Source: a virus (Duplodnaviria > Caudoviricetes). From it: a stretch of 64,000 nucleotides of DNA. The DNA is taken from the IMG/VR virus record IMGVR_UViG_3300032295_000548, positions 75,447 to 139,446 of that record. The stretch is one strand, 5' to 3'. This document shows positions 1-64,000 of the stretch, in pieces. The notes beneath the pieces are model-generated. The model had not been told where the DNA came from, ran no database searches, and saw nothing but the letters and a program-made list of their open reading frames with translations. The position numbers and the translations under genes were made by a program. How positions within the stretch are numbered: the first letter of the stretch is position 1; each line of letters begins with the position of its first letter.

Positions 1-1
1 C

Positions 2-622
2 ATCAATCCATTTGCTGATGCACTTGTAAACGAGATGTGGCCTTTCTTACGTATGCTATGGAAGTGTCGTGGTGGATACGAAGCAGAGATACATTACAAC
101 CCTGATATTGATTTGAAAGAGTTTGGTACACAGTTTGGACCTGGCATGTTTAATGCTGTCTATAAGTTTAAGATTAGTGACAGTGGCAAGTGGGAAGCAG
201 ACTTTGATATGAAGTTTGAACAGATTGATAACCCATTTGATGATAGAGAGCGCCCACCGTTAGGACGTAAAGGTCCGTTCTATGCACAAGATTACTCACG
301 TATGATGAGCAACACGGCACTACGAGCCCGCAAACTTGCAAAGCCTACATGGAGTGACGCTGAAGGTCGTGATGGTCAAGACTTTAGTGATTTGTTGGAC
401 GAAGAAGCAGAATTAAACAAGAATGTAGATTTCAGCTTTGACTATCATTACATTGGTTATGGTAATTGGGGTAACTACAAAGACTTTGAAGTTGCAGTGT
501 CTGATACTTCACGTGAAGTAATTCCTGAGAAGGAAGCAATGTCAGCACTTGATTTTGCTAAACAATCACAACCTATAACTATTTCTGTTGATAGTATCAA
601 ACGCAAGAAAGACAACGCATGA
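2..622 (+). CDS. C-terminal part of a protein truncated by the window start; function unknown
   Basis: The frame is open from base 2 (INPFADALVNEMWPF...), so ATG35 is probably internal; the stop overlaps the next start (ATGA 619-622). Confidence 0.6.
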   Translation: MNPFADALVNEMWPFLRMLWKCRGGYEAEIHYNPDIDLKEFGTQFGPGMFNAVYKFKISDSGKWEADFDMKFEQIDNPFDDRERPPLGRKGPFYAQDYSRMMSNTALRARKLAKPTWSDAEGRDGQDFSDLLDEEAELNKNVDFSFDYHYIGYGNWGNYKDFEVAVSDTSREVIPEKEAMSALDFAKQSQPITISVDSIKRKKDNA

Positions 623-1221
623 AAGAAGTTCAGCAATTTGAAAGAATCATTGCTGACTATTACAATGCTCCATACGCTGTTGCTGTAGATTGCTGTACGC
701 ATGGTATAGAGTTAGCATTACGCTATACTAAGTTTGATAATGTAACATGCCCATCTAACACATATCTAAGCGTTCCTATGACGTTTGAGAAACTAAACTT
801 AGATTGGAGTTTCAATCAACAATATTGGAGTGACTATTATTACATAGGCAACACAAATATCATTGATGCCGCAGTGTATTGGAAGAAGAACGGGTACATA
901 CCCAACACGTTTATGTGCCTTAGCTTTCAATATCGCAAACATTTGAATGTTGGTCGTGGTGGTATGATTCTAGTAGAACATGACTATGAATATGTTGCAC
1001 TAAAGAAAATGAGTTATGATGGTCGTGTACCTGATACTCTCTGGGCCGAACAAGACATAGATATGTTGGGATACCATTACTATATGACCCCAGAGACAGC
1101 AGCCTTAGGTATGATTAGATTCAATGACGTAAAGGATACTGATCCAAAACAATGGTCATATAAAGACTACCCTGACATAAGCAAGATGAAGGTTTTCAAT
1201 GAACAAAATTCAAGTAAGTAA
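619..1221 (+). CDS. Short DegT/DnrJ/EryC1/StrS-family PLP aminotransferase (C-terminally truncated)
   Basis: Motifs DCCTHGIELAL, IIDAA, LSFQYRKHL (PLP Lys), GRGGMIL, GYHYYM; only 200 aa. Confidence 0.8.
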   Translation: MKEVQQFERIIADYYNAPYAVAVDCCTHGIELALRYTKFDNVTCPSNTYLSVPMTFEKLNLDWSFNQQYWSDYYYIGNTNIIDAAVYWKKNGYIPNTFMCLSFQYRKHLNVGRGGMILVEHDYEYVALKKMSYDGRVPDTLWAEQDIDMLGYHYYMTPETAALGMIRFNDVKDTDPKQWSYKDYPDISKMKVFNEQNSSK

Positions 1222-2176
1222 GAATGAGTGGGATCCGCTAAAGAAAGTAATCGTAGGTCTAGCAGACTTTGCACGTATTCCTAATATGGATAAAAGTTTA
1301 CGTACAGTAAACTATAGTCACGTTAAAGATGATAAAGACTTGCCGTCTGGTGGCTTATATCCAGTGCAAGTTATACAAGAAGCGAATGAAGATTTAGATA
1401 GATTATCAGAAGAACTAACCAAACTAGGAGTTGAAGTTGTTCGTCCAATGAATCGCCCCACTGATTACTATAACTATTGTCCTAGAGATTTAGCAACAAT
1501 CATTGATACAAAGGCAATCGTTGCTCCTATGAGTTTGCAGTCACGTAAAGATGATTACAAAAACATTGAGAGTGAATTAAAGAATATCTATTATGTCCCA
1601 AACGATCAAGGTGATAGTAACTATAACTTAGGTAGTATCGGTGACAAAGACACATTAGCATTGCACGAAATTTATCCAAAGTTTGATGCGGCTAATTTGA
1701 TTCGTGCTAACGATGACATACTTTATCTTGTTAGTAACTCCGGTAATCGTAAAGGAGCATATTACTTACAAGAGTTATTAGGTAGTAAGTACAGAGTACA
1801 TCTATTAGAAGGTGTGTATAGTTACATGCACATTGATAGCACTGTTGCGTTCTTGCGTGAGGGCCTGATGCTATTGAACCCTGCTAGAATTCCTGATAAA
1901 AGCATACTACCTGCTCCCTTTAATACATGGGACGCAATCTATGCCCCCGAGCCAGTCGATATCGGTCACTTTCATGGCTTCAACAATGCTAGCCCTTGGG
2001 TTAGTGTCAATCTACTGTCTATCAATCCTAACTTGGTTGTATTAGAAGAACGGCAAACTAACCTAGCAAAAGAATTAAATAAGTACGGAATAGAATCATT
2101 GATGTTACCAATGAGACATGCTAGAACATTGGGCGGGTGCTTTCACTGTGTAACATTGGATTTGGTTAGAGGATAA
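1199..2176 (+). CDS. Amidinotransferase (glycine/inosamine-phosphate amidinotransferase family)
   Basis: NEWDPLKKVIVG, CPRD, FDAA, HIDST and C-terminal GGCFHCVTLDL with the catalytic Cys. Confidence 0.9.
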   Translation: MNKIQVSKNEWDPLKKVIVGLADFARIPNMDKSLRTVNYSHVKDDKDLPSGGLYPVQVIQEANEDLDRLSEELTKLGVEVVRPMNRPTDYYNYCPRDLATIIDTKAIVAPMSLQSRKDDYKNIESELKNIYYVPNDQGDSNYNLGSIGDKDTLALHEIYPKFDAANLIRANDDILYLVSNSGNRKGAYYLQELLGSKYRVHLLEGVYSYMHIDSTVAFLREGLMLLNPARIPDKSILPAPFNTWDAIYAPEPVDIGHFHGFNNASPWVSVNLLSINPNLVVLEERQTNLAKELNKYGIESLMLPMRHARTLGGCFHCVTLDLVRG

Positions 2177-2178
2177 GA

Positions 2179-3954
2179 ATGAAACAAAAATGGACTAGGG
2201 GCCACATCAGTAGATTTTGGAATATAGATGATGTAAAGAAATTAGATTACGTCAGACAACCTATCATGGATTCTGAAATTGAAGAATGGAAAACTAAAGG
2301 CTATGACTATGTAAAAAGTTTTTCAGGGTCTATGTACGACAGTCGTAATCCTATGCCGGAGTGGGTAAAAAGGTTTGACAACATATTTGACTTTAAAAAT
2401 ATGACGTATAATTTTTACAAGATGAGCCAACTAGAAATTATGCCAACTCACGTAGATCACTTTCAAACCTACATGAGGTTATTCAATGTCGAATATGAAA
2501 ATGCAGTACGAATTCTTGTTATGTTGGAAGACTGGAAGCCTGGACATTATTTAGAAGTAGATGGTGTAGGCATTGTCAATTGGGTAGCAGGTGATTACTT
2601 CATGTGGGACAGCGATGTTCCACATGCCGCTAGTAACATTGGCACAGAAGATAGATACACATTACAGATTACAGGTACAAAGATTACCTTTAATGATATT
2701 TCTAGTTTACATTGGTACAACATTCCTGATTTAAAAACTAAAAAAGAATCATTGGATGCACCCATAATGGCTAATATGTATAAGGCCATGAAAAAAACTA
2801 CTCCCTATTACGTCTATATGTACAACAGGGAAATCACAGAACTAGAAAACATCAAGCATGATCCTGAAACTGTAAAAAAGTTAAATGAAACAGGAGTCGA
2901 GATTTATCTATATGAGCCATTGTGTTCTTATAGATCAACCGATACTCAACAGTATCCTCCTCATGGTACAGTTCATTCATTGTTATTTTATAGCGAGTTT
3001 CACTATGACCAAGTCCAACGCAAATTTGATTTACGAGCGGTTGAACTAGACAGTATTGAGAAATACATCGATAACAACGGGTTGAAGAACGTTACTGTAA
3101 AGTCATGTGATTATAATATTCAAAAATTCTACCTATATTATAGAGCAAAAATGCGTTTGGAAGCAGATGATTTGTTTGTCAAGTTTTTTGACATTAATGA
3201 ATTTGAACAACTAGACGACAACAAAACCGGAGACTTTACTAAAAAGTTCATCAACATGAATTGGCGATATGCCCCGCATCGTCAATTAGTGTCAGCTTAT
3301 TTGGCTAACTATGAAGTAGATTCGTATCTAACTTGGTACTTTAAATCCGACATGAGTGTAGTTAGTGTAGAGCCATGGTATAGTATACATCATTGGTTGC
3401 AGAAGAATCCAAATGCATTTCAGAAGATGATTACCGGGTTTAATAAATTGAATTCTAAGTCACCTTGGAACATCGATTTGAAAGTCAAAGAACATACATT
3501 GATATCTCATAGCTACTTCAAAAAAATGTTTCCTGTAGGTATGATATTCGATCACAAACTTCAAAACTTTGGTGATAACAAAGACCGATTGAAAACAGCA
3601 TATGCTGATATTTTTGTTGATATTGTGAACGAATCTAGGTTTGCACAACCTACAGCAAACTACAGTGAAAAAGTTTATAGACCTATGTTCTATAAAAAAC
3701 CATTTGTATTAGTGGCTCCCCCGCATACGTTGCACTATCTCAAAGAACAAGGGTTCGAAACATTTGGTGATTTTTGGGATGAATCATATGATGCACTGGA
3801 AGATCATGAATCCAGACTCTTTGCTATATTTGATATCATAGATCATATCAACAACATGTCAATAGGTGATCTAAAGATTATCTACAATAAAATGTTGCCC
3901 ATTTTAGAACACAATAAAAAGATTTTGTTAGAAAAATGTCCTAGTAGGTACTGA
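2179..3954 (+). CDS. Fusion of an N-terminal cupin/2OG-Fe(II) oxygenase-like domain and a C-terminal GT10-like glycosyltransferase-like domain
   Basis: PTHVD...VPHAASNIG (HxD...H); C-terminal NES...YSEK..RPM...KPFVLV...GFETF..FWDESYD, shared with the 13705 and 14750 ORFs. Confidence 0.6.
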   Translation: MKQKWTRGHISRFWNIDDVKKLDYVRQPIMDSEIEEWKTKGYDYVKSFSGSMYDSRNPMPEWVKRFDNIFDFKNMTYNFYKMSQLEIMPTHVDHFQTYMRLFNVEYENAVRILVMLEDWKPGHYLEVDGVGIVNWVAGDYFMWDSDVPHAASNIGTEDRYTLQITGTKITFNDISSLHWYNIPDLKTKKESLDAPIMANMYKAMKKTTPYYVYMYNREITELENIKHDPETVKKLNETGVEIYLYEPLCSYRSTDTQQYPPHGTVHSLLFYSEFHYDQVQRKFDLRAVELDSIEKYIDNNGLKNVTVKSCDYNIQKFYLYYRAKMRLEADDLFVKFFDINEFEQLDDNKTGDFTKKFINMNWRYAPHRQLVSAYLANYEVDSYLTWYFKSDMSVVSVEPWYSIHHWLQKNPNAFQKMITGFNKLNSKSPWNIDLKVKEHTLISHSYFKKMFPVGMIFDHKLQNFGDNKDRLKTAYADIFVDIVNESRFAQPTANYSEKVYRPMFYKKPFVLVAPPHTLHYLKEQGFETFGDFWDESYDALEDHESRLFAIFDIIDHINNMSIGDLKIIYNKMLPILEHNKKILLEKCPSRY

Positions 3955-3956
3955 GT

Positions 3957-3964
3957 TATAAATA
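3957..3964 (+). promoter_or_regulatory. T4-type late promoter TATAAATA
   Basis: Exact T4 gp55 consensus in the intergenic gap upstream of the carbamoyltransferase/giant-protein operon. Confidence 0.65.
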
Positions 3965-3986
3965 CTTAGGATTTAAAGGGCAAACT

Positions 3987-4085
3987 ATGTTTATTATCAG
4001 ATTTTTCAAAAACTTAATCAAAGAATACAAATACCGCAAGCGCATCAAAGAACTACGTAAACGTGATCCATTTATCTATAAGTGA
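3987..4085 (+). CDS. 32-aa basic peptide MFIIRFFKNLIKEYKYRKRIKELRKRDPFIYK
   Basis: Read from the sequence (below the ORF-track cutoff); AAAGGG upstream; fills the gap between the late promoter and the carbamoyltransferase. Confidence 0.65.
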   Translation: MFIIRFFKNLIKEYKYRKRIKELRKRDPFIYK

Positions 4086-4087
4086 TT

Positions 4088-5566
4088 ATGAACTACGTAG
4101 GAATCAGTAACGGCTTCCACGATGCCGGCATCTCTGTCGTTGGTCCCAATGGTGATATCTTATTTGCAGGTCACAGCGAACGTTATAGCAAGCACAAACA
4201 TGATAAAGACTTGTGCTTGTCCTTAGCACAGGATGCAAAAGCAAATATACAGGGTGAATCTGAGATTCACTACTACGAACGCCCTTTAGTAACAGCATTA
4301 CGTCAGTTACGTGCGGCGCAACCTGTTAAGTTTGAAACAGCAAAATCACGCATTGGTAAAGAAATACTAAAAGAGTTTAATAATCCTAAGGTCGTTACTC
4401 ATGAGCATCACTTGAGCCATGCGGCAGCAGGATTTCAAACAAGCCCATATGACGAAGCTACTGTCGTAATCATTGATGCGATTGGTGAGTTTGATTGTAT
4501 CAGTATTTGGAATGCTTGGTATGACAACAAAGGTTATGCACAATACAAAAAGTTATGGTCTAAAAAATACCCACACAGCATTGGTTTATATTACAGTGCA
4601 ATGACTCAACATGTGGGCCTAAAGCCATTGGACGAAGAATATATTCTAATGGGTATGGCTGCATATGGACAACCCATATACTTCAACAAGATTGAAGGGC
4701 AACTGTTAGAAAGTTCTACTAACTTAGAGTTCAAAGAGAACCTACATATTGGTGTACCTGAAGGATTCTTAGAAGGTGCTAACGAAATGGACGTTGCCGC
4801 AAGCGCACAAGCACTTGTAGAATACCTTATCAACACCGTTATGGGCAAGGCTCGTATGTTAGGTAAGAGTCGTAATTTAGTATATGGTGGTGGTGTAGCA
4901 TTGAATTGTCTTGCTAATAGAAACTTAGGAGACTATTTCAGTGAGATGTGGATTGTTCCTAACCCCGGTGATTGCGGATCAAGCTTAGGTGCAGCCGCAT
5001 TGGGTTACGGTAAGAAATTAAACTGGGTCGATGCTTTCTTAGGACACAACATTCCAGGCAATTATCCCAGTAATCGTATCATTGACGAACTAGTTAAGAC
5101 TAAAATAGTAGGTGTAGCCTCAGGTCGTGCAGAGTTCGGTCCACGTGCATTGGGTAATAGGTCATTGCTTGCAGACCCCAGAGGTGATACAATAAAGGAT
5201 ACTGTAAATGAAATTAAACGCAGACAAAAATTCAGACCATTTGCGCCCATTATTTTGGAGGAGTATGTTCATGATTATTTTGATATGCCTCGTAACTGGC
5301 GTGATAGTAGGTATATGCAAGTCATCGCTACTTGCCGGCATCCTGACTTATTTCCTGCTATCGTTCACGCTGACGGCACTAGTCGGGTACAGACTGTTCC
5401 AAAAGATGGAAGTGGAGTCAGAGAACTCCTAGAAAAGTGGTATGTCTTGACTGGATGTCCTATACTGTTAAACACCTCGCTTAATATCAGAGGCGAGCCA
5501 ATGGTAAATGATAGGTCTGATGCTGATAGATTTGAAACCCTGTACAATGTTAAAGTGATATCGTAA
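4088..5566 (+). CDS. O-carbamoyltransferase (NodU/CmcH/TobZ family)
   Basis: GFHD, ERYS, HHLSHAA, DAIGE, MGMAAYG, GGVALNC, EFGPRALGNRSLLADP, FRPFAP, VHADGTSRVQTV, LLNTSLN. Confidence 0.95.
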   Translation: MNYVGISNGFHDAGISVVGPNGDILFAGHSERYSKHKHDKDLCLSLAQDAKANIQGESEIHYYERPLVTALRQLRAAQPVKFETAKSRIGKEILKEFNNPKVVTHEHHLSHAAAGFQTSPYDEATVVIIDAIGEFDCISIWNAWYDNKGYAQYKKLWSKKYPHSIGLYYSAMTQHVGLKPLDEEYILMGMAAYGQPIYFNKIEGQLLESSTNLEFKENLHIGVPEGFLEGANEMDVAASAQALVEYLINTVMGKARMLGKSRNLVYGGGVALNCLANRNLGDYFSEMWIVPNPGDCGSSLGAAALGYGKKLNWVDAFLGHNIPGNYPSNRIIDELVKTKIVGVASGRAEFGPRALGNRSLLADPRGDTIKDTVNEIKRRQKFRPFAPIILEEYVHDYFDMPRNWRDSRYMQVIATCRHPDLFPAIVHADGTSRVQTVPKDGSGVRELLEKWYVLTGCPILLNTSLNIRGEPMVNDRSDADRFETLYNVKVIS

Positions 5567-8500
5567 ATGCTAAGAGATGTTTTTTATTTCGGAAATAAAC
5601 CTAATGTTCACCCAAGAGAGCAACATGCAACAAGTTTAACAGACGCTAGAAGAAAAGCGTCAACAGAACATTTTTGGATTATTAACGAGTTCTGCGACTA
5701 TACTAATTTTGATTGGGATTTTGATTTTGAATTCCTACCAGACGCAGACGTATGGGCAGAAGAACACAACAACGTATGGCCTAGCTATCATCAAAAGGAT
5801 AGCGGTACATGGCTATGTCCAAAGAAACTAAGTGACGTTATTGTTTATCGTGCAGATGTTGATTCACTGAAACGAAAGAATAGCATCAATGACAACTGGA
5901 AGTTGTTAGATAATATTGATGTTACTAAGTGGGACTTTAGTTGGCATCCTGATCCAAGTGACCCTCCCTACATTTATAAGTGGGGTTCAAAGTATGCACC
6001 TGTTGAATTAAAATCGTGCATTGAATATCATGCTCCGGACGCTACTCAAATAAAATACATGAACACTACAGTAGAATTGCTTCCTAATTGGGATTGCATT
6101 GTAGAGGTTCAGAAAGTAAATTACAATCATTGGGATATGAGTTGGAGACCAGACCCACTCGATCCTCCCTTCATTTACGTATGGGGTAACAAATACATTG
6201 ATGGACGTTTACGTTCAACACTAGAGTATCATGTGCCTGGAGCTACTGAAAAGAAATACATGAATGAGTTAGTACCTGTACTTCCTGAATGGGATCGTTG
6301 GGTACTAATACATGACATTGACAAAACATCATTTGACTTCTCTTGGAGACCAGATCCAAGAGAGCCTGATTTTATATATGTGTTTGGTAATGAACAATAT
6401 GAAGGTGGTGTAATGCCTACGATTGAATATCGTATGCCTGATGCTACTGAGAGAAAATATCTTCATGATATGAAGGCTAGACTTTCTCCTCATCCTGAAA
6501 AATTCGAACACTTAGAGAAAGCAGATAATATTGATTACAGTTGGGTTCCAGACCCAACTGCACCTCCTTATATCTATGTTTGGGGCAATCAATGGAACAA
6601 GCCAGAAGATAAGATTAGTATTCAATACGTAGTTGAAGGTGCAACAGAATACAAATACATGGAAGAACGTTCAAAACGTAAACCATGCATGGATAATTGG
6701 GAAGTACCTGATGATGTTGATACTACTGGATTTGATTTTTCTTGGGAACCTAGTCCTGCTGATCCTGCATACATCTATGAGTTTGGTACTCAGTGGCAAA
6801 AGACAGGTGGACCTCGTTATGTAGTAGAAGGTGCCACAGAAATCAAATATGTAAGTACAATGAAAGTAACTAAGTTAGCAGACAAATCTAAGTTTGCTAT
6901 CTTAGGCAATTTAAAAATTGCTAACTTTGATTATTCATGGCATCCTGACAGCACAGAAGAACCATACATTTATGTCTTTGGTAATAACTTCTATCCGGGC
7001 GAAATTATGCCCACAATTGAATATGCAATGTCAGGCGCTACTAAAATCAAATATGTAGAAAACGCAGTTGCAACATTAGGTATTGATAAAATTAATTGGG
7101 AAGTACCCAACAATGTTGATGCGTCATCGGTAGATTTTAGTTGGAAGCCTAATCCTAAAGACCCTCCCTACATCTATCAGTATGGTACACAACATCAAAA
7201 ATCAGGAGGACCTCGTTACGTAGTTCCTGAGGCAACTGAAGTAAAGTATGTTGATGTAAAAGCTAAAGCACTGCCACAACAAGACAAATTTACAGTGTTA
7301 GATGGTATCGTAGTTGACGAGTTTGATTACTCATGGCATCCAGATGATACCGAAGAAGCGTACATCTATCAATTCGGAAATAATCAGTATCCTGCTGAAA
7401 TTATGCCCACTGTTGAGTATGCAATGCCTGGTGCTACTCAGATCAAATATGTACACGAAGTAGTAGCCAAGCTTGGTGTTGATATGACTAACTGGACAAC
7501 ACCTGATAACATTGATGCTACTGGTTTTGATTATAGTTGGAAGCCAAATCCCAAAGACCCCGCTTATATCTATGAGTTTGGTACTCAATGGCAAAAGACA
7601 GGTGGACCTCGTTACTTAGTAGAGGGCGCTGATGAAGTTAAGTATGTAACTACTCAAAGTGTTAAGGTTTTACCTACAACAGACAACTGGACTATTCCTA
7701 CTAATTGCGATGTAACTGGCTTTGACTTTAGCTGGCATCCAGATGCAACTAGCCCACCGTATATCTATCACTTTGCTACTCAATGGGCATTGACAGGTGG
7801 ACCTGTATATACAATGGATGGTGCTACTGAAATCAAGTACGTAGAACATCCAAGTGCAGTTGCACTTCCTAATCGTGATAACTGGGAAATACCCAAACAC
7901 ATAGATAGTGATGCGTTTGACTTCTCATGGCATCCATACGTAGAAGATCAACCTTACGTTTATATCTTTGGCACACAACATCAAAAGACAGGTGGACCTA
8001 AGTACATAACACCCGGTGTAATACCTACAAGCCCAGTCAAATATATTGACACACGTATCATACGTGCGATACGTAAACCTAGCAAGAAAAACTTTGCAGT
8101 ATTAAACAATTACAAAATTAAAGATTTTGATTGGTCATGGCATCCAGACGAAACCGACGAGCCATACATCTATGTGTTTGGTAATACTCAGTATCCTGCT
8201 GAAATCATGCCGACTATTGAGTACGTAGTTCCTGGAGCAACACAGATTAAGTATGTGACTGATGTTGTAGCAACATTAGACATTGACATGGCAAATTGGG
8301 AAGTTTCTAACAATACAGATGTAAGTAGTTTTGACTTTAGTTGGAAACCTAACCCTAAAGACCCACCTTTCATATATCAATTTGGTACTCAACATCAAAA
8401 GACAGGTGGACCTCGTTACGTAGTGGCTGATGCAGATGAAGTAAAGTATGTGACTACTCAACAAGCAGTAGCACTACCTACTACTGAAAATTGGACTGTG

Positions 8501-11500
8501 CCCAATTATGTAGACACATCAGGATTCGATTTTAGTTGGCATCCAGATGACACAAGCCCTCCATATATCTATCACTTTGCTACTCAGTGGGCACTGACAG
8601 GTGGTCCTGTGTATACAGTACAAGGTGCTAATGAAACAAAGTATTTGGAAGAACCATGTGCAGTTGCTTTGGAGAATAAAGAAAACTGGGAAATACCTAA
8701 AGATATCGATGAAGCTTTATTTGACTTCTCATGGCATCCATACGTGGAAGATCAGCCTTATGTATATGTGTTTGGTACGCAACATCAAAAGACAGGCGGA
8801 CCTAAGTACGTAACACCAGGTGTTATCCCTTCAAGCCCAATCAAATACATTGACACACGTATTCTTAAAGCAGTAAAGAAGCCTAGTAAGAAAAACTTTG
8901 CAATACTGAATAACTACAAGATTAAAGATTTTGATTGGTCATGGCATCCAGACGAAACCGACGAGCCATACATCTATGTGTTTGGTAACAATCAATACTC
9001 GGCTGAGATTATGCCTACGATTGAGTACGTTGTGCCGGGCGCAAAGCAGATCAAATACGTCAGTGATGTTATAGCAACGTTAGATGTTGACATGACTAAC
9101 TGGGAAATTCCCGATAACATTGATGCTGAAGGCTTTGACTTTAGTTGGAAACCTAATCCTAAAGACCCGCCTTTCATATATCAATTTGGTACTCAATGGC
9201 AAAAGACAGGCGGCCCTCGCTATGTTGTGCCAGGTGCTGACGAAGTAAAGTATGTAACTACTCAACAAGTTAAATCATTGTCATCAATGACCAATTGGAC
9301 TATTCCAACGCATATTGATACAACTGGATTTGATTTTAGTTGGCACCCGGATGACACAAGCCCTCCTTATATCTATCACTTTGCCACTCAATGGGCACTG
9401 ACAGGTGGACCTGTATACACTGTTGAGGGTGCAACGGAAACAAAATACTTAGAAGAACCTAGTGCAATTGCATTAGTAAATAAAGAAAATTGGGAAATAC
9501 CTTCTGACATTGATGATAGTGAGTTTGATTTTTCTTGGCATCCATATGTAGAAGATCAGCCTTATGTGTATGTCTTTGGTACTCAATGGCAAAAGACTGG
9601 TGGACCTAAGTACATAACACCTGGTGTTATTCCTTCAAGTCCTATCAAGTATATTGATACACGTATTCTTAAGGCTAAGAAATTGGCTAATAAAAAGAAC
9701 TTTGCCATACTCAATAATTATAAGATTAAAGATTTTGATTGGTCATGGCATCCAGACGAAACTGATGAGCCATATATCTATGTGTTCGGTAACAATCAAT
9801 ACTCGGCTGAGATTATGCCAACTATTGAATATACAGTTCCGGGTGCAAAACAAATCAAGTACGTACATGATGTAGTAGCAACGTTAGATGTTGACATGTC
9901 AAATTGGGAAGTGCCTAAGAATGTAGATTCTACTGGATTTGACTTCAGTTGGAAACCTAACCCTAAAGATCCTGCATATATCTATGAGTTTGGTACTCAG
10001 TGGCAAAAGACAGGTGGCCCTCGCTATGTTGTGCCTGACGCAGAAGAAGTTAAGTACGTATCTACACAACAAGTCAAAGTACTTGCTAATCATGACAATT
10101 GGACTATACCTCCTAACATCGATGTTAGTGATTTTGATTTTAGCTGGCACCCTGATGCTACAAGTCCACCATATATCTATCACTTTGCCACTCAGTGGGC
10201 ATTGAGCGGTGGCCCGATCTACAAGATGGATAAGGCTATTGCTACTAAGTATATGGATCAGCCTGTTGCTAAAGCATTGCCTAATAAAACTAATTGGGAG
10301 ATACCGGATGATATTGATGCAGTAGATTTTGATTTCTCATGGCATCCGTATGTTGAAGATGATCCGTTTGTTTATCAGTTCGGTACTCAATGGCAAAAGA
10401 CAGGTGGACCTCGTTATGTCACACCGGGTGCAAAGAGAAGTTTACCAGTCAAGTACATTGACACTCGTATTCTTAAATCTAAAAAGTTACCTAACAAAGA
10501 TAAGTTTACTGTATTAAACAATTTAACAATTGCATCGTTTGATTGGTCATGGCATCCAGATGAGACTGACGGTGAATTTGTATATGTGTTTGGCAACACA
10601 CAGTATCCTGCTGAAGTTATGCCTACGATTGAATATCGTTCAAGTCCCTACGCAGAAAAGATAAAGTATATCAACGATTTTAAGGCTGTACTAGCAACGG
10701 ATCTTAAGGATTGGGACATACCTACTAACATTGATGTTAGTGAGTTTGATTTTAGTTGGAAACCAAATCCAAATGACCCTCCATTCATTTATCAGTTCGG
10801 TACTCAATGGCAAAAGACAGGAGGCCCTCGTTATAAAGTAGAAGGCGCAACCGAAGTCAAATATGTTGAAGGGTCTAAAGCAAAAGCAATTGCTAGTAAA
10901 AAACAATGGATAGTACCGACAACTATTGATAGTGCAAACTTTGACTACAGTTGGCATCCAGACGAAACTGAAGAACTTTACGTTTATCAATTTGGTACTC
11001 AATGGCAAAAGACAGGTGGCCCTCGTTATATAACGTCTGGATCAACTAGTGATACTCCTGTAAAATACTGTGATGATGTTAAAGCAAGACAATTGCCTAA
11101 CAAAAAGAATTTTAACTGTTTAGTAGAGCATGAGATAAAAGACTTTGACTATTCATGGCATCCAGATGATACTGATAAGCCATACATTTATGTGTTTGGT
11201 AATAAACAGTATTCTGCTGAAATTATGCCTACAATAGAATATAAAGTGGCAGGGGCAGTTCAGGTCAAGTACGTACATGATGTTGTAGCTACACTGAACA
11301 ACAACAAAAAAAACTGGGAGATACCTAAAGATATCACTACTGAGAGTTTTGACTTTAGCTGGTTGCCTCACCCTAAGGATCCTCCTTATGTATATCAATT
11401 TGGTACACAACATCAAAAGACAGGTGGACCTCGTTATGTAGTTCCTACAGCTACTGATATAAAATACATCGATGGCTTGGTTGCTAAACGCAAACAAGCT

Positions 11501-13708
11501 ATGACCAACTGGGTAGTACCTGAAGGAGTTGATGTATCTAATTTTGATTTTAGTTGGCATCCTGATGAACTAGCACCACCGTACATTTATCAGTTCGGTA
11601 CAGTTGCTGACGACAAAGACGGTCCTAAATATGTTCCATCTATCAATAACGGTGAAGTAGTATTCAAGCAAAGAATAAGCAAACCAATACAAGATGACAT
11701 AATCGAAGAAGTTTTCATTGGACAATACTATATTGAGACTACACTAGAAGATTTGGTTAACAAACACCCTGATGAAATTTTCTGGGCATTGAATTCTAGT
11801 ATTGATTACACAAACTTTGACTTCACTTGGAGGCCTGAGATTATTCATATTGCATGGGAATCTTCATACGTTAATGTATTTGGTTCTCCTGACAGTCCAT
11901 TGACACAAACATACTTTGTCAATGCAAAATCATACTTGGCTGGAAATAAAGACTTTAAGTTTGTTGAGAACGTAAAATTAAGTGAAGAATACCTATCAAC
12001 TCTTTTTGTTAAGCCTGACATGTTTTTTGTTGACAGAGGAAACAGTGAATCATCTGCAAGATTTGAAATGCTGAAAACTAAGTTTGGAAACATTCAAAAG
12101 ACACGATATCTAAACAGTTGGGTCGATACCATCAACCGTTGTATCAATCGTAGTACAACTGAATTATGCTGGATACTGAACAGTGAATTAGATTACTCTG
12201 ATTTTGACTTTAACTATTATCCTAACCCTTGGCAGATGAAGATGGTTCATGTGTTTGGTACTCAATGGAGTCATTGGGGAACTACGTTCATGGTTAATCG
12301 TGAAGCATTCTCTACTGACACCAAGTACATTAAGATTATAGAACACTTGAGTAATCTTAACTTTGTCAAGACTCGTACTGCAAAGGCAACAAATGTCTTG
12401 TATGACGTATACTACATAGATCATGGCAACGCTACTAACTTGCCAAACGCAAATGTTGTACCATATGATACTGATTATCTAACTACATTTAAGAACATAC
12501 TATCTAAGTTGCCTGAAAAGAAAGAGCATTACATTTGGATAGCAAGTACAGTGTGTGATTATGACAGTTTTGATTTCACGTACATTTGTGATCCATTCGC
12601 ACGTGAACAATTGCATGTGTTCCCAAGTAGCAGTCAGAAGTTTGGTGATACATTTTTAGTGAATGTGAACAAGTTACGTGAGTTAGTTAGTGATATGGAG
12701 TCATTGAAAGACTATGACAAAATTAACTTCAACCAACATCAGCGTACTAAACGTTTGACCCCTCCTACAATTGTTACAGAGTTTGATTCTCATGTTGCTA
12801 CTGTAATGCAAGATTTTGATTTCCCCTACGCTGTATTTGTCACTGAGGATAACAAAGATATAGTTGCAGTTGAAGAAGAACCAATGAGTCTATGGGATCA
12901 AGAATCTAAAAACATTCTTGTTACCAGTACTGGTGGCACACGTATCATCGTTCCAAAAGAAGCAAAGCAATATGTTGAGACACAGTTGTATGACTATCCG
13001 TACATCAAAACTGCGCCTCGTTTAGCTAAGAGTAATCCATTAGACATTGTTTACTTGAGCAATGGTGAAAGTTGTGCAGATGAAAATTATGAACATCTAT
13101 TGAAAGCGACAAAGGGTCTTCCTAACAAAATCGTTCGTGTAGATGGTGTTAATGGTCGTGTTGAAGCATATCATGCCGCGGCAAAAGCAAGTAACACGCC
13201 TTGGATGTTCACTGTGTTTGCGAAATTGAAAGTCAACACTAAGTTTGACTTTAACTGGCAACCAGATAGACTGCAAATTCCTAAGCACTATATGTTCTTA
13301 GCAAAGAACCCTGTCAATGGATTAATTTATGGTCACCAAGGTATGATTGCGTACAACAAAGAAATGACATTGAATAATCCAGGTTACGGTCTAGACTTTA
13401 CATTAGATAGTCCTCACGAAACTATTGAATTGTTATCAGGTATAGCAACATACAACACAGACGAATGGTCAACATGGCGTACTGCATTCCGTGAAGTTAT
13501 CAAGTTGAAGAAAGAAAATTCTGAAATTAGCTTGAAGCGTTTAGAAGCATGGATGACTAAAGCTGAAGGTGATTTTGCAGAATATTCGATAGACGGTGCT
13601 ATAGATGGTATCGCATACTACAATGAAGTAGAAGGCAAAACAGATAAACTACGCTTGAGTTACGAATGGGCGTGGTTGCGTGAAAGATTTGACAGGAAGC
13701 ACAAGTGA
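5567..13708 (+). CDS. 2713-aa protein with about 29 tandem ~67-aa FDFSWxP repeats flanked by degenerate glycosyltransferase-like domains
   Basis: Repeats counted in the translation; C-terminus DIVYLSNGE...RVDGVNGR..AYHAAA...KNPVNGLIYG...WRTAFRE resembles phage GT-A-like proteins. Confidence 0.85.
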   Translation: MLRDVFYFGNKPNVHPREQHATSLTDARRKASTEHFWIINEFCDYTNFDWDFDFEFLPDADVWAEEHNNVWPSYHQKDSGTWLCPKKLSDVIVYRADVDSLKRKNSINDNWKLLDNIDVTKWDFSWHPDPSDPPYIYKWGSKYAPVELKSCIEYHAPDATQIKYMNTTVELLPNWDCIVEVQKVNYNHWDMSWRPDPLDPPFIYVWGNKYIDGRLRSTLEYHVPGATEKKYMNELVPVLPEWDRWVLIHDIDKTSFDFSWRPDPREPDFIYVFGNEQYEGGVMPTIEYRMPDATERKYLHDMKARLSPHPEKFEHLEKADNIDYSWVPDPTAPPYIYVWGNQWNKPEDKISIQYVVEGATEYKYMEERSKRKPCMDNWEVPDDVDTTGFDFSWEPSPADPAYIYEFGTQWQKTGGPRYVVEGATEIKYVSTMKVTKLADKSKFAILGNLKIANFDYSWHPDSTEEPYIYVFGNNFYPGEIMPTIEYAMSGATKIKYVENAVATLGIDKINWEVPNNVDASSVDFSWKPNPKDPPYIYQYGTQHQKSGGPRYVVPEATEVKYVDVKAKALPQQDKFTVLDGIVVDEFDYSWHPDDTEEAYIYQFGNNQYPAEIMPTVEYAMPGATQIKYVHEVVAKLGVDMTNWTTPDNIDATGFDYSWKPNPKDPAYIYEFGTQWQKTGGPRYLVEGADEVKYVTTQSVKVLPTTDNWTIPTNCDVTGFDFSWHPDATSPPYIYHFATQWALTGGPVYTMDGATEIKYVEHPSAVALPNRDNWEIPKHIDSDAFDFSWHPYVEDQPYVYIFGTQHQKTGGPKYITPGVIPTSPVKYIDTRIIRAIRKPSKKNFAVLNNYKIKDFDWSWHPDETDEPYIYVFGNTQYPAEIMPTIEYVVPGATQIKYVTDVVATLDIDMANWEVSNNTDVSSFDFSWKPNPKDPPFIYQFGTQHQKTGGPRYVVADADEVKYVTTQQAVALPTTENWTVPNYVDTSGFDFSWHPDDTSPPYIYHFATQWALTGGPVYTVQGANETKYLEEPCAVALENKENWEIPKDIDEALFDFSWHPYVEDQPYVYVFGTQHQKTGGPKYVTPGVIPSSPIKYIDTRILKAVKKPSKKNFAILNNYKIKDFDWSWHPDETDEPYIYVFGNNQYSAEIMPTIEYVVPGAKQIKYVSDVIATLDVDMTNWEIPDNIDAEGFDFSWKPNPKDPPFIYQFGTQWQKTGGPRYVVPGADEVKYVTTQQVKSLSSMTNWTIPTHIDTTGFDFSWHPDDTSPPYIYHFATQWALTGGPVYTVEGATETKYLEEPSAIALVNKENWEIPSDIDDSEFDFSWHPYVEDQPYVYVFGTQWQKTGGPKYITPGVIPSSPIKYIDTRILKAKKLANKKNFAILNNYKIKDFDWSWHPDETDEPYIYVFGNNQYSAEIMPTIEYTVPGAKQIKYVHDVVATLDVDMSNWEVPKNVDSTGFDFSWKPNPKDPAYIYEFGTQWQKTGGPRYVVPDAEEVKYVSTQQVKVLANHDNWTIPPNIDVSDFDFSWHPDATSPPYIYHFATQWALSGGPIYKMDKAIATKYMDQPVAKALPNKTNWEIPDDIDAVDFDFSWHPYVEDDPFVYQFGTQWQKTGGPRYVTPGAKRSLPVKYIDTRILKSKKLPNKDKFTVLNNLTIASFDWSWHPDETDGEFVYVFGNTQYPAEVMPTIEYRSSPYAEKIKYINDFKAVLATDLKDWDIPTNIDVSEFDFSWKPNPNDPPFIYQFGTQWQKTGGPRYKVEGATEVKYVEGSKAKAIASKKQWIVPTTIDSANFDYSWHPDETEELYVYQFGTQWQKTGGPRYITSGSTSDTPVKYCDDVKARQLPNKKNFNCLVEHEIKDFDYSWHPDDTDKPYIYVFGNKQYSAEIMPTIEYKVAGAVQVKYVHDVVATLNNNKKNWEIPKDITTESFDFSWLPHPKDPPYVYQFGTQHQKTGGPRYVVPTATDIKYIDGLVAKRKQAMTNWVVPEGVDVSNFDFSWHPDELAPPYIYQFGTVADDKDGPKYVPSINNGEVVFKQRISKPIQDDIIEEVFIGQYYIETTLEDLVNKHPDEIFWALNSSIDYTNFDFTWRPEIIHIAWESSYVNVFGSPDSPLTQTYFVNAKSYLAGNKDFKFVENVKLSEEYLSTLFVKPDMFFVDRGNSESSARFEMLKTKFGNIQKTRYLNSWVDTINRCINRSTTELCWILNSELDYSDFDFNYYPNPWQMKMVHVFGTQWSHWGTTFMVNREAFSTDTKYIKIIEHLSNLNFVKTRTAKATNVLYDVYYIDHGNATNLPNANVVPYDTDYLTTFKNILSKLPEKKEHYIWIASTVCDYDSFDFTYICDPFAREQLHVFPSSSQKFGDTFLVNVNKLRELVSDMESLKDYDKINFNQHQRTKRLTPPTIVTEFDSHVATVMQDFDFPYAVFVTEDNKDIVAVEEEPMSLWDQESKNILVTSTGGTRIIVPKEAKQYVETQLYDYPYIKTAPRLAKSNPLDIVYLSNGESCADENYEHLLKATKGLPNKIVRVDGVNGRVEAYHAAAKASNTPWMFTVFAKLKVNTKFDFNWQPDRLQIPKHYMFLAKNPVNGLIYGHQGMIAYNKEMTLNNPGYGLDFTLDSPHETIELLSGIATYNTDEWSTWRTAFREVIKLKKENSEISLKRLEAWMTKAEGDFAEYSIDGAIDGIAYYNEVEGKTDKLRLSYEWAWLRERFDRKHK
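7337..10600 (+). repeat. Higher-order intragenic repeat with an exact 804-nt (268-aa) period made of four unit types
   Basis: The A-type CATCCAGA(C/T)GA motif recurs at 7337, 8141, 8945, 9749 and 10553. Confidence 0.95.
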
Positions 13709-14760
13709 AATATATTACACATAACCAATGGTCAGGTGACCATAAGTTTGTTGAGTTCTACAATCGTGTAATCAGTGAAGATTTTGACAAGATCATAATC
13801 TTCTGTCAGAACGAATGGGAATGGTATAACCACGAACCCGAACATTGGCAGTTACTACAAGATTATTGTAAGAAAATCAACAAGACAATTCATATAGTTG
13901 TTGGTGCCGCAGAAAAAGATTTCCCGGTACACATTGATAACGTTGACGTTTCATATTGGCCTACTTCATGGTTTGGTAGAACGTACATAAATTCAATGAG
14001 GATGAACAAAAGTCTATTCATAGATCCAAATGTTACCGTTGATTATGAACATCACTTCTTTAACTTTAATCACAGACCAAAATCACATAGATGCAAAGTT
14101 ATAGACCAACTAGCAAAGCATGATTTATTCAAGCATGGTGCTGTATCAATACATGGTACAGAAGTTTATTCAGGAACAACGCATGAGGGATGGGAAATAT
14201 TTCCATGGAAGCATTTTAAATACAAACCCATGTCATTGGATACTGCTGAATTCACCAAAGATGCACACGGGCAGATGTTCGTAGTTACAGATATACATAG
14301 AAAGTCATTTTGTCAACTAGTTAGTGAAACAACAGATAGGTCATACTTTATAAGTGAAAAAACTATAATGCCCTTGTGTGCAGGTAAACCGTTTTTAGTA
14401 GCATCAAGACAAGGCTTTCACCAATTGCTGAAAGACATGGGGTTTGAGTTATACGATGAAATCTTTGATTACTCATTTGATTCTATTGTTGATGAAGATA
14501 GACGTTACGAAATGCTAGTAGATAATTACAAAAGATTGTGTGAAATACCATTGAATGAACTACCGGCATTAACAAAACAAATACATGAAAAGTTATTGCA
14601 CAATAAGAATAGAGTAAAAGAGATTGTATATGAGCGAGGCAACTATCCGATGTTGTTGCAAGAGGTATTGAAGCATTACAAGACTACCAAAGAAGAAGTA
14701 GATCACTTGTTTTGTTCGTTGTATGAAGAAGAGGAAATGTTTGCATATCATGAGTGGTAA
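13705..14760 (+). CDS. GT10-like putative glycosyltransferase, paralog 1
   Basis: NHRPKSHR, LVSETT...ISEKT..PL..GKPFLV, GFELYDEIFDYSFD; GTG start overlapping the upstream TGA. Confidence 0.6.
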   Translation: MKYITHNQWSGDHKFVEFYNRVISEDFDKIIIFCQNEWEWYNHEPEHWQLLQDYCKKINKTIHIVVGAAEKDFPVHIDNVDVSYWPTSWFGRTYINSMRMNKSLFIDPNVTVDYEHHFFNFNHRPKSHRCKVIDQLAKHDLFKHGAVSIHGTEVYSGTTHEGWEIFPWKHFKYKPMSLDTAEFTKDAHGQMFVVTDIHRKSFCQLVSETTDRSYFISEKTIMPLCAGKPFLVASRQGFHQLLKDMGFELYDEIFDYSFDSIVDEDRRYEMLVDNYKRLCEIPLNELPALTKQIHEKLLHNKNRVKEIVYERGNYPMLLQEVLKHYKTTKEEVDHLFCSLYEEEEMFAYHEW

Positions 14761-15790
14761 AAATTTAAACTACATTGGTCATAACCAATGGAATGGCCTT
14801 AACTTTCAAAATTTTTATGAGAAAGTGATTAACGGCAACTATGACAAAGTAATATTATTTTCACAGAATGAGTGGGCACATCACCATCACAATCCTGAAT
14901 ATTTTCCTTTGCTACAAGAGCATATGAAAAGAATAGGTAAGCCCCTACATATCATTACTTCGGCACATAAACATTTGTACCCAGTTGAACTAGAAAATAC
15001 TCAAGTACATTGGTATGATACATATTGGATGTGCAAAACGTATGGACAATTATTACACGTTAGTAAAGGTAATAAGATATCAATTGATCCCTACGAAACG
15101 GTAGATTACAAATATCATTATCTTTCTATGAACCACAGGCCCCATCTGCATCGTTGTTTGTTAATTGATTTGTTGGCTAAACACGATTTGATGAAGTATG
15201 GTGCTATATCATTACACAATGCACCAGTACCTGAACTGTATCAATGGAAATATTTTGATTACAAACCACTAATATTAGATCAACAATACTCCACTGAAAA
15301 AAATTATAACCTTGTACCTGACCAATATTATGAATCGTTCGTACAACTGATAAGTGAAGCTTCAGGTGATACTATAATGATGTCTGAAAAAACAGCAATA
15401 CCGTTATTGTTAGGTAAACCTTTCTTAGTTGCTAGTCAGATGCATTTCCATAAGTTCTTGAAAGGACTAGGATTTGAGCTATATGATGAAATATTTGACT
15501 ACAGTTTTGATGACGAACCGAACGAAGAAAAAAGATATGAAATGCTTTTGGAAAACTTCAAGAGATTGTGTCAAATACCGTTAAACGAACTAACTCAATT
15601 ACAACAACGCATAGCTAACAAAGTATTGTTTAATAAGAAACATGCCAAATCATTGGTATTTGACACTACAACATGCCCAGAACTAGCTATGGAAGTTATC
15701 AATTACTACAAAGATACCGGAACTATCATAGACAAGCACTTGATAGATGACTACGAAAACTGTATAATGTACAAAGACCATGAGATTTGA
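14750..15790 (+). CDS. GT10-like putative glycosyltransferase, paralog 2
   Basis: Full-length similarity to the 13705 ORF (HNQW, QNEW, NHRP..HR, SEKT, GKPFLVAS, GFELYDEIFDYSFD). Confidence 0.6.
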   Translation: MSGKNLNYIGHNQWNGLNFQNFYEKVINGNYDKVILFSQNEWAHHHHNPEYFPLLQEHMKRIGKPLHIITSAHKHLYPVELENTQVHWYDTYWMCKTYGQLLHVSKGNKISIDPYETVDYKYHYLSMNHRPHLHRCLLIDLLAKHDLMKYGAISLHNAPVPELYQWKYFDYKPLILDQQYSTEKNYNLVPDQYYESFVQLISEASGDTIMMSEKTAIPLLLGKPFLVASQMHFHKFLKGLGFELYDEIFDYSFDDEPNEEKRYEMLLENFKRLCQIPLNELTQLQQRIANKVLFNKKHAKSLVFDTTTCPELAMEVINYYKDTGTIIDKHLIDDYENCIMYKDHEI

Positions 15791-15815
15791 CATAAATACT
15801 GAAAGGTGATACAAT
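15787..15815 (+). promoter_or_regulatory. sigma70-type promoter TTGACA-17-TACAAT
   Basis: Hexamers with 17-nt spacing; the -35 overlaps the upstream TGA stop; TAAATA lies in the spacer. Confidence 0.7.
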
Positions 15816-15822
15816 CATGATT

Positions 15823-15930
15823 ATGAATAAAGTTTTGGCACTAAAAGGATTACTAGCACTATTGGGCTTATACATAGCCTATAAGTTAGGACTTGAACTT
15901 TGGTGTATTGCGTATGGATTGTTAATGTAA
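15823..15930 (+). CDS. 35-aa hydrophobic peptide MNKVLALKGLLALLGLYIAYKLGLELWCIAYGLLM
   Basis: Read from the sequence; starts 7 nt after the -10 box and fills the gap. Confidence 0.5.
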   Translation: MNKVLALKGLLALLGLYIAYKLGLELWCIAYGLLM

Positions 15931-15939
15931 GGAGCGTAT

Positions 15940-16164
15940 ATGAAACGTCTTATTGGTGCTATTGTTGTTTTGGGTAGTCTTGTTGGTTGTGCAACACCTC
16001 AGCAAACTGCCGCACTGACAGGTGCAGTAGTCGGAGCCGCGGTAATGAGTTCAGTGTACGCACACCCTGCACCTAGACCGTTGCATTGCTACACCACTAG
16101 AAGTGTAATTGGATATGATATCTATAACCGTCCGTTGTACCAACATCGTCAGGTTTGTAGATAA
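15940..16164 (+). CDS. Small lipoprotein
   Basis: SD AAGGAG; signal peptide with lipobox LVGC; glycine-zipper-like GAVVGAA. Confidence 0.7.
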   Translation: MKRLIGAIVVLGSLVGCATPQQTAALTGAVVGAAVMSSVYAHPAPRPLHCYTTRSVIGYDIYNRPLYQHRQVCR

Positions 16165-16167
16165 AAG

Positions 16168-16500
16168 TTAAGACTGTATGAAGTAGACAGAAAAGGATTC
16201 AAGACCCGGGGGCAGTTCCCGGCAGGTCCACCAAAAGGAGATATGATGAAGCCAGCTTATGTGATAGCAGTAGTACTATTAATAGGATTGATTTACTTTC
16301 ATGTCTATTTTTGATGGGCCTGACATAGATTTCGATTGGGTCAAGAGTATTGAAATGGACAGTCCGGCAATGTAGAAGCCGTTAGGATTGGGGTAACCCG
16401 GTCGAAGAAGCAAAACAAAGTAAACGCAAACGACTCACAGTTCGCATTAGCTGCCTAAACTCAGCTTAGGGTAAGACATACCTCGTAACAGAAACTCTAG
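16168..16500 (+). ncRNA. ssrA: Circularly permuted (two-piece) tmRNA; tag peptide ANDSQFALAA
   Basis: T-arm CCGGG-GGCAGTT-CCCGG and acceptor 3' strand CAGGTCC-A-CCA (16223-16233) come BEFORE the 5' strand GGGCCTG (16316-16322), with a G3.U70 pair; tag ORF 16426-16458; outer ends approximate. Confidence 0.92.
16246..16314 (+). CDS. Putative 22-aa transmembrane peptide in the tmRNA intervening segment (MKPAYVIAVVLLIGLIYFHVYF)
   Basis: SD AAGGAG 16235-16240, ATG 5 nt later, and the ORF fills the segment to 1 nt before the tmRNA G1. Confidence 0.5.
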   Translation: MKPAYVIAVVLLIGLIYFHVYF

Positions 16501-16524
16501 AAAGCCCACTTCGGTGGGCTTTTT
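16501..16524 (+). terminator. Intrinsic terminator after the tmRNA
   Basis: AAAGCCCAC-TTCG-GTGGGCTTT followed by a T tract. Confidence 0.9.
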
Positions 16525-16535
16525 ACCATATAGTA

Positions 16536-16564
16536 TTGCTTATTGAGTAAACACTACGTATACT
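16536..16564 (+). promoter_or_regulatory. Promoter TTGCTT-17-TATACT upstream of the porin gene
   Basis: 17-nt spacing; a TAAATA box follows at 16605. Confidence 0.5.
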
Positions 16565-16657
16565 TTACTTTATGAATTAATTTATTTGATAGGTTTTTAT
16601 CAAGTAAATATTATTCTAGCCTGTTGAAAGACAGGCTTTTTATTAAAGGAAAATTTT

Positions 16658-17539
16658 ATGAAGAAAATCGTAATGGCAACATTATTTATGGCAGCTACAG
16701 GTTTAGCTAGTGCTCAAGTATCCCTATCAGGAAAGGTCAGCGAGTTCGTTGATTCTTCTAAGGTGGCCGGCAACAAAAGCACTCAGTTGGTTACAGCACC
16801 AACTAGTAACTTTGCTTTGTCTGTCAATGAAAAATTGGGCGGTGGTCTAACTGCACGTGCTGTAGTCGAAACTTCACTAAGTGGTAACACCATTGATGGT
16901 GTTGGTACTAAGTTGGGTGATCGTCAAGGTACTGTAGGTCTGTCAAGCAAGCTTGGTAGCGTTGATCTAGGTCGCAATGTTCATAGCCATTTCTTAGCAA
17001 TCACAAACAACGATACTTTCAGTACATTGTTTGGTAGTGTTGCAGGTGATGTTCACAATCTACGTAATCTACGTTTAGGTGATGCAGTGTTCGTTAACGT
17101 AACTCCTGTTAAAAACTTAGCAGTTGCTTATGAGCGTTCACAAGTTGCTGTTGGCCAAGAGGCTACAGTAGTTGCAGGTTCTACTAAAGTAATGGGTGTG
17201 AATGCATCTGTTGCTCGTTTCGAACAAGGTACTGAAAAGAGTACTGTTGTTGGATTGAACACAACCATTCTAGGTAACAAGGTTACATATACTCATAGCG
17301 ATGACCAAGGTCTAGTAAAGAGTAAGGGCGACTTGGTTGGTGTTGCACGTGATTTTGGTGCTATCACTGCTAAGGCAAGCTATGGTACTACAAACACAGA
17401 CGTTAAAGCATATGCATTAGGTGCTGATTATAATTTCAGCAAGCGTACTGCATTGACTGTTGCATATCGCAATGTCAACAAGACAGGTTCAGCACATGAC
17501 GTTGAACAAGTAGGTGTAGGTTTGACACATCGTTTCTGA
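16658..17539 (+). CDS. Gram-negative general porin, betaproteobacterial type
   Basis: Signal peptide (ASA-Q), EKLGGGL, VGL...G...LGR, GADYNFSKRT, C-terminal GLTHRF with terminal Phe; strong SD. Confidence 0.9.
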   Translation: MKKIVMATLFMAATGLASAQVSLSGKVSEFVDSSKVAGNKSTQLVTAPTSNFALSVNEKLGGGLTARAVVETSLSGNTIDGVGTKLGDRQGTVGLSSKLGSVDLGRNVHSHFLAITNNDTFSTLFGSVAGDVHNLRNLRLGDAVFVNVTPVKNLAVAYERSQVAVGQEATVVAGSTKVMGVNASVARFEQGTEKSTVVGLNTTILGNKVTYTHSDDQGLVKSKGDLVGVARDFGAITAKASYGTTNTDVKAYALGADYNFSKRTALTVAYRNVNKTGSAHDVEQVGVGLTHRF

Positions 17540-17555
17540 TAAGATCGACCTCAAT

Positions 17556-17578
17556 AAAAGGCTCTTCGGAGCCTTTTT
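17556..17578 (+). terminator. Intrinsic terminator after the porin gene
   Basis: AAAAGGCTC-TTCG-GAGCCTTTTT. Confidence 0.9.
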
Positions 17579-17585
17579 CCATGGC

Positions 17586-17614
17586 TTGACAATAAATAGG
17601 ATGTAAGATATAAT
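17586..17614 (+). promoter_or_regulatory. Early sigma70 promoter TTGACA-17-TATAAT
   Basis: Perfect consensus; ATG lies 6 nt after the -10. Confidence 0.85.
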
Positions 17615-17620
17615 ACACAC

Positions 17621-17875
17621 ATGGATATAAAAACGGCATTAGACGGTAGAGAAGTTTGTGACAAGTTACATAGTGACTTGAGTAAGCTTCGGTACAACCC
17701 TGATTTACATAAGATGTTGAAAAATATCAATAATATGGTCACGGAAGTTTCTAAACTTGAAGTTATCTGCCGGCGTACTGTAAGTCAAGTGATACTTGAA
17801 AGACCGCTTAAGGAATTAAATGATGCGGTTACACACTTGCAAAAACTAATACTAGTTGCACAACTAATGGAATAA
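17621..17875 (+). CDS. Hypothetical protein, probably leaderless
   Basis: 84-aa ORF directly behind the promoter. Confidence 0.7.
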   Translation: MDIKTALDGREVCDKLHSDLSKLRYNPDLHKMLKNINNMVTEVSKLEVICRRTVSQVILERPLKELNDAVTHLQKLILVAQLME

Positions 17876-17876
17876 C

Positions 17877-18077
17877 ATGAAATTTATTTTAATATCACTG
17901 ATTCTGTCAAATGGATGGGCTGTTGAATTCGATTCACTGTCTGCCTGTCAGAATGCGGTTCGGGAAATCTATGCACAACGGGTCAATCCCCCAGGGCAAC
18001 GATTGAAAGAACTTGAGCAAACCATCGACCTACAAGTTAAGACTTCCAAAGAATACCTTTGCGTGAAAAAGGGTTGA
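17877..18077 (+). CDS. Hypothetical protein with N-terminal hydrophobic segment
   Basis: 66 aa; its stop lies within the next -35 box. Confidence 0.65.
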   Translation: MKFILISLILSNGWAVEFDSLSACQNAVREIYAQRVNPPGQRLKELEQTIDLQVKTSKEYLCVKKG

Positions 18078-18102
18078 CAATAAATCCAAAGTATAGTATA
18101 CT
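18074..18102 (+). promoter_or_regulatory. Early promoter TTGACA-17-TATACT
   Basis: Member of the GGTTGACAATAAAT family. Confidence 0.8.
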
Positions 18103-18123
18103 ATGGGTAATAAGGAGTTAGTT

Positions 18124-18534
18124 ATGGAAATCAAAGTCGAAGGTAGTCGCAGGAATAAAAAGTTTGTTGAAGCAATGTTGCCTTCGATGATTAGCCAACT
18201 GAAACTTGAAAACTGCCGCAAAGGACTGTTGATTCGCATATATGATGAATGCGAGGACAATCAAGGTGTGACACTAGACCTGACCAAAGCAACGGGTTGC
18301 TATCTTGTTGTCATCAAGCCTACTAGATACCTCAAAGATATCGGTATGACCCTTGCACATGAATTGGTGCATGTCAAACAAATGGCAAAGGGCATACTAA
18401 AGTCTACAAAAAATGGTGCTCAGATTTGGGCTGGCAAAAAGTACTCAAAACGTACTAAGTATCTTGATCGACCCTGGGAAATTGAAGCATTTTCCAAGCA
18501 AGAACTAATTCTCCGTCGTGCGTTTGAGGATTAA
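18124..18534 (+). CDS. Zincin-like metallopeptidase
   Basis: LAHELVH and PWEIEA motifs; SD AAGGAG favours ATG18124. Confidence 0.75.
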   Translation: MEIKVEGSRRNKKFVEAMLPSMISQLKLENCRKGLLIRIYDECEDNQGVTLDLTKATGCYLVVIKPTRYLKDIGMTLAHELVHVKQMAKGILKSTKNGAQIWAGKKYSKRTKYLDRPWEIEAFSKQELILRRAFED

Positions 18535-18539
18535 AAAGG

Positions 18540-18568
18540 TTGACGATAAATGGATTTGGGTATATAAT
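18540..18568 (+). promoter_or_regulatory. Early promoter TTGACG-17-TATAAT
   Basis: Family spacer ATAAATGGATTTGGG. Confidence 0.8.
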
Positions 18569-18600
18569 CATTACATAGACAGTTAACTAAAGGACTCGAA

Positions 18601-18873
18601 ATGTCAGCACTCACAGAATACACCCTGGAAATCTACAAATCAGACAAGCGTACCAAAGAAGGTAAACGATTGATTGCCAAGCAAGATTTTGCTCCTAGTA
18701 CTAAAGACTACATTAATGCTGTTGTCGAAGGTAAGCGTCGGTTGGGCTTGATTGTTGAAGTTTTTGAGACTTATGTTACCCGTAAAAACTCAATGTCAGG
18801 TCGTGACTTCCAAGAGCGTTACGACACCCCTTATTTCTGTTCTCCTTCTAGCGAATCGTATTGGAGCATGTAA
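18601..18873 (+). CDS. Hypothetical early protein
   Basis: SD AAGGA; C-terminal TPYFCSPSSESYWSM. Confidence 0.75.
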   Translation: MSALTEYTLEIYKSDKRTKEGKRLIAKQDFAPSTKDYINAVVEGKRRLGLIVEVFETYVTRKNSMSGRDFQERYDTPYFCSPSSESYWSM

Positions 18874-18875
18874 TC

Positions 18876-19184
18876 ATGGCACTCACACCATTGACCGAAC
18901 GCCAAAAGGCATTGATTGTTTCTAACCTTGTTAAGGCATGTCGCAATATTGACAACCTGAACAAGACTGGTTACAAGTACATCAATCTTTGCAGTGGTTT
19001 CATTGCACACTATGACCTGTATGGTTTCATTTCAGCATACAGTGAACCTAATTCTCTCAAGCGTGATATCATCTCCTATGCTGGTCAGAATCAATGGCGC
19101 AACTTTCGCCCAGGCGAATGTGACTACGACTATTACATGAGCAAGGCTGATGTGTACAATCGTATTGTTGCCCAAATCATCTAA
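18876..19184 (+). CDS. Hypothetical early protein
   Basis: ORF with GGAG upstream of ATG18876. Confidence 0.7.
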   Translation: MALTPLTERQKALIVSNLVKACRNIDNLNKTGYKYINLCSGFIAHYDLYGFISAYSEPNSLKRDIISYAGQNQWRNFRPGECDYDYYMSKADVYNRIVAQII

Positions 19185-19190
19185 ATAAAT

Positions 19191-19219
19191 TTGACGGTAA
19201 TTCAAATCTCTGTTAAACT
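19191..19219 (+). promoter_or_regulatory. Promoter TTGACG-17-TAAACT
   Basis: 17-nt spacing, intergenic. Confidence 0.6.
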
Positions 19220-19261
19220 ACAGTTTCTTTCTTTTAACACACTTTCTTTATAGGATAACAC

Positions 19262-20362
19262 ATGTCTAAAGTTTCTGACAATCTCACAATCACTAGCGTT
19301 CAAGCCCGCAAGGCTGTTCTCAAAGCTTTTCAAGCAAAGCGCCCTGTTTTCTTGTGGGGCCCTCCCGGCATCGGCAAGTCTGAGGTTGTTCAAGAAATTT
19401 CCGATGAACTCGGTGGTTTCGTTATTGACTTGCGTATGGCGCAAATGGAGCCTACTGATATTCGAGGCATCCCTTACTTCAACAAAGATATCAACAAGAT
19501 GGATTGGGCCGCACCCGTCGATTTGCCCGATGAAGAATTCGCAAGTCAATACCCCGTTGTTGTTCTGTTCCTCGATGAAATGAACTCTGCACCTCCTGCT
19601 GTGCAAGCGGCTGGTTATCAACTTATTCTGAACCGTCGTGTAGGTAAGTATAAACTCCCTGACAATGTTGTTATCGTTGCGGCAGGTAACCGTGATAGTG
19701 ACAAAGGTGTGACATATCGCATGCCAATGCCCCTCGCTAATCGTTTCTTGCACTTGGAAATGCGAGCCGACTTTACTGCATGGCAGAACTGGGCTGTTGA
19801 CAAAGGCATTCATAAGGACGTGGTTGGTTATTTGTCTTTTGCAAAACAAGACTTGTACGAATTTGATTCTAAGTCTGCATCACGTGCGTTTGCTACTCCT
19901 CGCTCTTGGGTATTCGTGTCTGACTTGTTGAAAGACGAGGACGTTGACACTGACACATTGTTCAACTTGGTTGCAGGTGCTGTTGGTGAAGGTCTTGCTG
20001 TTAAGTTTATGGCCCACCGCAAAGTTGCAGGTCGTATGCCAGAACCCTCTGACATTCTTTCTGGTAAGGTCAAGGACCTCTCTGTCAAAGAAATCTCGGC
20101 TATGTACTCACTGACTGTTTCTATGTGCTACGAATTGCGTGATGCACTTGAGAACAAGAAGGTGAACAACAAAGAATTTCATGAAATGGCAAAGAACTTC
20201 TTTGAGTACATCATGAAGAACTTTGAAACTGAATTGGTAGTTATGGGTGCTAAGATTGCACTCAAGACTTACAAACTTCCAATCGAACCCAGCTTGCTTG
20301 GTACTTCGTTTGACGAATTTCACAAGAAGTACGGTAAGTACATTGTGGAAGCTGGCAACTGA
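19262..20362 (+). CDS. MoxR-like AAA+ ATPase
   Basis: Walker A GPPGIGKS, Walker B LFLDE, AAGN sensor, PLANRF Arg finger, ATPRSW. Confidence 0.9.
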   Translation: MSKVSDNLTITSVQARKAVLKAFQAKRPVFLWGPPGIGKSEVVQEISDELGGFVIDLRMAQMEPTDIRGIPYFNKDINKMDWAAPVDLPDEEFASQYPVVVLFLDEMNSAPPAVQAAGYQLILNRRVGKYKLPDNVVIVAAGNRDSDKGVTYRMPMPLANRFLHLEMRADFTAWQNWAVDKGIHKDVVGYLSFAKQDLYEFDSKSASRAFATPRSWVFVSDLLKDEDVDTDTLFNLVAGAVGEGLAVKFMAHRKVAGRMPEPSDILSGKVKDLSVKEISAMYSLTVSMCYELRDALENKKVNNKEFHEMAKNFFEYIMKNFETELVVMGAKIALKTYKLPIEPSLLGTSFDEFHKKYGKYIVEAGN

Positions 20363-20408
20363 TCCTAAGAGACAGTTGTTTACTCCCGGGGTAGAAATAC
20401 CCTGTTAC

Positions 20409-20437
20409 AGGGTGGGAGTAACATCTCACCCTTTTTT
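20409..20437 (+). terminator. Intrinsic terminator with a competing upstream pairing
   Basis: AGGGTGGGA-GTAACA-TCTCACCCT followed by TTTTT. Confidence 0.7.
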
Positions 20438-20450
20438 ATAAGGTAATGTT

Positions 20451-20603
20451 ATGAGTGGTAAAAAGTATTTTTACGCATTGGGTCAAAGTGCCCGAGCACG
20501 TGGATTGACAAAGGATCAAGGTATTGAATTGTACAAACTTCAATCTGCCCTACCTTTTGCTCTCATTGCATTTGATGCAGGATATCGAGGAATGTCACTA
20601 TGA
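20451..20603 (+). CDS. 50-aa hypothetical protein, weakly RMF-like
   Basis: Read from the sequence; AAGGT SD; ATGA overlap with the next gene. Confidence 0.6.
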   Translation: MSGKKYFYALGQSARARGLTKDQGIELYKLQSALPFALIAFDAGYRGMSL

Positions 20604-20848
20604 CTGAAAAGAAGAAACCCGAAATTGTTTTTGCCCCAGGATGCTTTGATAATTTTGATGGCACCCAAGAAGAACTTGATGAATTGGTTGCAGAAATTAA
20701 CCGTTTAGTTGACTCCGGTGACATTTTTAAAAAATCAAAACCACTCGATCCGGATACATTAGATGATGAAGAATTGGAAATGCTCTCCGATATCTTAAAT
20801 GCATTAGAAGATGGTGAGGACCAACCTCCTGGTCGCTTGCTCAACTGA
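20600..20848 (+). CDS. Acidic hypothetical protein
   Basis: 82-aa ORF, FAPGCFDNFDGTQEELDEL. Confidence 0.7.
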   Translation: MTEKKKPEIVFAPGCFDNFDGTQEELDELVAEINRLVDSGDIFKKSKPLDPDTLDDEELEMLSDILNALEDGEDQPPGRLLN

Positions 20849-20850
20849 GG

Positions 20851-20879
20851 TTGACAGTAATTCCGTTTCCTGCTATAAT
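20851..20879 (+). promoter_or_regulatory. Early promoter TTGACA-17-TATAAT with extended -10 TG
   Basis: Perfect consensus. Confidence 0.85.
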
Positions 20880-20904
20880 AAAACATAAACACTAAAGGAC
20901 CATT

Positions 20905-22188
20905 ATGAGTGAAGTTATTGACAAGCGCAAAACTAAAAAGCACAATGACAAGTTTGATAAACTTGTCGGCCCTACTGACCCTAAAGTAGATCATCAAGCA
21001 CGTGAGCGACTGGTTACTGCACGTATCGGTTTACTATTGCGTCATTCATTCTTTGGTAATTTGGCTACTCGCCTGACTCTTATCAATGCCGATGACTGGT
21101 GCAGTACAGCGGCTACTGACGGTCTCAAATTCTATTACAACTCCCGCTTCATTATGATGTTGCGCCCTAAAGAGGTTGAGTTCCTCGTGGCGCACGAAGT
21201 CCTGCACGTTGTCTACGATCACATGGGCCGTCGTGGTACACGTGACCCGCAAATGTTTAACATTGCAAATGACTATGCAGTCAATGCTGACTTGAAGCGA
21301 CACAAAGTTGGTGAATTCATCAAGACTGTACCTTGCTTGTATGAACAAAAGTATGATGGCAAATCGTCTGAGGAAATCTATGATGACCTCATGAAGAATA
21401 TTCAAAAGATTGATATCAATAGCCTCATCGATCAAATGATTGACGATCACCTCGACGGTGATGGTGATGGTGAAGGTGAATCAGATGGTGACGGTAACAA
21501 AGAGGGCAAAGGTAAGCGCCCGCAAATGTCTACTGAAGAACGTGAACGTGCCCGTCAAGAAATCAAACAAGCGATTCTCAATGCCGCGCAAGCTGCCGAA
21601 GCAGGTACATTGCCCAAAGGTGTTGAGCGTTTGATTCGTAGCGTTACTGATCCAGTTATGCCCTGGCGTGAACTGATTCAAACAAACTTGACTAGCGCAA
21701 TTCGTACTGACTTCTCTTGGATGCGCCCTTCACGTAGAGGTTGGCACATGGATGCTATCATGCCCGGCATGACTCCAGGTGAAGAAATCGATGTTGTCGT
21801 TGCTATTGACATGTCAGGTTCTATCTCTAACAAACAAGCACAAGCTTTCTTGGGTGAGATTGGTGGCATGATGGATGCGTTTGATGGCTACAAGGTTCAC
21901 GTATTCTGTTTCGATACTGAAATCTACAACCCTGCTGACTTCACTAGCGAGAATCTTGATTCAATCGATGGATATGAGCCTCAAGGTGGTGGTGGCACTG
22001 ACTTTGATGCTATCTTTGAATACTTAAAACAAGTTGGCAATGTGCCCAAGCGACTGATTGTTTTCACTGACGGTTACCCTTGCGGTTCTTGGGGTGACGC
22101 TGATTACTGCGACACTACATGGATTATTCACGGTGACCCTAACCCGAATCCCCCATTCGGTACTTACGCATTGTATGATGACAAGTGA
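20905..22188 (+). CDS. Metallopeptidase-VWA domain protein (DUF2201-like), MoxR partner
   Basis: TAATDG, AHEVLH, MIDAS DMSGS, GGGGTDF, VFTDG. Confidence 0.88.
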   Translation: MSEVIDKRKTKKHNDKFDKLVGPTDPKVDHQARERLVTARIGLLLRHSFFGNLATRLTLINADDWCSTAATDGLKFYYNSRFIMMLRPKEVEFLVAHEVLHVVYDHMGRRGTRDPQMFNIANDYAVNADLKRHKVGEFIKTVPCLYEQKYDGKSSEEIYDDLMKNIQKIDINSLIDQMIDDHLDGDGDGEGESDGDGNKEGKGKRPQMSTEERERARQEIKQAILNAAQAAEAGTLPKGVERLIRSVTDPVMPWRELIQTNLTSAIRTDFSWMRPSRRGWHMDAIMPGMTPGEEIDVVVAIDMSGSISNKQAQAFLGEIGGMMDAFDGYKVHVFCFDTEIYNPADFTSENLDSIDGYEPQGGGGTDFDAIFEYLKQVGNVPKRLIVFTDGYPCGSWGDADYCDTTWIIHGDPNPNPPFGTYALYDDK

Positions 22189-22417
22189 AAAGTTAGTTTA
22201 TGAATCTCCTGATGGAGGTAAGACGGTCTATGCAAGAAAGCATGGATCGTCTGAGCGTGAATTGCATTGGGTAGATCCTGTTTGGAAACGGGAACAAGAA
22301 ATAACAGAAAGATGGATGAAGCTTAAAGCCGCAGTGTTTATGGCCGATTCGGATAAAACACTAGATGATGCTATCTCTAAGTTAGAAATGTTGTATGAAC
22401 TTAAACGAAATCAATGA
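22175..22417 (+). CDS. Hypothetical protein (YESPDGGKTVY motif)
   Basis: ATG22175 overlaps the VWA gene end and is preferred to 22058. Confidence 0.65.
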   Translation: MMTSEKLVYESPDGGKTVYARKHGSSERELHWVDPVWKREQEITERWMKLKAAVFMADSDKTLDDAISKLEMLYELKRNQ

Positions 22418-22649
22418 ACTAAAACCCGAAGTTTGGTATATCAATAGACAGTTGAGTTTTAAACCAACCCATTTTGTTACTGCTAGAACACCATTGACTG
22501 ATAAATCAGCAGAATGGATTATCAATAGTTTGGTTGGTAGATTTACCTTTGTGGGACACGATGACATTGATGACAATCTTGAATATGTTAGATTACCTTC
22601 ATTTGAGGATTCGGCAGAAGCTGTACTCTATGAATTGAAATGGTCGTAA
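22395..22649 (+). CDS. Small protein of the F..E.DA..F.L.W family
   Basis: Ends FEDSAEAVLYELKWS. Confidence 0.65.
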   Translation: MNLNEINELKPEVWYINRQLSFKPTHFVTARTPLTDKSAEWIINSLVGRFTFVGHDDIDDNLEYVRLPSFEDSAEAVLYELKWS

Positions 22650-22705
22650 GATTTATTTTCAATGCTAAAACACTTATTAAATAAGAATACTTAAGGAGAA
22701 ATACT

Positions 22706-23425
22706 ATGAGTTTTACAAGACACGTAGGTAAACACGGTGACCGTAAAGTCGCTATCATTTTTAGAGAAGTACCGGGTGAGCCACACATGTGCTTGGTTAC
22801 ATACACCGAAACTCTAAATCAACACGTTCATGACCCAATGATGAAATGCATTGAAAGTGACATTGGACAATCAAGCGAGAACCTTGCTGATGCATTGAAT
22901 CGTATGCATACAAGAGATGGTCGCCCAATCTTGCAAGTACTTCATAACGAAGGTCAGTTAAAGAAAGTCAATACCGAATTGGTCTTGATGACTCCTCAAC
23001 CTAATACAAGAATTAAGTTGAGTGAATTGAACAAAATTCTTAATGAAATGAAACAAGGCGAGAATGCAGTTAAGCGTTTAGCTGAATTGGATTCAAGTCG
23101 CGGTTTGCAAGATCCAGCTGATGTAGCACGTAGAATGCGTGGTAATAATATGCCACAACAATTGCAAGAAAATCGTGCCTCACAGCCATCTGCACAAAGT
23201 GCCCAGGGTCTATTAGGTGACAACGAAATTGCAAATAATTTGCGTCAACAAGCGCAAAAGATGGATGCAGAGGCTAAAGGACTAATAGCAGAATCTCAAC
23301 GTTTGATGAAAGAAGCCGCACAGATAGATGGTGTTGTTCCTGAAACAATGTCAACTGCTTCTATTTCTGCGACACCTGCAAAGCGTGGCCGTGGTAGACC
23401 AGCAAAGGCAAAAGTAGTAGCGTAA
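22706..23425 (+). CDS. Coiled-coil protein with a C-terminal AT-hook-like motif
   Basis: SD AAGGAG; TAAATA at 22678; KRGRGRPAK. Confidence 0.75.
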   Translation: MSFTRHVGKHGDRKVAIIFREVPGEPHMCLVTYTETLNQHVHDPMMKCIESDIGQSSENLADALNRMHTRDGRPILQVLHNEGQLKKVNTELVLMTPQPNTRIKLSELNKILNEMKQGENAVKRLAELDSSRGLQDPADVARRMRGNNMPQQLQENRASQPSAQSAQGLLGDNEIANNLRQQAQKMDAEAKGLIAESQRLMKEAAQIDGVVPETMSTASISATPAKRGRGRPAKAKVVA

Positions 23426-23432
23426 GATATTC

Positions 23433-23729
23433 ATGTCACCTGAGTTCATCAAGAAATGGGAACATATCCTAGAAGATGTTGAGAAACAAAAGATACCTGT
23501 ACAGTTTATTAAAAAAATAATTGTAAAGCTTGAAGGTAAGCGTCAGCAAACCATCAATATCGAAAAGTTTCTCAGTCAAGGATTAGATCCAGACCAAATA
23601 GAAGAAGCAGTTGGAAGAAAACTGCACGAACTTGACGATCAAATTTCTACAGTGGAGTTTGTTCTAAATGTTCAGAACATTGCTGATACTGTTCAGCCGG
23701 AGACTGATAGACTACTAGGAAGATTATGA
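23433..23729 (+). CDS. Hypothetical protein
   Basis: 98 aa; ATGA-coupled to DHFR. Confidence 0.7.
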   Translation: MSPEFIKKWEHILEDVEKQKIPVQFIKKIIVKLEGKRQQTINIEKFLSQGLDPDQIEEAVGRKLHELDDQISTVEFVLNVQNIADTVQPETDRLLGRL

Positions 23730-24178
23730 AACTGATCGTAGCATGTGACCCTAAAGGTGGGATAGGCTACAACAACAAATTGCCCTGGAGTAAAATCGAG
23801 GGCGATTTGCCAAGATTCAAGGAACTAACAACAGATAAAAATGTTGTTATGGGAAAAAGAACTTGGGAAAGCCTACCAATCAAACCATTACCAAACAGAC
23901 ATAACTATGTTATGTCTAAAGTTTCCATACCCGGAGCAGTTACAATGGGTGATGTAAAATTACTACCTAACACTGCAGGCAATGATGCATGGATAATAGG
24001 TGGAGGCAACGTGATTCAACAATGTTGGGATATGATAGATGAAATACATCTTACTAAAACATTTGCCGAATACACTTGTGATACATTCATCGATCTAGTA
24101 AAATTAGAAAAAGAATTTATGTGTTGGTTTAAAGAGCAACACGTTGACCACTCATACGAGATTTGGAAAAGAAAATGA
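23726..24178 (+). CDS. folA: Dihydrofolate reductase
   Basis: IGYNNKLPW, DLPRFK, VVMGKRTWESLP..PLPNR, IIGGG. Confidence 0.95.
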   Translation: MKLIVACDPKGGIGYNNKLPWSKIEGDLPRFKELTTDKNVVMGKRTWESLPIKPLPNRHNYVMSKVSIPGAVTMGDVKLLPNTAGNDAWIIGGGNVIQQCWDMIDEIHLTKTFAEYTCDTFIDLVKLEKEFMCWFKEQHVDHSYEIWKRK

Positions 24179-25074
24179 AACAGTATCACGATTTACTACA
24201 AGACATTTTAGATAACGGAGAAATTAAAGATGATAGAACTGGTATTGGTACCCATAGTGTGTTTGGCCGTAATCTTCGCTTTGATTTGCGTAGAGGCTTT
24301 CCCGCTATCACTACTAAAAAGCTTGCATGGAAAGCTTGTGTCGGTGAACTTCTCTGGTTCATTGAAGGCTCTAGTGATGAACGTAGACTGGCAGAACTCA
24401 CCCATGGTACTGCCGAAGGCAAAGTCACAATCTGGACGCCTAATGCGCTTGCGCCGTATTGGAAACCAAAAGCGAAGTTTGAGGGAGACTTGGGTAGAGT
24501 CTATGGTGTGCAGTGGCGCCACTGGAATAAAGACACCGTTGAGAAAGACATGGGCCCGGCGCACAAAGGTGGCACACGCCTCGCGGTGGATAGGACGGAA
24601 GTCGACCAACTAACCAACTTGTTAGAAGGATTAGTCAAAGATCCTAATGGTCGCAGACACATTCTCAGTGCATGGAACGTGAGTGAGTTAGATCAAATGG
24701 CATTGCCACCTTGCCACGTTATGAGTCAATTCTATGTGAATAAGAATAAAGAATTATCTTGTCATATGTACCAACGTAGTGTTGATGTGTTCTTGGGTCT
24801 ACCGTTCAACATTGCTAGTTATGCATTGCTCACTCATTTGATTGCACATCATTGTGGATTGAAAGTAGGTGAGTTGATTATTAGTACAGGTGATACTCAC
24901 ATCTATAAGGATCACGTTGAGCAAGTCAAAGAACAATTGTCACGCACTGAATTTCCCGCACCATTGTTGATGTTGAATTCTCAGAAGAATAACATTTTTG
25001 AAATGACAATGCAAGACATTCACTTAGAGAATTATCAGAGTCACGATCAAATTAAAGCGAGTATGGCAGTATGA
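24175..25074 (+). CDS. thyA: Thymidylate synthase
   Basis: DRTGIGT, ELLWFIEG, MALPPCH, YQRSVDVFLGLPFNIASY, GDTHIY. Confidence 0.97.
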   Translation: MKQYHDLLQDILDNGEIKDDRTGIGTHSVFGRNLRFDLRRGFPAITTKKLAWKACVGELLWFIEGSSDERRLAELTHGTAEGKVTIWTPNALAPYWKPKAKFEGDLGRVYGVQWRHWNKDTVEKDMGPAHKGGTRLAVDRTEVDQLTNLLEGLVKDPNGRRHILSAWNVSELDQMALPPCHVMSQFYVNKNKELSCHMYQRSVDVFLGLPFNIASYALLTHLIAHHCGLKVGELIISTGDTHIYKDHVEQVKEQLSRTEFPAPLLMLNSQKNNIFEMTMQDIHLENYQSHDQIKASMAV

Positions 25075-25313
25075 AACAAAGTGTAATAGTTCACTCTTTC
25101 AGGATGAGTGATGTAGAAGATCCTGATCTATGGGCCGGGCAGTCATTGTATGAGTGGGAACACAGTGAGTCAGGTCAATGGATTATGAAGAACAGTATAG
25201 AACAGCCTTCATGGCACAGACACCTAGATCCTAGTACATATGGTTATATCTATACAATCAGAGCCCATCTCACTGACAAAGCATATACGTATTGGAAATT
25301 AAAATATGAGTAA
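25071..25313 (+). CDS. Small hypothetical protein, distant member of the ...L.W family
   Basis: DVEDPDLWA...GQWIM...TYWKLKY; coupled on both sides. Confidence 0.7.
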   Translation: MKQSVIVHSFRMSDVEDPDLWAGQSLYEWEHSESGQWIMKNSIEQPSWHRHLDPSTYGYIYTIRAHLTDKAYTYWKLKYE

Positions 25314-26277
25314 AATTTTAGTAACAGGCGGTTTAGGATTGATAGGACATCATGTCGTATCTAAACTTGAGAAGTTAGGACATGATGTTATCATCTTTGA
25401 CACGCAAACAAATTATGGAATCATTCCTCAATCAGAAATAGACTACCTCATCTCTGAACGAAAGAAAAAAATCAAGACAACTCAAATATACAAGTATGAT
25501 ATTTGTGCGTCTAACGGAAACATCGAATGGATGTTTAAGGCTCATAAATTTGATACTGTCATTCACATGGCTAGCTTTCCTAGACAGAAAGTAGTTAACG
25601 CAAACCCACAATGGGGTAGTCGTGTAATGAGCGAAGGCTTGCTTAACTTATGCGAGTTGAGCAAACAAAACAATGTAAAGAAATTTGTATACATCAGTTC
25701 AAGTATGGTTTATGGTGACTTTACTGATGATGTGACAGAAGATTATAACTGCAAACCACAAGGACAATATGGAATACTCAAACTCACCGGGGAACACTTG
25801 GTTAAAGATTACACTCGCAGAGGCTATTTTAATCATGTTATTATTCGGCCAAGTGCTGTATACGGCCCACTTGATGTGGAGGATAGAGTCATTGCAAAAT
25901 TCATGCTCACAGCAATGCGTGATGGAACTCTTAAGGTTAATGGAGCAGGTGAAACCCTCGACTTCACCTATGTCGAAGATGCCGCAGATGGAATCGTTGC
26001 CGCCAGTTTAAGTTCTAATACCGACAATAAGACATATAACATTACTAAATCCCACAGTAGAAGTCTGCTTGATGCGGCACAACTAGCTGTGAAGATTGTC
26101 GGTAAAGGTACAATAGAAGTTAGAGATAAAGATGCAGACTTCCCTAGTCGCGGCGCATTGAACATAGATGCCGCACGTAAAGATTTTGGTTATGATCCTA
26201 AAGTTGATGTGGAAGAAGGATTTCAAAAATACTATGAGTGGTTGAGTACTAGCAAATATTGGCAATCTAAAATATGA
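25306..26277 (+). CDS. NAD-dependent NDP-sugar epimerase/dehydratase
   Basis: VTGGLGLIG, SSSMVYG, YGILK (YxxxK), DFTYVED. Confidence 0.92.
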   Translation: MSKILVTGGLGLIGHHVVSKLEKLGHDVIIFDTQTNYGIIPQSEIDYLISERKKKIKTTQIYKYDICASNGNIEWMFKAHKFDTVIHMASFPRQKVVNANPQWGSRVMSEGLLNLCELSKQNNVKKFVYISSSMVYGDFTDDVTEDYNCKPQGQYGILKLTGEHLVKDYTRRGYFNHVIIRPSAVYGPLDVEDRVIAKFMLTAMRDGTLKVNGAGETLDFTYVEDAADGIVAASLSSNTDNKTYNITKSHSRSLLDAAQLAVKIVGKGTIEVRDKDADFPSRGALNIDAARKDFGYDPKVDVEEGFQKYYEWLSTSKYWQSKI

Positions 26278-27329
26278 AAATACCGCACTTTGGTCTAGCA
26301 AGACAATATGCTAATCTAAAGGATGAGTTGCTTGATGCAACTCACCGTGCATTAAAGGATGGCTACCTAGTAGGTGGTCATTACACTCGTTCATTTGAAG
26401 AATGGTTGAAACACAAGACACAAACTAAATATGCCATCACTGTTCATTCAGGAACACAAGCACTTGAAATCATTGCTAGATATAAAAAGATAAAGCATGA
26501 AAGTGTGATGGCTGGCAATCCTAAGATTCGTATACCTAATCTTACTTATCCTGCAACACTTAACGCATTCTTGACTGCAGGTTGGGATGTTGAACTCGGT
26601 GATACTGACAAATATGGTGTAATGTCACGTGGTAAAGAAGCAGGCGTATATGATTGTCTTATGGGATTTGCAGGTCGCAGACCATGGCCAGAAGCAAGAT
26701 ATGAGGAAAGCCACGGTGTCATTGTTGATGGAGCACAGCATTGGTTAGAATGCGGTGGCAATGTTGGTAGTGGGATGTCCATCAGCTTTGATCCTACAAA
26801 GAATTTACCTGCTAGTGGTAACGGTGGTGCTATTGTAACCAATGATGAACAATTGTATCTGTACGCAGTGAAGTATAGAGACAATAATAAGCCCTATTTC
26901 CACGATGTGGGCACCAACAGTAAAATGAGTGAACAAGATTGTGCTCAGATTATGGTTCGTGCAAAGCATATTGATGAATGGCAATTGCGTAGAAAACAAA
27001 TTGCTAGTCATTGGTGTGAGGCATTTGAAGATTTGCCAGTAGAATGCCTTAGCGATACTAGATCACCGCATGCTCATCAAAAGTTTGTGATGTATATGCC
27101 TGATAGAAATTCTTTGCATACACATATGTTGTTATCTGGTGTAGATACTAAGATTCATTATGAATACACACTAGGAGATTTACCTAGTAGTAAAGGTTTA
27201 ACAAAACCTGATATGTTGGGTATAAGTGTAATGTTGAGTAAGGGTGTAATCAGTCTGCCACTCTATCCCGAGTTGACAGATAACGAAGTTGAGTTTATTA
27301 CTGAGAAAGTATTGGAATACTTTTCTTGA
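26274..27329 (+). CDS. DegT/DnrJ/EryC1/StrS NDP-sugar aminotransferase
   Basis: SGTQAL, VDGAQ, SFDPTKNL, GNGGA, SLPLYPEL. Confidence 0.92.
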   Translation: MKIPHFGLARQYANLKDELLDATHRALKDGYLVGGHYTRSFEEWLKHKTQTKYAITVHSGTQALEIIARYKKIKHESVMAGNPKIRIPNLTYPATLNAFLTAGWDVELGDTDKYGVMSRGKEAGVYDCLMGFAGRRPWPEARYEESHGVIVDGAQHWLECGGNVGSGMSISFDPTKNLPASGNGGAIVTNDEQLYLYAVKYRDNNKPYFHDVGTNSKMSEQDCAQIMVRAKHIDEWQLRRKQIASHWCEAFEDLPVECLSDTRSPHAHQKFVMYMPDRNSLHTHMLLSGVDTKIHYEYTLGDLPSSKGLTKPDMLGISVMLSKGVISLPLYPELTDNEVEFITEKVLEYFS

Positions 27330-28284
27330 GTAAAGGTGATCTTTTAGATTCTAATATGTCTGTACCACATGTGCATGTCATGAAGGGGCATTTAGTTGAT
27401 TCAGTTACTGGCACAAAATCATCGTAAACTGTGTACATCAAATTACCTATTTGACAGATTGCTTTATACACTCTGTCACTGTATATAACAATTCTATCTT
27501 TCCCTATATCACAGTCCCAAAATAAGAATCTATTTTGTCCTCTCGCTAAAAATTCTTGAGGATCATGTATATTTTCTATCGATCCATCGTGATATTTGGT
27601 TTGAACGTATAGATTGTAGTCTTGATTGTAAGTTCCTTGTTTACCTTGACGTTTACCTGATATTACTCTGTTCTCTATAAATTTTTCAGTTTGGTCTACC
27701 GTGTAGTTGTTTAGTATAGGACCATGAATCTTTTTTAAGTGACAATCTATCCCCACTCTGTCACTAATATAATGTAAACAAGATAATGTATCATCAAAAT
27801 CGTCATGCGTACAAGTAAAGAATACCAGTCCCTGTATATTGGTGTTATGTAGACTATTGACCGATCCTACAAAATCATCAATATTCTTTACTTGAGATTG
27901 ATGGTATGTAAACATGATGAAATCTATTACTGGTTCACGTACAAAATTCTCCCACCATTTTACAGTCCTGCTACCATTGGTAAACATTCTAATCTGATGG
28001 TTTTTGTTCTTAGATTTTATGTAGCTGAACAACTCATAAAGATTTGGATACAATGTAGGCTCCCCACCGGTAAAAGTAAATTGTATTCTTTCCCCGTTGA
28101 ATAGCTTGCACAGCTTATCTACCACTTGTTTATTTGTATCAATATCTAAGTGTTTTTCATCACCTGCTTTAGACTCATCAGTGCAATAAGCACAGTCATA
28201 ATTACAAGTATTACTCAGCCTCCATTCCACTTTTTTAAAGGGTTCGGGCATCGTTTTCTCTAATTGTACTATAAGCTTTCTCAT
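27298..28284 (-). CDS. Radical SAM protein
   Basis: CNYDCAYC (CxxxCxxC), TGGEPT, TNGS, C-terminal Cys cluster. Confidence 0.9.
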   Translation of the reverse strand: MRKLIVQLEKTMPEPFKKVEWRLSNTCNYDCAYCTDESKAGDEKHLDIDTNKQVVDKLCKLFNGERIQFTFTGGEPTLYPNLYELFSYIKSKNKNHQIRMFTNGSRTVKWWENFVREPVIDFIMFTYHQSQVKNIDDFVGSVNSLHNTNIQGLVFFTCTHDDFDDTLSCLHYISDRVGIDCHLKKIHGPILNNYTVDQTEKFIENRVISGKRQGKQGTYNQDYNLYVQTKYHDGSIENIHDPQEFLARGQNRFLFWDCDIGKDRIVIYSDRVYKAICQIGNLMYTVYDDFVPVTESTKCPFMTCTCGTDILESKRSPLLKKSIPILSQ

Positions 28285-28290
28285 TAAAAA

Positions 28291-28308
28291 TATTTATCGG
28301 GCTAAATA
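28291..28308. promoter_or_regulatory. Back-to-back late-type TAAATA boxes
   Basis: TATTTA 28291-96 lies 6 nt from the minus-strand ATG; TAAATA 28303-08 lies 5 nt from the plus-strand ATG. Confidence 0.6.
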
Positions 28309-28313
28309 ACTGT

Positions 28314-28817
28314 ATGTGGATAATTAACTTTTTACCAGAATGGGCGATACACTCTATATTCGTAGCAGGTGTATTGGGAACCATAGCCGGATTTGTACTG
28401 GGTTTTGTACCCTTTATAAAGCAATATCTATTGCCCATCAAGATCATCAGTCTGATAGTATTGGTTTTGGGTGTATATCTTGAGGGCGGTCTCGCTGATA
28501 CCAAAGAATGGCAACTTAAAGTCAAAGAAATGGAAGCTAAGTTAGCAAAGGTTGAGGCTGAGGGCGCCAATAAAAACGTAGAAATACAAGAAAAGATAGT
28601 AGAAACGACCAAGATAGTTAAAGAAAAGGGACGTGACATTATCAAGTATGTTGATAGATGGAACACGAAAGAAGTAATCAAAGAAGTAGAAGGCCCTGAA
28701 AGAATTAGGAGAGAGGAAGTAATCAAGTATATTGAAAACTGCCCTGTACCTAAAGAAATGATAAACATACACAATCAAGCTACCGAAATAAACAAGGCTG
28801 CGGAGGGTAAAAAATGA
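28314..28817 (+). CDS. Putative inner-membrane spanin (Rz-like)
   Basis: N-terminal TM helices, coiled coil, C-terminal C.VP....IHN. Confidence 0.6.
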   Translation: MWIINFLPEWAIHSIFVAGVLGTIAGFVLGFVPFIKQYLLPIKIISLIVLVLGVYLEGGLADTKEWQLKVKEMEAKLAKVEAEGANKNVEIQEKIVETTKIVKEKGRDIIKYVDRWNTKEVIKEVEGPERIRREEVIKYIENCPVPKEMINIHNQATEINKAAEGKK

Positions 28818-29077
28818 AGTACTTATTACCCATACTGTTACTAGCAGGATGTTCGACCACAGTTGTACCTGTAGCGCCCAAGTTTCCTAATGCTACTCCT
28901 GAACTTATGAAAAAGTGCGAATCTCTAAAGAAGATTGAGGGTGATAAAGTAGCAATTACAGAAATGTTAAAAGTCGTAGTTCACAATTATTCATTGTACT
29001 ATGAGTGTTCTACCAAAGTCGATGGATGGCAAGAATGGTATAATGAACAGAAAAAGATATATGAAAGCGCAAAATAA
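28814..29077 (+). CDS. Putative outer-membrane spanin lipoprotein (Rz1-like)
   Basis: Lipobox LLAGC, Pro-rich stretch, C...YYEC...W..WY; ATGA-coupled. Confidence 0.65.
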   Translation: MKYLLPILLLAGCSTTVVPVAPKFPNATPELMKKCESLKKIEGDKVAITEMLKVVVHNYSLYYECSTKVDGWQEWYNEQKKIYESAK

Positions 29078-29333
29078 TAGCATATTATTAGCGTTATGTT
29101 TATTAGCCGGCTGTGCGTCTACAAACGACTACCAAACGTATGTAGATACACAAAAAGCATTAAACAAAGACTATACGATGGCTGAATTAGCCAGAATTTC
29201 TGCTCTTACTGAAATAGTGAAAGAAACACAAGATGTTTCAGTAAGAATACAAGCTATCAAAGCCCTGCAAGAAATTCAGCGTAGCAAAAGACCATTACTA
29301 ATAGAACGACCCAAGACTTGGTTAGAGAGATAA
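29061..29333 (+). CDS. Lipoprotein
   Basis: Lipobox LLAGC when started at ATG29061. Confidence 0.65.
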   Translation: MKAQNNSILLALCLLAGCASTNDYQTYVDTQKALNKDYTMAELARISALTEIVKETQDVSVRIQAIKALQEIQRSKRPLLIERPKTWLER

Positions 29334-29359
29334 ATACAAGATAGTATTCAGGAATAACC

Positions 29360-29896
29360 ATGGCACAAGAAATTATCAACGTTGGCACATTACCAAATGA
29401 CGGAGAAGGCGATCCGTTAAGAGTAGCCTTCCAAAAAGTTAACAATAATTTTGCTAATCTTTTCAGCACAACATTTAATATTGCAGAATCAGTTACAGTC
29501 GGCCTTACAGCTAATCAAGTGATTTTAGAACATCCAGCTAATACGTTTACACAAGGCATGATACAGATACGTAGTTATGATCCTGGCACAGTAAACATGC
29601 AAAATATAGTATTGTCATCAGCAATTACTAATAACCTAGGTGGCGTAAAATTTTCAGGATATGGAACTTCATCTGAAGGTAACGCATTATGTAGTTACAA
29701 TATGGACGTGTCAGCCGGCAATGTTAGAGTATTAGTAAACCCTGTTGCCAACACTACTATATATCATTACATCTCATATCAAATTACCAGTGCTGATTTA
29801 GTAAATGGTCCTATGATAGCACTTGATGGATTTTCAGCAGGTTCAGTAATGAGTACACAAGATGAAATAGCCATCACAACAGAAGGATCGGAATGA
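29360..29896 (+). CDS. Virion protein with a T4 gp9/gp10-like N-terminal motif
   Basis: INVG..PNDGEGDPLR.AF.KVN.NF; TAAATA at 29331. Confidence 0.7.
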   Translation: MAQEIINVGTLPNDGEGDPLRVAFQKVNNNFANLFSTTFNIAESVTVGLTANQVILEHPANTFTQGMIQIRSYDPGTVNMQNIVLSSAITNNLGGVKFSGYGTSSEGNALCSYNMDVSAGNVRVLVNPVANTTIYHYISYQITSADLVNGPMIALDGFSAGSVMSTQDEIAITTEGSE

Positions 29897-30300
29897 GAGC
29901 TAGAGAGTTCATAGCAGAACAAAAACTTAGTGATGTTCATGACGGTTTAGACGTAGCATCTAAGTCTCTCCCCAACACGTATGTTATTCCAGAGTTACAG
30001 AACAATGACTTCTATGATTTATATCGTTTTGGTGTAGCAATTGCCGCAGTAAGAGGCGAAAGCGGTAATGACGATGTACAAAATGGTCATAAGCCTGATT
30101 TTAGGGCAGAAAGTAGCTGGGGAGAAAATCAAGTTATATCATCTGAGTTTGACAAAGAGATTGGTAAAACTATTGACCAAGCATTAAAGAAGGTCGGCAA
30201 ATCCGGCAAAAAATTAGTCAGTACACCTAGTAGTGATGAAATGGAAGATACTGAATATACTTCTCCTATCAAAGCTTTCAAAGGATATAGAAGAAAATGA
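29893..30300 (+). CDS. Putative head-internal protein, paralog 1
   Basis: N-terminus MRAREFIAE resembles the T4 capsid-targeting sequence; ends PIKAFKGYRRK. Confidence 0.55.
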   Translation: MRAREFIAEQKLSDVHDGLDVASKSLPNTYVIPELQNNDFYDLYRFGVAIAAVRGESGNDDVQNGHKPDFRAESSWGENQVISSEFDKEIGKTIDQALKKVGKSGKKLVSTPSSDEMEDTEYTSPIKAFKGYRRK

Positions 30301-30671
30301 GAGCAGACGAATTCCTAAATGAAAACAAGGTAGGGAAGATAAGCAAACGTAAACAAATAGCTACCCGTGGTCTGCATAAATTCCGTGACCAAGAGTTTGC
30401 CGATAGAATTTACGAATTGAATCGTATCATGATGGCTGCCGCAAGCACAGACGGCACCATTATACCCGATATGAATCACGAAAGTTGGGCCGGCAGATAT
30501 GATATAGCCGCACCCTATACTAAAGAAGAAGCTAATATGCTAAAAGTGGCATATAAAGTTAATGGTAGTCACTTTGAAGATTTGAATGATGGTGATTTAC
30601 GTAGTCAAGAACTACCGAATACAAATACACAAAGCACAGTAAAGCCTTTTAAGGGCTACAAGAAAAAATAA
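30297..30671 (+). CDS. Putative head-internal protein, paralog 2
   Basis: MRADEFLNE; ends VKPFKGYKKK. Confidence 0.55.
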   Translation: MRADEFLNENKVGKISKRKQIATRGLHKFRDQEFADRIYELNRIMMAAASTDGTIIPDMNHESWAGRYDIAAPYTKEEANMLKVAYKVNGSHFEDLNDGDLRSQELPNTNTQSTVKPFKGYKKK

Positions 30672-30718
30672 TTCTAAGGTAAAATCGCATAAGTATTCTC
30701 ATATATTGCAGGATACTT

Positions 30719-31411
30719 ATGATCGATATCAACAACACTTTAGACCTAATTAAATTAAAATTTTACAACGAATGGTTGTACACTGCTCACATTTATGATG
30801 AGGGTGATAGTCAATTCCACAAAGAACTAACCACTCAAGTTGTAAACACTTACTTTGATCCTCTTAATATAGCTAAAGATGCTAAGATTTTAGATTTGGG
30901 ATGTGGCCCCGGATACTTTTTAGATGAAATGAAATTTAGAGGTTACAATAACGTGACTGGAGTTACACTAAGTCCCGGTGACATAAAGATATGTGAAGAT
31001 AAAGGTCACAAGATTGCTAAGTACGACCTTAGCTTCATCCCACAAAAAGACGGCTACCATGACGAGTCAGTAGACTTTATTTTCTTACGTCATGCATTGG
31101 AACATAGCCCGTATCCTATCTTTAGCTTGATGGAATATAATCGTATTTTAAAGCAAGGAAGCAAGATTTACATTGAAGTACCTGCTCCCGATTGCGAACG
31201 TAAGCACGAATGGAACTTGAATCACTATAGTATTTTAGGCGAACAGCAATTGTTAGCACTGTTGCAAAGAACAGGATTTGATGTGAATGTGTTCAATAGC
31301 ATAGAATTTGATTTGGGTGTAAAAGATACCCCTGATGGTGAAGTTAAAAAAGTACGAGAAAAGTTCTACTGTATTATTGCGACTAAAGCAAGACCACTTG
31401 ATATCAAGTAA
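30719..31411 (+). CDS. Class I SAM-dependent methyltransferase
   Basis: ILDLGCGPG, RHALEHSP, RILK. Confidence 0.88.
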   Translation: MIDINNTLDLIKLKFYNEWLYTAHIYDEGDSQFHKELTTQVVNTYFDPLNIAKDAKILDLGCGPGYFLDEMKFRGYNNVTGVTLSPGDIKICEDKGHKIAKYDLSFIPQKDGYHDESVDFIFLRHALEHSPYPIFSLMEYNRILKQGSKIYIEVPAPDCERKHEWNLNHYSILGEQQLLALLQRTGFDVNVFNSIEFDLGVKDTPDGEVKKVREKFYCIIATKARPLDIK

Positions 31412-31428
31412 AAGCTAAATACTCATCT

Positions 31429-32976
31429 ATGAGTGGATCACCGTCATTAGTTAAAACGCCCTACACGAAAACAAAGTTCAAGACACAAAAAGAACTTGAT
31501 GACTTTGTGAAATGTTGCGACCCAGATACGGGTTATCTATATTTCATGGATAACTTTTTTATGATTCAGCACCCTACTAGGGGTAGCATGGTCTATCATC
31601 CATGGGAATATCAAAAAAGATTGATTGAGACATATCATAAGTATCGTTTCAGTATCAGCCTAATGCCTCGACAATCAGGCAAATCAACAAGCGCCGCAGG
31701 TTATCTACTTTGGTATTCTATGTTTGTACCTGATAGTACAATTCTTATTGCGGCTCACAAGTACACTGGCGCACAGGAGATTATGCAACGTATTCGTTAT
31801 GCATATGAAGCCTGTCCCGATCACATTAAAGCAGGTGTGACCACTTACAACAAGGGGTCATTAGATTTTGAGAATGGATCTCGTATCGTGTCAGCAACCA
31901 CGACAGAAAATACAGGTCGTGGTATGTCTATTTCCTTGTTATACTTGGACGAATTTGCGTTCGTTAGACCTTCCATTGCTGAGTTGTTCTGGACCTCGAT
32001 TACGCCTACTTTGTCTACTGGTGGTAAAGCGATTATCACAAGCACACCTAACAGTGACGAAGACCAATTTGCATTGATTTGGAAACAAGCTAACAAGTGT
32101 GAAGATTCATATGGAAATGAAACTGAATTAGGTGTAAACGGATTCAGAGCATACAGAGCATATTATACAGAGCAACCAGGCAGAGACGAAAAGTGGGCAG
32201 AAGAAATGAAAGCTCAGTTAGGTGAGGACCGATTCCGTCGAGAGATCGGATGTGAGTTCATTATTGCTGATGAAACATTAATTGCAGCCACAACATTAAT
32301 TGACTTAGAGGGTGTTGAACCTGTAAGTCGTATGGGTCAGGTTCGTTGGTACAAGAAGCCCAGTAAAGGTAATATCTATACAGTAGCATTAGATCCTAGT
32401 TTGGGTACAGGTGGTGATCCGGCAGCTATTCAAATCTTTGAAGCAAACACAACTACACAAATAGGTGAATGGAAGCACAATAAAACTGATATCCCTACTC
32501 AAATTAAATTGTTAGCACAAATAAACAAATACATTGAAGATTGTACCGGCGAAGCCAGTAATATCTACTATTCTGTTGAGAATAATTCTATAGGTGAGGC
32601 TTCATTGGTGTCATTAAACGAGTACGGGGAAAATAACATCCCAGGAATCTTTCTAAGTGAGCGAGGGAAGAAACGTAAGGGGTTTAACACCACACAGAAA
32701 GTAAAATTAGCGGCTTGTGCTAAATTTAAAACATTAGTTGAGAATAGAAAAATGACCATCAATAGCAGAAGTTTAGTATCAGAATTGAAGTCATTTATTG
32801 CATCCGGCGGAAGTTATGCCGCAAAAATAGGCGAAACCGACGATTTGGTCATGGCCAGCTTATTGACTATCAGAATGATGCAGGAATTGTCAGATTATCA
32901 CTATAATTTAGAAGAACAAATCCGAGACCATGAGGAATATCTAGAACCCTTACCCTTCTTTGCTGTGATAAGTTGA
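31429..32976 (+). CDS. terL: Terminase large subunit (T4 gp17-like)
   Basis: PRQSGKS Walker A, LLYLDEFAF Walker B, ITSTPN, ALDPS, VENN, DDLVMA. Confidence 0.95.
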   Translation: MSGSPSLVKTPYTKTKFKTQKELDDFVKCCDPDTGYLYFMDNFFMIQHPTRGSMVYHPWEYQKRLIETYHKYRFSISLMPRQSGKSTSAAGYLLWYSMFVPDSTILIAAHKYTGAQEIMQRIRYAYEACPDHIKAGVTTYNKGSLDFENGSRIVSATTTENTGRGMSISLLYLDEFAFVRPSIAELFWTSITPTLSTGGKAIITSTPNSDEDQFALIWKQANKCEDSYGNETELGVNGFRAYRAYYTEQPGRDEKWAEEMKAQLGEDRFRREIGCEFIIADETLIAATTLIDLEGVEPVSRMGQVRWYKKPSKGNIYTVALDPSLGTGGDPAAIQIFEANTTTQIGEWKHNKTDIPTQIKLLAQINKYIEDCTGEASNIYYSVENNSIGEASLVSLNEYGENNIPGIFLSERGKKRKGFNTTQKVKLAACAKFKTLVENRKMTINSRSLVSELKSFIASGGSYAAKIGETDDLVMASLLTIRMMQELSDYHYNLEEQIRDHEEYLEPLPFFAVIS

Positions 32977-32986
32977 TAAATACATT

Positions 32987-35026
32987 ATGCCAATTAAGAA
33001 CGATTCATTAAACCGTAAATTATACGATCTGCTAAACGCCCGTGGGTATGACCCTGTACCTAGAGATAGTGATGTTTCAAATGCAGGAAAAACAGTTCCT
33101 CCCGAGGAAGCAGATGTATTCAAATTTACATTCAAACAGGGTAGCAAATCCATAGATGAAGCATGGGTTTCGGTTGACGGTGCAGAAAATTTAACACTGT
33201 ACTATGACCAAGATTTAGCCAATAAAGCAGATGAGCGTACTCCGGGTACACAATTTGATGATAGTTGGTATGGCTTATTAAGACATTTGAAAAAATGGGC
33301 ACATGCTCGTCAGTTGAGTTTTAAATTAGAGCCCAAAGAAAAAATTGACAGTGACATGGCACAAAGGACTTATATGAAGAAGAAAGAAAAAATCGCAGAA
33401 GGATATTATCCAATGGGCAAATCAGCAAGCTATAGCGATGCTGTACCTACCGTAAAGATTATCCTACAACATACTCGCCAAGTACAAGAAGGTGAGCAAA
33501 GATATCGCAACGTTGCTAAGATTTTCTTAGAAAATGCACAAGGTGAACGTTTTCTATCACCTACTAGCAAACCAGGACTAGCACAAGTTTATGCTAGACA
33601 CTTAGCAGAAGGTGGTGTTCCTAATGATGATCGTTGGAACCACTTGAAATCATTGTGCGAAGAATATTCAAAGATGGCAGGATTTGTTCGTGCTGTTCGT
33701 AGTAATCAATTTAATGAATCTGCTCAACGTGTCGTAGAAGCAGGATTGAATCACTATCAATCATTGCGTGAGTCATTAGGTAAGTTGCGTGGCCATCGTG
33801 GTTACACATCATACTTTGAATCATACACTCCGCCATTAATGGAAGATGATACTGATAGCAATGCGTTGAACGAACTTTTTGTCCAAGAAACACTGGACCC
33901 ACGCATTGAGTCTGTAATGCCTATACTAAACAAACTAAGCAAGAACTTAGGTGAGATGAAAGAAATTAGTGAGTTGGCTGAATGGGCTGACAACTTACTT
34001 GAAGGTGGTGATGGCGGTGAAGCAAGTGAAGAACCAGTACAGCAAATAGAAGAAGCTCCTGGTGCAGAAACATTAGCACACAACCAGTCTACTGAAAAGT
34101 CTAGATTAGATGCGTTTGATTTAGACGAAGGTATGTTAGATGGATCTGATGAATATGACAATCCAGTAGCCAACGCTATTACCCGTCGCATTCTATTACA
34201 ACGTGTAGACTTATTAGCAAAGCATGGTCCAGAAAAGGTTGCACAAGCAATCGGTGATGTTGCTGAATTTGTCGGTGATGTTGATGAAATAGGTTCCAGT
34301 GATGTTAGTGGTTGGATTAAACAAATCGAACAATCATTAGGTGGCGTAGATGAAGGCATCGGTGATGTTGCTAAGAAAGTCGGTAGCGCATTAGCAACGG
34401 GTGCTAAAGCAGTTGGTAAAGCAATCGTTGGTAAAGACGATGACGAATTACTAAAAGACTTACAGAAAAAAGCCGGCGTGCGTGGCATGAATCATGGCAA
34501 GCCAAGCATGGCAATCAGTGATGTTGAAAAGCGTGTAGACGAAGAAGATATGGACGAAAGCGCATTACAAGCATACTTAGGTAATAAGAAATATGGTAAA
34601 GAAGGTATGGATGCATTACGCAAAGCAGGCCGTGATGATGCTAGTAAAGAAGAAATGACAAGAATCCGCGACAAATACAATAAGCTAGATGAAGAAGGCG
34701 AGTTTGCTGGGGACTATGCTACCGGTGAAGCCGGTCAATGGCGTAACAAAGGTCCTAAAGCACACAAGCCAGCAACGATCGGTGATCTAGTTGGTGAGAA
34801 CTTTATCAACACTGACGCACAAGCTGTTGTCACTGAAGTAGATACCGGTGAATACGATGCCCGTAAATCAACTCCCAAAGGAGAAACTACTCCTGATCAG
34901 GAAAAGGAATTCCGTAAGAAAATACAAGCATACGGTAAAGAATTAGAACAGAGACAAAAAGAAAAAGAAAAAGTCAAAGAAGGTCATGATGATTTGGCTG
35001 CAATGATGCGAATCATTAACAGATAA
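32987..35026 (+). CDS. Large late protein of unknown function with an acidic C-terminal half, possibly head-associated
   Basis: TAAATA 4 nt upstream; several (L/V/I)xE sites. Confidence 0.7.
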   Translation: MPIKNDSLNRKLYDLLNARGYDPVPRDSDVSNAGKTVPPEEADVFKFTFKQGSKSIDEAWVSVDGAENLTLYYDQDLANKADERTPGTQFDDSWYGLLRHLKKWAHARQLSFKLEPKEKIDSDMAQRTYMKKKEKIAEGYYPMGKSASYSDAVPTVKIILQHTRQVQEGEQRYRNVAKIFLENAQGERFLSPTSKPGLAQVYARHLAEGGVPNDDRWNHLKSLCEEYSKMAGFVRAVRSNQFNESAQRVVEAGLNHYQSLRESLGKLRGHRGYTSYFESYTPPLMEDDTDSNALNELFVQETLDPRIESVMPILNKLSKNLGEMKEISELAEWADNLLEGGDGGEASEEPVQQIEEAPGAETLAHNQSTEKSRLDAFDLDEGMLDGSDEYDNPVANAITRRILLQRVDLLAKHGPEKVAQAIGDVAEFVGDVDEIGSSDVSGWIKQIEQSLGGVDEGIGDVAKKVGSALATGAKAVGKAIVGKDDDELLKDLQKKAGVRGMNHGKPSMAISDVEKRVDEEDMDESALQAYLGNKKYGKEGMDALRKAGRDDASKEEMTRIRDKYNKLDEEGEFAGDYATGEAGQWRNKGPKAHKPATIGDLVGENFINTDAQAVVTEVDTGEYDARKSTPKGETTPDQEKEFRKKIQAYGKELEQRQKEKEKVKEGHDDLAAMMRIINR

Positions 35027-35035
35027 AAGGGTAAA

Positions 35036-35112
35036 TAAACCTCACTTAAAAGGTGAGGTTTACCACATCTGGCATAAATACTATTGACATGAGAAGAAAG
35101 TACTGCTATACT
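35036..35112 (+). promoter_or_regulatory. Hairpin, TAAATA box and sigma70 promoter (TTGACA-17-TATACT) upstream of the SSB gene
   Basis: AAACCTCAC/GTGAGGTTT stem; TAAATA 35075; -35 at 35084, -10 at 35107. Confidence 0.7.
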
Positions 35113-35187
35113 TGTTCTTGTGTTAGACACTAATAGGTAGTGTCGAATATTAAACGAGACCATCTCAATTTTATAAGGAAAAATATC

Positions 35188-36189
35188 ATGGCATCATTAG
35201 CAGAAATTCGTGCTCGTATCGCGGCACAAGAAAACAAGCAACAAAAAGGCGCATCAGGCGCTCAATCTGATAACTCAATCTACCCCCACTGGAATATGGA
35301 CGAAGGCACAACAGCCACGATCCGCTTCTTGCCAGACGCAAATTCTAGTAACACCTTCTTCTGGGTAGAGCGTCAAATCATCAAGCTTCCATTCAATGGC
35401 GTTAAGGGCGATCCTAACGTTAAGCAAACTGTTGTACAAGTTCCATGTATGGAAATGTATGGCGATGCTTGTCCTGTTCTTGCAGAAGTTCGTCCTTGGT
35501 ACAAAGACGAATCATTGAAAGAAATGGCTAACAAGTATTGGAAGAAGCGTAGTTATCTATTTCAAGGTTTTGTTCGTCAAAACCCTATCGGTGACGACAA
35601 GACTCCTGCGAACCCAATTCGCAGATTCATCATCAGCCCACAAATCTTTACTATCATCAAGTCCAGTCTAATGGATCCTGAAATGGAAGAATTGCCAACA
35701 GACTATCTACGTGGTCTTGACTTCAACGTTAAGAAAACAAGCAAAGGTGGTTATGCAGATTACTCTACAAGTAACTGGGCACGTAAAGAATCTCCTCTAA
35801 CAGAAACAGAACAAGCCGCTATTGAAGCACATGGCTTGCACAACTTGGCTGACTTCTTGCCTAAGAAGCCTAGCGAAGCTGAACTGCGTGTTATCAAAGA
35901 AATGTTTGAGGCATCAGTTGACGGTCAACCATTCGACAACGAACGTTGGGGTCAATACTATCGTCCATATGGAATTGAAGCCCCTGCAGGAGCTACGGCA
36001 GGAACAACCGCGTCTGCTGGAACCAGCGCACCCGTAGCAACTCCCGTAGCAGAAACTTCTACAGCTCCTTGGGAAGATGACACTGCATCAGCCTCACAAC
36101 CTGTACAGGTTCCAAAGACTGCGCCAGCATCAAGCGATAAAGCACAAGACATCCTAGCGATGATTCGTGCGAGACAAAACAAGTCTTAA
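35188..36189 (+). CDS. Single-stranded DNA-binding protein (T4 gp32-like)
   Basis: IRFLP, CPV, G.DF..K....GGYADYS.S; SD AAGGA favours ATG35188. Confidence 0.88.
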   Translation: MASLAEIRARIAAQENKQQKGASGAQSDNSIYPHWNMDEGTTATIRFLPDANSSNTFFWVERQIIKLPFNGVKGDPNVKQTVVQVPCMEMYGDACPVLAEVRPWYKDESLKEMANKYWKKRSYLFQGFVRQNPIGDDKTPANPIRRFIISPQIFTIIKSSLMDPEMEELPTDYLRGLDFNVKKTSKGGYADYSTSNWARKESPLTETEQAAIEAHGLHNLADFLPKKPSEAELRVIKEMFEASVDGQPFDNERWGQYYRPYGIEAPAGATAGTTASAGTSAPVATPVAETSTAPWEDDTASASQPVQVPKTAPASSDKAQDILAMIRARQNKS

Positions 36190-36197
36190 TCGGAACG

Positions 36198-36220
36198 AGG
36201 GAGCTTCGGCTCCCTTCCTT
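36198..36220 (+). terminator. UUCG hairpin, probable terminator
   Basis: AGGGAGC-TTCG-GCTCCCT with a weak U tract. Confidence 0.6.
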
Positions 36221-36231
36221 AGGAGAAAACC

Positions 36232-36465
36232 ATGACATTACCCGACGAACGCTACCGTGCCCTTAAGCAAGGTAAAAAACTGTTAGAAGAACTATGCGAT
36301 CCTGGGCGCACTCCTAGGGTACCATCATTAGTGCGAGACCGCGCCCGCGGGGTCTTGCGTCACTATCCTAGCGATTATGAATTAGAGAGAATTGCAGACA
36401 ATTGTCCAGAGTTCCTTGACAAATTTTCATTCGCTGATAGAATGTATACAAACGTACAAAAATAA
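36232..36465 (+). CDS. Small conserved protein (BPSL0761-like)
   Basis: MTLPDERYRA...VR..AR..LRHYP; family recalled from memory. Confidence 0.65.
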   Translation: MTLPDERYRALKQGKKLLEELCDPGRTPRVPSLVRDRARGVLRHYPSDYELERIADNCPEFLDKFSFADRMYTNVQK

Positions 36466-36478
36466 TTAGGAGAATAAA

Positions 36479-36670
36479 ATGACAAAAAAATTAACTAAAT
36501 TAGCAAAAGTAAATGATTCAATTACACTTAACCGTTATGACAATGGTTGGATGGTTGAAGTAGGTGGTCGTGATGAAGAAAGTGATTGGAAGAATGCAAA
36601 GATTCTTTGTAACACTGAAGAAGAATTGATTGCACTAATCAAAGAATACAACACAATGGATGTGGAGTAA
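36479..36670 (+). CDS. Hypothetical protein
   Basis: SD AGGAG; 63 aa. Confidence 0.7.
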   Translation: MTKKLTKLAKVNDSITLNRYDNGWMVEVGGRDEESDWKNAKILCNTEEELIALIKEYNTMDVE

Positions 36671-36672
36671 GC

Positions 36673-37743
36673 ATGGGAAAACCATTCGATATTAGTAAAT
36701 TTCGTAAAGACATTACAAAGTCTATTGAAGGATTATCAATTGGATTCAATGATCCAACTGACTGGATCTCAACTGGTAACTTTGCACTCAATTATCTTAT
36801 TAGTGGTGACTTTAATAAAGGCGTACCTCTTGGTAAAGTTACTGTCTTTGCCGGAGAGTCAGGATCAGGAAAATCATTCATCTGCTCAGGAAACCTAGTT
36901 CGTCACGCACAACAACAAGGCATTTTCGTTGTACTGATTGACAGCGAAAACGCACTTGACGAAGCATGGTTACATGCTTTAGGTGTTTCAACTGACGAAG
37001 ATAAATTGTTAAAGCTTAACATGGCTATGATTGATGACGTTGCTAAAACAATTAGCGAATTCATGAAATCATACAAAGCAATGCCAACAGATGACAAACC
37101 AAAAGTCTTGTTTGTTCTTGACTCGCTTGGTATGTTGTTGACACCAACTGACGTTAATCAATTTGAAGCAGGTGATATGAAGGGTGACATGGGTCGTAAG
37201 CCTAAAGCACTTACATCACTTGTTCGCAATTGTGTTAACATGTTCGGTAGTCACAACGTTGGATTAGTTGCTACTAATCACACTTATGCTTCACAAGATA
37301 TGTTTGACCCGGATGATAAAATCTCAGGTGGTCAAGGTTTCGTTTACGCAAGTTCAATTGTCGTTGCGATGAAGAAACTGAAACTTAAAGAAGATGAAGA
37401 TGGTAACAAAGTATCTGATGTGCGCGGCATTCGCAGTGCATGTAAGATTATGAAAACTCGTTACGCTAAGCCTTTCGAAAGTGTTCAGATTAAGATTCCA
37501 TATGAAACAGGTATGAATCCATACTCAGGCATGCTTGACATGATTGAGAAGGACGAGCTTGTTAAGAAAGAAGGCAATAGTCTTGTTTATACTACACTTG
37601 ACGGAGAAATCATTAAGAAGTTCCGTAAAGCATGGGAAGCAAACACTGATGGTTGCTTGGACAAAGTTATGTCCGAATATGGCAAAAAAATCAAACCAAC
37701 GATAAGTAATTCTGTAGAACCTGAAGGAGAAACTACAGAATGA
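36673..37743 (+). CDS. uvsX: RecA-like recombinase UvsX
   Basis: ISTG..ALN, GESGSGKS, IDSENA, LDSLG, NHTY, SGGQG. Confidence 0.93.
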   Translation: MGKPFDISKFRKDITKSIEGLSIGFNDPTDWISTGNFALNYLISGDFNKGVPLGKVTVFAGESGSGKSFICSGNLVRHAQQQGIFVVLIDSENALDEAWLHALGVSTDEDKLLKLNMAMIDDVAKTISEFMKSYKAMPTDDKPKVLFVLDSLGMLLTPTDVNQFEAGDMKGDMGRKPKALTSLVRNCVNMFGSHNVGLVATNHTYASQDMFDPDDKISGGQGFVYASSIVVAMKKLKLKEDEDGNKVSDVRGIRSACKIMKTRYAKPFESVQIKIPYETGMNPYSGMLDMIEKDELVKKEGNSLVYTTLDGEIIKKFRKAWEANTDGCLDKVMSEYGKKIKPTISNSVEPEGETTE

Positions 37744-37988
37744 GTTTGGATATCGTAACAGAAGTATGGGAAGCCCTAAGAAGTCATGTAGACTTTAATG
37801 AACGAAAAGATGCCGCCGACACCCTTGTCAATCTTTTGATTGACGCTGGATATGACGCGGACGATATTAAAGAATCGTTTAGAGGTGATAAAGATATTGG
37901 CAGTGCTTTGAAGTATTACAGAGAACAGCACGAAGTCGAAGAAGAATACGAAGATTACGATGAACCCGAAGATGATGAATGGGATTAA
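37740..37988 (+). CDS. Acidic hypothetical protein
   Basis: ATGA-coupled to uvsX. Confidence 0.7.
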   Translation: MSLDIVTEVWEALRSHVDFNERKDAADTLVNLLIDAGYDADDIKESFRGDKDIGSALKYYREQHEVEEEYEDYDEPEDDEWD

Positions 37989-38447
37989 ATGAATTGGTAC
38001 ACAAAAGTATCGCAGGACTTATCTGCGATACCGGATTTCATTACGCACTATGAGTCAGAATTGGCTAGCGCCAAACAAGAGGTAAAAATCTATGGCAATG
38101 TTGAAAAGAACATTGCCAATTTACCCGGTGTTACTGAACATAGATTCAATCAACTACAAGAGATAGAAGCGGTACTAAACTATCTCAACATTAGGCTAAG
38201 GCAAATTCGCCGAAAACATTTTCAAAAATACTTAGAAGCGTATAATAGAGCACTGACAAGCCGTGATGCTGAAAAGTATGTAGACGGTGAATCAGAAGTT
38301 ATTGACTTTGAGGTCCTAATCAACGAAGTCGCATTATTGCGTAATCGTTGGTTGGGTATATTAAAAGGTCTTGAAGCCAAACAATGGCAGATGGGCCACA
38401 TTGTTCGTCTCCGTACTGCTGGTATGGAAGACATTACTGTAGGATAA
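37989..38447 (+). CDS. uvsY: Recombination mediator, UvsY-like
   Basis: Helical; KYVDGE...K.L..K.WQ...IV.LR.AG; next to uvsX. Confidence 0.75.
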   Translation: MNWYTKVSQDLSAIPDFITHYESELASAKQEVKIYGNVEKNIANLPGVTEHRFNQLQEIEAVLNYLNIRLRQIRRKHFQKYLEAYNRALTSRDAEKYVDGESEVIDFEVLINEVALLRNRWLGILKGLEAKQWQMGHIVRLRTAGMEDITVG

Positions 38448-38450
38448 TTT

Positions 38451-39233
38451 ATGACATATACAATACCGTCTAGCATTAGTATCACCGGCGCACAAGGGCA
38501 AGTATTCACATTAGGTAATTTATCTAATAGCATAACTGGCATCTTTGCAGACCAAAATTCATCATCTAGCAACGTGAAGAAGTATGAAATAATTGAAACT
38601 ACTGAGGATTTGTTGGCACTAAGTTGTGCATGGTATCGCATTAGACAAGACAAACATACCCTTCAACCACACGTTACTAGTTTACTATCCGATGCATTGT
38701 TTAGGCACGTGACACCGGAAGATCGTACTAAGGCAGAGGAAGTGCGTGACTACTACAATAAGAAGTTTATGGTCATGACATTGAAAGACCAACGACTAAC
38801 ACAGTTCCGTCAAGATTTGAAAGACTACTTGCTAGGTGATTCAAAGAAGTTCACTGAGAAGACTGTACCAATGGTCTATAGGCTACCTGAATTTCATGCA
38901 CATGATGTTGAGTTTGATGTTATCCAGCGTGAGTTTGAAAAAGACATCCCTGAGTTTGATAGATTCACACGTAAGACAATTGACAAGTCTGTACGACTTA
39001 CGCCAGTCAAAGGGTTCAAAAAGAATAGTAAGACCCGAGGTAAGTTTACTGAGTACTGGTTGAAAGATTCTAAGAATCGTGCTTATCGTTTTGGTCTTAC
39101 TGCTACTAATCCATTGATTGGTTTATGGGACACACAATTTAAAAACGGTGATATGGTTCTTAACATCAAAATGCAAGCATCACGCCGTGATGAATTGCAG
39201 TACTTCAACATTGGGTCTATCCTAGAAGGTTGA
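38451..39233 (+). CDS. Hypothetical protein
   Basis: 260 aa; its stop lies in the next -35 box. Confidence 0.7.
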   Translation: MTYTIPSSISITGAQGQVFTLGNLSNSITGIFADQNSSSSNVKKYEIIETTEDLLALSCAWYRIRQDKHTLQPHVTSLLSDALFRHVTPEDRTKAEEVRDYYNKKFMVMTLKDQRLTQFRQDLKDYLLGDSKKFTEKTVPMVYRLPEFHAHDVEFDVIQREFEKDIPEFDRFTRKTIDKSVRLTPVKGFKKNSKTRGKFTEYWLKDSKNRAYRFGLTATNPLIGLWDTQFKNGDMVLNIKMQASRRDELQYFNIGSILEG

Positions 39234-39477
39234 CAATAAATGGGTTTGGGCATATAATACATGTATGAACTTCAAAATGAGTACTTACGAACGCATTGCC
39301 GAAAAACTACTGAAGGGCCAACCCAAAGCAAAGCCCTTCGGTAAGCTTATTGACGGCAAGTTTCTCACTGGCACTAAGAGCCTCCATCGAACAAAGCAAT
39401 CCGTTCGGTGGCGCCAATTTTGGCGCCTCAAACAAAGAGGTTGACAATAAATGGGTTTGGGCATATAATACATGTAT
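39227..39477 (+). repeat. Exact 40-bp direct repeat of an early promoter (39227-39266 and 39438-39477)
   Basis: AGGTTGACAATAAATGGGTTTGGGCATATAATACATGTAT occurs twice. Confidence 0.95.
39265..39444 (+). CDS. 59-aa basic protein, leaderless
   Basis: Read from the sequence (MNFKMSTYERIAEK...WRQFWRLKQRG); ATG 6 nt after TATAAT. Confidence 0.65.
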   Translation: MNFKMSTYERIAEKLLKGQPKAKPFGKLIDGKFLTGTKSLHRTKQSVRWRQFWRLKQRG

Positions 39478-39499
39478 AGATTGATTAAAGGAGTCTTAC

Positions 39500-39742
39500 A
39501 TGGTTATGAAGCGTTTCAAGCAAACTCAAAAGTTTCGTGTTATCGTTGGTCAAGCATGTTTCTATGCTACAGTAAAACAGATTCGCAACGGTGTAGGTGA
39601 CTTTGCCAAGTGCAATGCAGCCACTCAAAAGGCTCTAGATGCACTGGAGTTCACCCGTTCCGGTGAAGGTCTTGCTGACCAGTGTGCTACTGGTCTTGCA
39701 GGTACTTGGGAAGGTCTGCAAGTCCAACTGACACTGGCTTGA
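39500..39742 (+). CDS. Hypothetical early protein
   Basis: SD AAGGAG; its stop lies in the next -35 box. Confidence 0.7.
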   Translation: MVMKRFKQTQKFRVIVGQACFYATVKQIRNGVGDFAKCNAATQKALDALEFTRSGEGLADQCATGLAGTWEGLQVQLTLA

Positions 39743-39767
39743 CAATAAATCAATTTGGGTCTATAAT
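39739..39767 (+). promoter_or_regulatory. Early promoter TTGACA-17-TATAAT
   Basis: Family spacer ATAAATCAATTTGGG. Confidence 0.85.
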
Positions 39768-39797
39768 AGAGGCTTAAACAGTCAAAAGGAGTTGCAA

Positions 39798-40010
39798 ATG
39801 GGCTATCGTGTTGTTGCAGATAAGTTTGAAATGGATCAAATGCGTCAAAAATACGGTCCTCGTAAGGGTCTAGAAGGCCCGTTCAACTTCTCCGGTCGAG
39901 TGTTGTATTATGACAACAAAGAAGGTCAGTACTACGATCCGACTACTGATTTCTACGTGGAACAATCCGAAATGGATATGATCCACAATCAATTGGTTGC
40001 TAAACTTTAA
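39798..40010 (+). CDS. Hypothetical early protein
   Basis: SD AAGGAG; GLEGPF...G.VLYYD.KEG.YYDP.TDFY. Confidence 0.75.
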   Translation: MGYRVVADKFEMDQMRQKYGPRKGLEGPFNFSGRVLYYDNKEGQYYDPTTDFYVEQSEMDMIHNQLVAKL

Positions 40011-40023
40011 AGGTTGACAAAAA

Positions 40024-40200
40024 ATGTCTATTATGGCTGAACTTTTCATTGATGTACAATTGGACCTTGAGTCGGGTCTGGATCCGCGTGATATTGCCCG
40101 TCGTTTGGATATCCCTATTCGTTGGGTCTACGAAGTTGCGGAAACTCTTGAGGATGAGTCTACTGATTCCTATGATCCGTTTAATACTGTCAATTCCTAA
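40024..40200 (+). CDS. 58-aa acidic protein with a helix-turn-helix-like segment
   Basis: Read from the sequence (MSIMAELFIDVQLDLESGLDPRDIARRLDIPIRWVYEV...); exactly fills the gap. Confidence 0.65.
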   Translation: MSIMAELFIDVQLDLESGLDPRDIARRLDIPIRWVYEVAETLEDESTDSYDPFNTVNS

Positions 40201-40202
40201 GG

Positions 40203-40231
40203 TTGACAATAAATGGTTTTGGGTGTATAAT
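40203..40231 (+). promoter_or_regulatory. Early promoter TTGACA-17-TATAAT
   Basis: Family spacer; ATG 6 nt downstream. Confidence 0.85.
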
Positions 40232-40237
40232 ACATTT

Positions 40238-40462
40238 ATGAAATCAAAAATCTTTATTGTTCAACGTGACAACGACAAGTATTTCAAGCAGAAATTGCCT
40301 ACATGGCGCAATGGTTTCTGTGAAATAGTCCGTAATGTCACTATTGAAAAGGACCCGCATGACATTTACCAATATGGTGAATGGGGTTACATCACGGTCT
40401 ATGGCCGTAAAATTTATGTCACTAGGGCCGGCACTGAATTTGCGTTTGAAATTCGTGGCTAA
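40238..40462 (+). CDS. 74-aa hypothetical protein, leaderless
   Basis: Start revised from 40049 because of the promoter and the overlapping 40024 ORF. Confidence 0.65.
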   Translation: MKSKIFIVQRDNDKYFKQKLPTWRNGFCEIVRNVTIEKDPHDIYQYGEWGYITVYGRKIYVTRAGTEFAFEIRG

Positions 40463-40466
40463 AAGG

Positions 40467-40495
40467 TTGACAATAAATCACTTTGGGTATATAAT
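40467..40495 (+). promoter_or_regulatory. Early promoter TTGACA-17-TATAAT
   Basis: Family spacer. Confidence 0.85.
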
Positions 40496-40529
40496 AGAGT
40501 CTTAATCAGTTAAACAACAGGAGTTAAAA

Positions 40530-40787
40530 ATGTCAGCATTAAAAACATATCTGGTTCGCAAGAACGCTTACGCTACAATCTTTGGTGCCAAAGAACTTAC
40601 CTTAGACAATGCAACTGACCGTCAAAAGATTGCCGATTCAATCGATTCAGATTTGAGTCCCGAGAATTTGACATGCGATGGTGAACTGCCCCGTAGCATT
40701 GTTCAAGCCCGTTACAATGAATTGACTAAGGCCGCACGTGAATTGCAGAAGTTGGACCCATCTGTTAAGTTTTACGAATTTGCCTAA
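40530..40787 (+). CDS. Hypothetical early protein
   Basis: SD AGGAG; LSPENLTCDGE motif. Confidence 0.75.
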   Translation: MSALKTYLVRKNAYATIFGAKELTLDNATDRQKIADSIDSDLSPENLTCDGELPRSIVQARYNELTKAARELQKLDPSVKFYEFA

Positions 40788-40790
40788 AGG

Positions 40791-40819
40791 TTGACAATAA
40801 ATGGGCATTCGTGTATAAT
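40791..40819 (+). promoter_or_regulatory. Early promoter TTGACA-17-TATAAT
   Basis: Family spacer. Confidence 0.85.
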
Positions 40820-40853
40820 ACTTGTATTGACAGTTAACTAACGGAGCAAATCA

Positions 40854-41870
40854 ATGTCTACAGTTCGCATTATTTCTGGTACGTATCGCAATCAACCTGT
40901 TAAAGGTGAAGTGTTCACACTGGTACGTGGTTTTCAAACAGGTAAAAAGGGAGGTTACGTTACAGTGAAGAATGATGGTCAATTTAACATTGACATTGAT
41001 GTTGTCAAAGTCAAGGTCGATACAATGTCTGATGTTCAGTTTTTGAATGGTTCTGAGCCAGTAGTCGAAGTGCCCACTGCTGTTGCTCAAGTTACTGAAA
41101 CTGATGAACAAGCAATGGACCGTATTGCTACTCGTTTCGGTGTGCTTGATGAAATGTCTAAGGCATGTATCAAAGGTGACATTCGTGCTATGATTGTTAC
41201 AGGTCCTGCGGGTATCGGTAAGTCACATGGTGTGTCTTTGCAAATGGAAAAGGCATCATTGTTCGATCAAGTTGCAGGCAAGAAGGCCCGCTTTGAAGTT
41301 GTCAAAGGTGCTATGTCAGGCATCGGTTTGTTTGCTAAGTTGTACAAATTCTCTGATGCTAAAAACGTTCTCGTTTTTGATGATTGTGATATCTGGGAAG
41401 ATCAAGACGCTGTTAACGTACTGAAAGGTGCGCTTGACTCAGGCAAAACTCGCCGTATCTCTTGGAACAAAGATTCTCGTATCTTGCGTGAAGAAGGTAT
41501 CCCTAACTCGTTTAACTTTAACGGTTCTATCATCTTCATTACTAACAAGACTTTCGATAACAAGAAGGCTTCTAAGATGCAACCTCACTTGGATGCACTC
41601 CAGTCTCGTTGTCACTTTTTGGACCTGACAGTTGATACTGAGCGTGACAAAATGTTGCGTATCAAGCAAGTTCACCGCGATGCCGATGGTGGTTTGTTTG
41701 CTGACTATGATTTCACTCAGGAACAAACTGATGAAATTATGTCTTTCATTGATGCTAACTGCAACAAATTGCGTGAAGTGTCTTTGCGTATGTGTTTGAA
41801 GGTTGCTGATTTGGTTAAGATTTCTGCTAACTGGCGTGAACTTGCTAAGGCAACTTGCATGAAAGGTTAA
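40854..41870 (+). CDS. P-loop (AAA+-like) ATPase
   Basis: GPAGIGKS, LVFDD, IFITN, ALQSR. Confidence 0.85.
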   Translation: MSTVRIISGTYRNQPVKGEVFTLVRGFQTGKKGGYVTVKNDGQFNIDIDVVKVKVDTMSDVQFLNGSEPVVEVPTAVAQVTETDEQAMDRIATRFGVLDEMSKACIKGDIRAMIVTGPAGIGKSHGVSLQMEKASLFDQVAGKKARFEVVKGAMSGIGLFAKLYKFSDAKNVLVFDDCDIWEDQDAVNVLKGALDSGKTRRISWNKDSRILREEGIPNSFNFNGSIIFITNKTFDNKKASKMQPHLDALQSRCHFLDLTVDTERDKMLRIKQVHRDADGGLFADYDFTQEQTDEIMSFIDANCNKLREVSLRMCLKVADLVKISANWRELAKATCMKG

Positions 41871-41924
41871 CCCCTGCAGTGTGCGTAGAGGCAATGTCAA
41901 TAAGTCCTCTTCGATAATTTATAT

Positions 41925-41951
41925 AAAGGGAACTTAGGTTCCCTTTTTTTT
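41925..41951 (+). terminator. Intrinsic terminator
   Basis: AAAGGGAAC-TTAG-GTTCCC followed by T8. Confidence 0.88.
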
Positions 41952-41995
41952 CCTTTATACTTGATTAAGTCTAACGTATTATCTATAATAGTAGG

Positions 41996-43000
41996 ATGAT
42001 ACCTGTACAAACTAAAGAACACCTGATATATTTCATGCAAAGTGGCATGATGCGGTTGAGTAAGTACGACCTCAGGTTCGTGCAAAATTTGCAACTACTC
42101 ACCATGCAACACACAAATTTAACTACCAATCAAGTGTCACTGTTTGACAAATTGATAGAAAAATACAAACGTCAATTACATAAGCATGGTTTGTCGGATG
42201 TTCATTTAGTAGGATTGACATGGGAATCTATCATTGTACCTAGTGATCCTAAATTCACAGAAGCTTATGTAAGCATTGCGAATGATACCATTACATTCCG
42301 TAGTCCATTCAGTAAAAAATTTATAGAACATTTCCGCAAAAAAGAATTCAACACATTTGCATGGTATAAAGACAAAAAGGTTTACGAATCACCTTACAGT
42401 ACAACCGCACTAAAGTATTTGATAGAAGTAGCAAACGAACATTATCCGATTGTCAATTATTGTCCAGTAGTGTCCGATTTGTTAAATACAGTAGATCAAT
42501 ACAATGCCAAGTATTGGAATCCCACTTTGATAAAGCACAATGACATGTACATAGTTGCGGCTATGAACACTAGTCTTGCTGATGCAATATCGCACATACC
42601 ACTTTCAAATGATCCTGAGATTATTTCTAATTTGGCAAAACATGGTATTCAAATTGATGATAGTGTAATTGGTGGAGATACAGTATTGACGTTTGCATCA
42701 TCATACGCACCCGAAGTAGACATTGTAAACATTGATAGTGTGATAGAATGTTTAAAAGCAATCAACTGTGATTCTGTGACTGTAGTTGGAAGAGCGGCTC
42801 AGTATAGTAGAATTCTAACAGAAAAGATAAAAACTTCTGGTTTATACCTAGATGATAATAAAGGTATAGTGATAGAAGAAAGGTTGAAGGACAAAAAGAA
42901 TCCTGTAGTTATGTTTCTAACAACAAATGTATCAACGGCATCTAGCTGTTTCAAAAAAATTATAAAGGTAAAAAACTCAATGCCGGTGGTAGTAAAATGA
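41996..43000 (+). CDS. Hypothetical protein, leaderless
   Basis: TTGATT-17-TATAAT then 6 nt to ATG; ATGA-coupled to uvsW. Confidence 0.7.
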   Translation: MIPVQTKEHLIYFMQSGMMRLSKYDLRFVQNLQLLTMQHTNLTTNQVSLFDKLIEKYKRQLHKHGLSDVHLVGLTWESIIVPSDPKFTEAYVSIANDTITFRSPFSKKFIEHFRKKEFNTFAWYKDKKVYESPYSTTALKYLIEVANEHYPIVNYCPVVSDLLNTVDQYNAKYWNPTLIKHNDMYIVAAMNTSLADAISHIPLSNDPEIISNLAKHGIQIDDSVIGGDTVLTFASSYAPEVDIVNIDSVIECLKAINCDSVTVVGRAAQYSRILTEKIKTSGLYLDDNKGIVIEERLKDKKNPVVMFLTTNVSTASSCFKKIIKVKNSMPVVVK

Positions 43001-44484
43001 AGTCATGTAAAATAACCGTGAAAGATGAAGTCAATGTAAAACTTGAGGGCCTAGAATTAGGTGATCGCAAGACATTGATGAAGATGTTTGAGTTTGAAGT
43101 ACCGGGTGCAAGGTATTTGCCTAGTGTAAAACTTGGTAGATGGAATGGAAAGACAAGTTATTTTGCATTGGGTGGTAGTACGTACATTAATCTACTACCA
43201 GAAATACTTCCTCTATTAGATCAGGCTGGTTACGACATTGACTTAGATGACCAACGTGAATACACCACAACATTCAATTTTGACAAAGTGTCCGAGGAGA
43301 CATTCAAACACAAACTATGGCCAGCAAAACACGTAATGGCAGGTAAGCCTGTTGTATTGCGTGACTATCAAATTGAAATCATTAATAAGTTTTTAGAGAA
43401 CCCTCAATGTATTCAGGAAGTTGCAACTGGCGCCGGCAAGACATTGACAACTGCGGCATTAAGTTTGAGTGTAGAACAGTATGGTAGATCAATTGTTATT
43501 GTCCCTAACAAGGACCTTGTGCGGCAAACAGAAGCTGACTACATTAACTTGGGCTTAGATGTTGGTGTATATTTCGGTGACAGAAAAGAGATAGGTCGTA
43601 CACATACTATCTGCACTTGGCAATCACTTAATAACATGATGAAAAAAACACAGTCAGGTGAAGCTGAGATTACAATCATTGACTTTATTGAAGATGTTGT
43701 TTGTGTCATGGTTGACGAAGTACACATGGCAAAGGCTGATGCATTGAAGTCTTTATTGACAGGTCCAATGTCACGTATACCTATTCGATGGGGCTTGACT
43801 GGTACTGTACCAAAAGCTAAGTTTGAATTCATGTCATTGTTTGTTAGCTTAGGTCCTGTAATTGGTAAACTATCAGCAAGTGAATTACAAGAAAAAGGTG
43901 TACTTGCACAATGTCACGTTAACATTGTTCAGTTAAAAGATGATGTTGAGTTCAGTAATTATCAAAGTGAATTAAAGTATCTAACTGAAAACACAGAACG
44001 ATTGGATGCGATTGCAGTCCTAATCAACAAATTAGCTCAGACAGGCAATACACTGATTCTTGTAGACAGAATTAGTGCAGGTAAAGAATTACAACGCAGA
44101 CTAAGCGATATATTCAGTCTACTAAAAGATGCACCTGAGGTAGCCTTTGTGTCAGGTGAAACTAACCTAACAGAAAGAAAAGAAAATTATGATGAGGTTG
44201 CGACTGCTACTAACAAGATTATTGTGGCGACTTATGGTGTGGCCGCTGTGGGTATTAATATTCCTCGTATTTTTAATCTGGTTCTTTTGGAGCCCGGAAA
44301 AAGCTTTGTCCGAGTTATACAATCAATTGGGCGAGGTATTAGAAAAGCTGAGGACAAGGACTTCGTCCAAATCTGGGACATAACAAGCAATTGTAAATTT
44401 GCTAAACGGCATTTGACTCAACGTAAGACCTTTTATAAAGAAGCAAACTATCCATTTGACTTGGAAAAACTAACATATAAGTGA
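42997..44484 (+). CDS. uvsW: SF2 helicase, UvsW-like
   Basis: LRDYQ, ATGAGKT, DEVH, GLTGT, QSIGRGIR. Confidence 0.9.
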   Translation: MKSCKITVKDEVNVKLEGLELGDRKTLMKMFEFEVPGARYLPSVKLGRWNGKTSYFALGGSTYINLLPEILPLLDQAGYDIDLDDQREYTTTFNFDKVSEETFKHKLWPAKHVMAGKPVVLRDYQIEIINKFLENPQCIQEVATGAGKTLTTAALSLSVEQYGRSIVIVPNKDLVRQTEADYINLGLDVGVYFGDRKEIGRTHTICTWQSLNNMMKKTQSGEAEITIIDFIEDVVCVMVDEVHMAKADALKSLLTGPMSRIPIRWGLTGTVPKAKFEFMSLFVSLGPVIGKLSASELQEKGVLAQCHVNIVQLKDDVEFSNYQSELKYLTENTERLDAIAVLINKLAQTGNTLILVDRISAGKELQRRLSDIFSLLKDAPEVAFVSGETNLTERKENYDEVATATNKIIVATYGVAAVGINIPRIFNLVLLEPGKSFVRVIQSIGRGIRKAEDKDFVQIWDITSNCKFAKRHLTQRKTFYKEANYPFDLEKLTYK

Positions 44485-44496
44485 TATAATATACAT

Positions 44497-44997
44497 ATGA
44501 GAATTCTTACCCTTGAAAACGAATATTACAATCTGGAGACTCTTCCAGATGAAATAGATGATTTACGATTTGCAATACTAGATAACAGTAACCCTAGCAA
44601 CGTAGATTATCATTATATACCATTGATCTTTTTAGAAAGCTTTTCAGCACCTGCATTAGTATTACGCATTGGTGATGTTACTGTTAAGATGCCAGTTGAT
44701 TGGCAGATATTGATTGGTGAAAAAGATCACGGTGATTTAGAGACATTGCCCCTAACAAGTATTAACGATAGGGGCTTTAGTGCATTTGAATTTAATCCGT
44801 TGTCTAGTTTTAGGCCTGACTTCTTGCCTATTGAAATCGTAGACATATACCATGATGTGACTTGGTATGCTCCTCGATTGAAGAACGGACAATTTCTGTG
44901 TGTACCTATTGATGATGGTATTAAACCCAGATGCGTTTACTTTGTTAAAGAGATTAGTAGAAACTGTGAGATTGTTGATTACGACCAGGCATTCTAA
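44497..44997 (+). CDS. Conserved beta-rich hypothetical protein, possibly a degenerate Hint fold
   Basis: TGn-TATAAT 6 nt upstream; fold assignment is inference only. Confidence 0.7.
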   Translation: MRILTLENEYYNLETLPDEIDDLRFAILDNSNPSNVDYHYIPLIFLESFSAPALVLRIGDVTVKMPVDWQILIGEKDHGDLETLPLTSINDRGFSAFEFNPLSSFRPDFLPIEIVDIYHDVTWYAPRLKNGQFLCVPIDDGIKPRCVYFVKEISRNCEIVDYDQAF

Positions 44998-45593
44998 TGG
45001 CAACGAAAAAACCACAACTAGCAAAAGACGAAAAGTTTGAAAATGTAGACGTAGATTTGTTTGCAGTATTAGCCGCACTCGATAACAAAGACTATGGCTT
45101 TTATGACAAACTTACCGATGAACAGAAAAAGAAAATCGTCCCATTCATGTTAACACATTGGATGAGCGCAATCAAAGGTAGTGAAGGATTGTCTCGCTAT
45201 TACGTAATGGGCACAAATGAGTATGCTAACAAGTATCTGTTTGCCGAGTTTGTTCAAAAGCACCCCAAACTACAATGGATGATGTTGTGTAGTGCAAGCC
45301 CCGGGTTAGGCAAACAGTTTCATCAGTGGATCCCTCATATTAGAGATCGTGTTGTCAAATACAAAGAGGCTGCAACTCTCAAAGAAGTCAAAGAATACTA
45401 CACAAAGATTTATCCTAAGGCAGATACAGAAAGTATCGCTGAAGTATCTAAAGCATATGTAGCAGAACAGAAACGTAAAATGCATCTAGGTCAAATCTAT
45501 CCTCACATGAAGGTAAGTGACTTAGAAACATTAAATCAGATTGTAACAGATGAAGATATCGAACAGTACGAAAGAGACAGAGGCAATCGCTGA
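44997..45593 (+). CDS. Putative clamp-loader small subunit (T4 gp62-like)
   Basis: PFML..WMS...N...N...LQW......K.F..WI pattern; replication-gene context. Confidence 0.5.
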   Translation: MATKKPQLAKDEKFENVDVDLFAVLAALDNKDYGFYDKLTDEQKKKIVPFMLTHWMSAIKGSEGLSRYYVMGTNEYANKYLFAEFVQKHPKLQWMMLCSASPGLGKQFHQWIPHIRDRVVKYKEAATLKEVKEYYTKIYPKADTESIAEVSKAYVAEQKRKMHLGQIYPHMKVSDLETLNQIVTDEDIEQYERDRGNR

Positions 45594-46269
45594 TCCCAAG
45601 TATGGTTGTGAGTTTTGTGGCCGTACTTTCCTACGTGAGTCCACTGTTCTTAAACATATTTGTGAATACAAACATCGTTGGTTAGAAAAAGATCGTCCAG
45701 GCAATCGTTTAGCATTTCAAGCTTGGTTGCAATTTTACAAAAAGAATAGTGCAAATAAGAAACAACGGACTTATGAAGAATTCATTAAGAGTGCGTACTA
45801 TACAGCCTTTGCTAAGTTTGGTACTTATTGTGTAGATATCAATGCATTGAACGTTAGTAGATTTGCCGATTGGTTAGTAAAAAATCAAATCAAAATCGAC
45901 ACATGGGCAAAAGACGTAAACTATAATAAGTATTTGATTGAATATCTTAGAGTAGAAGATGCACTAGATGCAATTCATCGTAGTGTTGAAACTACCATTG
46001 AATTAGCAGAAGTAGAAACGATTCAGAGTAAAGATTACTTGCGATATGGTAACAGAAATAAAATCTGTTATGCAATCACAACAGGTAAGATTAGTCCATG
46101 GATGTTATTTCAAAGTAAGAGTGGTATTGAATTTATGGATAGTCTTGATCCCTCTCATGTTAAGATGATTATCGATTATATTGATCCTGAAAAGTGGGCA
46201 CTAAAGTTTCACAGAGAACCAGAGAATGTCAGAACAGTTAAAGAGATCCTCACAGCCGGCGGGTACTAA
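45550..46269 (+). CDS. Protein with an N-terminal zinc-finger-like motif
   Basis: YGCEFCGRTF..E....KHIC. Confidence 0.7.
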   Translation: MKISNSTKETEAIADPKYGCEFCGRTFLRESTVLKHICEYKHRWLEKDRPGNRLAFQAWLQFYKKNSANKKQRTYEEFIKSAYYTAFAKFGTYCVDINALNVSRFADWLVKNQIKIDTWAKDVNYNKYLIEYLRVEDALDAIHRSVETTIELAEVETIQSKDYLRYGNRNKICYAITTGKISPWMLFQSKSGIEFMDSLDPSHVKMIIDYIDPEKWALKFHREPENVRTVKEILTAGGY

Positions 46270-46450
46270 AGTGCGTATACCTTGGAAGATGGGTGATACG
46301 GTTACCGATTGGAATGAAACCTGTGCACAGGCAATAGAAATGTTTGGATTGCCGGGAGACAAATTTACTACTAAACTAACAGAGGATCATTTAGATTTCA
46401 TTTTCAAAGATGAAAAAGATGCTATAATGTTTGAACTATGTTGCGGATAA
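46226..46450 (+). CDS. Small paralog-array protein 1
   Basis: FKDEKDAIMFEL. Confidence 0.65.
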   Translation: MSEQLKRSSQPAGTKVRIPWKMGDTVTDWNETCAQAIEMFGLPGDKFTTKLTEDHLDFIFKDEKDAIMFELCCG

Positions 46451-46854
46451 AAGCTAGAATACGTAAATGGAAAGCTGAACGAAAGCTTGAAAAAAGTGGT
46501 TACCACACATGGTCACGTTATCGACACAACAGGGATCCTGACGTAGCAAGGTATGCTGATGATGTAGGTAGTTTCTATGAGAAGTATCCCTACGTATGTT
46601 CCTTTAAGGATTACAGTCATTACGCATTCCAATGTATTTGTGACAATGGACCGTTTGGTGATATCTATGGATACGATGAAATGAGATTGTGGTGTGAAGA
46701 TAAGATTCGATGGAACTACCGCTTAGACATTCATAGAGTCTGGGAAGATGATTACGGTAAAGCAAAATTCGATGATGTTGGTGGTCGAGATATAATCTAC
46801 TTTGCCTTCAAGAACGAAAAAGACTTAACATATTTCTTGTTAAGATGGTCATGA
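46438..46854 (+). CDS. Small paralog-array protein 2
   Basis: WCE...FKNEKDLTYFLLRWS. Confidence 0.7.
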   Translation: MLRIKARIRKWKAERKLEKSGYHTWSRYRHNRDPDVARYADDVGSFYEKYPYVCSFKDYSHYAFQCICDNGPFGDIYGYDEMRLWCEDKIRWNYRLDIHRVWEDDYGKAKFDDVGGRDIIYFAFKNEKDLTYFLLRWS

Positions 46855-47081
46855 AACAGAATGAGTATAGACATTTAGGTCATGAAGTTCTCATTCATAA
46901 AGACAATCATGTACCAGCCGGACAATGGTGCGAAGAACAACTCGGAAAACGTTGGGACGCTATTGGCTATAGGTCTGGACGGTGGTGTATGTTCTGGGCA
47001 GGTAGAAATAATTTTGACAAGTATAGATTCTGTTTTGCCACTGAACATGATATGATGTGGTTTAAGCTGAGGTGGTCATGA
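46851..47081 (+). CDS. Small paralog-array protein 3
   Basis: WCEEQLG...FATEHDMMWFKLRWS; ATGA start. Confidence 0.7.
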   Translation: MKQNEYRHLGHEVLIHKDNHVPAGQWCEEQLGKRWDAIGYRSGRWCMFWAGRNNFDKYRFCFATEHDMMWFKLRWS

Positions 47082-47287
47082 AGATAGTAGTAAATGTTGA
47101 TAACTCAACTGAAGTATGGGCACTGCTTGAAAAACTAAAAGAAAAAAATTTGTACGTGAACAAGGACTTTACTTTTAGGTACATTCCACCTCAGTGTGAT
47201 GAAGGTTGGGAAAAAATCCAACGAAAATGTGTAATATTTGATTTTGTTGACGGAAAGAATGCCACATGGTTCTCTCTGATAATATGA
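47078..47287 (+). CDS. Small paralog-array protein 4
   Basis: FVDGKNATWFSL; ATGA start. Confidence 0.65.
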   Translation: MKIVVNVDNSTEVWALLEKLKEKNLYVNKDFTFRYIPPQCDEGWEKIQRKCVIFDFVDGKNATWFSLII

Positions 47288-47526
47288 AATCATCCCTTTA
47301 TGATTGGGTAAGAGGATGGGAAGATGACCATCCATTTTGGCATACGCATGTTATAACTGCTCAAACTGAATCAGATTTAGATAAACTACACAAAGAAGTA
47401 GTATTATGGTTGTATAAAAATATTAATAATCCAGAAAGACATTGCCGTTGGATTAGACTTGACACGAAAGTTAGTGTAAAATTCAGACATGAGAAAGATT
47501 ACCTTTGGTTTACGTTGAGTTTTTAA
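47284..47526 (+). CDS. Small paralog-array protein 5
   Basis: WLYKNI...FRHEKDYLWFTL; ATGA start. Confidence 0.65.
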   Translation: MKSSLYDWVRGWEDDHPFWHTHVITAQTESDLDKLHKEVVLWLYKNINNPERHCRWIRLDTKVSVKFRHEKDYLWFTLSF

Positions 47527-47527
47527 T

Positions 47528-47734
47528 ATGGTAACAATATATCTACGTGATTTTACAAATGAACATGAAGCTTGGATCGCAAAAAATATAGGTCCAAGAA
47601 TGCATTGGTTGCACAATAGCAGAGGTGGGCAAGGTTGGATAGCAAAGAGAAATGGCCGCGCCTGGACTATAACATTCGAAGATGATAGATACGCAACACT
47701 ATTTGGATTGATGTTTTCAGAGGTAATAGCATGA
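47528..47734 (+). CDS. Small paralog-array protein 6
   Basis: WIAKNIGP...FEDDRYATLFGL. Confidence 0.65.
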   Translation: MVTIYLRDFTNEHEAWIAKNIGPRMHWLHNSRGGQGWIAKRNGRAWTITFEDDRYATLFGLMFSEVIA

Positions 47735-48003
47735 TTAAAGATTTAGAACAAGAACTAGCAGAAAAGTTGAGCAACGAAATGGCAGAAGAATTTGACTGGG
47801 AACTAATATGCGATCTTCTTAAAGAAGTAGGATGGGTCAAAGTAGCTATATCTGAGCCATGGTCAAACATGACTGCATCATTTGCACATGAGATTAAAGA
47901 ATGGTGCAAAGAAAATGTAAAGGGCCATTATAAAGCAAGAGGTCGTGTGTGGATGTTTGAAAAAGCACAAGATGCTGAATGGTTTATGTTGAGGTGGTCA
48001 TGA
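47731..48003 (+). CDS. Small paralog-array protein 7
   Basis: WCKEN...FEKAQDAEWFMLRWS. Confidence 0.7.
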   Translation: MIKDLEQELAEKLSNEMAEEFDWELICDLLKEVGWVKVAISEPWSNMTASFAHEIKEWCKENVKGHYKARGRVWMFEKAQDAEWFMLRWS

Positions 48004-48353
48004 GTTTTAAAGTAAAAAAATTTGATGCACAAGGTGTTACTTATATGGTAGACTGGCCACAAACAACAGAGATGATTAAGCATATCAAGAAAACAGACTT
48101 GTTTGAGATTATGTTTAGAACCGTTCGTAGTGACCACGCCGGACTTGCTATCAAATTAAATAACAATGAGTATGATATTATGTGGGTGAACAGTGATATT
48201 TGGTTCAACAAGAAGAACTACACTGAATATGTACGAGATATGTACGAGATTGTTGGACTAGCGTTTAAAAACGAAATAGAAGCAGACCGTTGCGTTGAGG
48301 TAATGAGCAAAGAACTAATGTGGAGAATACTCGATGGCAATTACACCGTTTGA
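48000..48353 (+). CDS. Small protein, divergent array member 8
   Basis: FKNEIEA; ATGA start. Confidence 0.6.
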   Translation: MSFKVKKFDAQGVTYMVDWPQTTEMIKHIKKTDLFEIMFRTVRSDHAGLAIKLNNNEYDIMWVNSDIWFNKKNYTEYVRDMYEIVGLAFKNEIEADRCVEVMSKELMWRILDGNYTV

Positions 48354-48582
48354 TACAATAGCACCTTATATAGAATTTGTTGAATACAAATGTTTGAACC
48401 CGCGTGATTCTAATAAAGTCATCTTTCGATGCTCCGGCGATCCTACAACTATCATTAAGTGGTGTCGCAGAAACTTTGGTAACAGGGGTGATGGATGGGA
48501 TTTTTCAGGATCGGGTAAAACATTAGATATTACAATATGGTCTACAAAACTGATAACTATGTATGAATTATGGCAGAACTAA
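48334..48582 (+). CDS. Small paralog-array protein 9
   Basis: WCRRNFG.RG.GWDF...TMYELW. Confidence 0.65.
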   Translation: MAITPFDTIAPYIEFVEYKCLNPRDSNKVIFRCSGDPTTIIKWCRRNFGNRGDGWDFSGSGKTLDITIWSTKLITMYELWQN

Positions 48583-49268
48583 CAAACGGACAGGGATATG
48601 ATGTAGCTATCAGTTATATTCCAGAGAAACTAATTGATGCAGTTGTAGCAAAGCTTGACATACTACAACCAGTACGTGCAAGTAGCGCAAATCGCACATA
48701 TGCCGAGCGTGAACAGATTAAAGACTTACCTGATATCAGCGTCTGGTGGAGTCAAATGGTTATGGATTGGCCCGAAGTCATAGAAATTGAATCGATGGTA
48801 AGTGAATTGATTAAGCCACAACTACCACTAGCTGACTGGTATGCTAGTGACATTGTAGTTATTGAAGGGCATAGCAATTGGGTCAACCCTCATGTAGATA
48901 CACCACATCGTTTTAAGAAATACAACTATGACAAACGACTATTGGGTGTGCAAGCAATCGTATCATTATTTGATTTGGATAAGTCTAGGGGTGTTACTGG
49001 TATAGTACCGGGAAGTCAGAAGCAAGATCACAATATCAACTTGTGCTATCAGGGCTTTTATAATTCAATGTTTTTGAAAAAGTGTGTTCAGCCTACTTTA
49101 CCCAAAGGTAGTGTTCTCTACTATAACTGTAGAGTATTGCACTCCAGTATGCCCAATTCACATGACCAATCTCGCCAGGCTCTATTGTTTAATTATTTAG
49201 ATCGTAGTATAATTGATGATATCCGAACTATGGATAACATATGGAAAAGCAATAAAGATGGCGAATGA
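48570..49268 (+). CDS. PhyH-like 2OG-Fe(II) dioxygenase
   Basis: PHVD, G.T..VPGS, GS......VLHSS..N....R. Confidence 0.85.
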   Translation: MAELTNGQGYDVAISYIPEKLIDAVVAKLDILQPVRASSANRTYAEREQIKDLPDISVWWSQMVMDWPEVIEIESMVSELIKPQLPLADWYASDIVVIEGHSNWVNPHVDTPHRFKKYNYDKRLLGVQAIVSLFDLDKSRGVTGIVPGSQKQDHNINLCYQGFYNSMFLKKCVQPTLPKGSVLYYNCRVLHSSMPNSHDQSRQALLFNYLDRSIIDDIRTMDNIWKSNKDGE

Positions 49269-49812
49269 CATTATGATTGACATTGAGAGTTTAGATACAC
49301 GCCCTGATTGTGTTATCTTAACTATCGGTGCAGTACGATTTGATCCTAAAGGCAATGGGGTAGTTGAAAGATTAGAACTACGACCTACAATCGAAGATCA
49401 AACAGAAATTTACAATAGGAGTATCAATGAAGATACATTACGGTGGTGGTCTACACAGAGTCCTGAGGCACTTGAAGAAGCACTGGGAGACCAAGGACGT
49501 CAACCATTTAGTGAGTGCATGGAGACCCTTTATAAGTTTTGTTGGAATCGCCGTGCTGTGTGGAGCAATGGCGCTCCATTTGACCTTGTCGTCATGGAGC
49601 ATGCCTGGAGACAAGTTAGTGACAAGCCAAATCCTATACCCTGGCCATTCTGGTCAATGCGGGATACAAGAACATTGTGGGATATCGCAGGAGTCAAACT
49701 CAAAGACGGTGGACACGTTACTAGTCACAAAGCAGTAGAAGATGCTGAAAGACAGGCTATTGTAGTGCAAGACGCATACCGAAAATTAATTAAGGCTGGA
49801 TTAATCACATGA
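49258..49812 (+). CDS. DEDDh 3'-5' exonuclease (DexA/Rv2179c-like)
   Basis: MIDIES, WSNG..FD, RDTRT, HKAVEDA. Confidence 0.88.
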   Translation: MANDIMIDIESLDTRPDCVILTIGAVRFDPKGNGVVERLELRPTIEDQTEIYNRSINEDTLRWWSTQSPEALEEALGDQGRQPFSECMETLYKFCWNRRAVWSNGAPFDLVVMEHAWRQVSDKPNPIPWPFWSMRDTRTLWDIAGVKLKDGGHVTSHKAVEDAERQAIVVQDAYRKLIKAGLIT

Positions 49813-50270
49813 AAATATATGGACAAGAATTACCCGGTGTCAAAGTTATACAACGCAGACAGTACCCTGACAATAGAGGCAACTTTAGTGAGACATGGAA
49901 GATTACAGAAGATGGTATGAGAGGAACATATCGTCAACTTAATACTGCAAAGTCTGTTCAGTATGTAATCCGAGGCATGCATAGACAAGATCAAACTAAA
50001 CTAGTGATGCCAGCAGTAGGTAAAATATTTGATGTAGCACTAGAACCTGAAACTGGTAAGTGGTTTGCTGTTGAATTAGATGAAACTAATGGTCTACTAA
50101 TTCCACCGCAATATGCACATGGTTATATGGCATTGACTGAAGGTGCAATAATTCAGTACATTGTTGACATGCCATATCACAAAGAACTTGAAGAAAACTT
50201 TAAATGGGATCAGTACAATATAGAATGGCCTACTACTGTAACTCCCATACTATCGGAGAAAGATAAATGA
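49809..50270 (+). CDS. rmlC: dTDP-4-dehydrorhamnose 3,5-epimerase
   Basis: DNRGNFSE, IRGMH.Q.Q.KLV, IPP..AHGY, LSEKD. Confidence 0.9.
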   Translation: MKIYGQELPGVKVIQRRQYPDNRGNFSETWKITEDGMRGTYRQLNTAKSVQYVIRGMHRQDQTKLVMPAVGKIFDVALEPETGKWFAVELDETNGLLIPPQYAHGYMALTEGAIIQYIVDMPYHKELEENFKWDQYNIEWPTTVTPILSEKDK

Positions 50271-50752
50271 AAATAGGATTTAATTGCAGTAGTTTTGACT
50301 TGTTACATGCAGGTCATGTAACTATGCTAAAGATGGAAAAACAATTGTGCGACTACTTAATTGTTGCATTACAAATTGACCCTACCATTGACAGACCCGG
50401 TGTCAAAAACAAACCCATTCAAAGTGCATATGAACGCTATGTTCAATTACAGGCTTGCAAGTATGTAGATGAAATTCTTATCTACGAAACTGAATATGAC
50501 CTGCTTCAATTGCTAATGACACAGAAGATTGACATTCGATTCCTCAGCGATGAATACTTGAATAGAGACTTCACCGGTAAACAATGGTGCATGAACAACG
50601 GGGTCGAGTTACATTATCATAAACGTAATCATGATTATAGTTCAAGTGAACTCAGAGCCAGAACTGCTAGACTTGAACGACTAAAGGGTGTAGAATCAAT
50701 TGATGAGGAACCCCCACAGTATTCACCTGATCTGGTAAAGAAACATTCATGA
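50267..50752 (+). CDS. TagD-like cytidylyltransferase
   Basis: FDLLHAGH, CKYVDE, YSSSELR. Confidence 0.88.
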   Translation: MKIGFNCSSFDLLHAGHVTMLKMEKQLCDYLIVALQIDPTIDRPGVKNKPIQSAYERYVQLQACKYVDEILIYETEYDLLQLLMTQKIDIRFLSDEYLNRDFTGKQWCMNNGVELHYHKRNHDYSSSELRARTARLERLKGVESIDEEPPQYSPDLVKKHS

Positions 50753-51330
50753 AATTCAACAGTGACATTGACATTGACTTTGGAGATAGAGAAAAAGTAT
50801 TGTCTCTGATCGACCATATTCCAGCCGCGATGCGTAAGGTTAGTCCTATGCGTAAACACGCTACTGGTGTCCATGTCACCGAAATACCTTACGATCCTGT
50901 ATATGGTATGTCTAGTTTAGATTATGCAGATGCAGAAAAACGAGGGTATTTAAAACTAGACTTATTGAACGTGCATGTCTATAATATGGTTCGTGATGAA
51001 CAGCATCTCATTGAGTTGATGCGAGAACCTGATTGGTCTAAATTAAAAAATAAAGACTTTGTTGAGAAGTTGATTCATTTGGGCAATCAATATAGCACAC
51101 TAAGATCGATGCCAGAACCAATTGATAGTATCCCTAGACTAGCTATGTTCTTAGCTATTATTAGACCAGGTAAAAAACATTTGATCGGGAAGAGTTGGAA
51201 AGATGTAGCAAAAACAGTGTGGGATAAGGGAAGTGACGGATATACGTTTAAAAAGAGTCATGCAATTGCCTACTCACATTTAGTAGTAGTTCACATGAAT
51301 TTACTAGAAGAAGTTATGGTAATCGTTTAA
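50749..51330 (+). CDS. Miniature DnaE (Pol III alpha) palm/fingers fragment, 193 aa
   Basis: DIDIDF, KHATGV, GYLKLDLL, LAIIRPG and GYTFKKSHAIAY in DnaE order. Confidence 0.85.
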   Translation: MKFNSDIDIDFGDREKVLSLIDHIPAAMRKVSPMRKHATGVHVTEIPYDPVYGMSSLDYADAEKRGYLKLDLLNVHVYNMVRDEQHLIELMREPDWSKLKNKDFVEKLIHLGNQYSTLRSMPEPIDSIPRLAMFLAIIRPGKKHLIGKSWKDVAKTVWDKGSDGYTFKKSHAIAYSHLVVVHMNLLEEVMVIV

Positions 51331-51694
51331 CTAACGTAATACTGCGTCTTTTTGACCTACGTTTATGAAGTTCATTCATACTAGTAATAGGTCCATGTAA
51401 TACAGCTAAGTTCTTATTTGTAAACGTTCTTAGATACGGCTTAAAAATAGCCCAATCTTCTTTGAGAAACAGGTTAATGGGAATCAGTCTATTTGATTCC
51501 CACCACCATATGTCTCCTAATTCTAAAAATCTAGCCCTAGCTTCTGATTCTATGATAGCGCCGTAATCATAGATTGTGGTAACCACATCATCCCTGTTCT
51601 GTATGATACCTACATAATCTTGGTTAGCATATGAACACACCGTTATGAATGGATGATTCTCGCTAAGTTTTCTGAAAAACTCGTTTTGTGCCAT
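51314..51694 (-). CDS. Conserved hypothetical protein
   Basis: 126 aa, WWWESNR.IPINLFL; minus-strand TAAATA boxes at 51717 and 51752. Confidence 0.75.
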   Translation of the reverse strand: MAQNEFFRKLSENHPFITVCSYANQDYVGIIQNRDDVVTTIYDYGAIIESEARARFLELGDIWWWESNRLIPINLFLKEDWAIFKPYLRTFTNKNLAVLHGPITSMNELHKRRSKRRSITLVKRLP

Positions 51695-51786
51695 TTATTC
51701 TTTTCAACAATGATTATATTTACTACCGGTCGCCCGAAGTTAATATTTTAATATTTAGGAGCTAAATACACTAAAGGACCTCATCT

Positions 51787-52566
51787 GTGTATTCTACCCC
51801 AGTTTTCATTTATACCCAACGACAGATTGTTGTACTACTTTCCGGCAATTCAGCGAGGAGATATATGCCTGTATACGCAAAACCATTAACATTGCACAAA
51901 GGAGTTGATAACCAAATTCAATTCCAATTCTTGAACCAAGAACAAAAACCCGTTGATATTACGGGCAAGGAGATATCCTGCAGAATTATCAGCTACGATG
52001 GTTCAGAAGTTTTATTACGCAAAGCACTAACACCTACATTGGCGCTTAACGGCTTGGCGGTATTGACACTAAATGCATCAGACATTGAAGACATTCCTGC
52101 ACAACAAGCACACTATTCATTAGAAATTCCAGTAGGACAATTTGGATTCCCAGTATTCGTAGATCAAAACGCGGGCGCCCGTGGGGATATGAACATAGTT
52201 AATTCAGTACTTCCAGCATTCATACCTTCAGCAAACGTAACCATCCCCACAGGGCAACCGTTCCCCAATATTGATTCTAACAATAGCATAGCAAACGTTT
52301 TACCAAACGCAAACACATATTATTCTAGTGTAATTAGTACAGAGAACAATCCAGTGTTGACGTTACAAACTTCCTTCTACCAATACAATGGTGATGTAAC
52401 CGTGGAAGGATCGACTATTGTTGACAATGATTGGTACCCAATCACAACTGCGACGTACTCAAACAACAGCACAACCCAAGGATATGTCATTGAAGGATAT
52501 CACCCATATGTTAGAATGACATTCACTAGCAATACGGGCGCAATCACAAACATCTTGTCTAGATAA
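51787..52566 (+). CDS. Late beta-rich, probably structural protein
   Basis: TAAATA 51763, SD AAGGA, GTG start; KGVDN.I.F...N..QKPVD. Confidence 0.65.
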   Translation: MYSTPVFIYTQRQIVVLLSGNSARRYMPVYAKPLTLHKGVDNQIQFQFLNQEQKPVDITGKEISCRIISYDGSEVLLRKALTPTLALNGLAVLTLNASDIEDIPAQQAHYSLEIPVGQFGFPVFVDQNAGARGDMNIVNSVLPAFIPSANVTIPTGQPFPNIDSNNSIANVLPNANTYYSSVISTENNPVLTLQTSFYQYNGDVTVEGSTIVDNDWYPITTATYSNNSTTQGYVIEGYHPYVRMTFTSNTGAITNILSR

Positions 52567-52578
52567 TTACCAAGACTG

Positions 52579-52607
52579 TTGCTTATTGATACATACTATG
52601 CTAAAAT
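52579..52607 (+). promoter_or_regulatory. Promoter TTGCTT-17-TAAAAT; primase gene is leaderless
   Basis: Extended -10 TG; ATG 6 nt downstream. Confidence 0.6.
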
Positions 52608-52613
52608 CGTAGT

Positions 52614-53603
52614 ATGTTTGATATCCTATCTATTGTTCCGGGCAGAAAGAAACTATCCCAAAGTGGGTGGCATAGTTTCAACGCAATCTGCTGTCACAAT
52701 CGTGGGCACAAACCAGACAAGCGTAGTCGAGGTGGCATTCACTTGGATGGTAACAATTGGTCTTATCATTGTTTCAACTGCGGTTTCAAATGTGGTTTTG
52801 TACTAGGCAAAACAATATCTAATTCATCTAGACTGTTATTGAAATGGTGCGGCATTGATGAAACTCAAATACAAAAGTGGAACTTAGAAAGTCTACAAAA
52901 CAAAGATTTACTTGACTTGGTTAGAACCAGAAGTCGAGCAGAAATCAAATTCAGTCATAAGCCATTACCCGAAGAGGCTGAGAGTTTAGATTTAGATAAT
53001 CCTAAACATCATAGATACATTGAATATCTTGAACGAAGGGGCATTCATTTTGATAGTTATCCCTTTAGTGTGACACCAGATAGTACTGGGCGAATAGGTT
53101 CTAGAAAAGAACATCGCATCATCATTCCTTATTTCTACAAAGGAAAAATAGTAGGTCATACTAGTAGGTTCTTAGATAACAAATCTCCTAAGTACTTTAA
53201 TGTGCAACAGCCCGGATATGTATTCAACATTGATGCACAAAAGTTTAATTGGTCAACATGTATTGTTACTGAAGGTATATTCGATGCATTGAGTGTAGAT
53301 GGTGTAGCATTGATGCATGATGATATTAGCAACGAACAAGCACAGTTATTGAATTCATTGAACAGAACTATTATCGTTGTCCCTGACAGAGACAAGACTG
53401 GATTCAAAATGATTGATAGAGCATTAGAATTGGGATACAAAGTCAGTCTACCAGATTGGGGACCTGATGTAAAAGATGCAAATGATGCATTGTTAAAATA
53501 CGGTAAGCTATCTACAGTGTTAAGTATCTTACAGAACGCAACAAATAGTAAAATTAAAATAGAAATGCAGAGGAAGAAAATTGGCAAACAAATCGGAATT
53601 TAA
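52614..53603 (+). CDS. DNA primase (T4 gp61-like; zinc-binding and TOPRIM domains)
   Basis: CC.....YHCFNCG, IIIP, KY, VTEGIFDA, PDRD..G, KDAND. Confidence 0.9.
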   Translation: MFDILSIVPGRKKLSQSGWHSFNAICCHNRGHKPDKRSRGGIHLDGNNWSYHCFNCGFKCGFVLGKTISNSSRLLLKWCGIDETQIQKWNLESLQNKDLLDLVRTRSRAEIKFSHKPLPEEAESLDLDNPKHHRYIEYLERRGIHFDSYPFSVTPDSTGRIGSRKEHRIIIPYFYKGKIVGHTSRFLDNKSPKYFNVQQPGYVFNIDAQKFNWSTCIVTEGIFDALSVDGVALMHDDISNEQAQLLNSLNRTIIVVPDRDKTGFKMIDRALELGYKVSLPDWGPDVKDANDALLKYGKLSTVLSILQNATNSKIKIEMQRKKIGKQIGI

Positions 53604-55023
53604 GTTAGAATACACAACGGAAGTACAGAAGTGGTTTCTGAGGATGATGTTGACAGATGCTCAACTATACACACGTGTAGCTAACATTATCAATTCAGAG
53701 AATTTTGAAAGATCACTTAGACCAGTAGTTGAAATGTTTAAGGAAAGTGCAGAAAAGTTTAGCACTATTCCAGAACCAGAATTCATCGAAGCAAGTACAA
53801 ACATTAAACTTGAACCTATCGAAAATATCACTCCTGGACATACTGAAAAGTTCTTGGAAGAATTTGAGAAGTTCACAAAGAGACAAGAACTAGAACGTGC
53901 TATTCTTAAAGCGGCTGACATGCTTGAGAAGGGTGATTATGGTCCAGTTGAAAAACTAGTTAAAGATGCAGTACAAATCAGTCTACAAAAAGACATGGGT
54001 ACAGATTACTTTGCTGACCCTAAAGCACGTATTAACAAATACTTTAATGCTGGTGGTCAAGTATCTACAGGCTGGCCTCAAATGGACAAACTATTATATG
54101 GTGGTTTCAGTCGAGGTGAATTGAACATTTTTGCAGGTGGCTCAGGATCAGGTAAATCATTGGTTATGATGAACATTGCATTGAACTGGTTGCAACGAGG
54201 ACTCAGTGGTGTTTACATCTCACTAGAACTTTCAGAAGAACTAACATCACTAAGAACTGATGCTATGTTAACCAGCATGAGTACTAGAGACATTCGTAAA
54301 GATATCGATACTACTGAACTCAAAGTTAAGATGGTTGGTAAACAATCAGGTAAGTATCGTGTTAAGGGTATGCCTGCACAAAGTACAGTCAACGACATTC
54401 GTGCATACTTGAAAGAAGTACAGATTCAGACAGGTATCAAAGTTGACTTTGTAATGGTTGACTACTTAGACTTGGTTATGCCGGTGAGTGTTAAAGTTAA
54501 TCCTAACGATCAATTTATTAAAGACAAGTACGTTTCAGAAGAATTGCGTAACTTAGCAAAAGAACTAGGGATTCTATTAGTTACTGCCTCACAGTTGAAT
54601 CGTAGTGCGGTTGAAGAAATTGAATTCGATCACAGTCACATTGCTGGTGGTATCAGTAAGATTAACACAGCAGATAACGTGTTCGGTATCTTTACAAGTC
54701 GTAGTATGCGTGAACGTGGTAAGTATCAGATACAGTGTATGAAATCACGTAGTTCAACGGGCGTGGGTCAGAAGATTGACTTAGAGTATAATATTGAGAC
54801 AATGCGTATTACTGACGAAGATCCTGACGGATACGCAGATCAACAAGCAAAGTATGCTCCTAAATCTAGTCCTAATGATTTAATGAATAAGCTAAAAACA
54901 CAGTCTATAGTGACTGAAAAAGTCGATCCTATAACAGGGGAAATTGAGCCGGAAAATAAGCGTGTTGTAGCGGATGTACAGGGTACTAAACTAAAAGCCC
55001 TGTTGAATTCGCTAAAGAAGTAA
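53581..55023 (+). CDS. Replicative DnaB-like helicase (T4 gp41-like)
   Basis: GGSGSGKS, SLELSE, VDYLDL, TASQLNR, MKSR; TTG start. Confidence 0.93.
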   Translation: MANKSEFKLEYTTEVQKWFLRMMLTDAQLYTRVANIINSENFERSLRPVVEMFKESAEKFSTIPEPEFIEASTNIKLEPIENITPGHTEKFLEEFEKFTKRQELERAILKAADMLEKGDYGPVEKLVKDAVQISLQKDMGTDYFADPKARINKYFNAGGQVSTGWPQMDKLLYGGFSRGELNIFAGGSGSGKSLVMMNIALNWLQRGLSGVYISLELSEELTSLRTDAMLTSMSTRDIRKDIDTTELKVKMVGKQSGKYRVKGMPAQSTVNDIRAYLKEVQIQTGIKVDFVMVDYLDLVMPVSVKVNPNDQFIKDKYVSEELRNLAKELGILLVTASQLNRSAVEEIEFDHSHIAGGISKINTADNVFGIFTSRSMRERGKYQIQCMKSRSSTGVGQKIDLEYNIETMRITDEDPDGYADQQAKYAPKSSPNDLMNKLKTQSIVTEKVDPITGEIEPENKRVVADVQGTKLKALLNSLKK

Positions 55024-55052
55024 TCAAGCATAAATACAATTAGGACAAATTT

Positions 55053-55301
55053 ATGCAAAAGAAAACCCGCTCCCTTCTAGAAGAACTAGAATCTATTGGT
55101 AATAACCGTGACATGACTCATATTATTGAGAACCGTGCTCACAACATCATTACTAGTGCGATCAATCTTATTGAACTTATCAATAAACACTATGATAAGG
55201 ATACTTCTGAGCTATTGGAAAAGAAGTTATTAAGCGCAATAAAGGGTCGTGACCAAGCAAGATTTGCCAAAAGTATAAGGAAGAATCATGAGGCTGAATG
55301 A
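55053..55301 (+). CDS. Hypothetical late protein
   Basis: TAAATA at 55031. Confidence 0.7.
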   Translation: MQKKTRSLLEELESIGNNRDMTHIIENRAHNIITSAINLIELINKHYDKDTSELLEKKLLSAIKGRDQARFAKSIRKNHEAE

Positions 55302-56307
55302 TATAAAGGTAAAACCCGTACATAGAGTTAATGAAAAGTTAGAAAACTGGATCGGTAATTACGGTGCTTCCGCTGTTCAACAAATGAAGAACAGACTTAA
55401 GGGTGATACCGAAGGAGAATTATCTGTTGCAGAAAAGATGGGCAAAAATAAGTTCATCAACGATTTTGTAGCAAGAGCATATGCAACATTGAACAGTGAG
55501 ATACAAAGCGGTCGAGTAGACCCTAGTTTATCAGGAAAAACAGAACCTCAAGCTGAACCTCAAGCTGAACCTAAAGAAAAACCTGCTGAACCTCAAGGTC
55601 AAGCATTGGATTTGGATGCATTGAAAAAACGCCGAGAAGCTGAAAAGGCGGCCGGCATACAAGCACAACAAGATGCACAGGCTCAGATGAAGAAAACTGC
55701 TGATGCAAATGCGGCCTCATCTGCGGCCGATAATGCACTAGTAGCAAGAGTTCGTGCTGAGAAAGAGAAACCTGGATTTCAACAAGATAAAGGATTGATA
55801 CGTCAAGCCGCAGTAAAAGGCATACATGAAAGACGTTATCAAAAATTGAATTCGATATTTGAAAGCCTACTACAAGAAGCAGAATCTGTAGGGCAGTTTT
55901 TCAAAAGATGGTTACCTACTTATGCAAAAGGTGTGGATTTATCAGACTCCCATACACAAGAATTAATTCAAAAAATCGAAGATACATATGCACAAGATAA
56001 GGGCAAGACTGCACTGACTCAACTAGCGAATGCGGCATATGCCGCTAGTTTTGCTCCTGGATTTGGTAGTCAGGCACAGCAAGGCAAACCGGGTCAGCAA
56101 GGTGCACAAGCATCAGACGCTATGGTGAAGGCTATTAGTACTGCATCAAATGCTAAAGAACTTGCGGCTGGAATCAGAACTGCAATGACAAGATTGAACG
56201 CATTAGATAAAACAGCGTATACTAGTTTTGTACAAGAACTAGTTAAGGCAGCAAACACCCCAGCCCCGGCTGCTCCAGTGTCAGAAGCAAAGAAAAGTAG
56301 AAAATGA
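55288..56307 (+). CDS. Ala/Gln-rich late protein, possibly head-internal
   Basis: MRLNDI start, EPQA repeats, xxE sites. Confidence 0.65.
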   Translation: MRLNDIKVKPVHRVNEKLENWIGNYGASAVQQMKNRLKGDTEGELSVAEKMGKNKFINDFVARAYATLNSEIQSGRVDPSLSGKTEPQAEPQAEPKEKPAEPQGQALDLDALKKRREAEKAAGIQAQQDAQAQMKKTADANAASSAADNALVARVRAEKEKPGFQQDKGLIRQAAVKGIHERRYQKLNSIFESLLQEAESVGQFFKRWLPTYAKGVDLSDSHTQELIQKIEDTYAQDKGKTALTQLANAAYAASFAPGFGSQAQQGKPGQQGAQASDAMVKAISTASNAKELAAGIRTAMTRLNALDKTAYTSFVQELVKAANTPAPAAPVSEAKKSRK

Positions 56308-57470
56308 ACTTATCAGAAACATTAGCTTCATTACGTAATACATTGTCTGATATAGACTATGTTGAACCACGTTCTTTGTTTGAAGATAAAGGCCACTTAG
56401 ATCATCCTGAAGATTTGATATTTTTAGCAGGTAGTCAAGGTGCTACAAGAGCGGTACAGTCGGCAGTAGATACTGTACAGAATCCAGCTAAAGTAACTAT
56501 CAAGTGGGACGGATATCCTGCATTGATATTTGGTCGCGGTGTTGATGGTAGATTCAGCATCATGGACAAGCACATGTTCAACAAGAAAGATGGTTCCGGG
56601 CGTGAAGTCTATAGTCCTGAAGAATTCGTAAAGTATGACATGGAACGTGGTGTGAATCGTTCAAACCTACATCAACTTATTGCTAACATTTGGCCTGGTC
56701 TAGAAAAAGCAGACCGTAGCAAGGGTTATTACTGGGGTGATTTGTTGTTCAGCGCACCACTAGAAGACCAAAAAGGACTGTACCAGTTTAAAGCAAATCC
56801 AAATGGCATCGCATATACAGTAGAAGCTGACAGTGAAATGGGTCAGTTTTTCCGTGGCAAAACTGCAGGTATTGTTGTTCACCAGTATCTAGCACCAGAT
56901 GCATACACAACCGACGATGCAGTACCACTAGATGGTGGAATTGGTAAGTTAAAGAACAACAGCAACGTAGCTATTGTTCCTGCTAAAATGCCTATCACCC
57001 CTAAATTAAAACTAGATAATAAACTAGTCAAAGCGGCAAACAGTGCAATCAGTGCGTATGGTCCTGCAGTGGATCAATTAATGAGTACTGCGCCTCAAGC
57101 TAGAAGTTCATTCAATCAGTTGTTTACTACATTCATCAACAAGAAGATTGTTGCAGGTGACTTGTCTAATCTATTGCCAAGCTTCATGGAATACGTTGAC
57201 GGTCGTCCCATGACTGCTAGCATGAAAGCTAAAATAGAAAATCACTTACAACAGAACATGGAAGGTGTTAAGGGCGCATTTGAAATCTGGGCCGCTATCT
57301 ATGCTTTAAAAATGTCTGTAGTAGAACAATTAAACAAAGCCGCAGAATCTAGTCCTGTCAAGGGCTATCTACAAGATGGAACTCAAACACAAGAGGGATT
57401 CGTTGCAAACGGACTAAAATTCGTAGATAGAATGGGCTTTAGTCGCCAAAATCTAGCCGGCCGCGGCTAA
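56304..57470 (+). CDS. Ligase-like covalent nucleotidyltransferase-fold protein (DUF6267-like)
   Basis: HLDHPED, KWDG (motif I), WGDLLF, EGFV (motif IV), KFVDR (motif V). Confidence 0.65.
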   Translation: MNLSETLASLRNTLSDIDYVEPRSLFEDKGHLDHPEDLIFLAGSQGATRAVQSAVDTVQNPAKVTIKWDGYPALIFGRGVDGRFSIMDKHMFNKKDGSGREVYSPEEFVKYDMERGVNRSNLHQLIANIWPGLEKADRSKGYYWGDLLFSAPLEDQKGLYQFKANPNGIAYTVEADSEMGQFFRGKTAGIVVHQYLAPDAYTTDDAVPLDGGIGKLKNNSNVAIVPAKMPITPKLKLDNKLVKAANSAISAYGPAVDQLMSTAPQARSSFNQLFTTFINKKIVAGDLSNLLPSFMEYVDGRPMTASMKAKIENHLQQNMEGVKGAFEIWAAIYALKMSVVEQLNKAAESSPVKGYLQDGTQTQEGFVANGLKFVDRMGFSRQNLAGRG

Positions 57471-57559
57471 TTTTAGTATCCAAAACCGATATTTTTTTGT
57501 GCCAGGCATAAATAAGTGTATGAGGCAGTAGGCTTCAAAACATTTAAAGGAATTTTATC

Positions 57560-57925
57560 ATGGCACAATTTACACGTGTAAACGGCGACTTCTTACCAGT
57601 CATTAACTATGACAGCCCAGCTTATACAAACAGCGGTGTTAACGCAGTTACTTCTGCCGCAACAGTTCAACCACAAGGTCCTAAGTTGGACTTCTTCACT
57701 GTCACATTTGACGGTGCATTGACAACAACTCAATTGAACACAGCTATCCAAACTATTCAACAATTAGCTACAATCTATATGTATGAATATACAGATGACA
57801 CTAATGATACATTAGCTGTTGCTCTTTATCCAGTTGGCGCATGGACAACTGCAACTCTTGACACTGCTTTGACAGCGGCTGTTGAAGCTGTTACAGTTGC
57901 GGCTTCTGCTACATTCACAGGTTAA
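57560..57925 (+). CDS. Small, probably abundant virion protein
   Basis: TAAATA 57509, strong SD, own terminator, Thr/Ala-rich. Confidence 0.7.
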   Translation: MAQFTRVNGDFLPVINYDSPAYTNSGVNAVTSAATVQPQGPKLDFFTVTFDGALTTTQLNTAIQTIQQLATIYMYEYTDDTNDTLAVALYPVGAWTTATLDTALTAAVEAVTVAASATFTG

Positions 57926-57942
57926 TCTTAACTTGCTCAAAG

Positions 57943-57968
57943 AACCCGAGAAATTCTCGGGTTTTTTT
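57943..57968 (+). terminator. Intrinsic terminator
   Basis: AACCCGAGA-AAT-TCTCGGG followed by T7. Confidence 0.9.
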
Positions 57969-57987
57969 GTGGCTGTTAAATACTTCT

Positions 57988-58443
57988 ATGAGTTTTAGAA
58001 TAACATGTTACACGCTATTTGATATAACCCAGACTGGGGTGCTGAATAGAACCAGACCAGGTGACGATCAAGATATCACTGAATGGACTAAGAAACGCAA
58101 CACTCAAGCTAATTTTGACACTATACTTCAAGTCATCAATCTTAGGTCTCAACCTGAAATCATATCTATGCCCAAAAGAATAGATATAAGTCTTGATGAG
58201 TTTGATAACTTTGGATTCTTATTTCAGCAACAAGACGATGAAAAACTACCATGTTGGAAGTTTATATTTGATATACAGCATCACAGCGTTTTCAATGATG
58301 GCATTAATGAATTAGGTGCATTGTACAGCGATTGTCATAATGTACCTATGATATTGTGCGGAACTGAATGGAATAAACTTCCTGCCTTTTTAGATGGAAG
58401 TGGCGAACTAAGAAACATTTATTTTACGGTGAATTATGACTGA
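57988..58443 (+). CDS. Hypothetical late protein
   Basis: ATG 5 nt after TAAATA; TLFDITQTG...Q.NFDT..Q...LRSQP. Confidence 0.7.
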   Translation: MSFRITCYTLFDITQTGVLNRTRPGDDQDITEWTKKRNTQANFDTILQVINLRSQPEIISMPKRIDISLDEFDNFGFLFQQQDDEKLPCWKFIFDIQHHSVFNDGINELGALYSDCHNVPMILCGTEWNKLPAFLDGSGELRNIYFTVNYD

Positions 58444-58909
58444 AGATTTTGCAATGAAAAAGATAAGTCAATTCTTGAAAAAGGAATTTTTCAATAAAAT
58501 GGCTGACATAGCTATGTTACAGAACGATGATGGTAGTTATGAGTTCTTTAATCGTTTTACAGTATATCCTGCAAAAAACGGATATAAAGTTCAACTAAGG
58601 AATAGTAGCGAATTTAAGTTATTTTCTACATTGAAGAATGCATTGACTTGGTGTATATTTGAAAATAGAACAAAATACAGTCAGGCCAGAAGAATCGAAT
58701 ACTTAGACAGTATGATTGCTGGAACCGATGTTAATATAGAGGTTCACAAAAACCTACTAAAAAAGACAAATGACATTGAATACAAATTGATATATGCAGC
58801 CAAACTCAGTGAAGAACAGAATAAGAAACGAAGGATGGTTCATGAAATGAGTTCATTTATCAATGAATCAAATAATTGGCAAACTAGAAAGTTTGCGGCA
58901 AAAAGATAA
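58436..58909 (+). CDS. Hypothetical protein
   Basis: 157-aa ORF. Confidence 0.65.
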   Translation: MTEDFAMKKISQFLKKEFFNKMADIAMLQNDDGSYEFFNRFTVYPAKNGYKVQLRNSSEFKLFSTLKNALTWCIFENRTKYSQARRIEYLDSMIAGTDVNIEVHKNLLKKTNDIEYKLIYAAKLSEEQNKKRRMVHEMSSFINESNNWQTRKFAAKR

Positions 58910-58936
58910 ATACTCTATAACGTTTGGAATACAACT

Positions 58937-59671
58937 ATGAAATTAACCGATTTTGACAAAAAAGTTTATGCTCCTAGAGCATTAGCAGAGAACTACAAGA
59001 TGTCTTTTGATCCATCTTCAATGAATAAAATGGATACACAAAAGATGTTAAAGAAAGTTCGCTCCTTAGCTATGGAAGCTAAAGAAGCTCCTGATTTCCA
59101 CCAGAATCAAACTAACCCTGGCTACATGAAGTTAGTGTTTATGGAACAAGCACTTGTTCAACATTTTAATGAATTGCTAAGCCAGCCTCAAACACGAATC
59201 GTTGTGGAAAACGAAGAAGTTGATAAGTCGCAAGTTGTTTTAGCCGCACAAGACCTAGTTGATAGCATTCAAAAAATGCTTGAAGATGTTGGTCAAATGC
59301 AAGTTAAAGAATTGCCTGCACTTGTTGACAGCATTGAATCTGAGATCGGTGCAAACGAATCTCAAGCATACAATGATATCGTTTCTGGACAATTAGACAC
59401 ATTGAGTGGTGCATTAAAAGAAGCATTTGCTCAGATGAAGTCTGCACGTGATAGTATCACTGGTGGTGGCGCAGGTAGTTTTACTGATGCTGGTCTAGAT
59501 GCCGACGCTGGCTTAGATGCTGGTATGGGCGATGAGCTAGGTGGTATGGATGCAGGCATGGACGCTGGTCTAGGTGCTGACATGGACGCTGATGCTGGTA
59601 TGGATATGCCCGCTCCCGAAGAAGATCCTGAACCAAGTATTGGTGGCGCAGTAGGCCGAGCAAAGCGTTAA
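58937..59671 (+). CDS. Late protein with an acidic DAG(L/M)-repeat tail, scaffold/core-like
   Basis: TAAATA 58907; low-complexity C-terminus. Confidence 0.65.
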   Translation: MKLTDFDKKVYAPRALAENYKMSFDPSSMNKMDTQKMLKKVRSLAMEAKEAPDFHQNQTNPGYMKLVFMEQALVQHFNELLSQPQTRIVVENEEVDKSQVVLAAQDLVDSIQKMLEDVGQMQVKELPALVDSIESEIGANESQAYNDIVSGQLDTLSGALKEAFAQMKSARDSITGGGAGSFTDAGLDADAGLDAGMGDELGGMDAGMDAGLGADMDADAGMDMPAPEEDPEPSIGGAVGRAKR

Positions 59672-59673
59672 TC

Positions 59674-60000
59674 ATGCGTCTTTATGAATTTGCTGGACCA
59701 AATCCTATGGTTACAAAACTTGTAGCCGTAGGTGACCAGTTAAAGTCAGACTTAGAAAAAGGTCAAGCTGATCCTAACATGTCAGTTCCCGATTTCTTGC
59801 AATATCTCAAAAAATATGATATCATATACGACAAGACAGACTTGTACGATATGATTAAACAACTCCCACTTAAAAATCTTATTTCTAACATTCAGGGTGA
59901 CAAAATTGTTTTCAAAGGTTTCGGTACTCCAGAAGCACCCCCTGAAGAAGAAAGCAAAAAAGTTGTCGCAGGCATGGCTAAACACGCCACTGGTAAGTAA
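59674..60000 (+). CDS. Hypothetical late protein
   Basis: MRLYEF start. Confidence 0.7.
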   Translation: MRLYEFAGPNPMVTKLVAVGDQLKSDLEKGQADPNMSVPDFLQYLKKYDIIYDKTDLYDMIKQLPLKNLISNIQGDKIVFKGFGTPEAPPEEESKKVVAGMAKHATGK

Positions 60001-60320
60001 TGATAGAAGCAACTGAAGCCGCAGTTAAAAAAATAAGACAGCAAATACAAAGAAGAGGAAAAGGTTCAGGAATACGTGTAGGCGTAAAGACTACAGGTTG
60101 TTCTGGACTTGCATACGTACTAGAGTTTGTCGATACACCGATAGACAGTGATTTAATATTGGATTGTGAAGGGTGCGCTATATACATAGATCCCAAGAGT
60201 AGTCCATATGTTCAGGGAATGATAATCGATTACGTTAAGAACGGTCTTAACGAAGGATTTGAATTTCTTAATCCAAATGAACGTGATCGCTGTGGGTGTG
60301 GAGAAAGCTTTAGAGTATAA
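60000..60320 (+). CDS. iscA: A-type Fe-S carrier IscA/HesB
   Basis: GCSGLAY, EGFEF.NPN, CGCGESF. Confidence 0.95.
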   Translation: MIEATEAAVKKIRQQIQRRGKGSGIRVGVKTTGCSGLAYVLEFVDTPIDSDLILDCEGCAIYIDPKSSPYVQGMIIDYVKNGLNEGFEFLNPNERDRCGCGESFRV

Positions 60321-61066
60321 TGGAAATAACACACTTAGTCGTAAATGGTTGCAGTTGGACGTATTGTCAGGGATTACCTGATCTAACAGTCAACGGATGG
60401 CCTGCATTACTTGCAAAAAAGTTAGGCGTACCTCTAGTTAATCTAGCAGTACCCGGATCAGGTAACGATACTATTCATAGGCGCACTTATGAATACTACT
60501 TTGAAGATTTACCTAACAATAACAAACCACTATATGTCATAGGTTGGACTCAGCCATGGCGCAGAGAAGCTTGGTGCAGAAAATATTATAATAAGAATTT
60601 GCCTCAAGGGTATGTATCTATATCATTTCCTGACAGTAAACCTAGAAACTTCTATGAGGCTGCGTTACTAGACAATTGGAGTGAAGAAGATTTCTTACGC
60701 AGGACTATGCTGTGTCAATTATCGTTAGATTCATTGTTTAAAGCACATAACATTCCTTATGTTTCTTCTTTTTTCGTAGATTTTAATAACTCCGAAACAG
60801 ATCCGGTTATTGAAAAATATAAAAATCATTTTAATTTTATCAATAATGATACTATAAATCCAATCTATAAACTGATACAGCATTGTGAAAAGTTACCATG
60901 TGGTCACGAAGGTCAAGAATCTATGTATATCACAGCAGATTATTTTTACGACCAATTAACAATGAAGTATGGTTCATTCACTCCCATTACGGGTTCATAC
61001 GTTACACTAAAAGATTTTAACAAGAAAGACCTGTCAGGTACATTATATACTAGTGCCTGGGAATAA
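60320..61066 (+). CDS. SGNH-hydrolase-like protein
   Basis: NGCSWT, NLAVPGSGN, CGH. Confidence 0.65.
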   Translation: MEITHLVVNGCSWTYCQGLPDLTVNGWPALLAKKLGVPLVNLAVPGSGNDTIHRRTYEYYFEDLPNNNKPLYVIGWTQPWRREAWCRKYYNKNLPQGYVSISFPDSKPRNFYEAALLDNWSEEDFLRRTMLCQLSLDSLFKAHNIPYVSSFFVDFNNSETDPVIEKYKNHFNFINNDTINPIYKLIQHCEKLPCGHEGQESMYITADYFYDQLTMKYGSFTPITGSYVTLKDFNKKDLSGTLYTSAWE

Positions 61067-61067
61067 T

Positions 61068-61754
61068 ATGTATAATCCAACTAAATTTAACTATGTAAAA
61101 ATCAGTAGAATTGATACGCCTGAGGGTCGAAGATATGCAACGCCTGATGGCGAAAAGCTACCCTCAGTCACTACAATTTTAGATGCTACTAAATCAGAAG
61201 AATCTAAGAAAGCATTGAACGAATGGCGTAAGCGCATGGGTCCTGCAAAAGCACAACAGATTACCACTGAGGCTGCTGGTCGTGGTACTCGTATGCACAA
61301 GTGGATAGAGGACTATATCAAGACAGGAGAGTTGGGGGTTCCCGGCTCTAATCCATATAGTCAGCAAAGTCACAAAATGGCAGATTCTATTATTAGACAG
61401 GGTCTTGTCAATTGTAATGAGTACTGGGGGACAGAAGTTCCTCTCTATTTCCCTAAAGTGTATGCTGGTACCACTGACTTAGTGGGTGTTCATAACAATG
61501 AACCTGCTATCATGGATCACAAACAATCTAACAAACTAAAAAAACGTGAGTGGATTGATGATTATTTTGTTCAATTAGCGGCTTATGCTAATGCACACAA
61601 CGAAGTGCATGGAACTACTATCCGTAAAGGTGTTATTTTCATGTGTACGCAAGATAACATTTATCAAGAATTCATCATAGAAGGCACTGAATTTGACAAA
61701 TATACTGATATGTGGTTCAAGCGAGTAGAACAATATTACATGAAGTTCCTATAA
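61068..61754 (+). CDS. PD-(D/E)xK exonuclease
   Basis: LPSVTTIL, RGT.MH, E, AGTTD, DHKQS, QLAAYA. Confidence 0.88.
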   Translation: MYNPTKFNYVKISRIDTPEGRRYATPDGEKLPSVTTILDATKSEESKKALNEWRKRMGPAKAQQITTEAAGRGTRMHKWIEDYIKTGELGVPGSNPYSQQSHKMADSIIRQGLVNCNEYWGTEVPLYFPKVYAGTTDLVGVHNNEPAIMDHKQSNKLKKREWIDDYFVQLAAYANAHNEVHGTTIRKGVIFMCTQDNIYQEFIIEGTEFDKYTDMWFKRVEQYYMKFL

Positions 61755-61798
61755 TGATTTAATGATAAATAACTGTACAACCGGTAAAGATTACATTT

Positions 61799-64000
61799 AT
61801 GGCTATTGTACAGATATCAAAAATCCAACAAAGATCAGGTAACATCGTTGACTTGCCACAGCTTGACGAAGCTGAATTTGGCTTTGCGACTGATGCGAAA
61901 CGACTTTTCATTGGTAAAGTTTCCCCCAATGAGAACATTGAGGTTCTCACATCCTATTCGAATATTGCTTTCAGTCAAATTGAGGGCGCAGTTGGTAATT
62001 TAGACATTTCCGCTGTCTCAGTTGACGATGGTCAAATTCTTGCATATGACGGTACTAACTGGGTTAACCGCGGTGGTGACGCCGGCGGAGATATTGACCT
62101 AGGTAGTGTTGCTAATGTCAGTATCAGCGGTGGCTCTATTGGCTACGTCTTAGAAACAGACGGATTAGGCAACTTATCTTGGACTCCTAAAGGTACGTTA
62201 TATACTCCAATTATTGCACTAAGTAATGCTACACCTATCGTTATGCGAGTAGCAAATACAGTACCTTATACTAACGGTACTGCTGTTACTATTACTGGTG
62301 CTAGTGGAGCAAATGCAAACACAATCGTTAACGGTAAAACATTCTACATGACATTATCAGTAGATTATCCTACTAGTGGTAATGTAAGTTTGTACACTGA
62401 TTCGGGTAGAACAACTGCGGCAGTTGGTACTAACTTAGGTGCATCAACGCCTAACGTAGCTATTGCTACCAGCGTTATCTCAGGTGCAGGTGGCGGTACA
62501 GGTGTTGCTGGTGGAAGTTCAGGCTCCGTTCAATTCAACAACAGTGGTGTATTAGACGGTGATGCTGATTTTACATGGAACCTTACTACCAATGTATTAA
62601 GCATTAACGGAAACGCAAACGCAGGTAATTTAAACGCAACAAGTTCTGTTGTTGCAAGTACAATAACATCAAACGTTGCTACAGGTACTGCCCCATTAAC
62701 AGTTACAAGTACAACACGTGTTGCTAATTTGAATGTAGCATATGCAAACGTTGCAGATCATATTAACACAGCAGTTGTAAGTTCAGGTACGTACTATCCA
62801 ATATTAGCAAATGCTACTTCAGGTAACGTAGCAGATGGTGCTAATGCTAATCTAGTGTTCAACGCCGCAACTGGAAACTTGTCTGCAACAATATTAAATG
62901 CCACTGGAAATATCAGAGGTGCTAACTTAGATACCGCAGGTAATGTCACTGCAAGTAGATTGATATCGAACGTAGCAACCGGCACAGCCCCACTAACAGT
63001 TACAAGTACAACACGTGTGGCAAATTTAAACGTTGCTTATGCAAACGTTGCTGATTTTATCAGTGTAGCTGACGTTACGACTGGTACATTCTACCCTGTT
63101 CTTGCTAATGCCGCATCAGGTAACGTTGCTGAAGGATCAAATGCTAACTTAACATTCAATGCCGCAACAGGTGCATTCAATTCTACATTGCTAGGTGGTA
63201 CATTAACTACAGCGGCTCAACCAAATGTAACTAGTGTAGGTATATTAACAGCGTTATCCGTTTCAGGCACTATAACAGTTAATGATATTGCTACGTATGG
63301 TACGACCGGTGATGATCTTAATATTAATGCTGGCAATGCTACTACCTCGAATGATACGGGTGGTAATGTTAATATTACCGGCGGTATTGGTAATGGCACT
63401 GGCGCGGGAGGTGGACTATATGTTTATGGTGGTAACGCTTCTGCTACTGGTAATGCGGCCGGCGGTCTTGCTACACTATCCGGCGGTGCAGGTTATGGAC
63501 AAGGTCAAGGCGGTACAGTAACTATAACATCAGGTGCTAGTGCTAATACATATGGTGCTAAAGGTGGTAATGTTATAATCACTGGTGGTACATATGATGG
63601 TGCAGGTGGTGATATGACGATAGCCGCTGGCGAAGCAGCCGGCGAAAATCATATTGGTGGTGATATTGCAATCAAAGCAGGTGCAAGTACAGGTAATGCA
63701 ACTGTAGGTAAGATCACTTTCCAAACAGCTACAACAGGTAGTACAGGTAACACAGTACAGACATTATCCGATAGAGTTATCATTGATGATACTCAGATGA
63801 ACGTTAGATTCACAACTGCGTCTACATCTACAGCTACAGGTGCGTTGGAAGTTGCAGGTGGTGTTGGTGTGGTTGGAAACGTTTATGCTGGCGCGTTCTA
63901 TGGTGCGGCAACGGGATTGACAAGTATTCCGGCCGGCAACATTAGTGGTACCGTTGCGGCAGCAACTGCGGCAACAACTGCAGGCACAGTTACCACAAAC
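61799..64000 (+). CDS. Tail fibre/virion protein, incomplete (runs off the window)
   Basis: Frame appears open from ATG61799 (MAIVQISKIQQRSG...LPQL..AEFGFATDAKRLFIG); Gly/Asn/Thr/Ala-rich; TAAATA 61766; 297-nt internal duplication. Confidence 0.8.
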   Translation, partial: MAIVQISKIQQRSGNIVDLPQLDEAEFGFATDAKRLFIGKVSPNENIEVLTSYSNIAFSQIEGAVGNLDISAVSVDDGQILAYDGTNWVNRGGDAGGDIDLGSVANVSISGGSIGYVLETDGLGNLSWTPKGTLYTPIIALSNATPIVMRVANTVPYTNGTAVTITGASGANANTIVNGKTFYMTLSVDYPTSGNVSLYTDSGRTTAAVGTNLGASTPNVAIATSVISGAGGGTGVAGGSSGSVQFNNSGVLDGDADFTWNLTTNVLSINGNANAGNLNATSSVVASTITSNVATGTAPLTVTSTTRVANLNVAYANVADHINTAVVSSGTYYPILANATSGNVADGANANLVFNAATGNLSATILNATGNIRGANLDTAGNVTASRLISNVATGTAPLTVTSTTRVANLNVAYANVADFISVADVTTGTFYPVLANAASGNVAEGSNANLTFNAATGAFNSTLLGGTLTTAAQPNVTSVGILTALSVSGTITVNDIATYGTTGDDLNINAGNATTSNDTGGNVNITGGIGNGTGAGGGLYVYGGNASATGNAAGGLATLSGGAGYGQGQGGTVTITSGASANTYGAKGGNVIITGGTYDGAGGDMTIAAGEAAGENHIGGDIAIKAGASTGNATVGKITFQTATTGSTGNTVQTLSDRVIIDDTQMNVRFTTASTSTATGALEVAGGVGVVGNVYAGAFYGAATGLTSIPAGNISGTVAAATAATTAGTVTTN

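Follow-up and report, generated by a model that had tools for sequence, protein, structure and literature searches.

The intervening segment (IVS) of the permuted tmRNA gene described here is probably a nested mini-cistron encoding a single-pass membrane peptide of 22 residues (23 from the first ATG), a reading to which we assign a probability of about 0.77. The gene lies on the plus strand of a 64,000-nucleotide stretch of viral DNA, hereafter called the window; coordinates refer to it unless another locus is named. The ORF inside the IVS is very probably a genuine gene for a small membrane peptide. In related phages the IVS slot commonly holds selected protein-coding genes and behaves as an exchangeable cassette site. 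Thus, the peptide is probably an accessory (moron-like) infection factor and not part of trans-translation.

The permuted tmRNA gene and its surroundings

The source record is a 139-kb IMG/VR virus, 40% complete by CheckV, and it is a large phage, as indicated by its large terminase, DnaB-like and other helicases and a UvsX-like recombinase. The Rfam model RF04321 (tmRNA_permuted) matches positions 16172-16458 over its full length (model positions 1-213) with 104.3 bits against a threshold of 47, and the alphaproteobacterial model RF01849 gives 55 bits; by these scores the tmRNA is of an alpha-like subtype. It is the single permuted tmRNA copy in the record. ARAGORN did not detect a tmRNA in the window, although Rfam detects one, and a blastn search of the tmRNA region against 50,697 GenBank phage records returned zero matches.

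The gene is intact. As in other permuted tmRNA genes, the order is acceptor piece, IVS and coding piece, with an encoded CCA, a G3.U70 pair, an Ala-rich tag and an IVS expected to be removed on maturation. The acceptor piece (16172..16233), delimited from Rfam and sequence, comprises the pairing strand for the coding piece, a T-arm with the unusual loop GGCAGUU, the acceptor 3' strand (16223-16229) and the encoded ACCA, of which CCA occupies 16231-16233. The coding piece (16316..16458) begins at G1 (G16316) with the acceptor 5' strand GGGCCUG, so that 16316-16322 pairs with 16223-16229 in a 7-bp acceptor stem in which G3.U70 is G16318.U16227. The tag reading frame at 16426-16458 reads ANDSQFALAA and a stop, thus ending in LAA plus the stop codon.

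A candidate sigma-70-type promoter at 15787..15815 (TTGACA, 17 nt, TACAAT with TG), which matches the consensus at 11 of 12 positions, is the nearest strong promoter-like site upstream of the tmRNA; a consensus scan of the plus strand from 15816 to 16172 found no comparable one. Two small envelope-protein ORFs lie between this site and the tmRNA, which may therefore be co-transcribed with both. The first is a hydrophobic ORF of 37 codons (15817-15930) and the second a lipoprotein-like ORF of 74 codons with an LVGC lipobox (15940-16164), both without a Pfam match. On the other side of the gene, a GC-rich hairpin resembling an intrinsic terminator (GCCCAC, UUCG loop, GUGGGC) with a T run was read from the sequence at 16501..16524; the pattern scan did not report this hairpin. 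Directly downstream of the tmRNA unit there is a complete porin gene of Gram-negative type with a signal peptide (16658-17539; Pfam Porin_4, E = 2e-18), which has its own promoter-like site at 16586-16614. The window also contains, at 5567-13708, an ORF of 2713 codons made of many aromatic-rich repeats (FDFSW...PYIY.FG).

A hydrophobic ORF fills the intervening segment

The IVS consists of the 82 nt between the encoded CCA and G1 (16234..16315) and is predicted not to be part of the mature two-piece tmRNA. A sequence-only reading of this DNA had described it as filled by AAGGAG, an ATG and a hydrophobic ORF of 22 amino acids, and both the sequence and the ORF list show that description to be correct to the base. 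The Shine-Dalgarno motif (SD) AAGGAG at 16235..16240 is followed by tandem ATGs at 16243 and 16246, to which its spacing is 2 nt and 5 nt, respectively. From 16246 the ORF has 22 codons and a TGA (16246..16314), and from the alternative start at 16243 it has 23; the TGA at 16312-16314 ends one base before G1. The 5' end of tmRNA is matured by RNase P, whose cleavage site is expected from the tRNA-like fold at 16315..16316, one base past the stop codon, and this closeness counts against a nested gene.

The best 15-residue hydropathy window of the peptide is 2.76. Searches of Pfam (E up to 1) and PHROGs gave zero matches for it, and no matches in Pfam and PHROGs for six other IVS membrane peptides. 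When the two ends of the IVS that form its closing stem were held fixed and the interior was dinucleotide-shuffled, the frame was open in 16% of trials. An open frame by itself can thus arise by chance, which would suit an incidental ORF: the IVS would be conserved as RNA only, as a processing hairpin or a regulatory RNA, and the hydrophobic frame would be a T-rich by-product. The tmRNA literature, in which IVSs are regarded as non-coding, agrees with such an explanation. However, only 0.16% of the open shuffled frames matched the real hydrophobicity in a 15-residue window, so that T-richness or composition alone does not explain the hydrophobic ORF. Moreover, the interior shows no RNA-fold signal relative to shuffles (z = 0.02). 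Frame +3 of the IVS is likewise stop-free in all four members of the peptide family described below, because the NUN codons of the hydrophobic frame make each +3 codon end in U; it has no start codon or SD.

Conservation of the ORF in related loci

Three other phage tmRNA genes carry the same cassette. One of them (L278) was found by degenerate back-translation of the peptide and the other two (L282 and L283) by a scan for the CCA-SD-start junction, and each has an 82-nt IVS with the same SD, a double ATG, 23 codons and TGA. A scan for SD-bearing acceptor ends with a variable T-arm revealed no loci beyond these three, and a family-specific scan of the viral collection found the peptide nowhere else; the family thus comprises four loci with three sequence variants only. 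The comparison that the sequence-only reading had proposed, of SD, frame and hydrophobicity in the IVSs of relatives, comes out in its favour, as all are conserved in L278, L282 and L283. Relatives without an ORF or SD, which it had counted against itself, do exist, since many phage IVSs have no ORF; but the cassette with SD and ORF is kept in these three loci.

The window and L278 differ at 3 of the 82 nt of the IVS, and all three differences are synonymous transitions at third codon positions, for which P (3/3 synonymous) is 0.013, or 0.043 if only transitions are considered. Their acceptor pieces show 6 differences in 62 positions, and upstream of the gene the two DNAs are unrelated. Two of the three changes also preserve predicted base pairs through G.U, as would be expected for an incidental ORF in a conserved RNA, and because of this the comparison is suggestive rather than clean as coding evidence. 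The L278 tmRNA has its own dedicated promoter-like site (TTGACA/TATAAT) directly upstream.

L282 and L283 are more distant. Their tmRNAs are of beta type with a canonical T-loop (RF01850, 93 and 120 bits), and their ORFs differ from each other by 4 synonymous and 4 conservative changes (dN/dS 0.29). With the window they share an N-terminal MMxPAYVI and a C-terminal HV(Y/F)F; 11 of 22 residues differ between the two subfamilies, with frame and length kept. The hydropathy window is 2.5-2.8 across the family and 2.5-2.7 in L282 and L283. Frame, length and hydrophobicity of the interior thus survive 18-20 substitutions, whereas in simulations with an equal number of substitutions the frame stayed open and equally hydrophobic in only 1.2-3.9% of trials. 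Between the subfamilies dN/dS is 0.6-0.9, which is usual for bare membrane helices, yet relaxed selection gives the same value. The IVSs of the window and L282/L283 are 76-78% identical and the acceptor pieces about 68%, so the IVS is no less conserved than the tmRNA around it. Over the first 33 nt of the IVS the identity among the four loci is 94-97%, which could be due to an RNA signal, again as an incidental ORF would allow. The interior, however, folds no better than shuffles and yet retains its coding properties, which argues against this explanation.

As the L282 and L283 tmRNAs are beta-type and that of the window is alpha-like, the cassette is common to different tmRNA subtypes. This suggests lateral exchange of IVSs between tmRNA genes or an unusually strong constraint. 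The cassette arms of L282 (5606-5687) and L283 (377-458) are identical to those of the window (16234-16315) despite the difference between beta-type genes and an alpha-like gene with the GGCAGUU loop.

The intervening segment as a gene slot in phages

Scanning for the alpha-type T-arm with its acceptor end yielded 120 viral loci, and a clade-specific scan yielded 8 viral and 26 metagenome loci; the extraction set comprised 115 unique phage and metagenome IVSs of 5-394 nt. A sense ATG ORF filling the IVS was present in 13 of the 15 unique IVSs of at least 150 nt, against 0 for the same test on the antisense strand. Between 100 and 149 nt there were 9 such ORFs in 23 unique IVSs, 8 of them with an SD, against 2 in antisense, the counts in both length classes being phylogenetically non-independent. 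As a control, 112 unique alphaproteobacterial IVSs were collected with the same pattern. Their median length is about 29 nt, and 0 of the 8 that reach at least 60 nt have an IVS-filling ORF; the sampled bacterial permuted tmRNAs thus have hairpin IVSs of ~29 nt, in contrast to the 82-nt ORF-bearing IVS of the window.

An SD within the first 12 nt of the IVS, and so inside the closing stem, predicts an ORF. Among IVSs of at least 60 nt an ORF was found in 16 of 17 with such an SD versus 12 of 59 without it (Fisher p = 4e-8), counts that are phylogenetically non-independent but span many families. Purifying selection on sister IVS ORFs is clear from the sequence comparisons: five homologous pairs gave dN/dS values of 0, 0.07, 0.12, 0.17 and 0.23, with the differences concentrated at third positions. 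One of the pairs, L123 and L139, belongs to the clade of the window and encodes a membrane peptide of 32 residues; these ORF-bearing relatives have the SD motif at the same position and spacing as the window. Both the association with the SD and the selection on sister ORFs speak against an incidental ORF, which, with the evidence above, we regard as improbable.

The contents of the slot are diverse. By eye there are about 22 unrelated families of IVS ORFs, and 7 of 20 representatives have a membrane-like segment. One ORF matches Pfam DUF6356 (E = 5e-12), and PHROGs gave marginal matches only for the longer IVS proteins. The ORF-bearing genes keep 77-112 bits as full-length permuted tmRNAs. 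In the clade closest to the window the flanking tmRNA pieces are nearly identical and the IVS content varies, from no ORF to peptides of 23, 30, 32, 33 and 41 residues and proteins of 64, 101 and 122 residues; it is from these near-identical flanks with differing contents that the slot appears to be an exchangeable cassette site. Two sister phages (L132 and L272) encode a 23-residue membrane peptide with 3 synonymous and 4 hydrophobic-to-hydrophobic codon changes between them. Homology of the window peptide to that of L132 was considered, but the alignment is too short to demonstrate it.

Several individual loci illustrate the variety of the slot. The IVSs of L007 (1912-2253, 342 nt) and L151 (minus strand, 394 nt) have the first ~40 nt and the 3' arm in common, the shared start consisting of an SD, a short TTG-led mini-frame and a start reading MRIKEL, and they encode unrelated proteins of 101 and 122 residues; this pattern looks like cassette exchange within the slot. 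cmscan with RF04321 did not report L007, although both of its tmRNA pieces are nearly identical to those of the window. L141 (minus strand) has a 115-nt IVS with an in-frame Oxidored-like domain (PF09791, E = 7e-12). This IVS has no ATG of its own; the only in-frame ATG sits in the acceptor piece, and the frame continues through the T-arm and CCA and into the coding piece. In the cultured phage Melnitz (L279, MZ577097.1) the locus at 470-611 has a 142-nt IVS with GGAG, ATG and a frame of 54 codons. This frame extends into the coding piece. The annotation has no CDS at this place and skips the locus tags _87 and _88. The sister tmRNAs L108 and L111 have an extra insert of ~50 nt relative to the window, located in the coding piece about 75-125 nt after G1 and before the tag frame.

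The closing stem and access to the start of the ORF

The sequence-only reading had also proposed that 16232-16246 pairs with 16299-16313 at 14 of 15 positions including G.U, and that this stem extends the acceptor stem and buries both the SD and the start of the ORF. The pairing was confirmed by the sequence and by minimum free energy (MFE) folds, with G16238/A16307 as the sole mismatch. The 5' arm (16232..16246) contains the SD and reaches both ATGs, and the 3' arm (16299..16313) covers the five final sense codons and the TG of the stop codon. In the MFE folds the closing stem stacks coaxially on the acceptor stem (z = -4.8 for 16223-16322), and the start of the ORF is indeed predicted to be buried: the pairing probability is 1.0 for the first ATG and at least 0.95 for 4 of the 6 SD bases, while G16237 reaches 0.66 and the mismatched G16238 about 0. 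That folding of the precursor is predicted to leave so little of the SD and start unpaired counts against a nested gene. The stem is rich in A-U and G.U pairs and has a predicted stability of about -9 kcal/mol. We also considered the whole IVS as one selected long hairpin, which was rejected, as only the arms contribute to the fold and the interior does not (z = 0.02).

The same stem is present in phages in general. We examined covariation in 82 unique phage IVSs of at least 40 nt, most of them without an ORF. IVS position i pairs with position -(5+i) in 94-100% of the 82 sequences for positions 2-9 and in 90% at position 10; there are several pair types per stem column, and shifted registers pair far less. 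The closing stem, of roughly 10 bp, is thus a conserved and covarying feature of the tmRNA precursor whether an ORF is present or absent. The ending TGAT (UGAU, facing ACCA) is found in 80 of the 115 phage and metagenome IVSs, and many IVS ORFs, including that of the window, take the UGA of the terminal UGAU as their stop codon. It appears that the stem is older and commoner than the ORFs and belongs to tmRNA maturation, and that the gene was fitted into it.

These data bear on the earlier proposal that translation and tmRNA folding or processing are mutually exclusive, making the precursor a regulatory switch that would, for example, sense free ribosomes or translation stress and release a toxin-like or regulatory peptide. 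Such a switch would be expected to have its SD and first ATG paired in the very helix that RNase P must recognise, as is predicted here, and with the stop and last codons in the 3' arm a ribosome that terminates there would sit over G1 and the acceptor 5' strand. Moreover, stems that contain an SD are weaker than those of ORF-less IVSs (median -6.2 versus -11.8 kcal/mol, p = 9e-5) and have more G.U pairs, which is the expected look of a tuned trade-off and a hint of one between translation and processing. The weakness may, however, merely follow from the purine-rich SD and the codons forced into the arms, and ribosome occlusion would delay processing and not prevent it. The stem is present and covarying in IVSs without any ORF, and of the 28 unique IVSs with an ORF, 12 lack an SD within their first 12 nt; several of these have an SD just beyond the stem, an arrangement seen in about a third of the ORF-bearing families. 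Since the slot also houses unrelated soluble proteins, no common regulatory logic is needed and the peptide is not a dedicated partner of tmRNA function. We therefore consider a regulatory switch unlikely, though worth keeping in view; it would elaborate the nested-gene explanation rather than replace it. One part of the proposal stands: with a conserved peptide ORF whose SD and start lie in a helix extending the acceptor stem, the same transcript is a messenger as well as the precursor of a stable RNA. The other part does not, as the stem was not built as a device around the ORF. The reading that we prefer is a nested accessory gene adapted to the processing helix and not a purpose-built switch.

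Proposed expression and maturation

For the nested accessory gene we envisage a single precursor transcript, starting probably at the 15787 promoter, running through the two small envelope-protein genes and ending at the hairpin at 16501-16524. RNase P would cut one base past the stop codon of the ORF and 3' maturation would trim the acceptor piece to CCA, and in this way the IVS would be freed, much as tRNA punctuation releases mRNAs. With the SD and start placed in the 5' arm, and the stop and the codons before it in the 3' arm, initiation would need an open stem. Most likely the stem would be open during transcription, when the polymerase has yet to reach the 3' arm ~65 nt further on, or through breathing. 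A ribosome terminating at the TGA would occupy G1, and the acceptor stem would then fold later, so that translation and maturation plausibly compete on each precursor molecule.

The freed IVS might also have functions of its own. The peptide could be a membrane poison like those of type I toxin systems, the excised IVS mRNA being inactive through 5'-3' fold-back, as in hok mRNA, and activated by processing. Hok, TisB, Ibs and Fst are type I toxins, and the window peptide is in line with them in size and hydrophobicity; the released IVS would have paired 5' and 3' ends and a buried SD, as this scenario demands. However, a consensus scan of the minus strand in and around 16234-16315 found no promoter-like site, the stop codon would be lost to 3' trimming before the SD became free, the slot holds many proteins that are not toxin-like, and the peptide has no family match in Pfam or PHROGs. 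A toxin of this type is thus very improbable. We hold in similarly low regard the possibility that the excised IVS is a self-contained, tRNA-punctuated mini-mRNA whose ribosomes become substrate for the tmRNA of the same gene. On the unprocessed precursor the peptide would then terminate normally, whereas on the released IVS the stop would be reached with an almost empty mRNA channel, or slight 3' trimming would leave a non-stop end. If this were true, the amount of peptide made would reflect how well the phage tmRNA matures and works, and would be limited by it, which would amount to a built-in coupling of a ribosome-rescue RNA to a membrane effector.

Relation to known systems and implications

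Other bacterial RNAs are known to combine two functions. Dual-function RNAs such as SgrS/SgrT, RNAIII/hld and SR1/SR1P provide a functional RNA and a small peptide from one transcript, and the same mature molecule does both jobs; in the window, by contrast, the coding part would be the segment that maturation throws away. Definition of message ends by cleavage at tRNA-like structures is known from mitochondrial tRNA punctuation.

Permuted two-piece tmRNA genes have been described, including those of aquatic phages (Rfam RF04321, RF01849, RF01850; PMC11915505; phage Melnitz, PMC9004378). The literature treats their IVS as a non-coding spacer, whereas that of the window is a probable cistron. 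By the definition in the current tmRNA database paper, the IVS is missing from mature tmRNA; a tRNA gene and a repetitive element are the only IVS contents named there (PMC11915505). In the literature searched, which did not fully cover the founding tmRNA papers, there was no report of protein-coding tmRNA IVSs. The nearest precedent is the S23p ORF in the 23S rRNA IVS of Coxiella burnetii, which likewise lies in a stem-closed segment excised from a stable-RNA precursor (PMC4990558). That segment is cut by RNase III, and its ORF has no good ribosome-binding site, is apparently untranslated in vivo and is decaying (PMC4990558). The phage tmRNA IVS ORFs, in contrast, have SDs, are under purifying selection as judged from the sister pairs, and are flanked by tRNA-like processing sites; the window ORF has no Pfam match to the S23p four-helix family at E up to 1. 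Group I introns of tmRNA genes likewise house protein genes, homing-endonuclease ORFs, in a segment that is later removed; these introns are located in the T-loop, self-splice and encode LAGLIDADG enzymes that mobilise the intron (PMC11915505). The IVS ORFs differ from these in being tiny, diverse and, as far as visible, not nucleases.

Few bacterial RNAs have been studied as well as tmRNA, and in its two-piece form the spacer has been treated as disposable. If phage spacers are routinely messengers, many small phage genes would have been missed by annotation: gene callers skip IVS ORFs, ARAGORN missed the window tmRNA itself and the Melnitz IVS ORF is unannotated. It would also mean that processing sites of a stable RNA can carve out an mRNA in bacteria. 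The slot would then be a natural, compact and exchangeable expression site with SD and stop built into the processing helix, where competition between translation and RNA maturation could be tested. Single-pass membrane peptides recur in 7 of the 20 ORF families examined and are candidates for new functions in phage infection.

What the first reader, a model, noticed from the sequence alone, without database searches (positions are those of the whole stretch)
50749..51330. 193-aa miniature DnaE: a stripped, probably split C-family polymerase in a T4-like replisome
Seen: DnaE motifs in the correct order. D6-I-D8 corresponds to the E. coli PDFD aspartates, followed by KHATG, K69-L-D71 (third Asp), IRPG and GYTFKKSHAIAY. 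The gene is intact and ATGA-coupled to the gene before it. Known: DnaE is >1100 aa, and D403 to D555 spans about 150 residues; here the span is 63, so the thumb is largely deleted. The PHP, HhH, OB and clamp-binding parts are absent, as is the GRGS/ERF nucleotide-binding segment that normally precedes PDxD. T4-like phages normally replicate with a B-family polymerase. Inference: this is half of a two-chain minimal Pol-beta-fold nucleotidyltransferase, probably non-processive, and may do something other than genome replication (priming, tailing, or nucleotide transfer to DNA, RNA or protein).
Basis: partly seen in the sequence, partly recalled or inferred. Interest (0 to 1): 0.8.

Follow-up and report, generated by a model that had tools for sequence, protein, structure and literature searches.

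The report
Half of a split mini-DnaE polymerase
This 193-residue gene is the catalytic-aspartate half of a two-gene, stripped-down bacterial-type DNA polymerase in a giant phage; the family was described from sequence in 2021 but its activity has never been measured.

Summary
Window 50749-51330 (+) is an intact 193-aa ORF, ATGA-overlapped with the gene before it. It carries the DnaE motifs in order: D6/D8, K69-x-D71, RPG and KSH.

Across 79 diverse relatives D6, D8, K69, D71, R139 and P140 are invariant, and dN/dS is about 0.07. A high-confidence model (pLDDT 95.6) aligns over its whole length only to C-family polymerases (Z 9.0-9.7), covering E. coli alpha residues 397-784.

- All five long related phage records carry a separate 168-181 aa gene that ends GVGRGSS...EFLK, where this ORF begins.
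- The two genes co-occur in the same cultured jumbo phages.
- Three natural 375-aa fusions join them in that order.
- Two complete relatives have no other DnaE domain and encode a family B polymerase.

The window's own record is about 40% complete and ends 13 kb downstream. It holds neither the partner gene nor a PolB, which says nothing about the phage.

This is not new. Iyer et al. 2021 (PMC7824862) described this split minimal Pol III alpha in group 2.2 jumbo phages. It is a new environmental member of that kind; assembly, activity and role are all untested.

The parts
50749..51330 (+). C-terminal half of the split minimal Pol III alpha (DnaE-like). It holds the metal-binding Asp triad (D6, D8, D71), a vestigial thumb and the proximal fingers (R139-P140, K168, H171).
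   Evidence: phrog_11778 E 1.6e-58. Invariant residues in 79 relatives. Profile hits only DnaE in the PDB. AF2 pLDDT 95.6. VIA Z 9.0-9.7 to PolC and DnaE, equal to E. coli 397-784. dN/dS about 0.07.
51314..51694 (-). Conserved convergent 126-aa gene of unknown function (phrog_11637). It overlaps the 3' end of the C-half by 17 bases. Strictly co-inherited neighbour and a possible third component.
   Evidence: phrog_11637 E 3.5e-31. Found in 79 of 83 related loci, overlapping the 3' end in 70 of them. Found in 89 cultured phage records with nearly the same taxon counts as the C-half, and next to it where both positions are listed (121Q, Munch, RCIP0023, XbC2). No Pfam or Atlas hit.
49213..49812 (+). 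Rv2179c-like DEDD 3'-5' exonuclease. In about 30 relatives it lies directly upstream of the C-half and overlaps its start by 4 bases; here it is separated by two inserted genes.
   Evidence: PF16473 E 1.3e-32. phrog_255 'exonuclease'. Adjacency counts.
49809..50270 (+). dTDP-4-dehydrorhamnose 3,5-epimerase-like gene. A lineage-specific insertion between the exonuclease and the C-half, probably unrelated to the polymerase.
   Evidence: PF00908 E 5e-31. Present in only 18 of 83 related loci.
50267..50752 (+). Cytidylyltransferase-like gene, ATGA-coupled to the C-half. Also a lineage-specific insertion.
   Evidence: PF01467 E 6.6e-14. Present in 26 of 83 related loci. The overlap is read directly.
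52614..53603 (+). DNA primase (context: replication module).
   Evidence: phrog_47 E 1.2e-44. Same order as in Atu_ph07 and Turkey5.
53581..55023 (+). DnaB-like replicative helicase (context: replication module).
   Evidence: phrog_19 E 2.8e-69.
35140..37743 (+). gp32-like SSB (35140-36189) and UvsX-like recombinase (36673-37743). Context: T4-like replication and recombination module.
   Evidence: phrog_1192 E 1.8e-66 and phrog_97 E 1.1e-70.

Best explanation
The ORF encodes the C-terminal chain of a two-chain, minimal C-family (DnaE-like) DNA polymerase typical of Rak2/PA5oct/Atu_ph07-like ('group 2.2') jumbo phages. This chain supplies the three metal-binding aspartates (D6, D8, D71), K69, a stump of the thumb and the proximal fingers (RPG and KSH motifs). 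A separate protein of about 170 aa (phrog_11127), encoded tens of kilobases away, supplies the first part of the palm with the GRGS nucleotide-binding loop. It ends exactly where this chain begins.

The two chains are inferred to assemble non-covalently. There is no room for an intein, because only five residues precede the first catalytic Asp. Together they would form a Pol-beta-like nucleotidyltransferase core without PHP, distal fingers, clamp-binding motif, HhH or OB domains.

The phage's main replicase is most likely its T4-like family B polymerase. The mini-DnaE is inferred to be a low-processivity, template-directed accessory polymerase used in repair, recombination-dependent synthesis or one strand of the fork.

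Shown: identity, fold, conservation, selection, co-occurrence of the two genes, natural fusions, and absence of the other DnaE domains in complete relatives. Inferred: heterodimer formation, polymerase activity and biological role.
For: Family and fold: phrog_11778 E 1.6e-58. A profile of 79 relatives hits only Pol III alpha chains in the PDB, collinearly. The AF2 model has pLDDT 95.6. The 13 best Foldseek hits are DnaE-type Pol III alpha chains. In VIA-align the top 15 entries are all DnaE or PolC, Z 6.2-9.7, about 188 of 193 residues aligned, and the next fold scores Z 3.6.

Active site kept: D6, D8, K69, D71, R139 and P140 are invariant in 79 sequences at 28-56% identity. Selection: median dN/dS is 0.068 over 41 unsaturated pairs, and every homologous ORF recovered from the 80 related loci is open, at 191-213 aa apart from one cut by a contig end.

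Partner gene: the N-half is present once in 5 of 5 long relatives and ends GVGRGSS...EFLK. It matches PF07733 positions 21-94. Its taxon counts among cultured phages are nearly identical to those of the C-half. Three independent fused forms of 375-376 aa join N and C in DnaE order.

Rest of the genome: the two complete relatives (352 and 367 kb) match the DnaE profile only at these two genes and have no PHP domain. They carry a PolB of about 910 aa. The gene sits in a T4-like replication module with SSB, UvsX, helicase, primase and DnaB. The N-half lies four genes from the clamp loader in both G001 and Atu_ph07.

The same reading is published: Iyer et al. 2021, PMC7824862.
Against: No biochemical or genetic data exist for any member. 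The papers I read gave none, and the other titles returned by the searches pointed to none.

The partner gene and PolB are not in the window's own 139-kb record. The record is only about 40% complete and ends 13 kb past this gene, whereas the halves lie 31-182 kb apart in relatives.

Physical association of the two chains was not tested. The fold of a natural fusion was of low confidence in the palm (pLDDT 62).

Pfam's DnaE models do not reach threshold on this chain alone.

By my hand alignment of the short C-terminal motifs, the residue matching E. coli R390 (ERF) is Glu in the phage N-halves (sequences). Nucleotide binding may therefore differ from DnaE.

The enzyme lacks most of the thumb and the distal fingers, so template-directed synthesis is not assured.
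Confidence: 0.85

Rival explanations
1. The two-chain core is a Pol-beta-fold nucleotidyltransferase that no longer copies DNA. It might add nucleotides without a template (tailing), make a nucleotide signal, or nucleotidylate a protein or nucleic-acid end, for example in conflict with the host.
For: The thumb is cut from about 150 to about 60 residues between the Asps, and the distal fingers, HhH, OB and clamp-binding parts are missing. A complete PolB replicase is present in relatives, so a second replicase is not obviously needed. The position matching E. coli R390 is Glu in the N-halves (alignment by eye).
Against: The DnaE-specific finger motifs RPG and KSH are invariant or nearly so. The structural match runs through the fingers to E. 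coli residue 784. The gene sits among primase, DnaB, SSB and UvsX, and the partner sits near the clamp loader, not among defence or counter-defence genes.
Confidence: 0.12
2. The mini-DnaE, not PolB, is the main replicative polymerase or one arm of an asymmetric fork. It gains processivity through other phage proteins such as the conserved convergent small protein, the DEDD exonuclease or the clamp loader.
For: The small gene phrog_11637 is co-inherited with the C-half. The C-half start is coupled to a 3'-5' exonuclease in about 30 relatives. Both halves lie near clamp-loader genes in some genomes. Iyer et al. suggest cooperation with PolB in synthesis of one strand.
Against: The C-terminal 6-10 residues are not conserved, so there is no conserved C-terminal tail that could serve as a clamp-binding peptide. 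There are no dsDNA-binding HhH or OB parts anywhere in complete relatives. PolB is full length with its own exonuclease region.
Confidence: 0.08
3. The ORF is a decaying remnant of a full-length dnaE, that is, a pseudogene fragment.
For: It is one sixth the length of DnaE and lacks a Pfam hit.
Against: It is intact, with a near-constant length of 191-213 aa in the related loci. dN/dS is about 0.07. The catalytic triad is invariant over 79 sequences down to 28% identity. There are at least 7,988 clusters at 90% identity in metagenomes. The model is compact and confidently folded.
Confidence: 0.01
4. The two halves are joined after translation by a split intein, as in the cyanobacterial split DnaE (that case is from my own knowledge).
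For: The two genes lie far apart, as in Synechocystis dnaE-n and dnaE-c.
Against: The N-half stops right after the EFLK motif and the C-half has only five residues before the first catalytic Asp. Split-intein halves, as I recall them, are about 100+ and 35 residues, so there is no room. The natural fusions show a plain 11-residue linker.
Confidence: 0.01

Closest known systems
Split minimal DNA polymerase III alpha of group 2.2 jumbo phages (Iyer et al. 2021, Viruses 13:63, PMC7824862). Examples: Atu_ph07 gp74 + gp316, PA5oct, RaK2, 121Q. PHROGs phrog_11778 + phrog_11127.
   Same: Same family (33-51% identity to the cultured members listed; full-length phrog_11778). Same split point. Same local order: C-half, convergent small ORF, structural gene, primase, DnaB. 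Same T4-like replication module. PolB is present in complete relatives.
   Different: This is an uncultivated phage. Its nearest cultured homologue is only 51% identical. Two sugar-nucleotide genes are inserted just upstream. The record is incomplete, so the partner gene is not seen.
Bacterial Pol III alpha / DnaE (E. coli 2HNH and 5FKU; T. aquaticus 2HPI and 3E0D; M. tuberculosis 5LEW and 7PU7).
   Same: Palm with the Asp triad, the Lys two residues before the third Asp, and the RPG and KSH finger motifs. The model superposes on E. coli 397-784 and Taq 459-841 with Z 8.8-9.4.
   Different: 386 residues are compacted to 193. The thumb is almost gone and the distal fingers are missing. There is no PHP, beta-clamp motif, HhH, OB or tau-binding part. 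The first palm segment with GRGS is on another polypeptide. Sequence identity is 14-22%.
PolC of Firmicutes (G. kaustophilus 3F2B).
   Same: Best structural score: Z 9.7, 188 residues aligned, PolC 968-1299. Same C-family core.
   Different: PolC is about 1,400 aa with an inserted proofreading exonuclease and OB and PHP domains. None of these is present here.
Unsplit PHP-less 559-aa DnaE-like protein of a related phage (L091:1501-3180, record G005).
   Same: Same motifs in the same order. hhalign probability 91.5% to the C-half family. It also lacks PHP.
   Different: It is one chain and much closer to cellular DnaE (PF07733 E 1e-42 plus the finger domain PF17657). It is encoded beside PolB and occurs in addition to the split pair in that genome. 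It was not found in the window's record.

Membership tests
C-family DNA polymerase catalytic core (Pol III alpha / DnaE / PolC) | Three catalytic aspartates in the palm (E. coli D401, D403, D555), with the conserved Lys two residues before the third | tested here: met
   D6, D8, K69 and D71 are invariant in 79 relatives. D71 aligns with the K553-F-D555 segment of E. coli alpha.
C-family DNA polymerase catalytic core (Pol III alpha / DnaE / PolC) | Palm and fingers fold superposable on solved C-family polymerases | tested here: met
   pLDDT 95.6. The top 15 entries are all DnaE or PolC, Z 6.2-9.7 over residues 1-193, and the next fold scores Z 3.6.
C-family DNA polymerase catalytic core (Pol III alpha / DnaE / PolC) | GS (GRGS) nucleotide-binding loop of the Pol-beta-like fold on the same polypeptide | tested here: not met
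   The ORF starts five residues before the first Asp. In relatives the loop is on a separate gene.
C-family DNA polymerase catalytic core (Pol III alpha / DnaE / PolC) | Pfam PF07733 (DNA_pol3_alpha) or PF17657 (finger) above the gathering score | tested here: not met
   No Pfam hit for this ORF even at E up to 10. PF07733 is met by the relatives' N-half (35 bits) and by the fused form (59.6 bits).
C-family DNA polymerase catalytic core (Pol III alpha / DnaE / PolC) | PHP domain, clamp-binding motif, HhH and OB domains of a replicative alpha subunit | tested here: not met
   They are absent from the ORF by length. In two complete relatives the 1,190-position DnaE profile matches only positions about 366-429 and 576-818, and PF02811 finds nothing.
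Split minimal Pol III alpha of group 2.2 jumbo phages (phrog_11778 + phrog_11127) | Full-length match to the C-half family | tested here: met
   phrog_11778 E 1.6e-58, residues 3-190 on profile positions 5-195 of 197. 96 jumbo-phage records by tblastn.
Split minimal Pol III alpha of group 2.2 jumbo phages (phrog_11778 + phrog_11127) | Separate N-half gene in the same genome | tested here: inconclusive
   Not found in the 139-kb record, which is 40% complete and ends 13 kb downstream. Present in 5 of 5 long relatives, 43 kb from the C-half in G001.
Split minimal Pol III alpha of group 2.2 jumbo phages (phrog_11778 + phrog_11127) | Accompanied by a family B DNA polymerase and a T4-like replication module | tested here: inconclusive
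   PolB is not in the own record but is present in both complete relatives. SSB, UvsX, helicase, primase and DnaB are present in the window.
Split minimal Pol III alpha of group 2.2 jumbo phages (phrog_11778 + phrog_11127) | The two chains assemble into an active polymerase | not testable with these tools
The fold of the natural fusion was of low confidence. I found no biochemical data for any member in the papers read.

The most novel reading that the evidence does not exclude
The mini-DnaE is not a two-part but a three- or four-part machine. The strictly co-inherited convergent 126-aa protein (phrog_11637), and in many lineages the translationally coupled Rv2179c-like 3'-5' exonuclease, would be its missing accessory subunits for DNA or clamp tethering and for proofreading. 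That would make a self-contained minimal C-family polymerase holoenzyme, or a nucleotidyltransferase with a non-replicative product.
Probability: 0.15. Interest if true: 0.7.

Novelty: new member of a known kind. Interest (0 to 1): 0.35.

Why it matters
This is the smallest known natural version of the bacterial replicative polymerase core, split across two genes. It is very common in environmental jumbo phages, with at least 7,988 clusters at 90% identity in metagenomes. Iyer et al. proposed it as a model of the ancestral C-family polymerase.

No member has been purified or knocked out. It is therefore unknown whether a DnaE palm with a stump of thumb and half the fingers can copy DNA, or why a phage with a complete PolB replisome keeps it under strong selection.

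This window adds no new principle. The session adds three points that I did not find in the passages of Iyer et al. 2021 that I read:
- natural N-C fusions exist;
- a conserved convergent partner gene accompanies the C-half;
- the C-half is often coupled to a DEDD exonuclease.

Tried and rejected

- Folding a natural fusion (P0172) as a stand-in: mean pLDDT 62, with the palm junction (residues 177-270) below 50. The model is unusable. The alignment behind it (A8) was shallow and slightly mis-registered at the junction.

- Alignments A4 and A7 stacked the N-halves on the C-halves and were discarded.

- Search for the N-half and PolB in the window's own record: no match with the Atu_ph07 gp316 protein, phrog_11127, PF00136 or Atu_ph07 gp277. 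This is uninformative because the record is a 40% fragment.

- Regex search for G[RK]G[SA] in the record's ORFs: only unrelated hits.

- Other contigs carrying the identical protein: all are 22.9 kb or shorter and none reaches the expected partner position.

- Word-based search for longer (fused) relatives of the C-half: none. The exhaustive representative search did find one.

- phmmer of the single protein against the PDB: nothing. The family profile was needed.

- ESM Atlas for the convergent small protein: no usable hit.

- Considered and rejected: pseudogene, trans-splicing intein, and an 'ordinary replicase with the domains on other genes' (see the rival explanations).

Full report
**1. 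Observation**

Window 50749-51330 (+) is an uninterrupted 193-codon ORF. Its ATG overlaps the TGA of the preceding ORF (50267-50752) as ATGA. Its 3' end overlaps a convergent ORF (51314-51694, minus strand) by 17 bases.

So the description is accurate.

**2. Is it really DnaE-like?**

The single sequence finds nothing in Pfam or in the PDB. It does match PHROG phrog_11778 ('DNA polymerase', 197 positions) end to end at E 1.6e-58. It also matches the full-length DnaE PHROG phrog_405 weakly at profile positions 536-623 and 772-809.

An exhaustive search of 1.84 billion representatives gave 384 clusters at 50% identity. Nearly all that look complete are 185-215 aa. From 79 of them I built alignment A1, in which D6, D8, K69, D71, R139 and P140 are invariant. 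D10, H37, G40, K168 and H171 are nearly so.

The A1 profile hits only Pol III alpha chains in the PDB (nine distinct sequences; E. coli 5fku_A at E 1.6e-5). The segments are collinear:
- query 4-20 with E. coli 399-417 (PDFDVDF; weak);
- query 54-140 with E. coli 538-641 (K553-F-D555 through RPG);
- query 151-180 with E. coli 739-769 (GYGFNKSH).

With A1, AlphaFold2 gives a model of mean pLDDT 95.6. The 13 best Foldseek hits are DnaE-type Pol III alpha chains. In VIA-align the top 15 entries are all DnaE or PolC: Z 9.7 to PolC 968-1299, 9.4 to Taq 459-841, 8.8 to E. coli 399-784, with about 188 of 193 residues aligned. The next fold scores Z 3.6.

So the protein is a compacted version of the segment that runs from the first catalytic Asp to the middle of the fingers. 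386 E. coli residues become 193. By the published domain limits (Lamers et al. 2006, cited; the limits are from my own knowledge), the shortening falls mainly on the thumb and on a finger insertion.

**3. Is it alive?**

Each of 80 related IMG/VR loci (70-85% identity) carries an open homologue of 191-213 aa, apart from one cut by a contig end. Synonymous sites against the window are saturated, while pN is only 0.08-0.2. Among 41 unsaturated pairs the median dN/dS is 0.068.

The identical protein occurs on contigs from at least seven other samples. A pseudogene is excluded.

**4. The other half**

The Atu_ph07 paper calls gp316 a 'Pol III alpha subunit'. That gene is 177 aa and ends ...GVGRGSCVSS...FSEFLE. 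It defines phrog_11127 and matches DnaE profile positions 361-435.

The window's own record (139,446 bp, CheckV 40% complete; the window is its last 64 kb) has no match to phrog_11127, to gp316, or to PolB. This is uninformative, because the record ends 13 kb past the gene.

All five long related records carry exactly one N-half gene of 168-181 aa ending GVGRGSSVSS...DEFLK. In the complete 352-kb relative G001 it lies 43 kb from the C-half. The spacing is 31-44 kb in PA5oct, 121Q and Turkey5, and 182 kb in Atu_ph07.

Among cultured phages the two genes have almost the same taxon counts:

| Genus | C-half | N-half |
|---|---|---|
| Escherichia | 34 | 34 |
| Pseudomonas | 11 | 11 |
| Klebsiella | 11 | 10 |
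| Salmonella | 8 | 8 |
| Erwinia | 8 | 8 |
| Yersinia | 4 | 4 |
| Xanthomonas | 4 | 4 |
| Agrobacterium | 2 | 2 |

Three independent metagenomic proteins of 375-376 aa (P0172, P0272, P0273) fuse an N-half to a C-half through an 11-residue linker. The junction lies exactly between EFIK and DFDID. This is Rosetta-stone evidence that the two make one enzyme.

There is no room for a split intein. The N-half stops at the EFLK motif, and the C-half has five residues before its first Asp.

**5. Are the missing DnaE domains elsewhere?**

They are not. In the two complete relatives the 1,190-position DnaE profile matches only the N-half (positions about 366-429) and the C-half (positions 576-636 and 772-818). 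The PHP model finds nothing. Both relatives encode a one-piece PolB of about 910 aa.

**6. Context**

The window carries a T4-like replication and recombination module:
- large terminase;
- gp32-like SSB;
- UvsX;
- a DEAD-type helicase;
- the C-half;
- primase;
- DnaB.

The order C-half, convergent small ORF, structural gene, primase, DnaB is the same in Atu_ph07 and Turkey5.

Two neighbours deserve mention. First, the convergent 126-aa gene (phrog_11637, no known function) is found in 79 of 83 related loci. In 70 of them it overlaps the 3' end of the C-half by 4-42 bases. It occurs in 89 cultured phage records with nearly the same taxon counts. It lies next to the C-half where both positions are listed: 121Q, Munch, RCIP0023 and XbC2.

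Second, in about 30 relatives the gene directly upstream, overlapping by 4 bases, is an Rv2179c-like DEDD 3'-5' exonuclease. In the window's lineage two sugar-nucleotide genes sit between that exonuclease and the C-half: an epimerase-like gene (PF00908) and a cytidylyltransferase-like gene (PF01467).

The N-half lies four genes from the clamp-loader large subunit in both G001 and Atu_ph07.

**7. Mechanism**

Shown: a conserved, selected, well-folded half of a C-family palm and fingers with an intact metal-binding triad. It has an obligate-looking partner gene that carries the GS loop, and there are no further DnaE domains in complete relatives.

Inferred: the two chains assemble non-covalently into a Pol-beta-like core that polymerises nucleotides with low intrinsic processivity. 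The core would serve beside the PolB replicase in repair, recombination-primed synthesis or one strand of the fork. The retained RPG and KSH finger motifs and the replisome context favour template-directed synthesis.

The near-absence of a thumb, the missing distal fingers, and a Glu at the position I align by eye with E. coli R390 keep a non-canonical nucleotidyltransferase activity open.

I put identity at about 0.95, two-chain assembly at about 0.85, and templated DNA polymerase activity at about 0.55-0.6.

**8. Comparison with what is known**

[quoted passage not shown] They say it is accompanied by a family B polymerase and that no other Pol III domains are present.

GenBank annotators also label many members 'DNA polymerase III alpha'. 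The phenomenon is therefore known. This ORF is a new, uncultivated member, 51% identical to its nearest cultured homologue in PA5oct.

I found no experimental work on any member. The papers I read gave none, and the other titles returned by the searches pointed to none.

**9. Verdict**

Interest is moderate (0.35): a well-documented member of an intriguing, abundant and biochemically untouched family.

Noticed in passing
L091:1501-3180 (+), in related record G005 (IMGVR_UViG_3300027804_000045): A relative that has the split N- and C-halves also encodes an unsplit 559-aa PHP-less DnaE-like protein about 1.7 kb from its PolB. It hits PF07733 at E 1e-42 and the finger domain PF17657 at E 1e-16. 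The two complete relatives and the window's record lack it.
   Followed up: partly
window 51314-51694 (-): A 126-aa gene of unknown function (phrog_11637) converges on the mini-DnaE C-half and overlaps it. It is co-inherited with the C-half in 79 of 83 related loci and 89 cultured jumbo-phage records. No Pfam or Atlas match.
   Followed up: partly
window 46226-48582 (+): A run of about nine small ORFs (68-138 aa), several ending in ...F.L(R/S)WS, packed with overlapping stop and start codons. They look like a tandem array of divergent paralogues. Earlier scan notes e1-5824204 and e1-5824213 describe the same array.
   Followed up: no
window 49213-50752 (+): In this lineage two sugar-nucleotide genes are inserted between the Rv2179c-like exonuclease and the mini-DnaE: a dTDP-4-dehydrorhamnose epimerase-like gene and a cytidylyltransferase-like gene. 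A PhyH-like dioxygenase lies just upstream at 48570-49268. This may be a small DNA or surface-sugar modification cassette.
   Followed up: partly
genome record G000:C1:28638-48122 (+), outside the window: A single ORF of 6,494 codons lies in the upstream part of the same phage record. It is flanked by other very long ORFs of 1,121, 1,258 and 1,629 aa.
   Followed up: no
window 5567-13708 (+): A 2,713-aa ORF within the window. I did not examine it.
   Followed up: no
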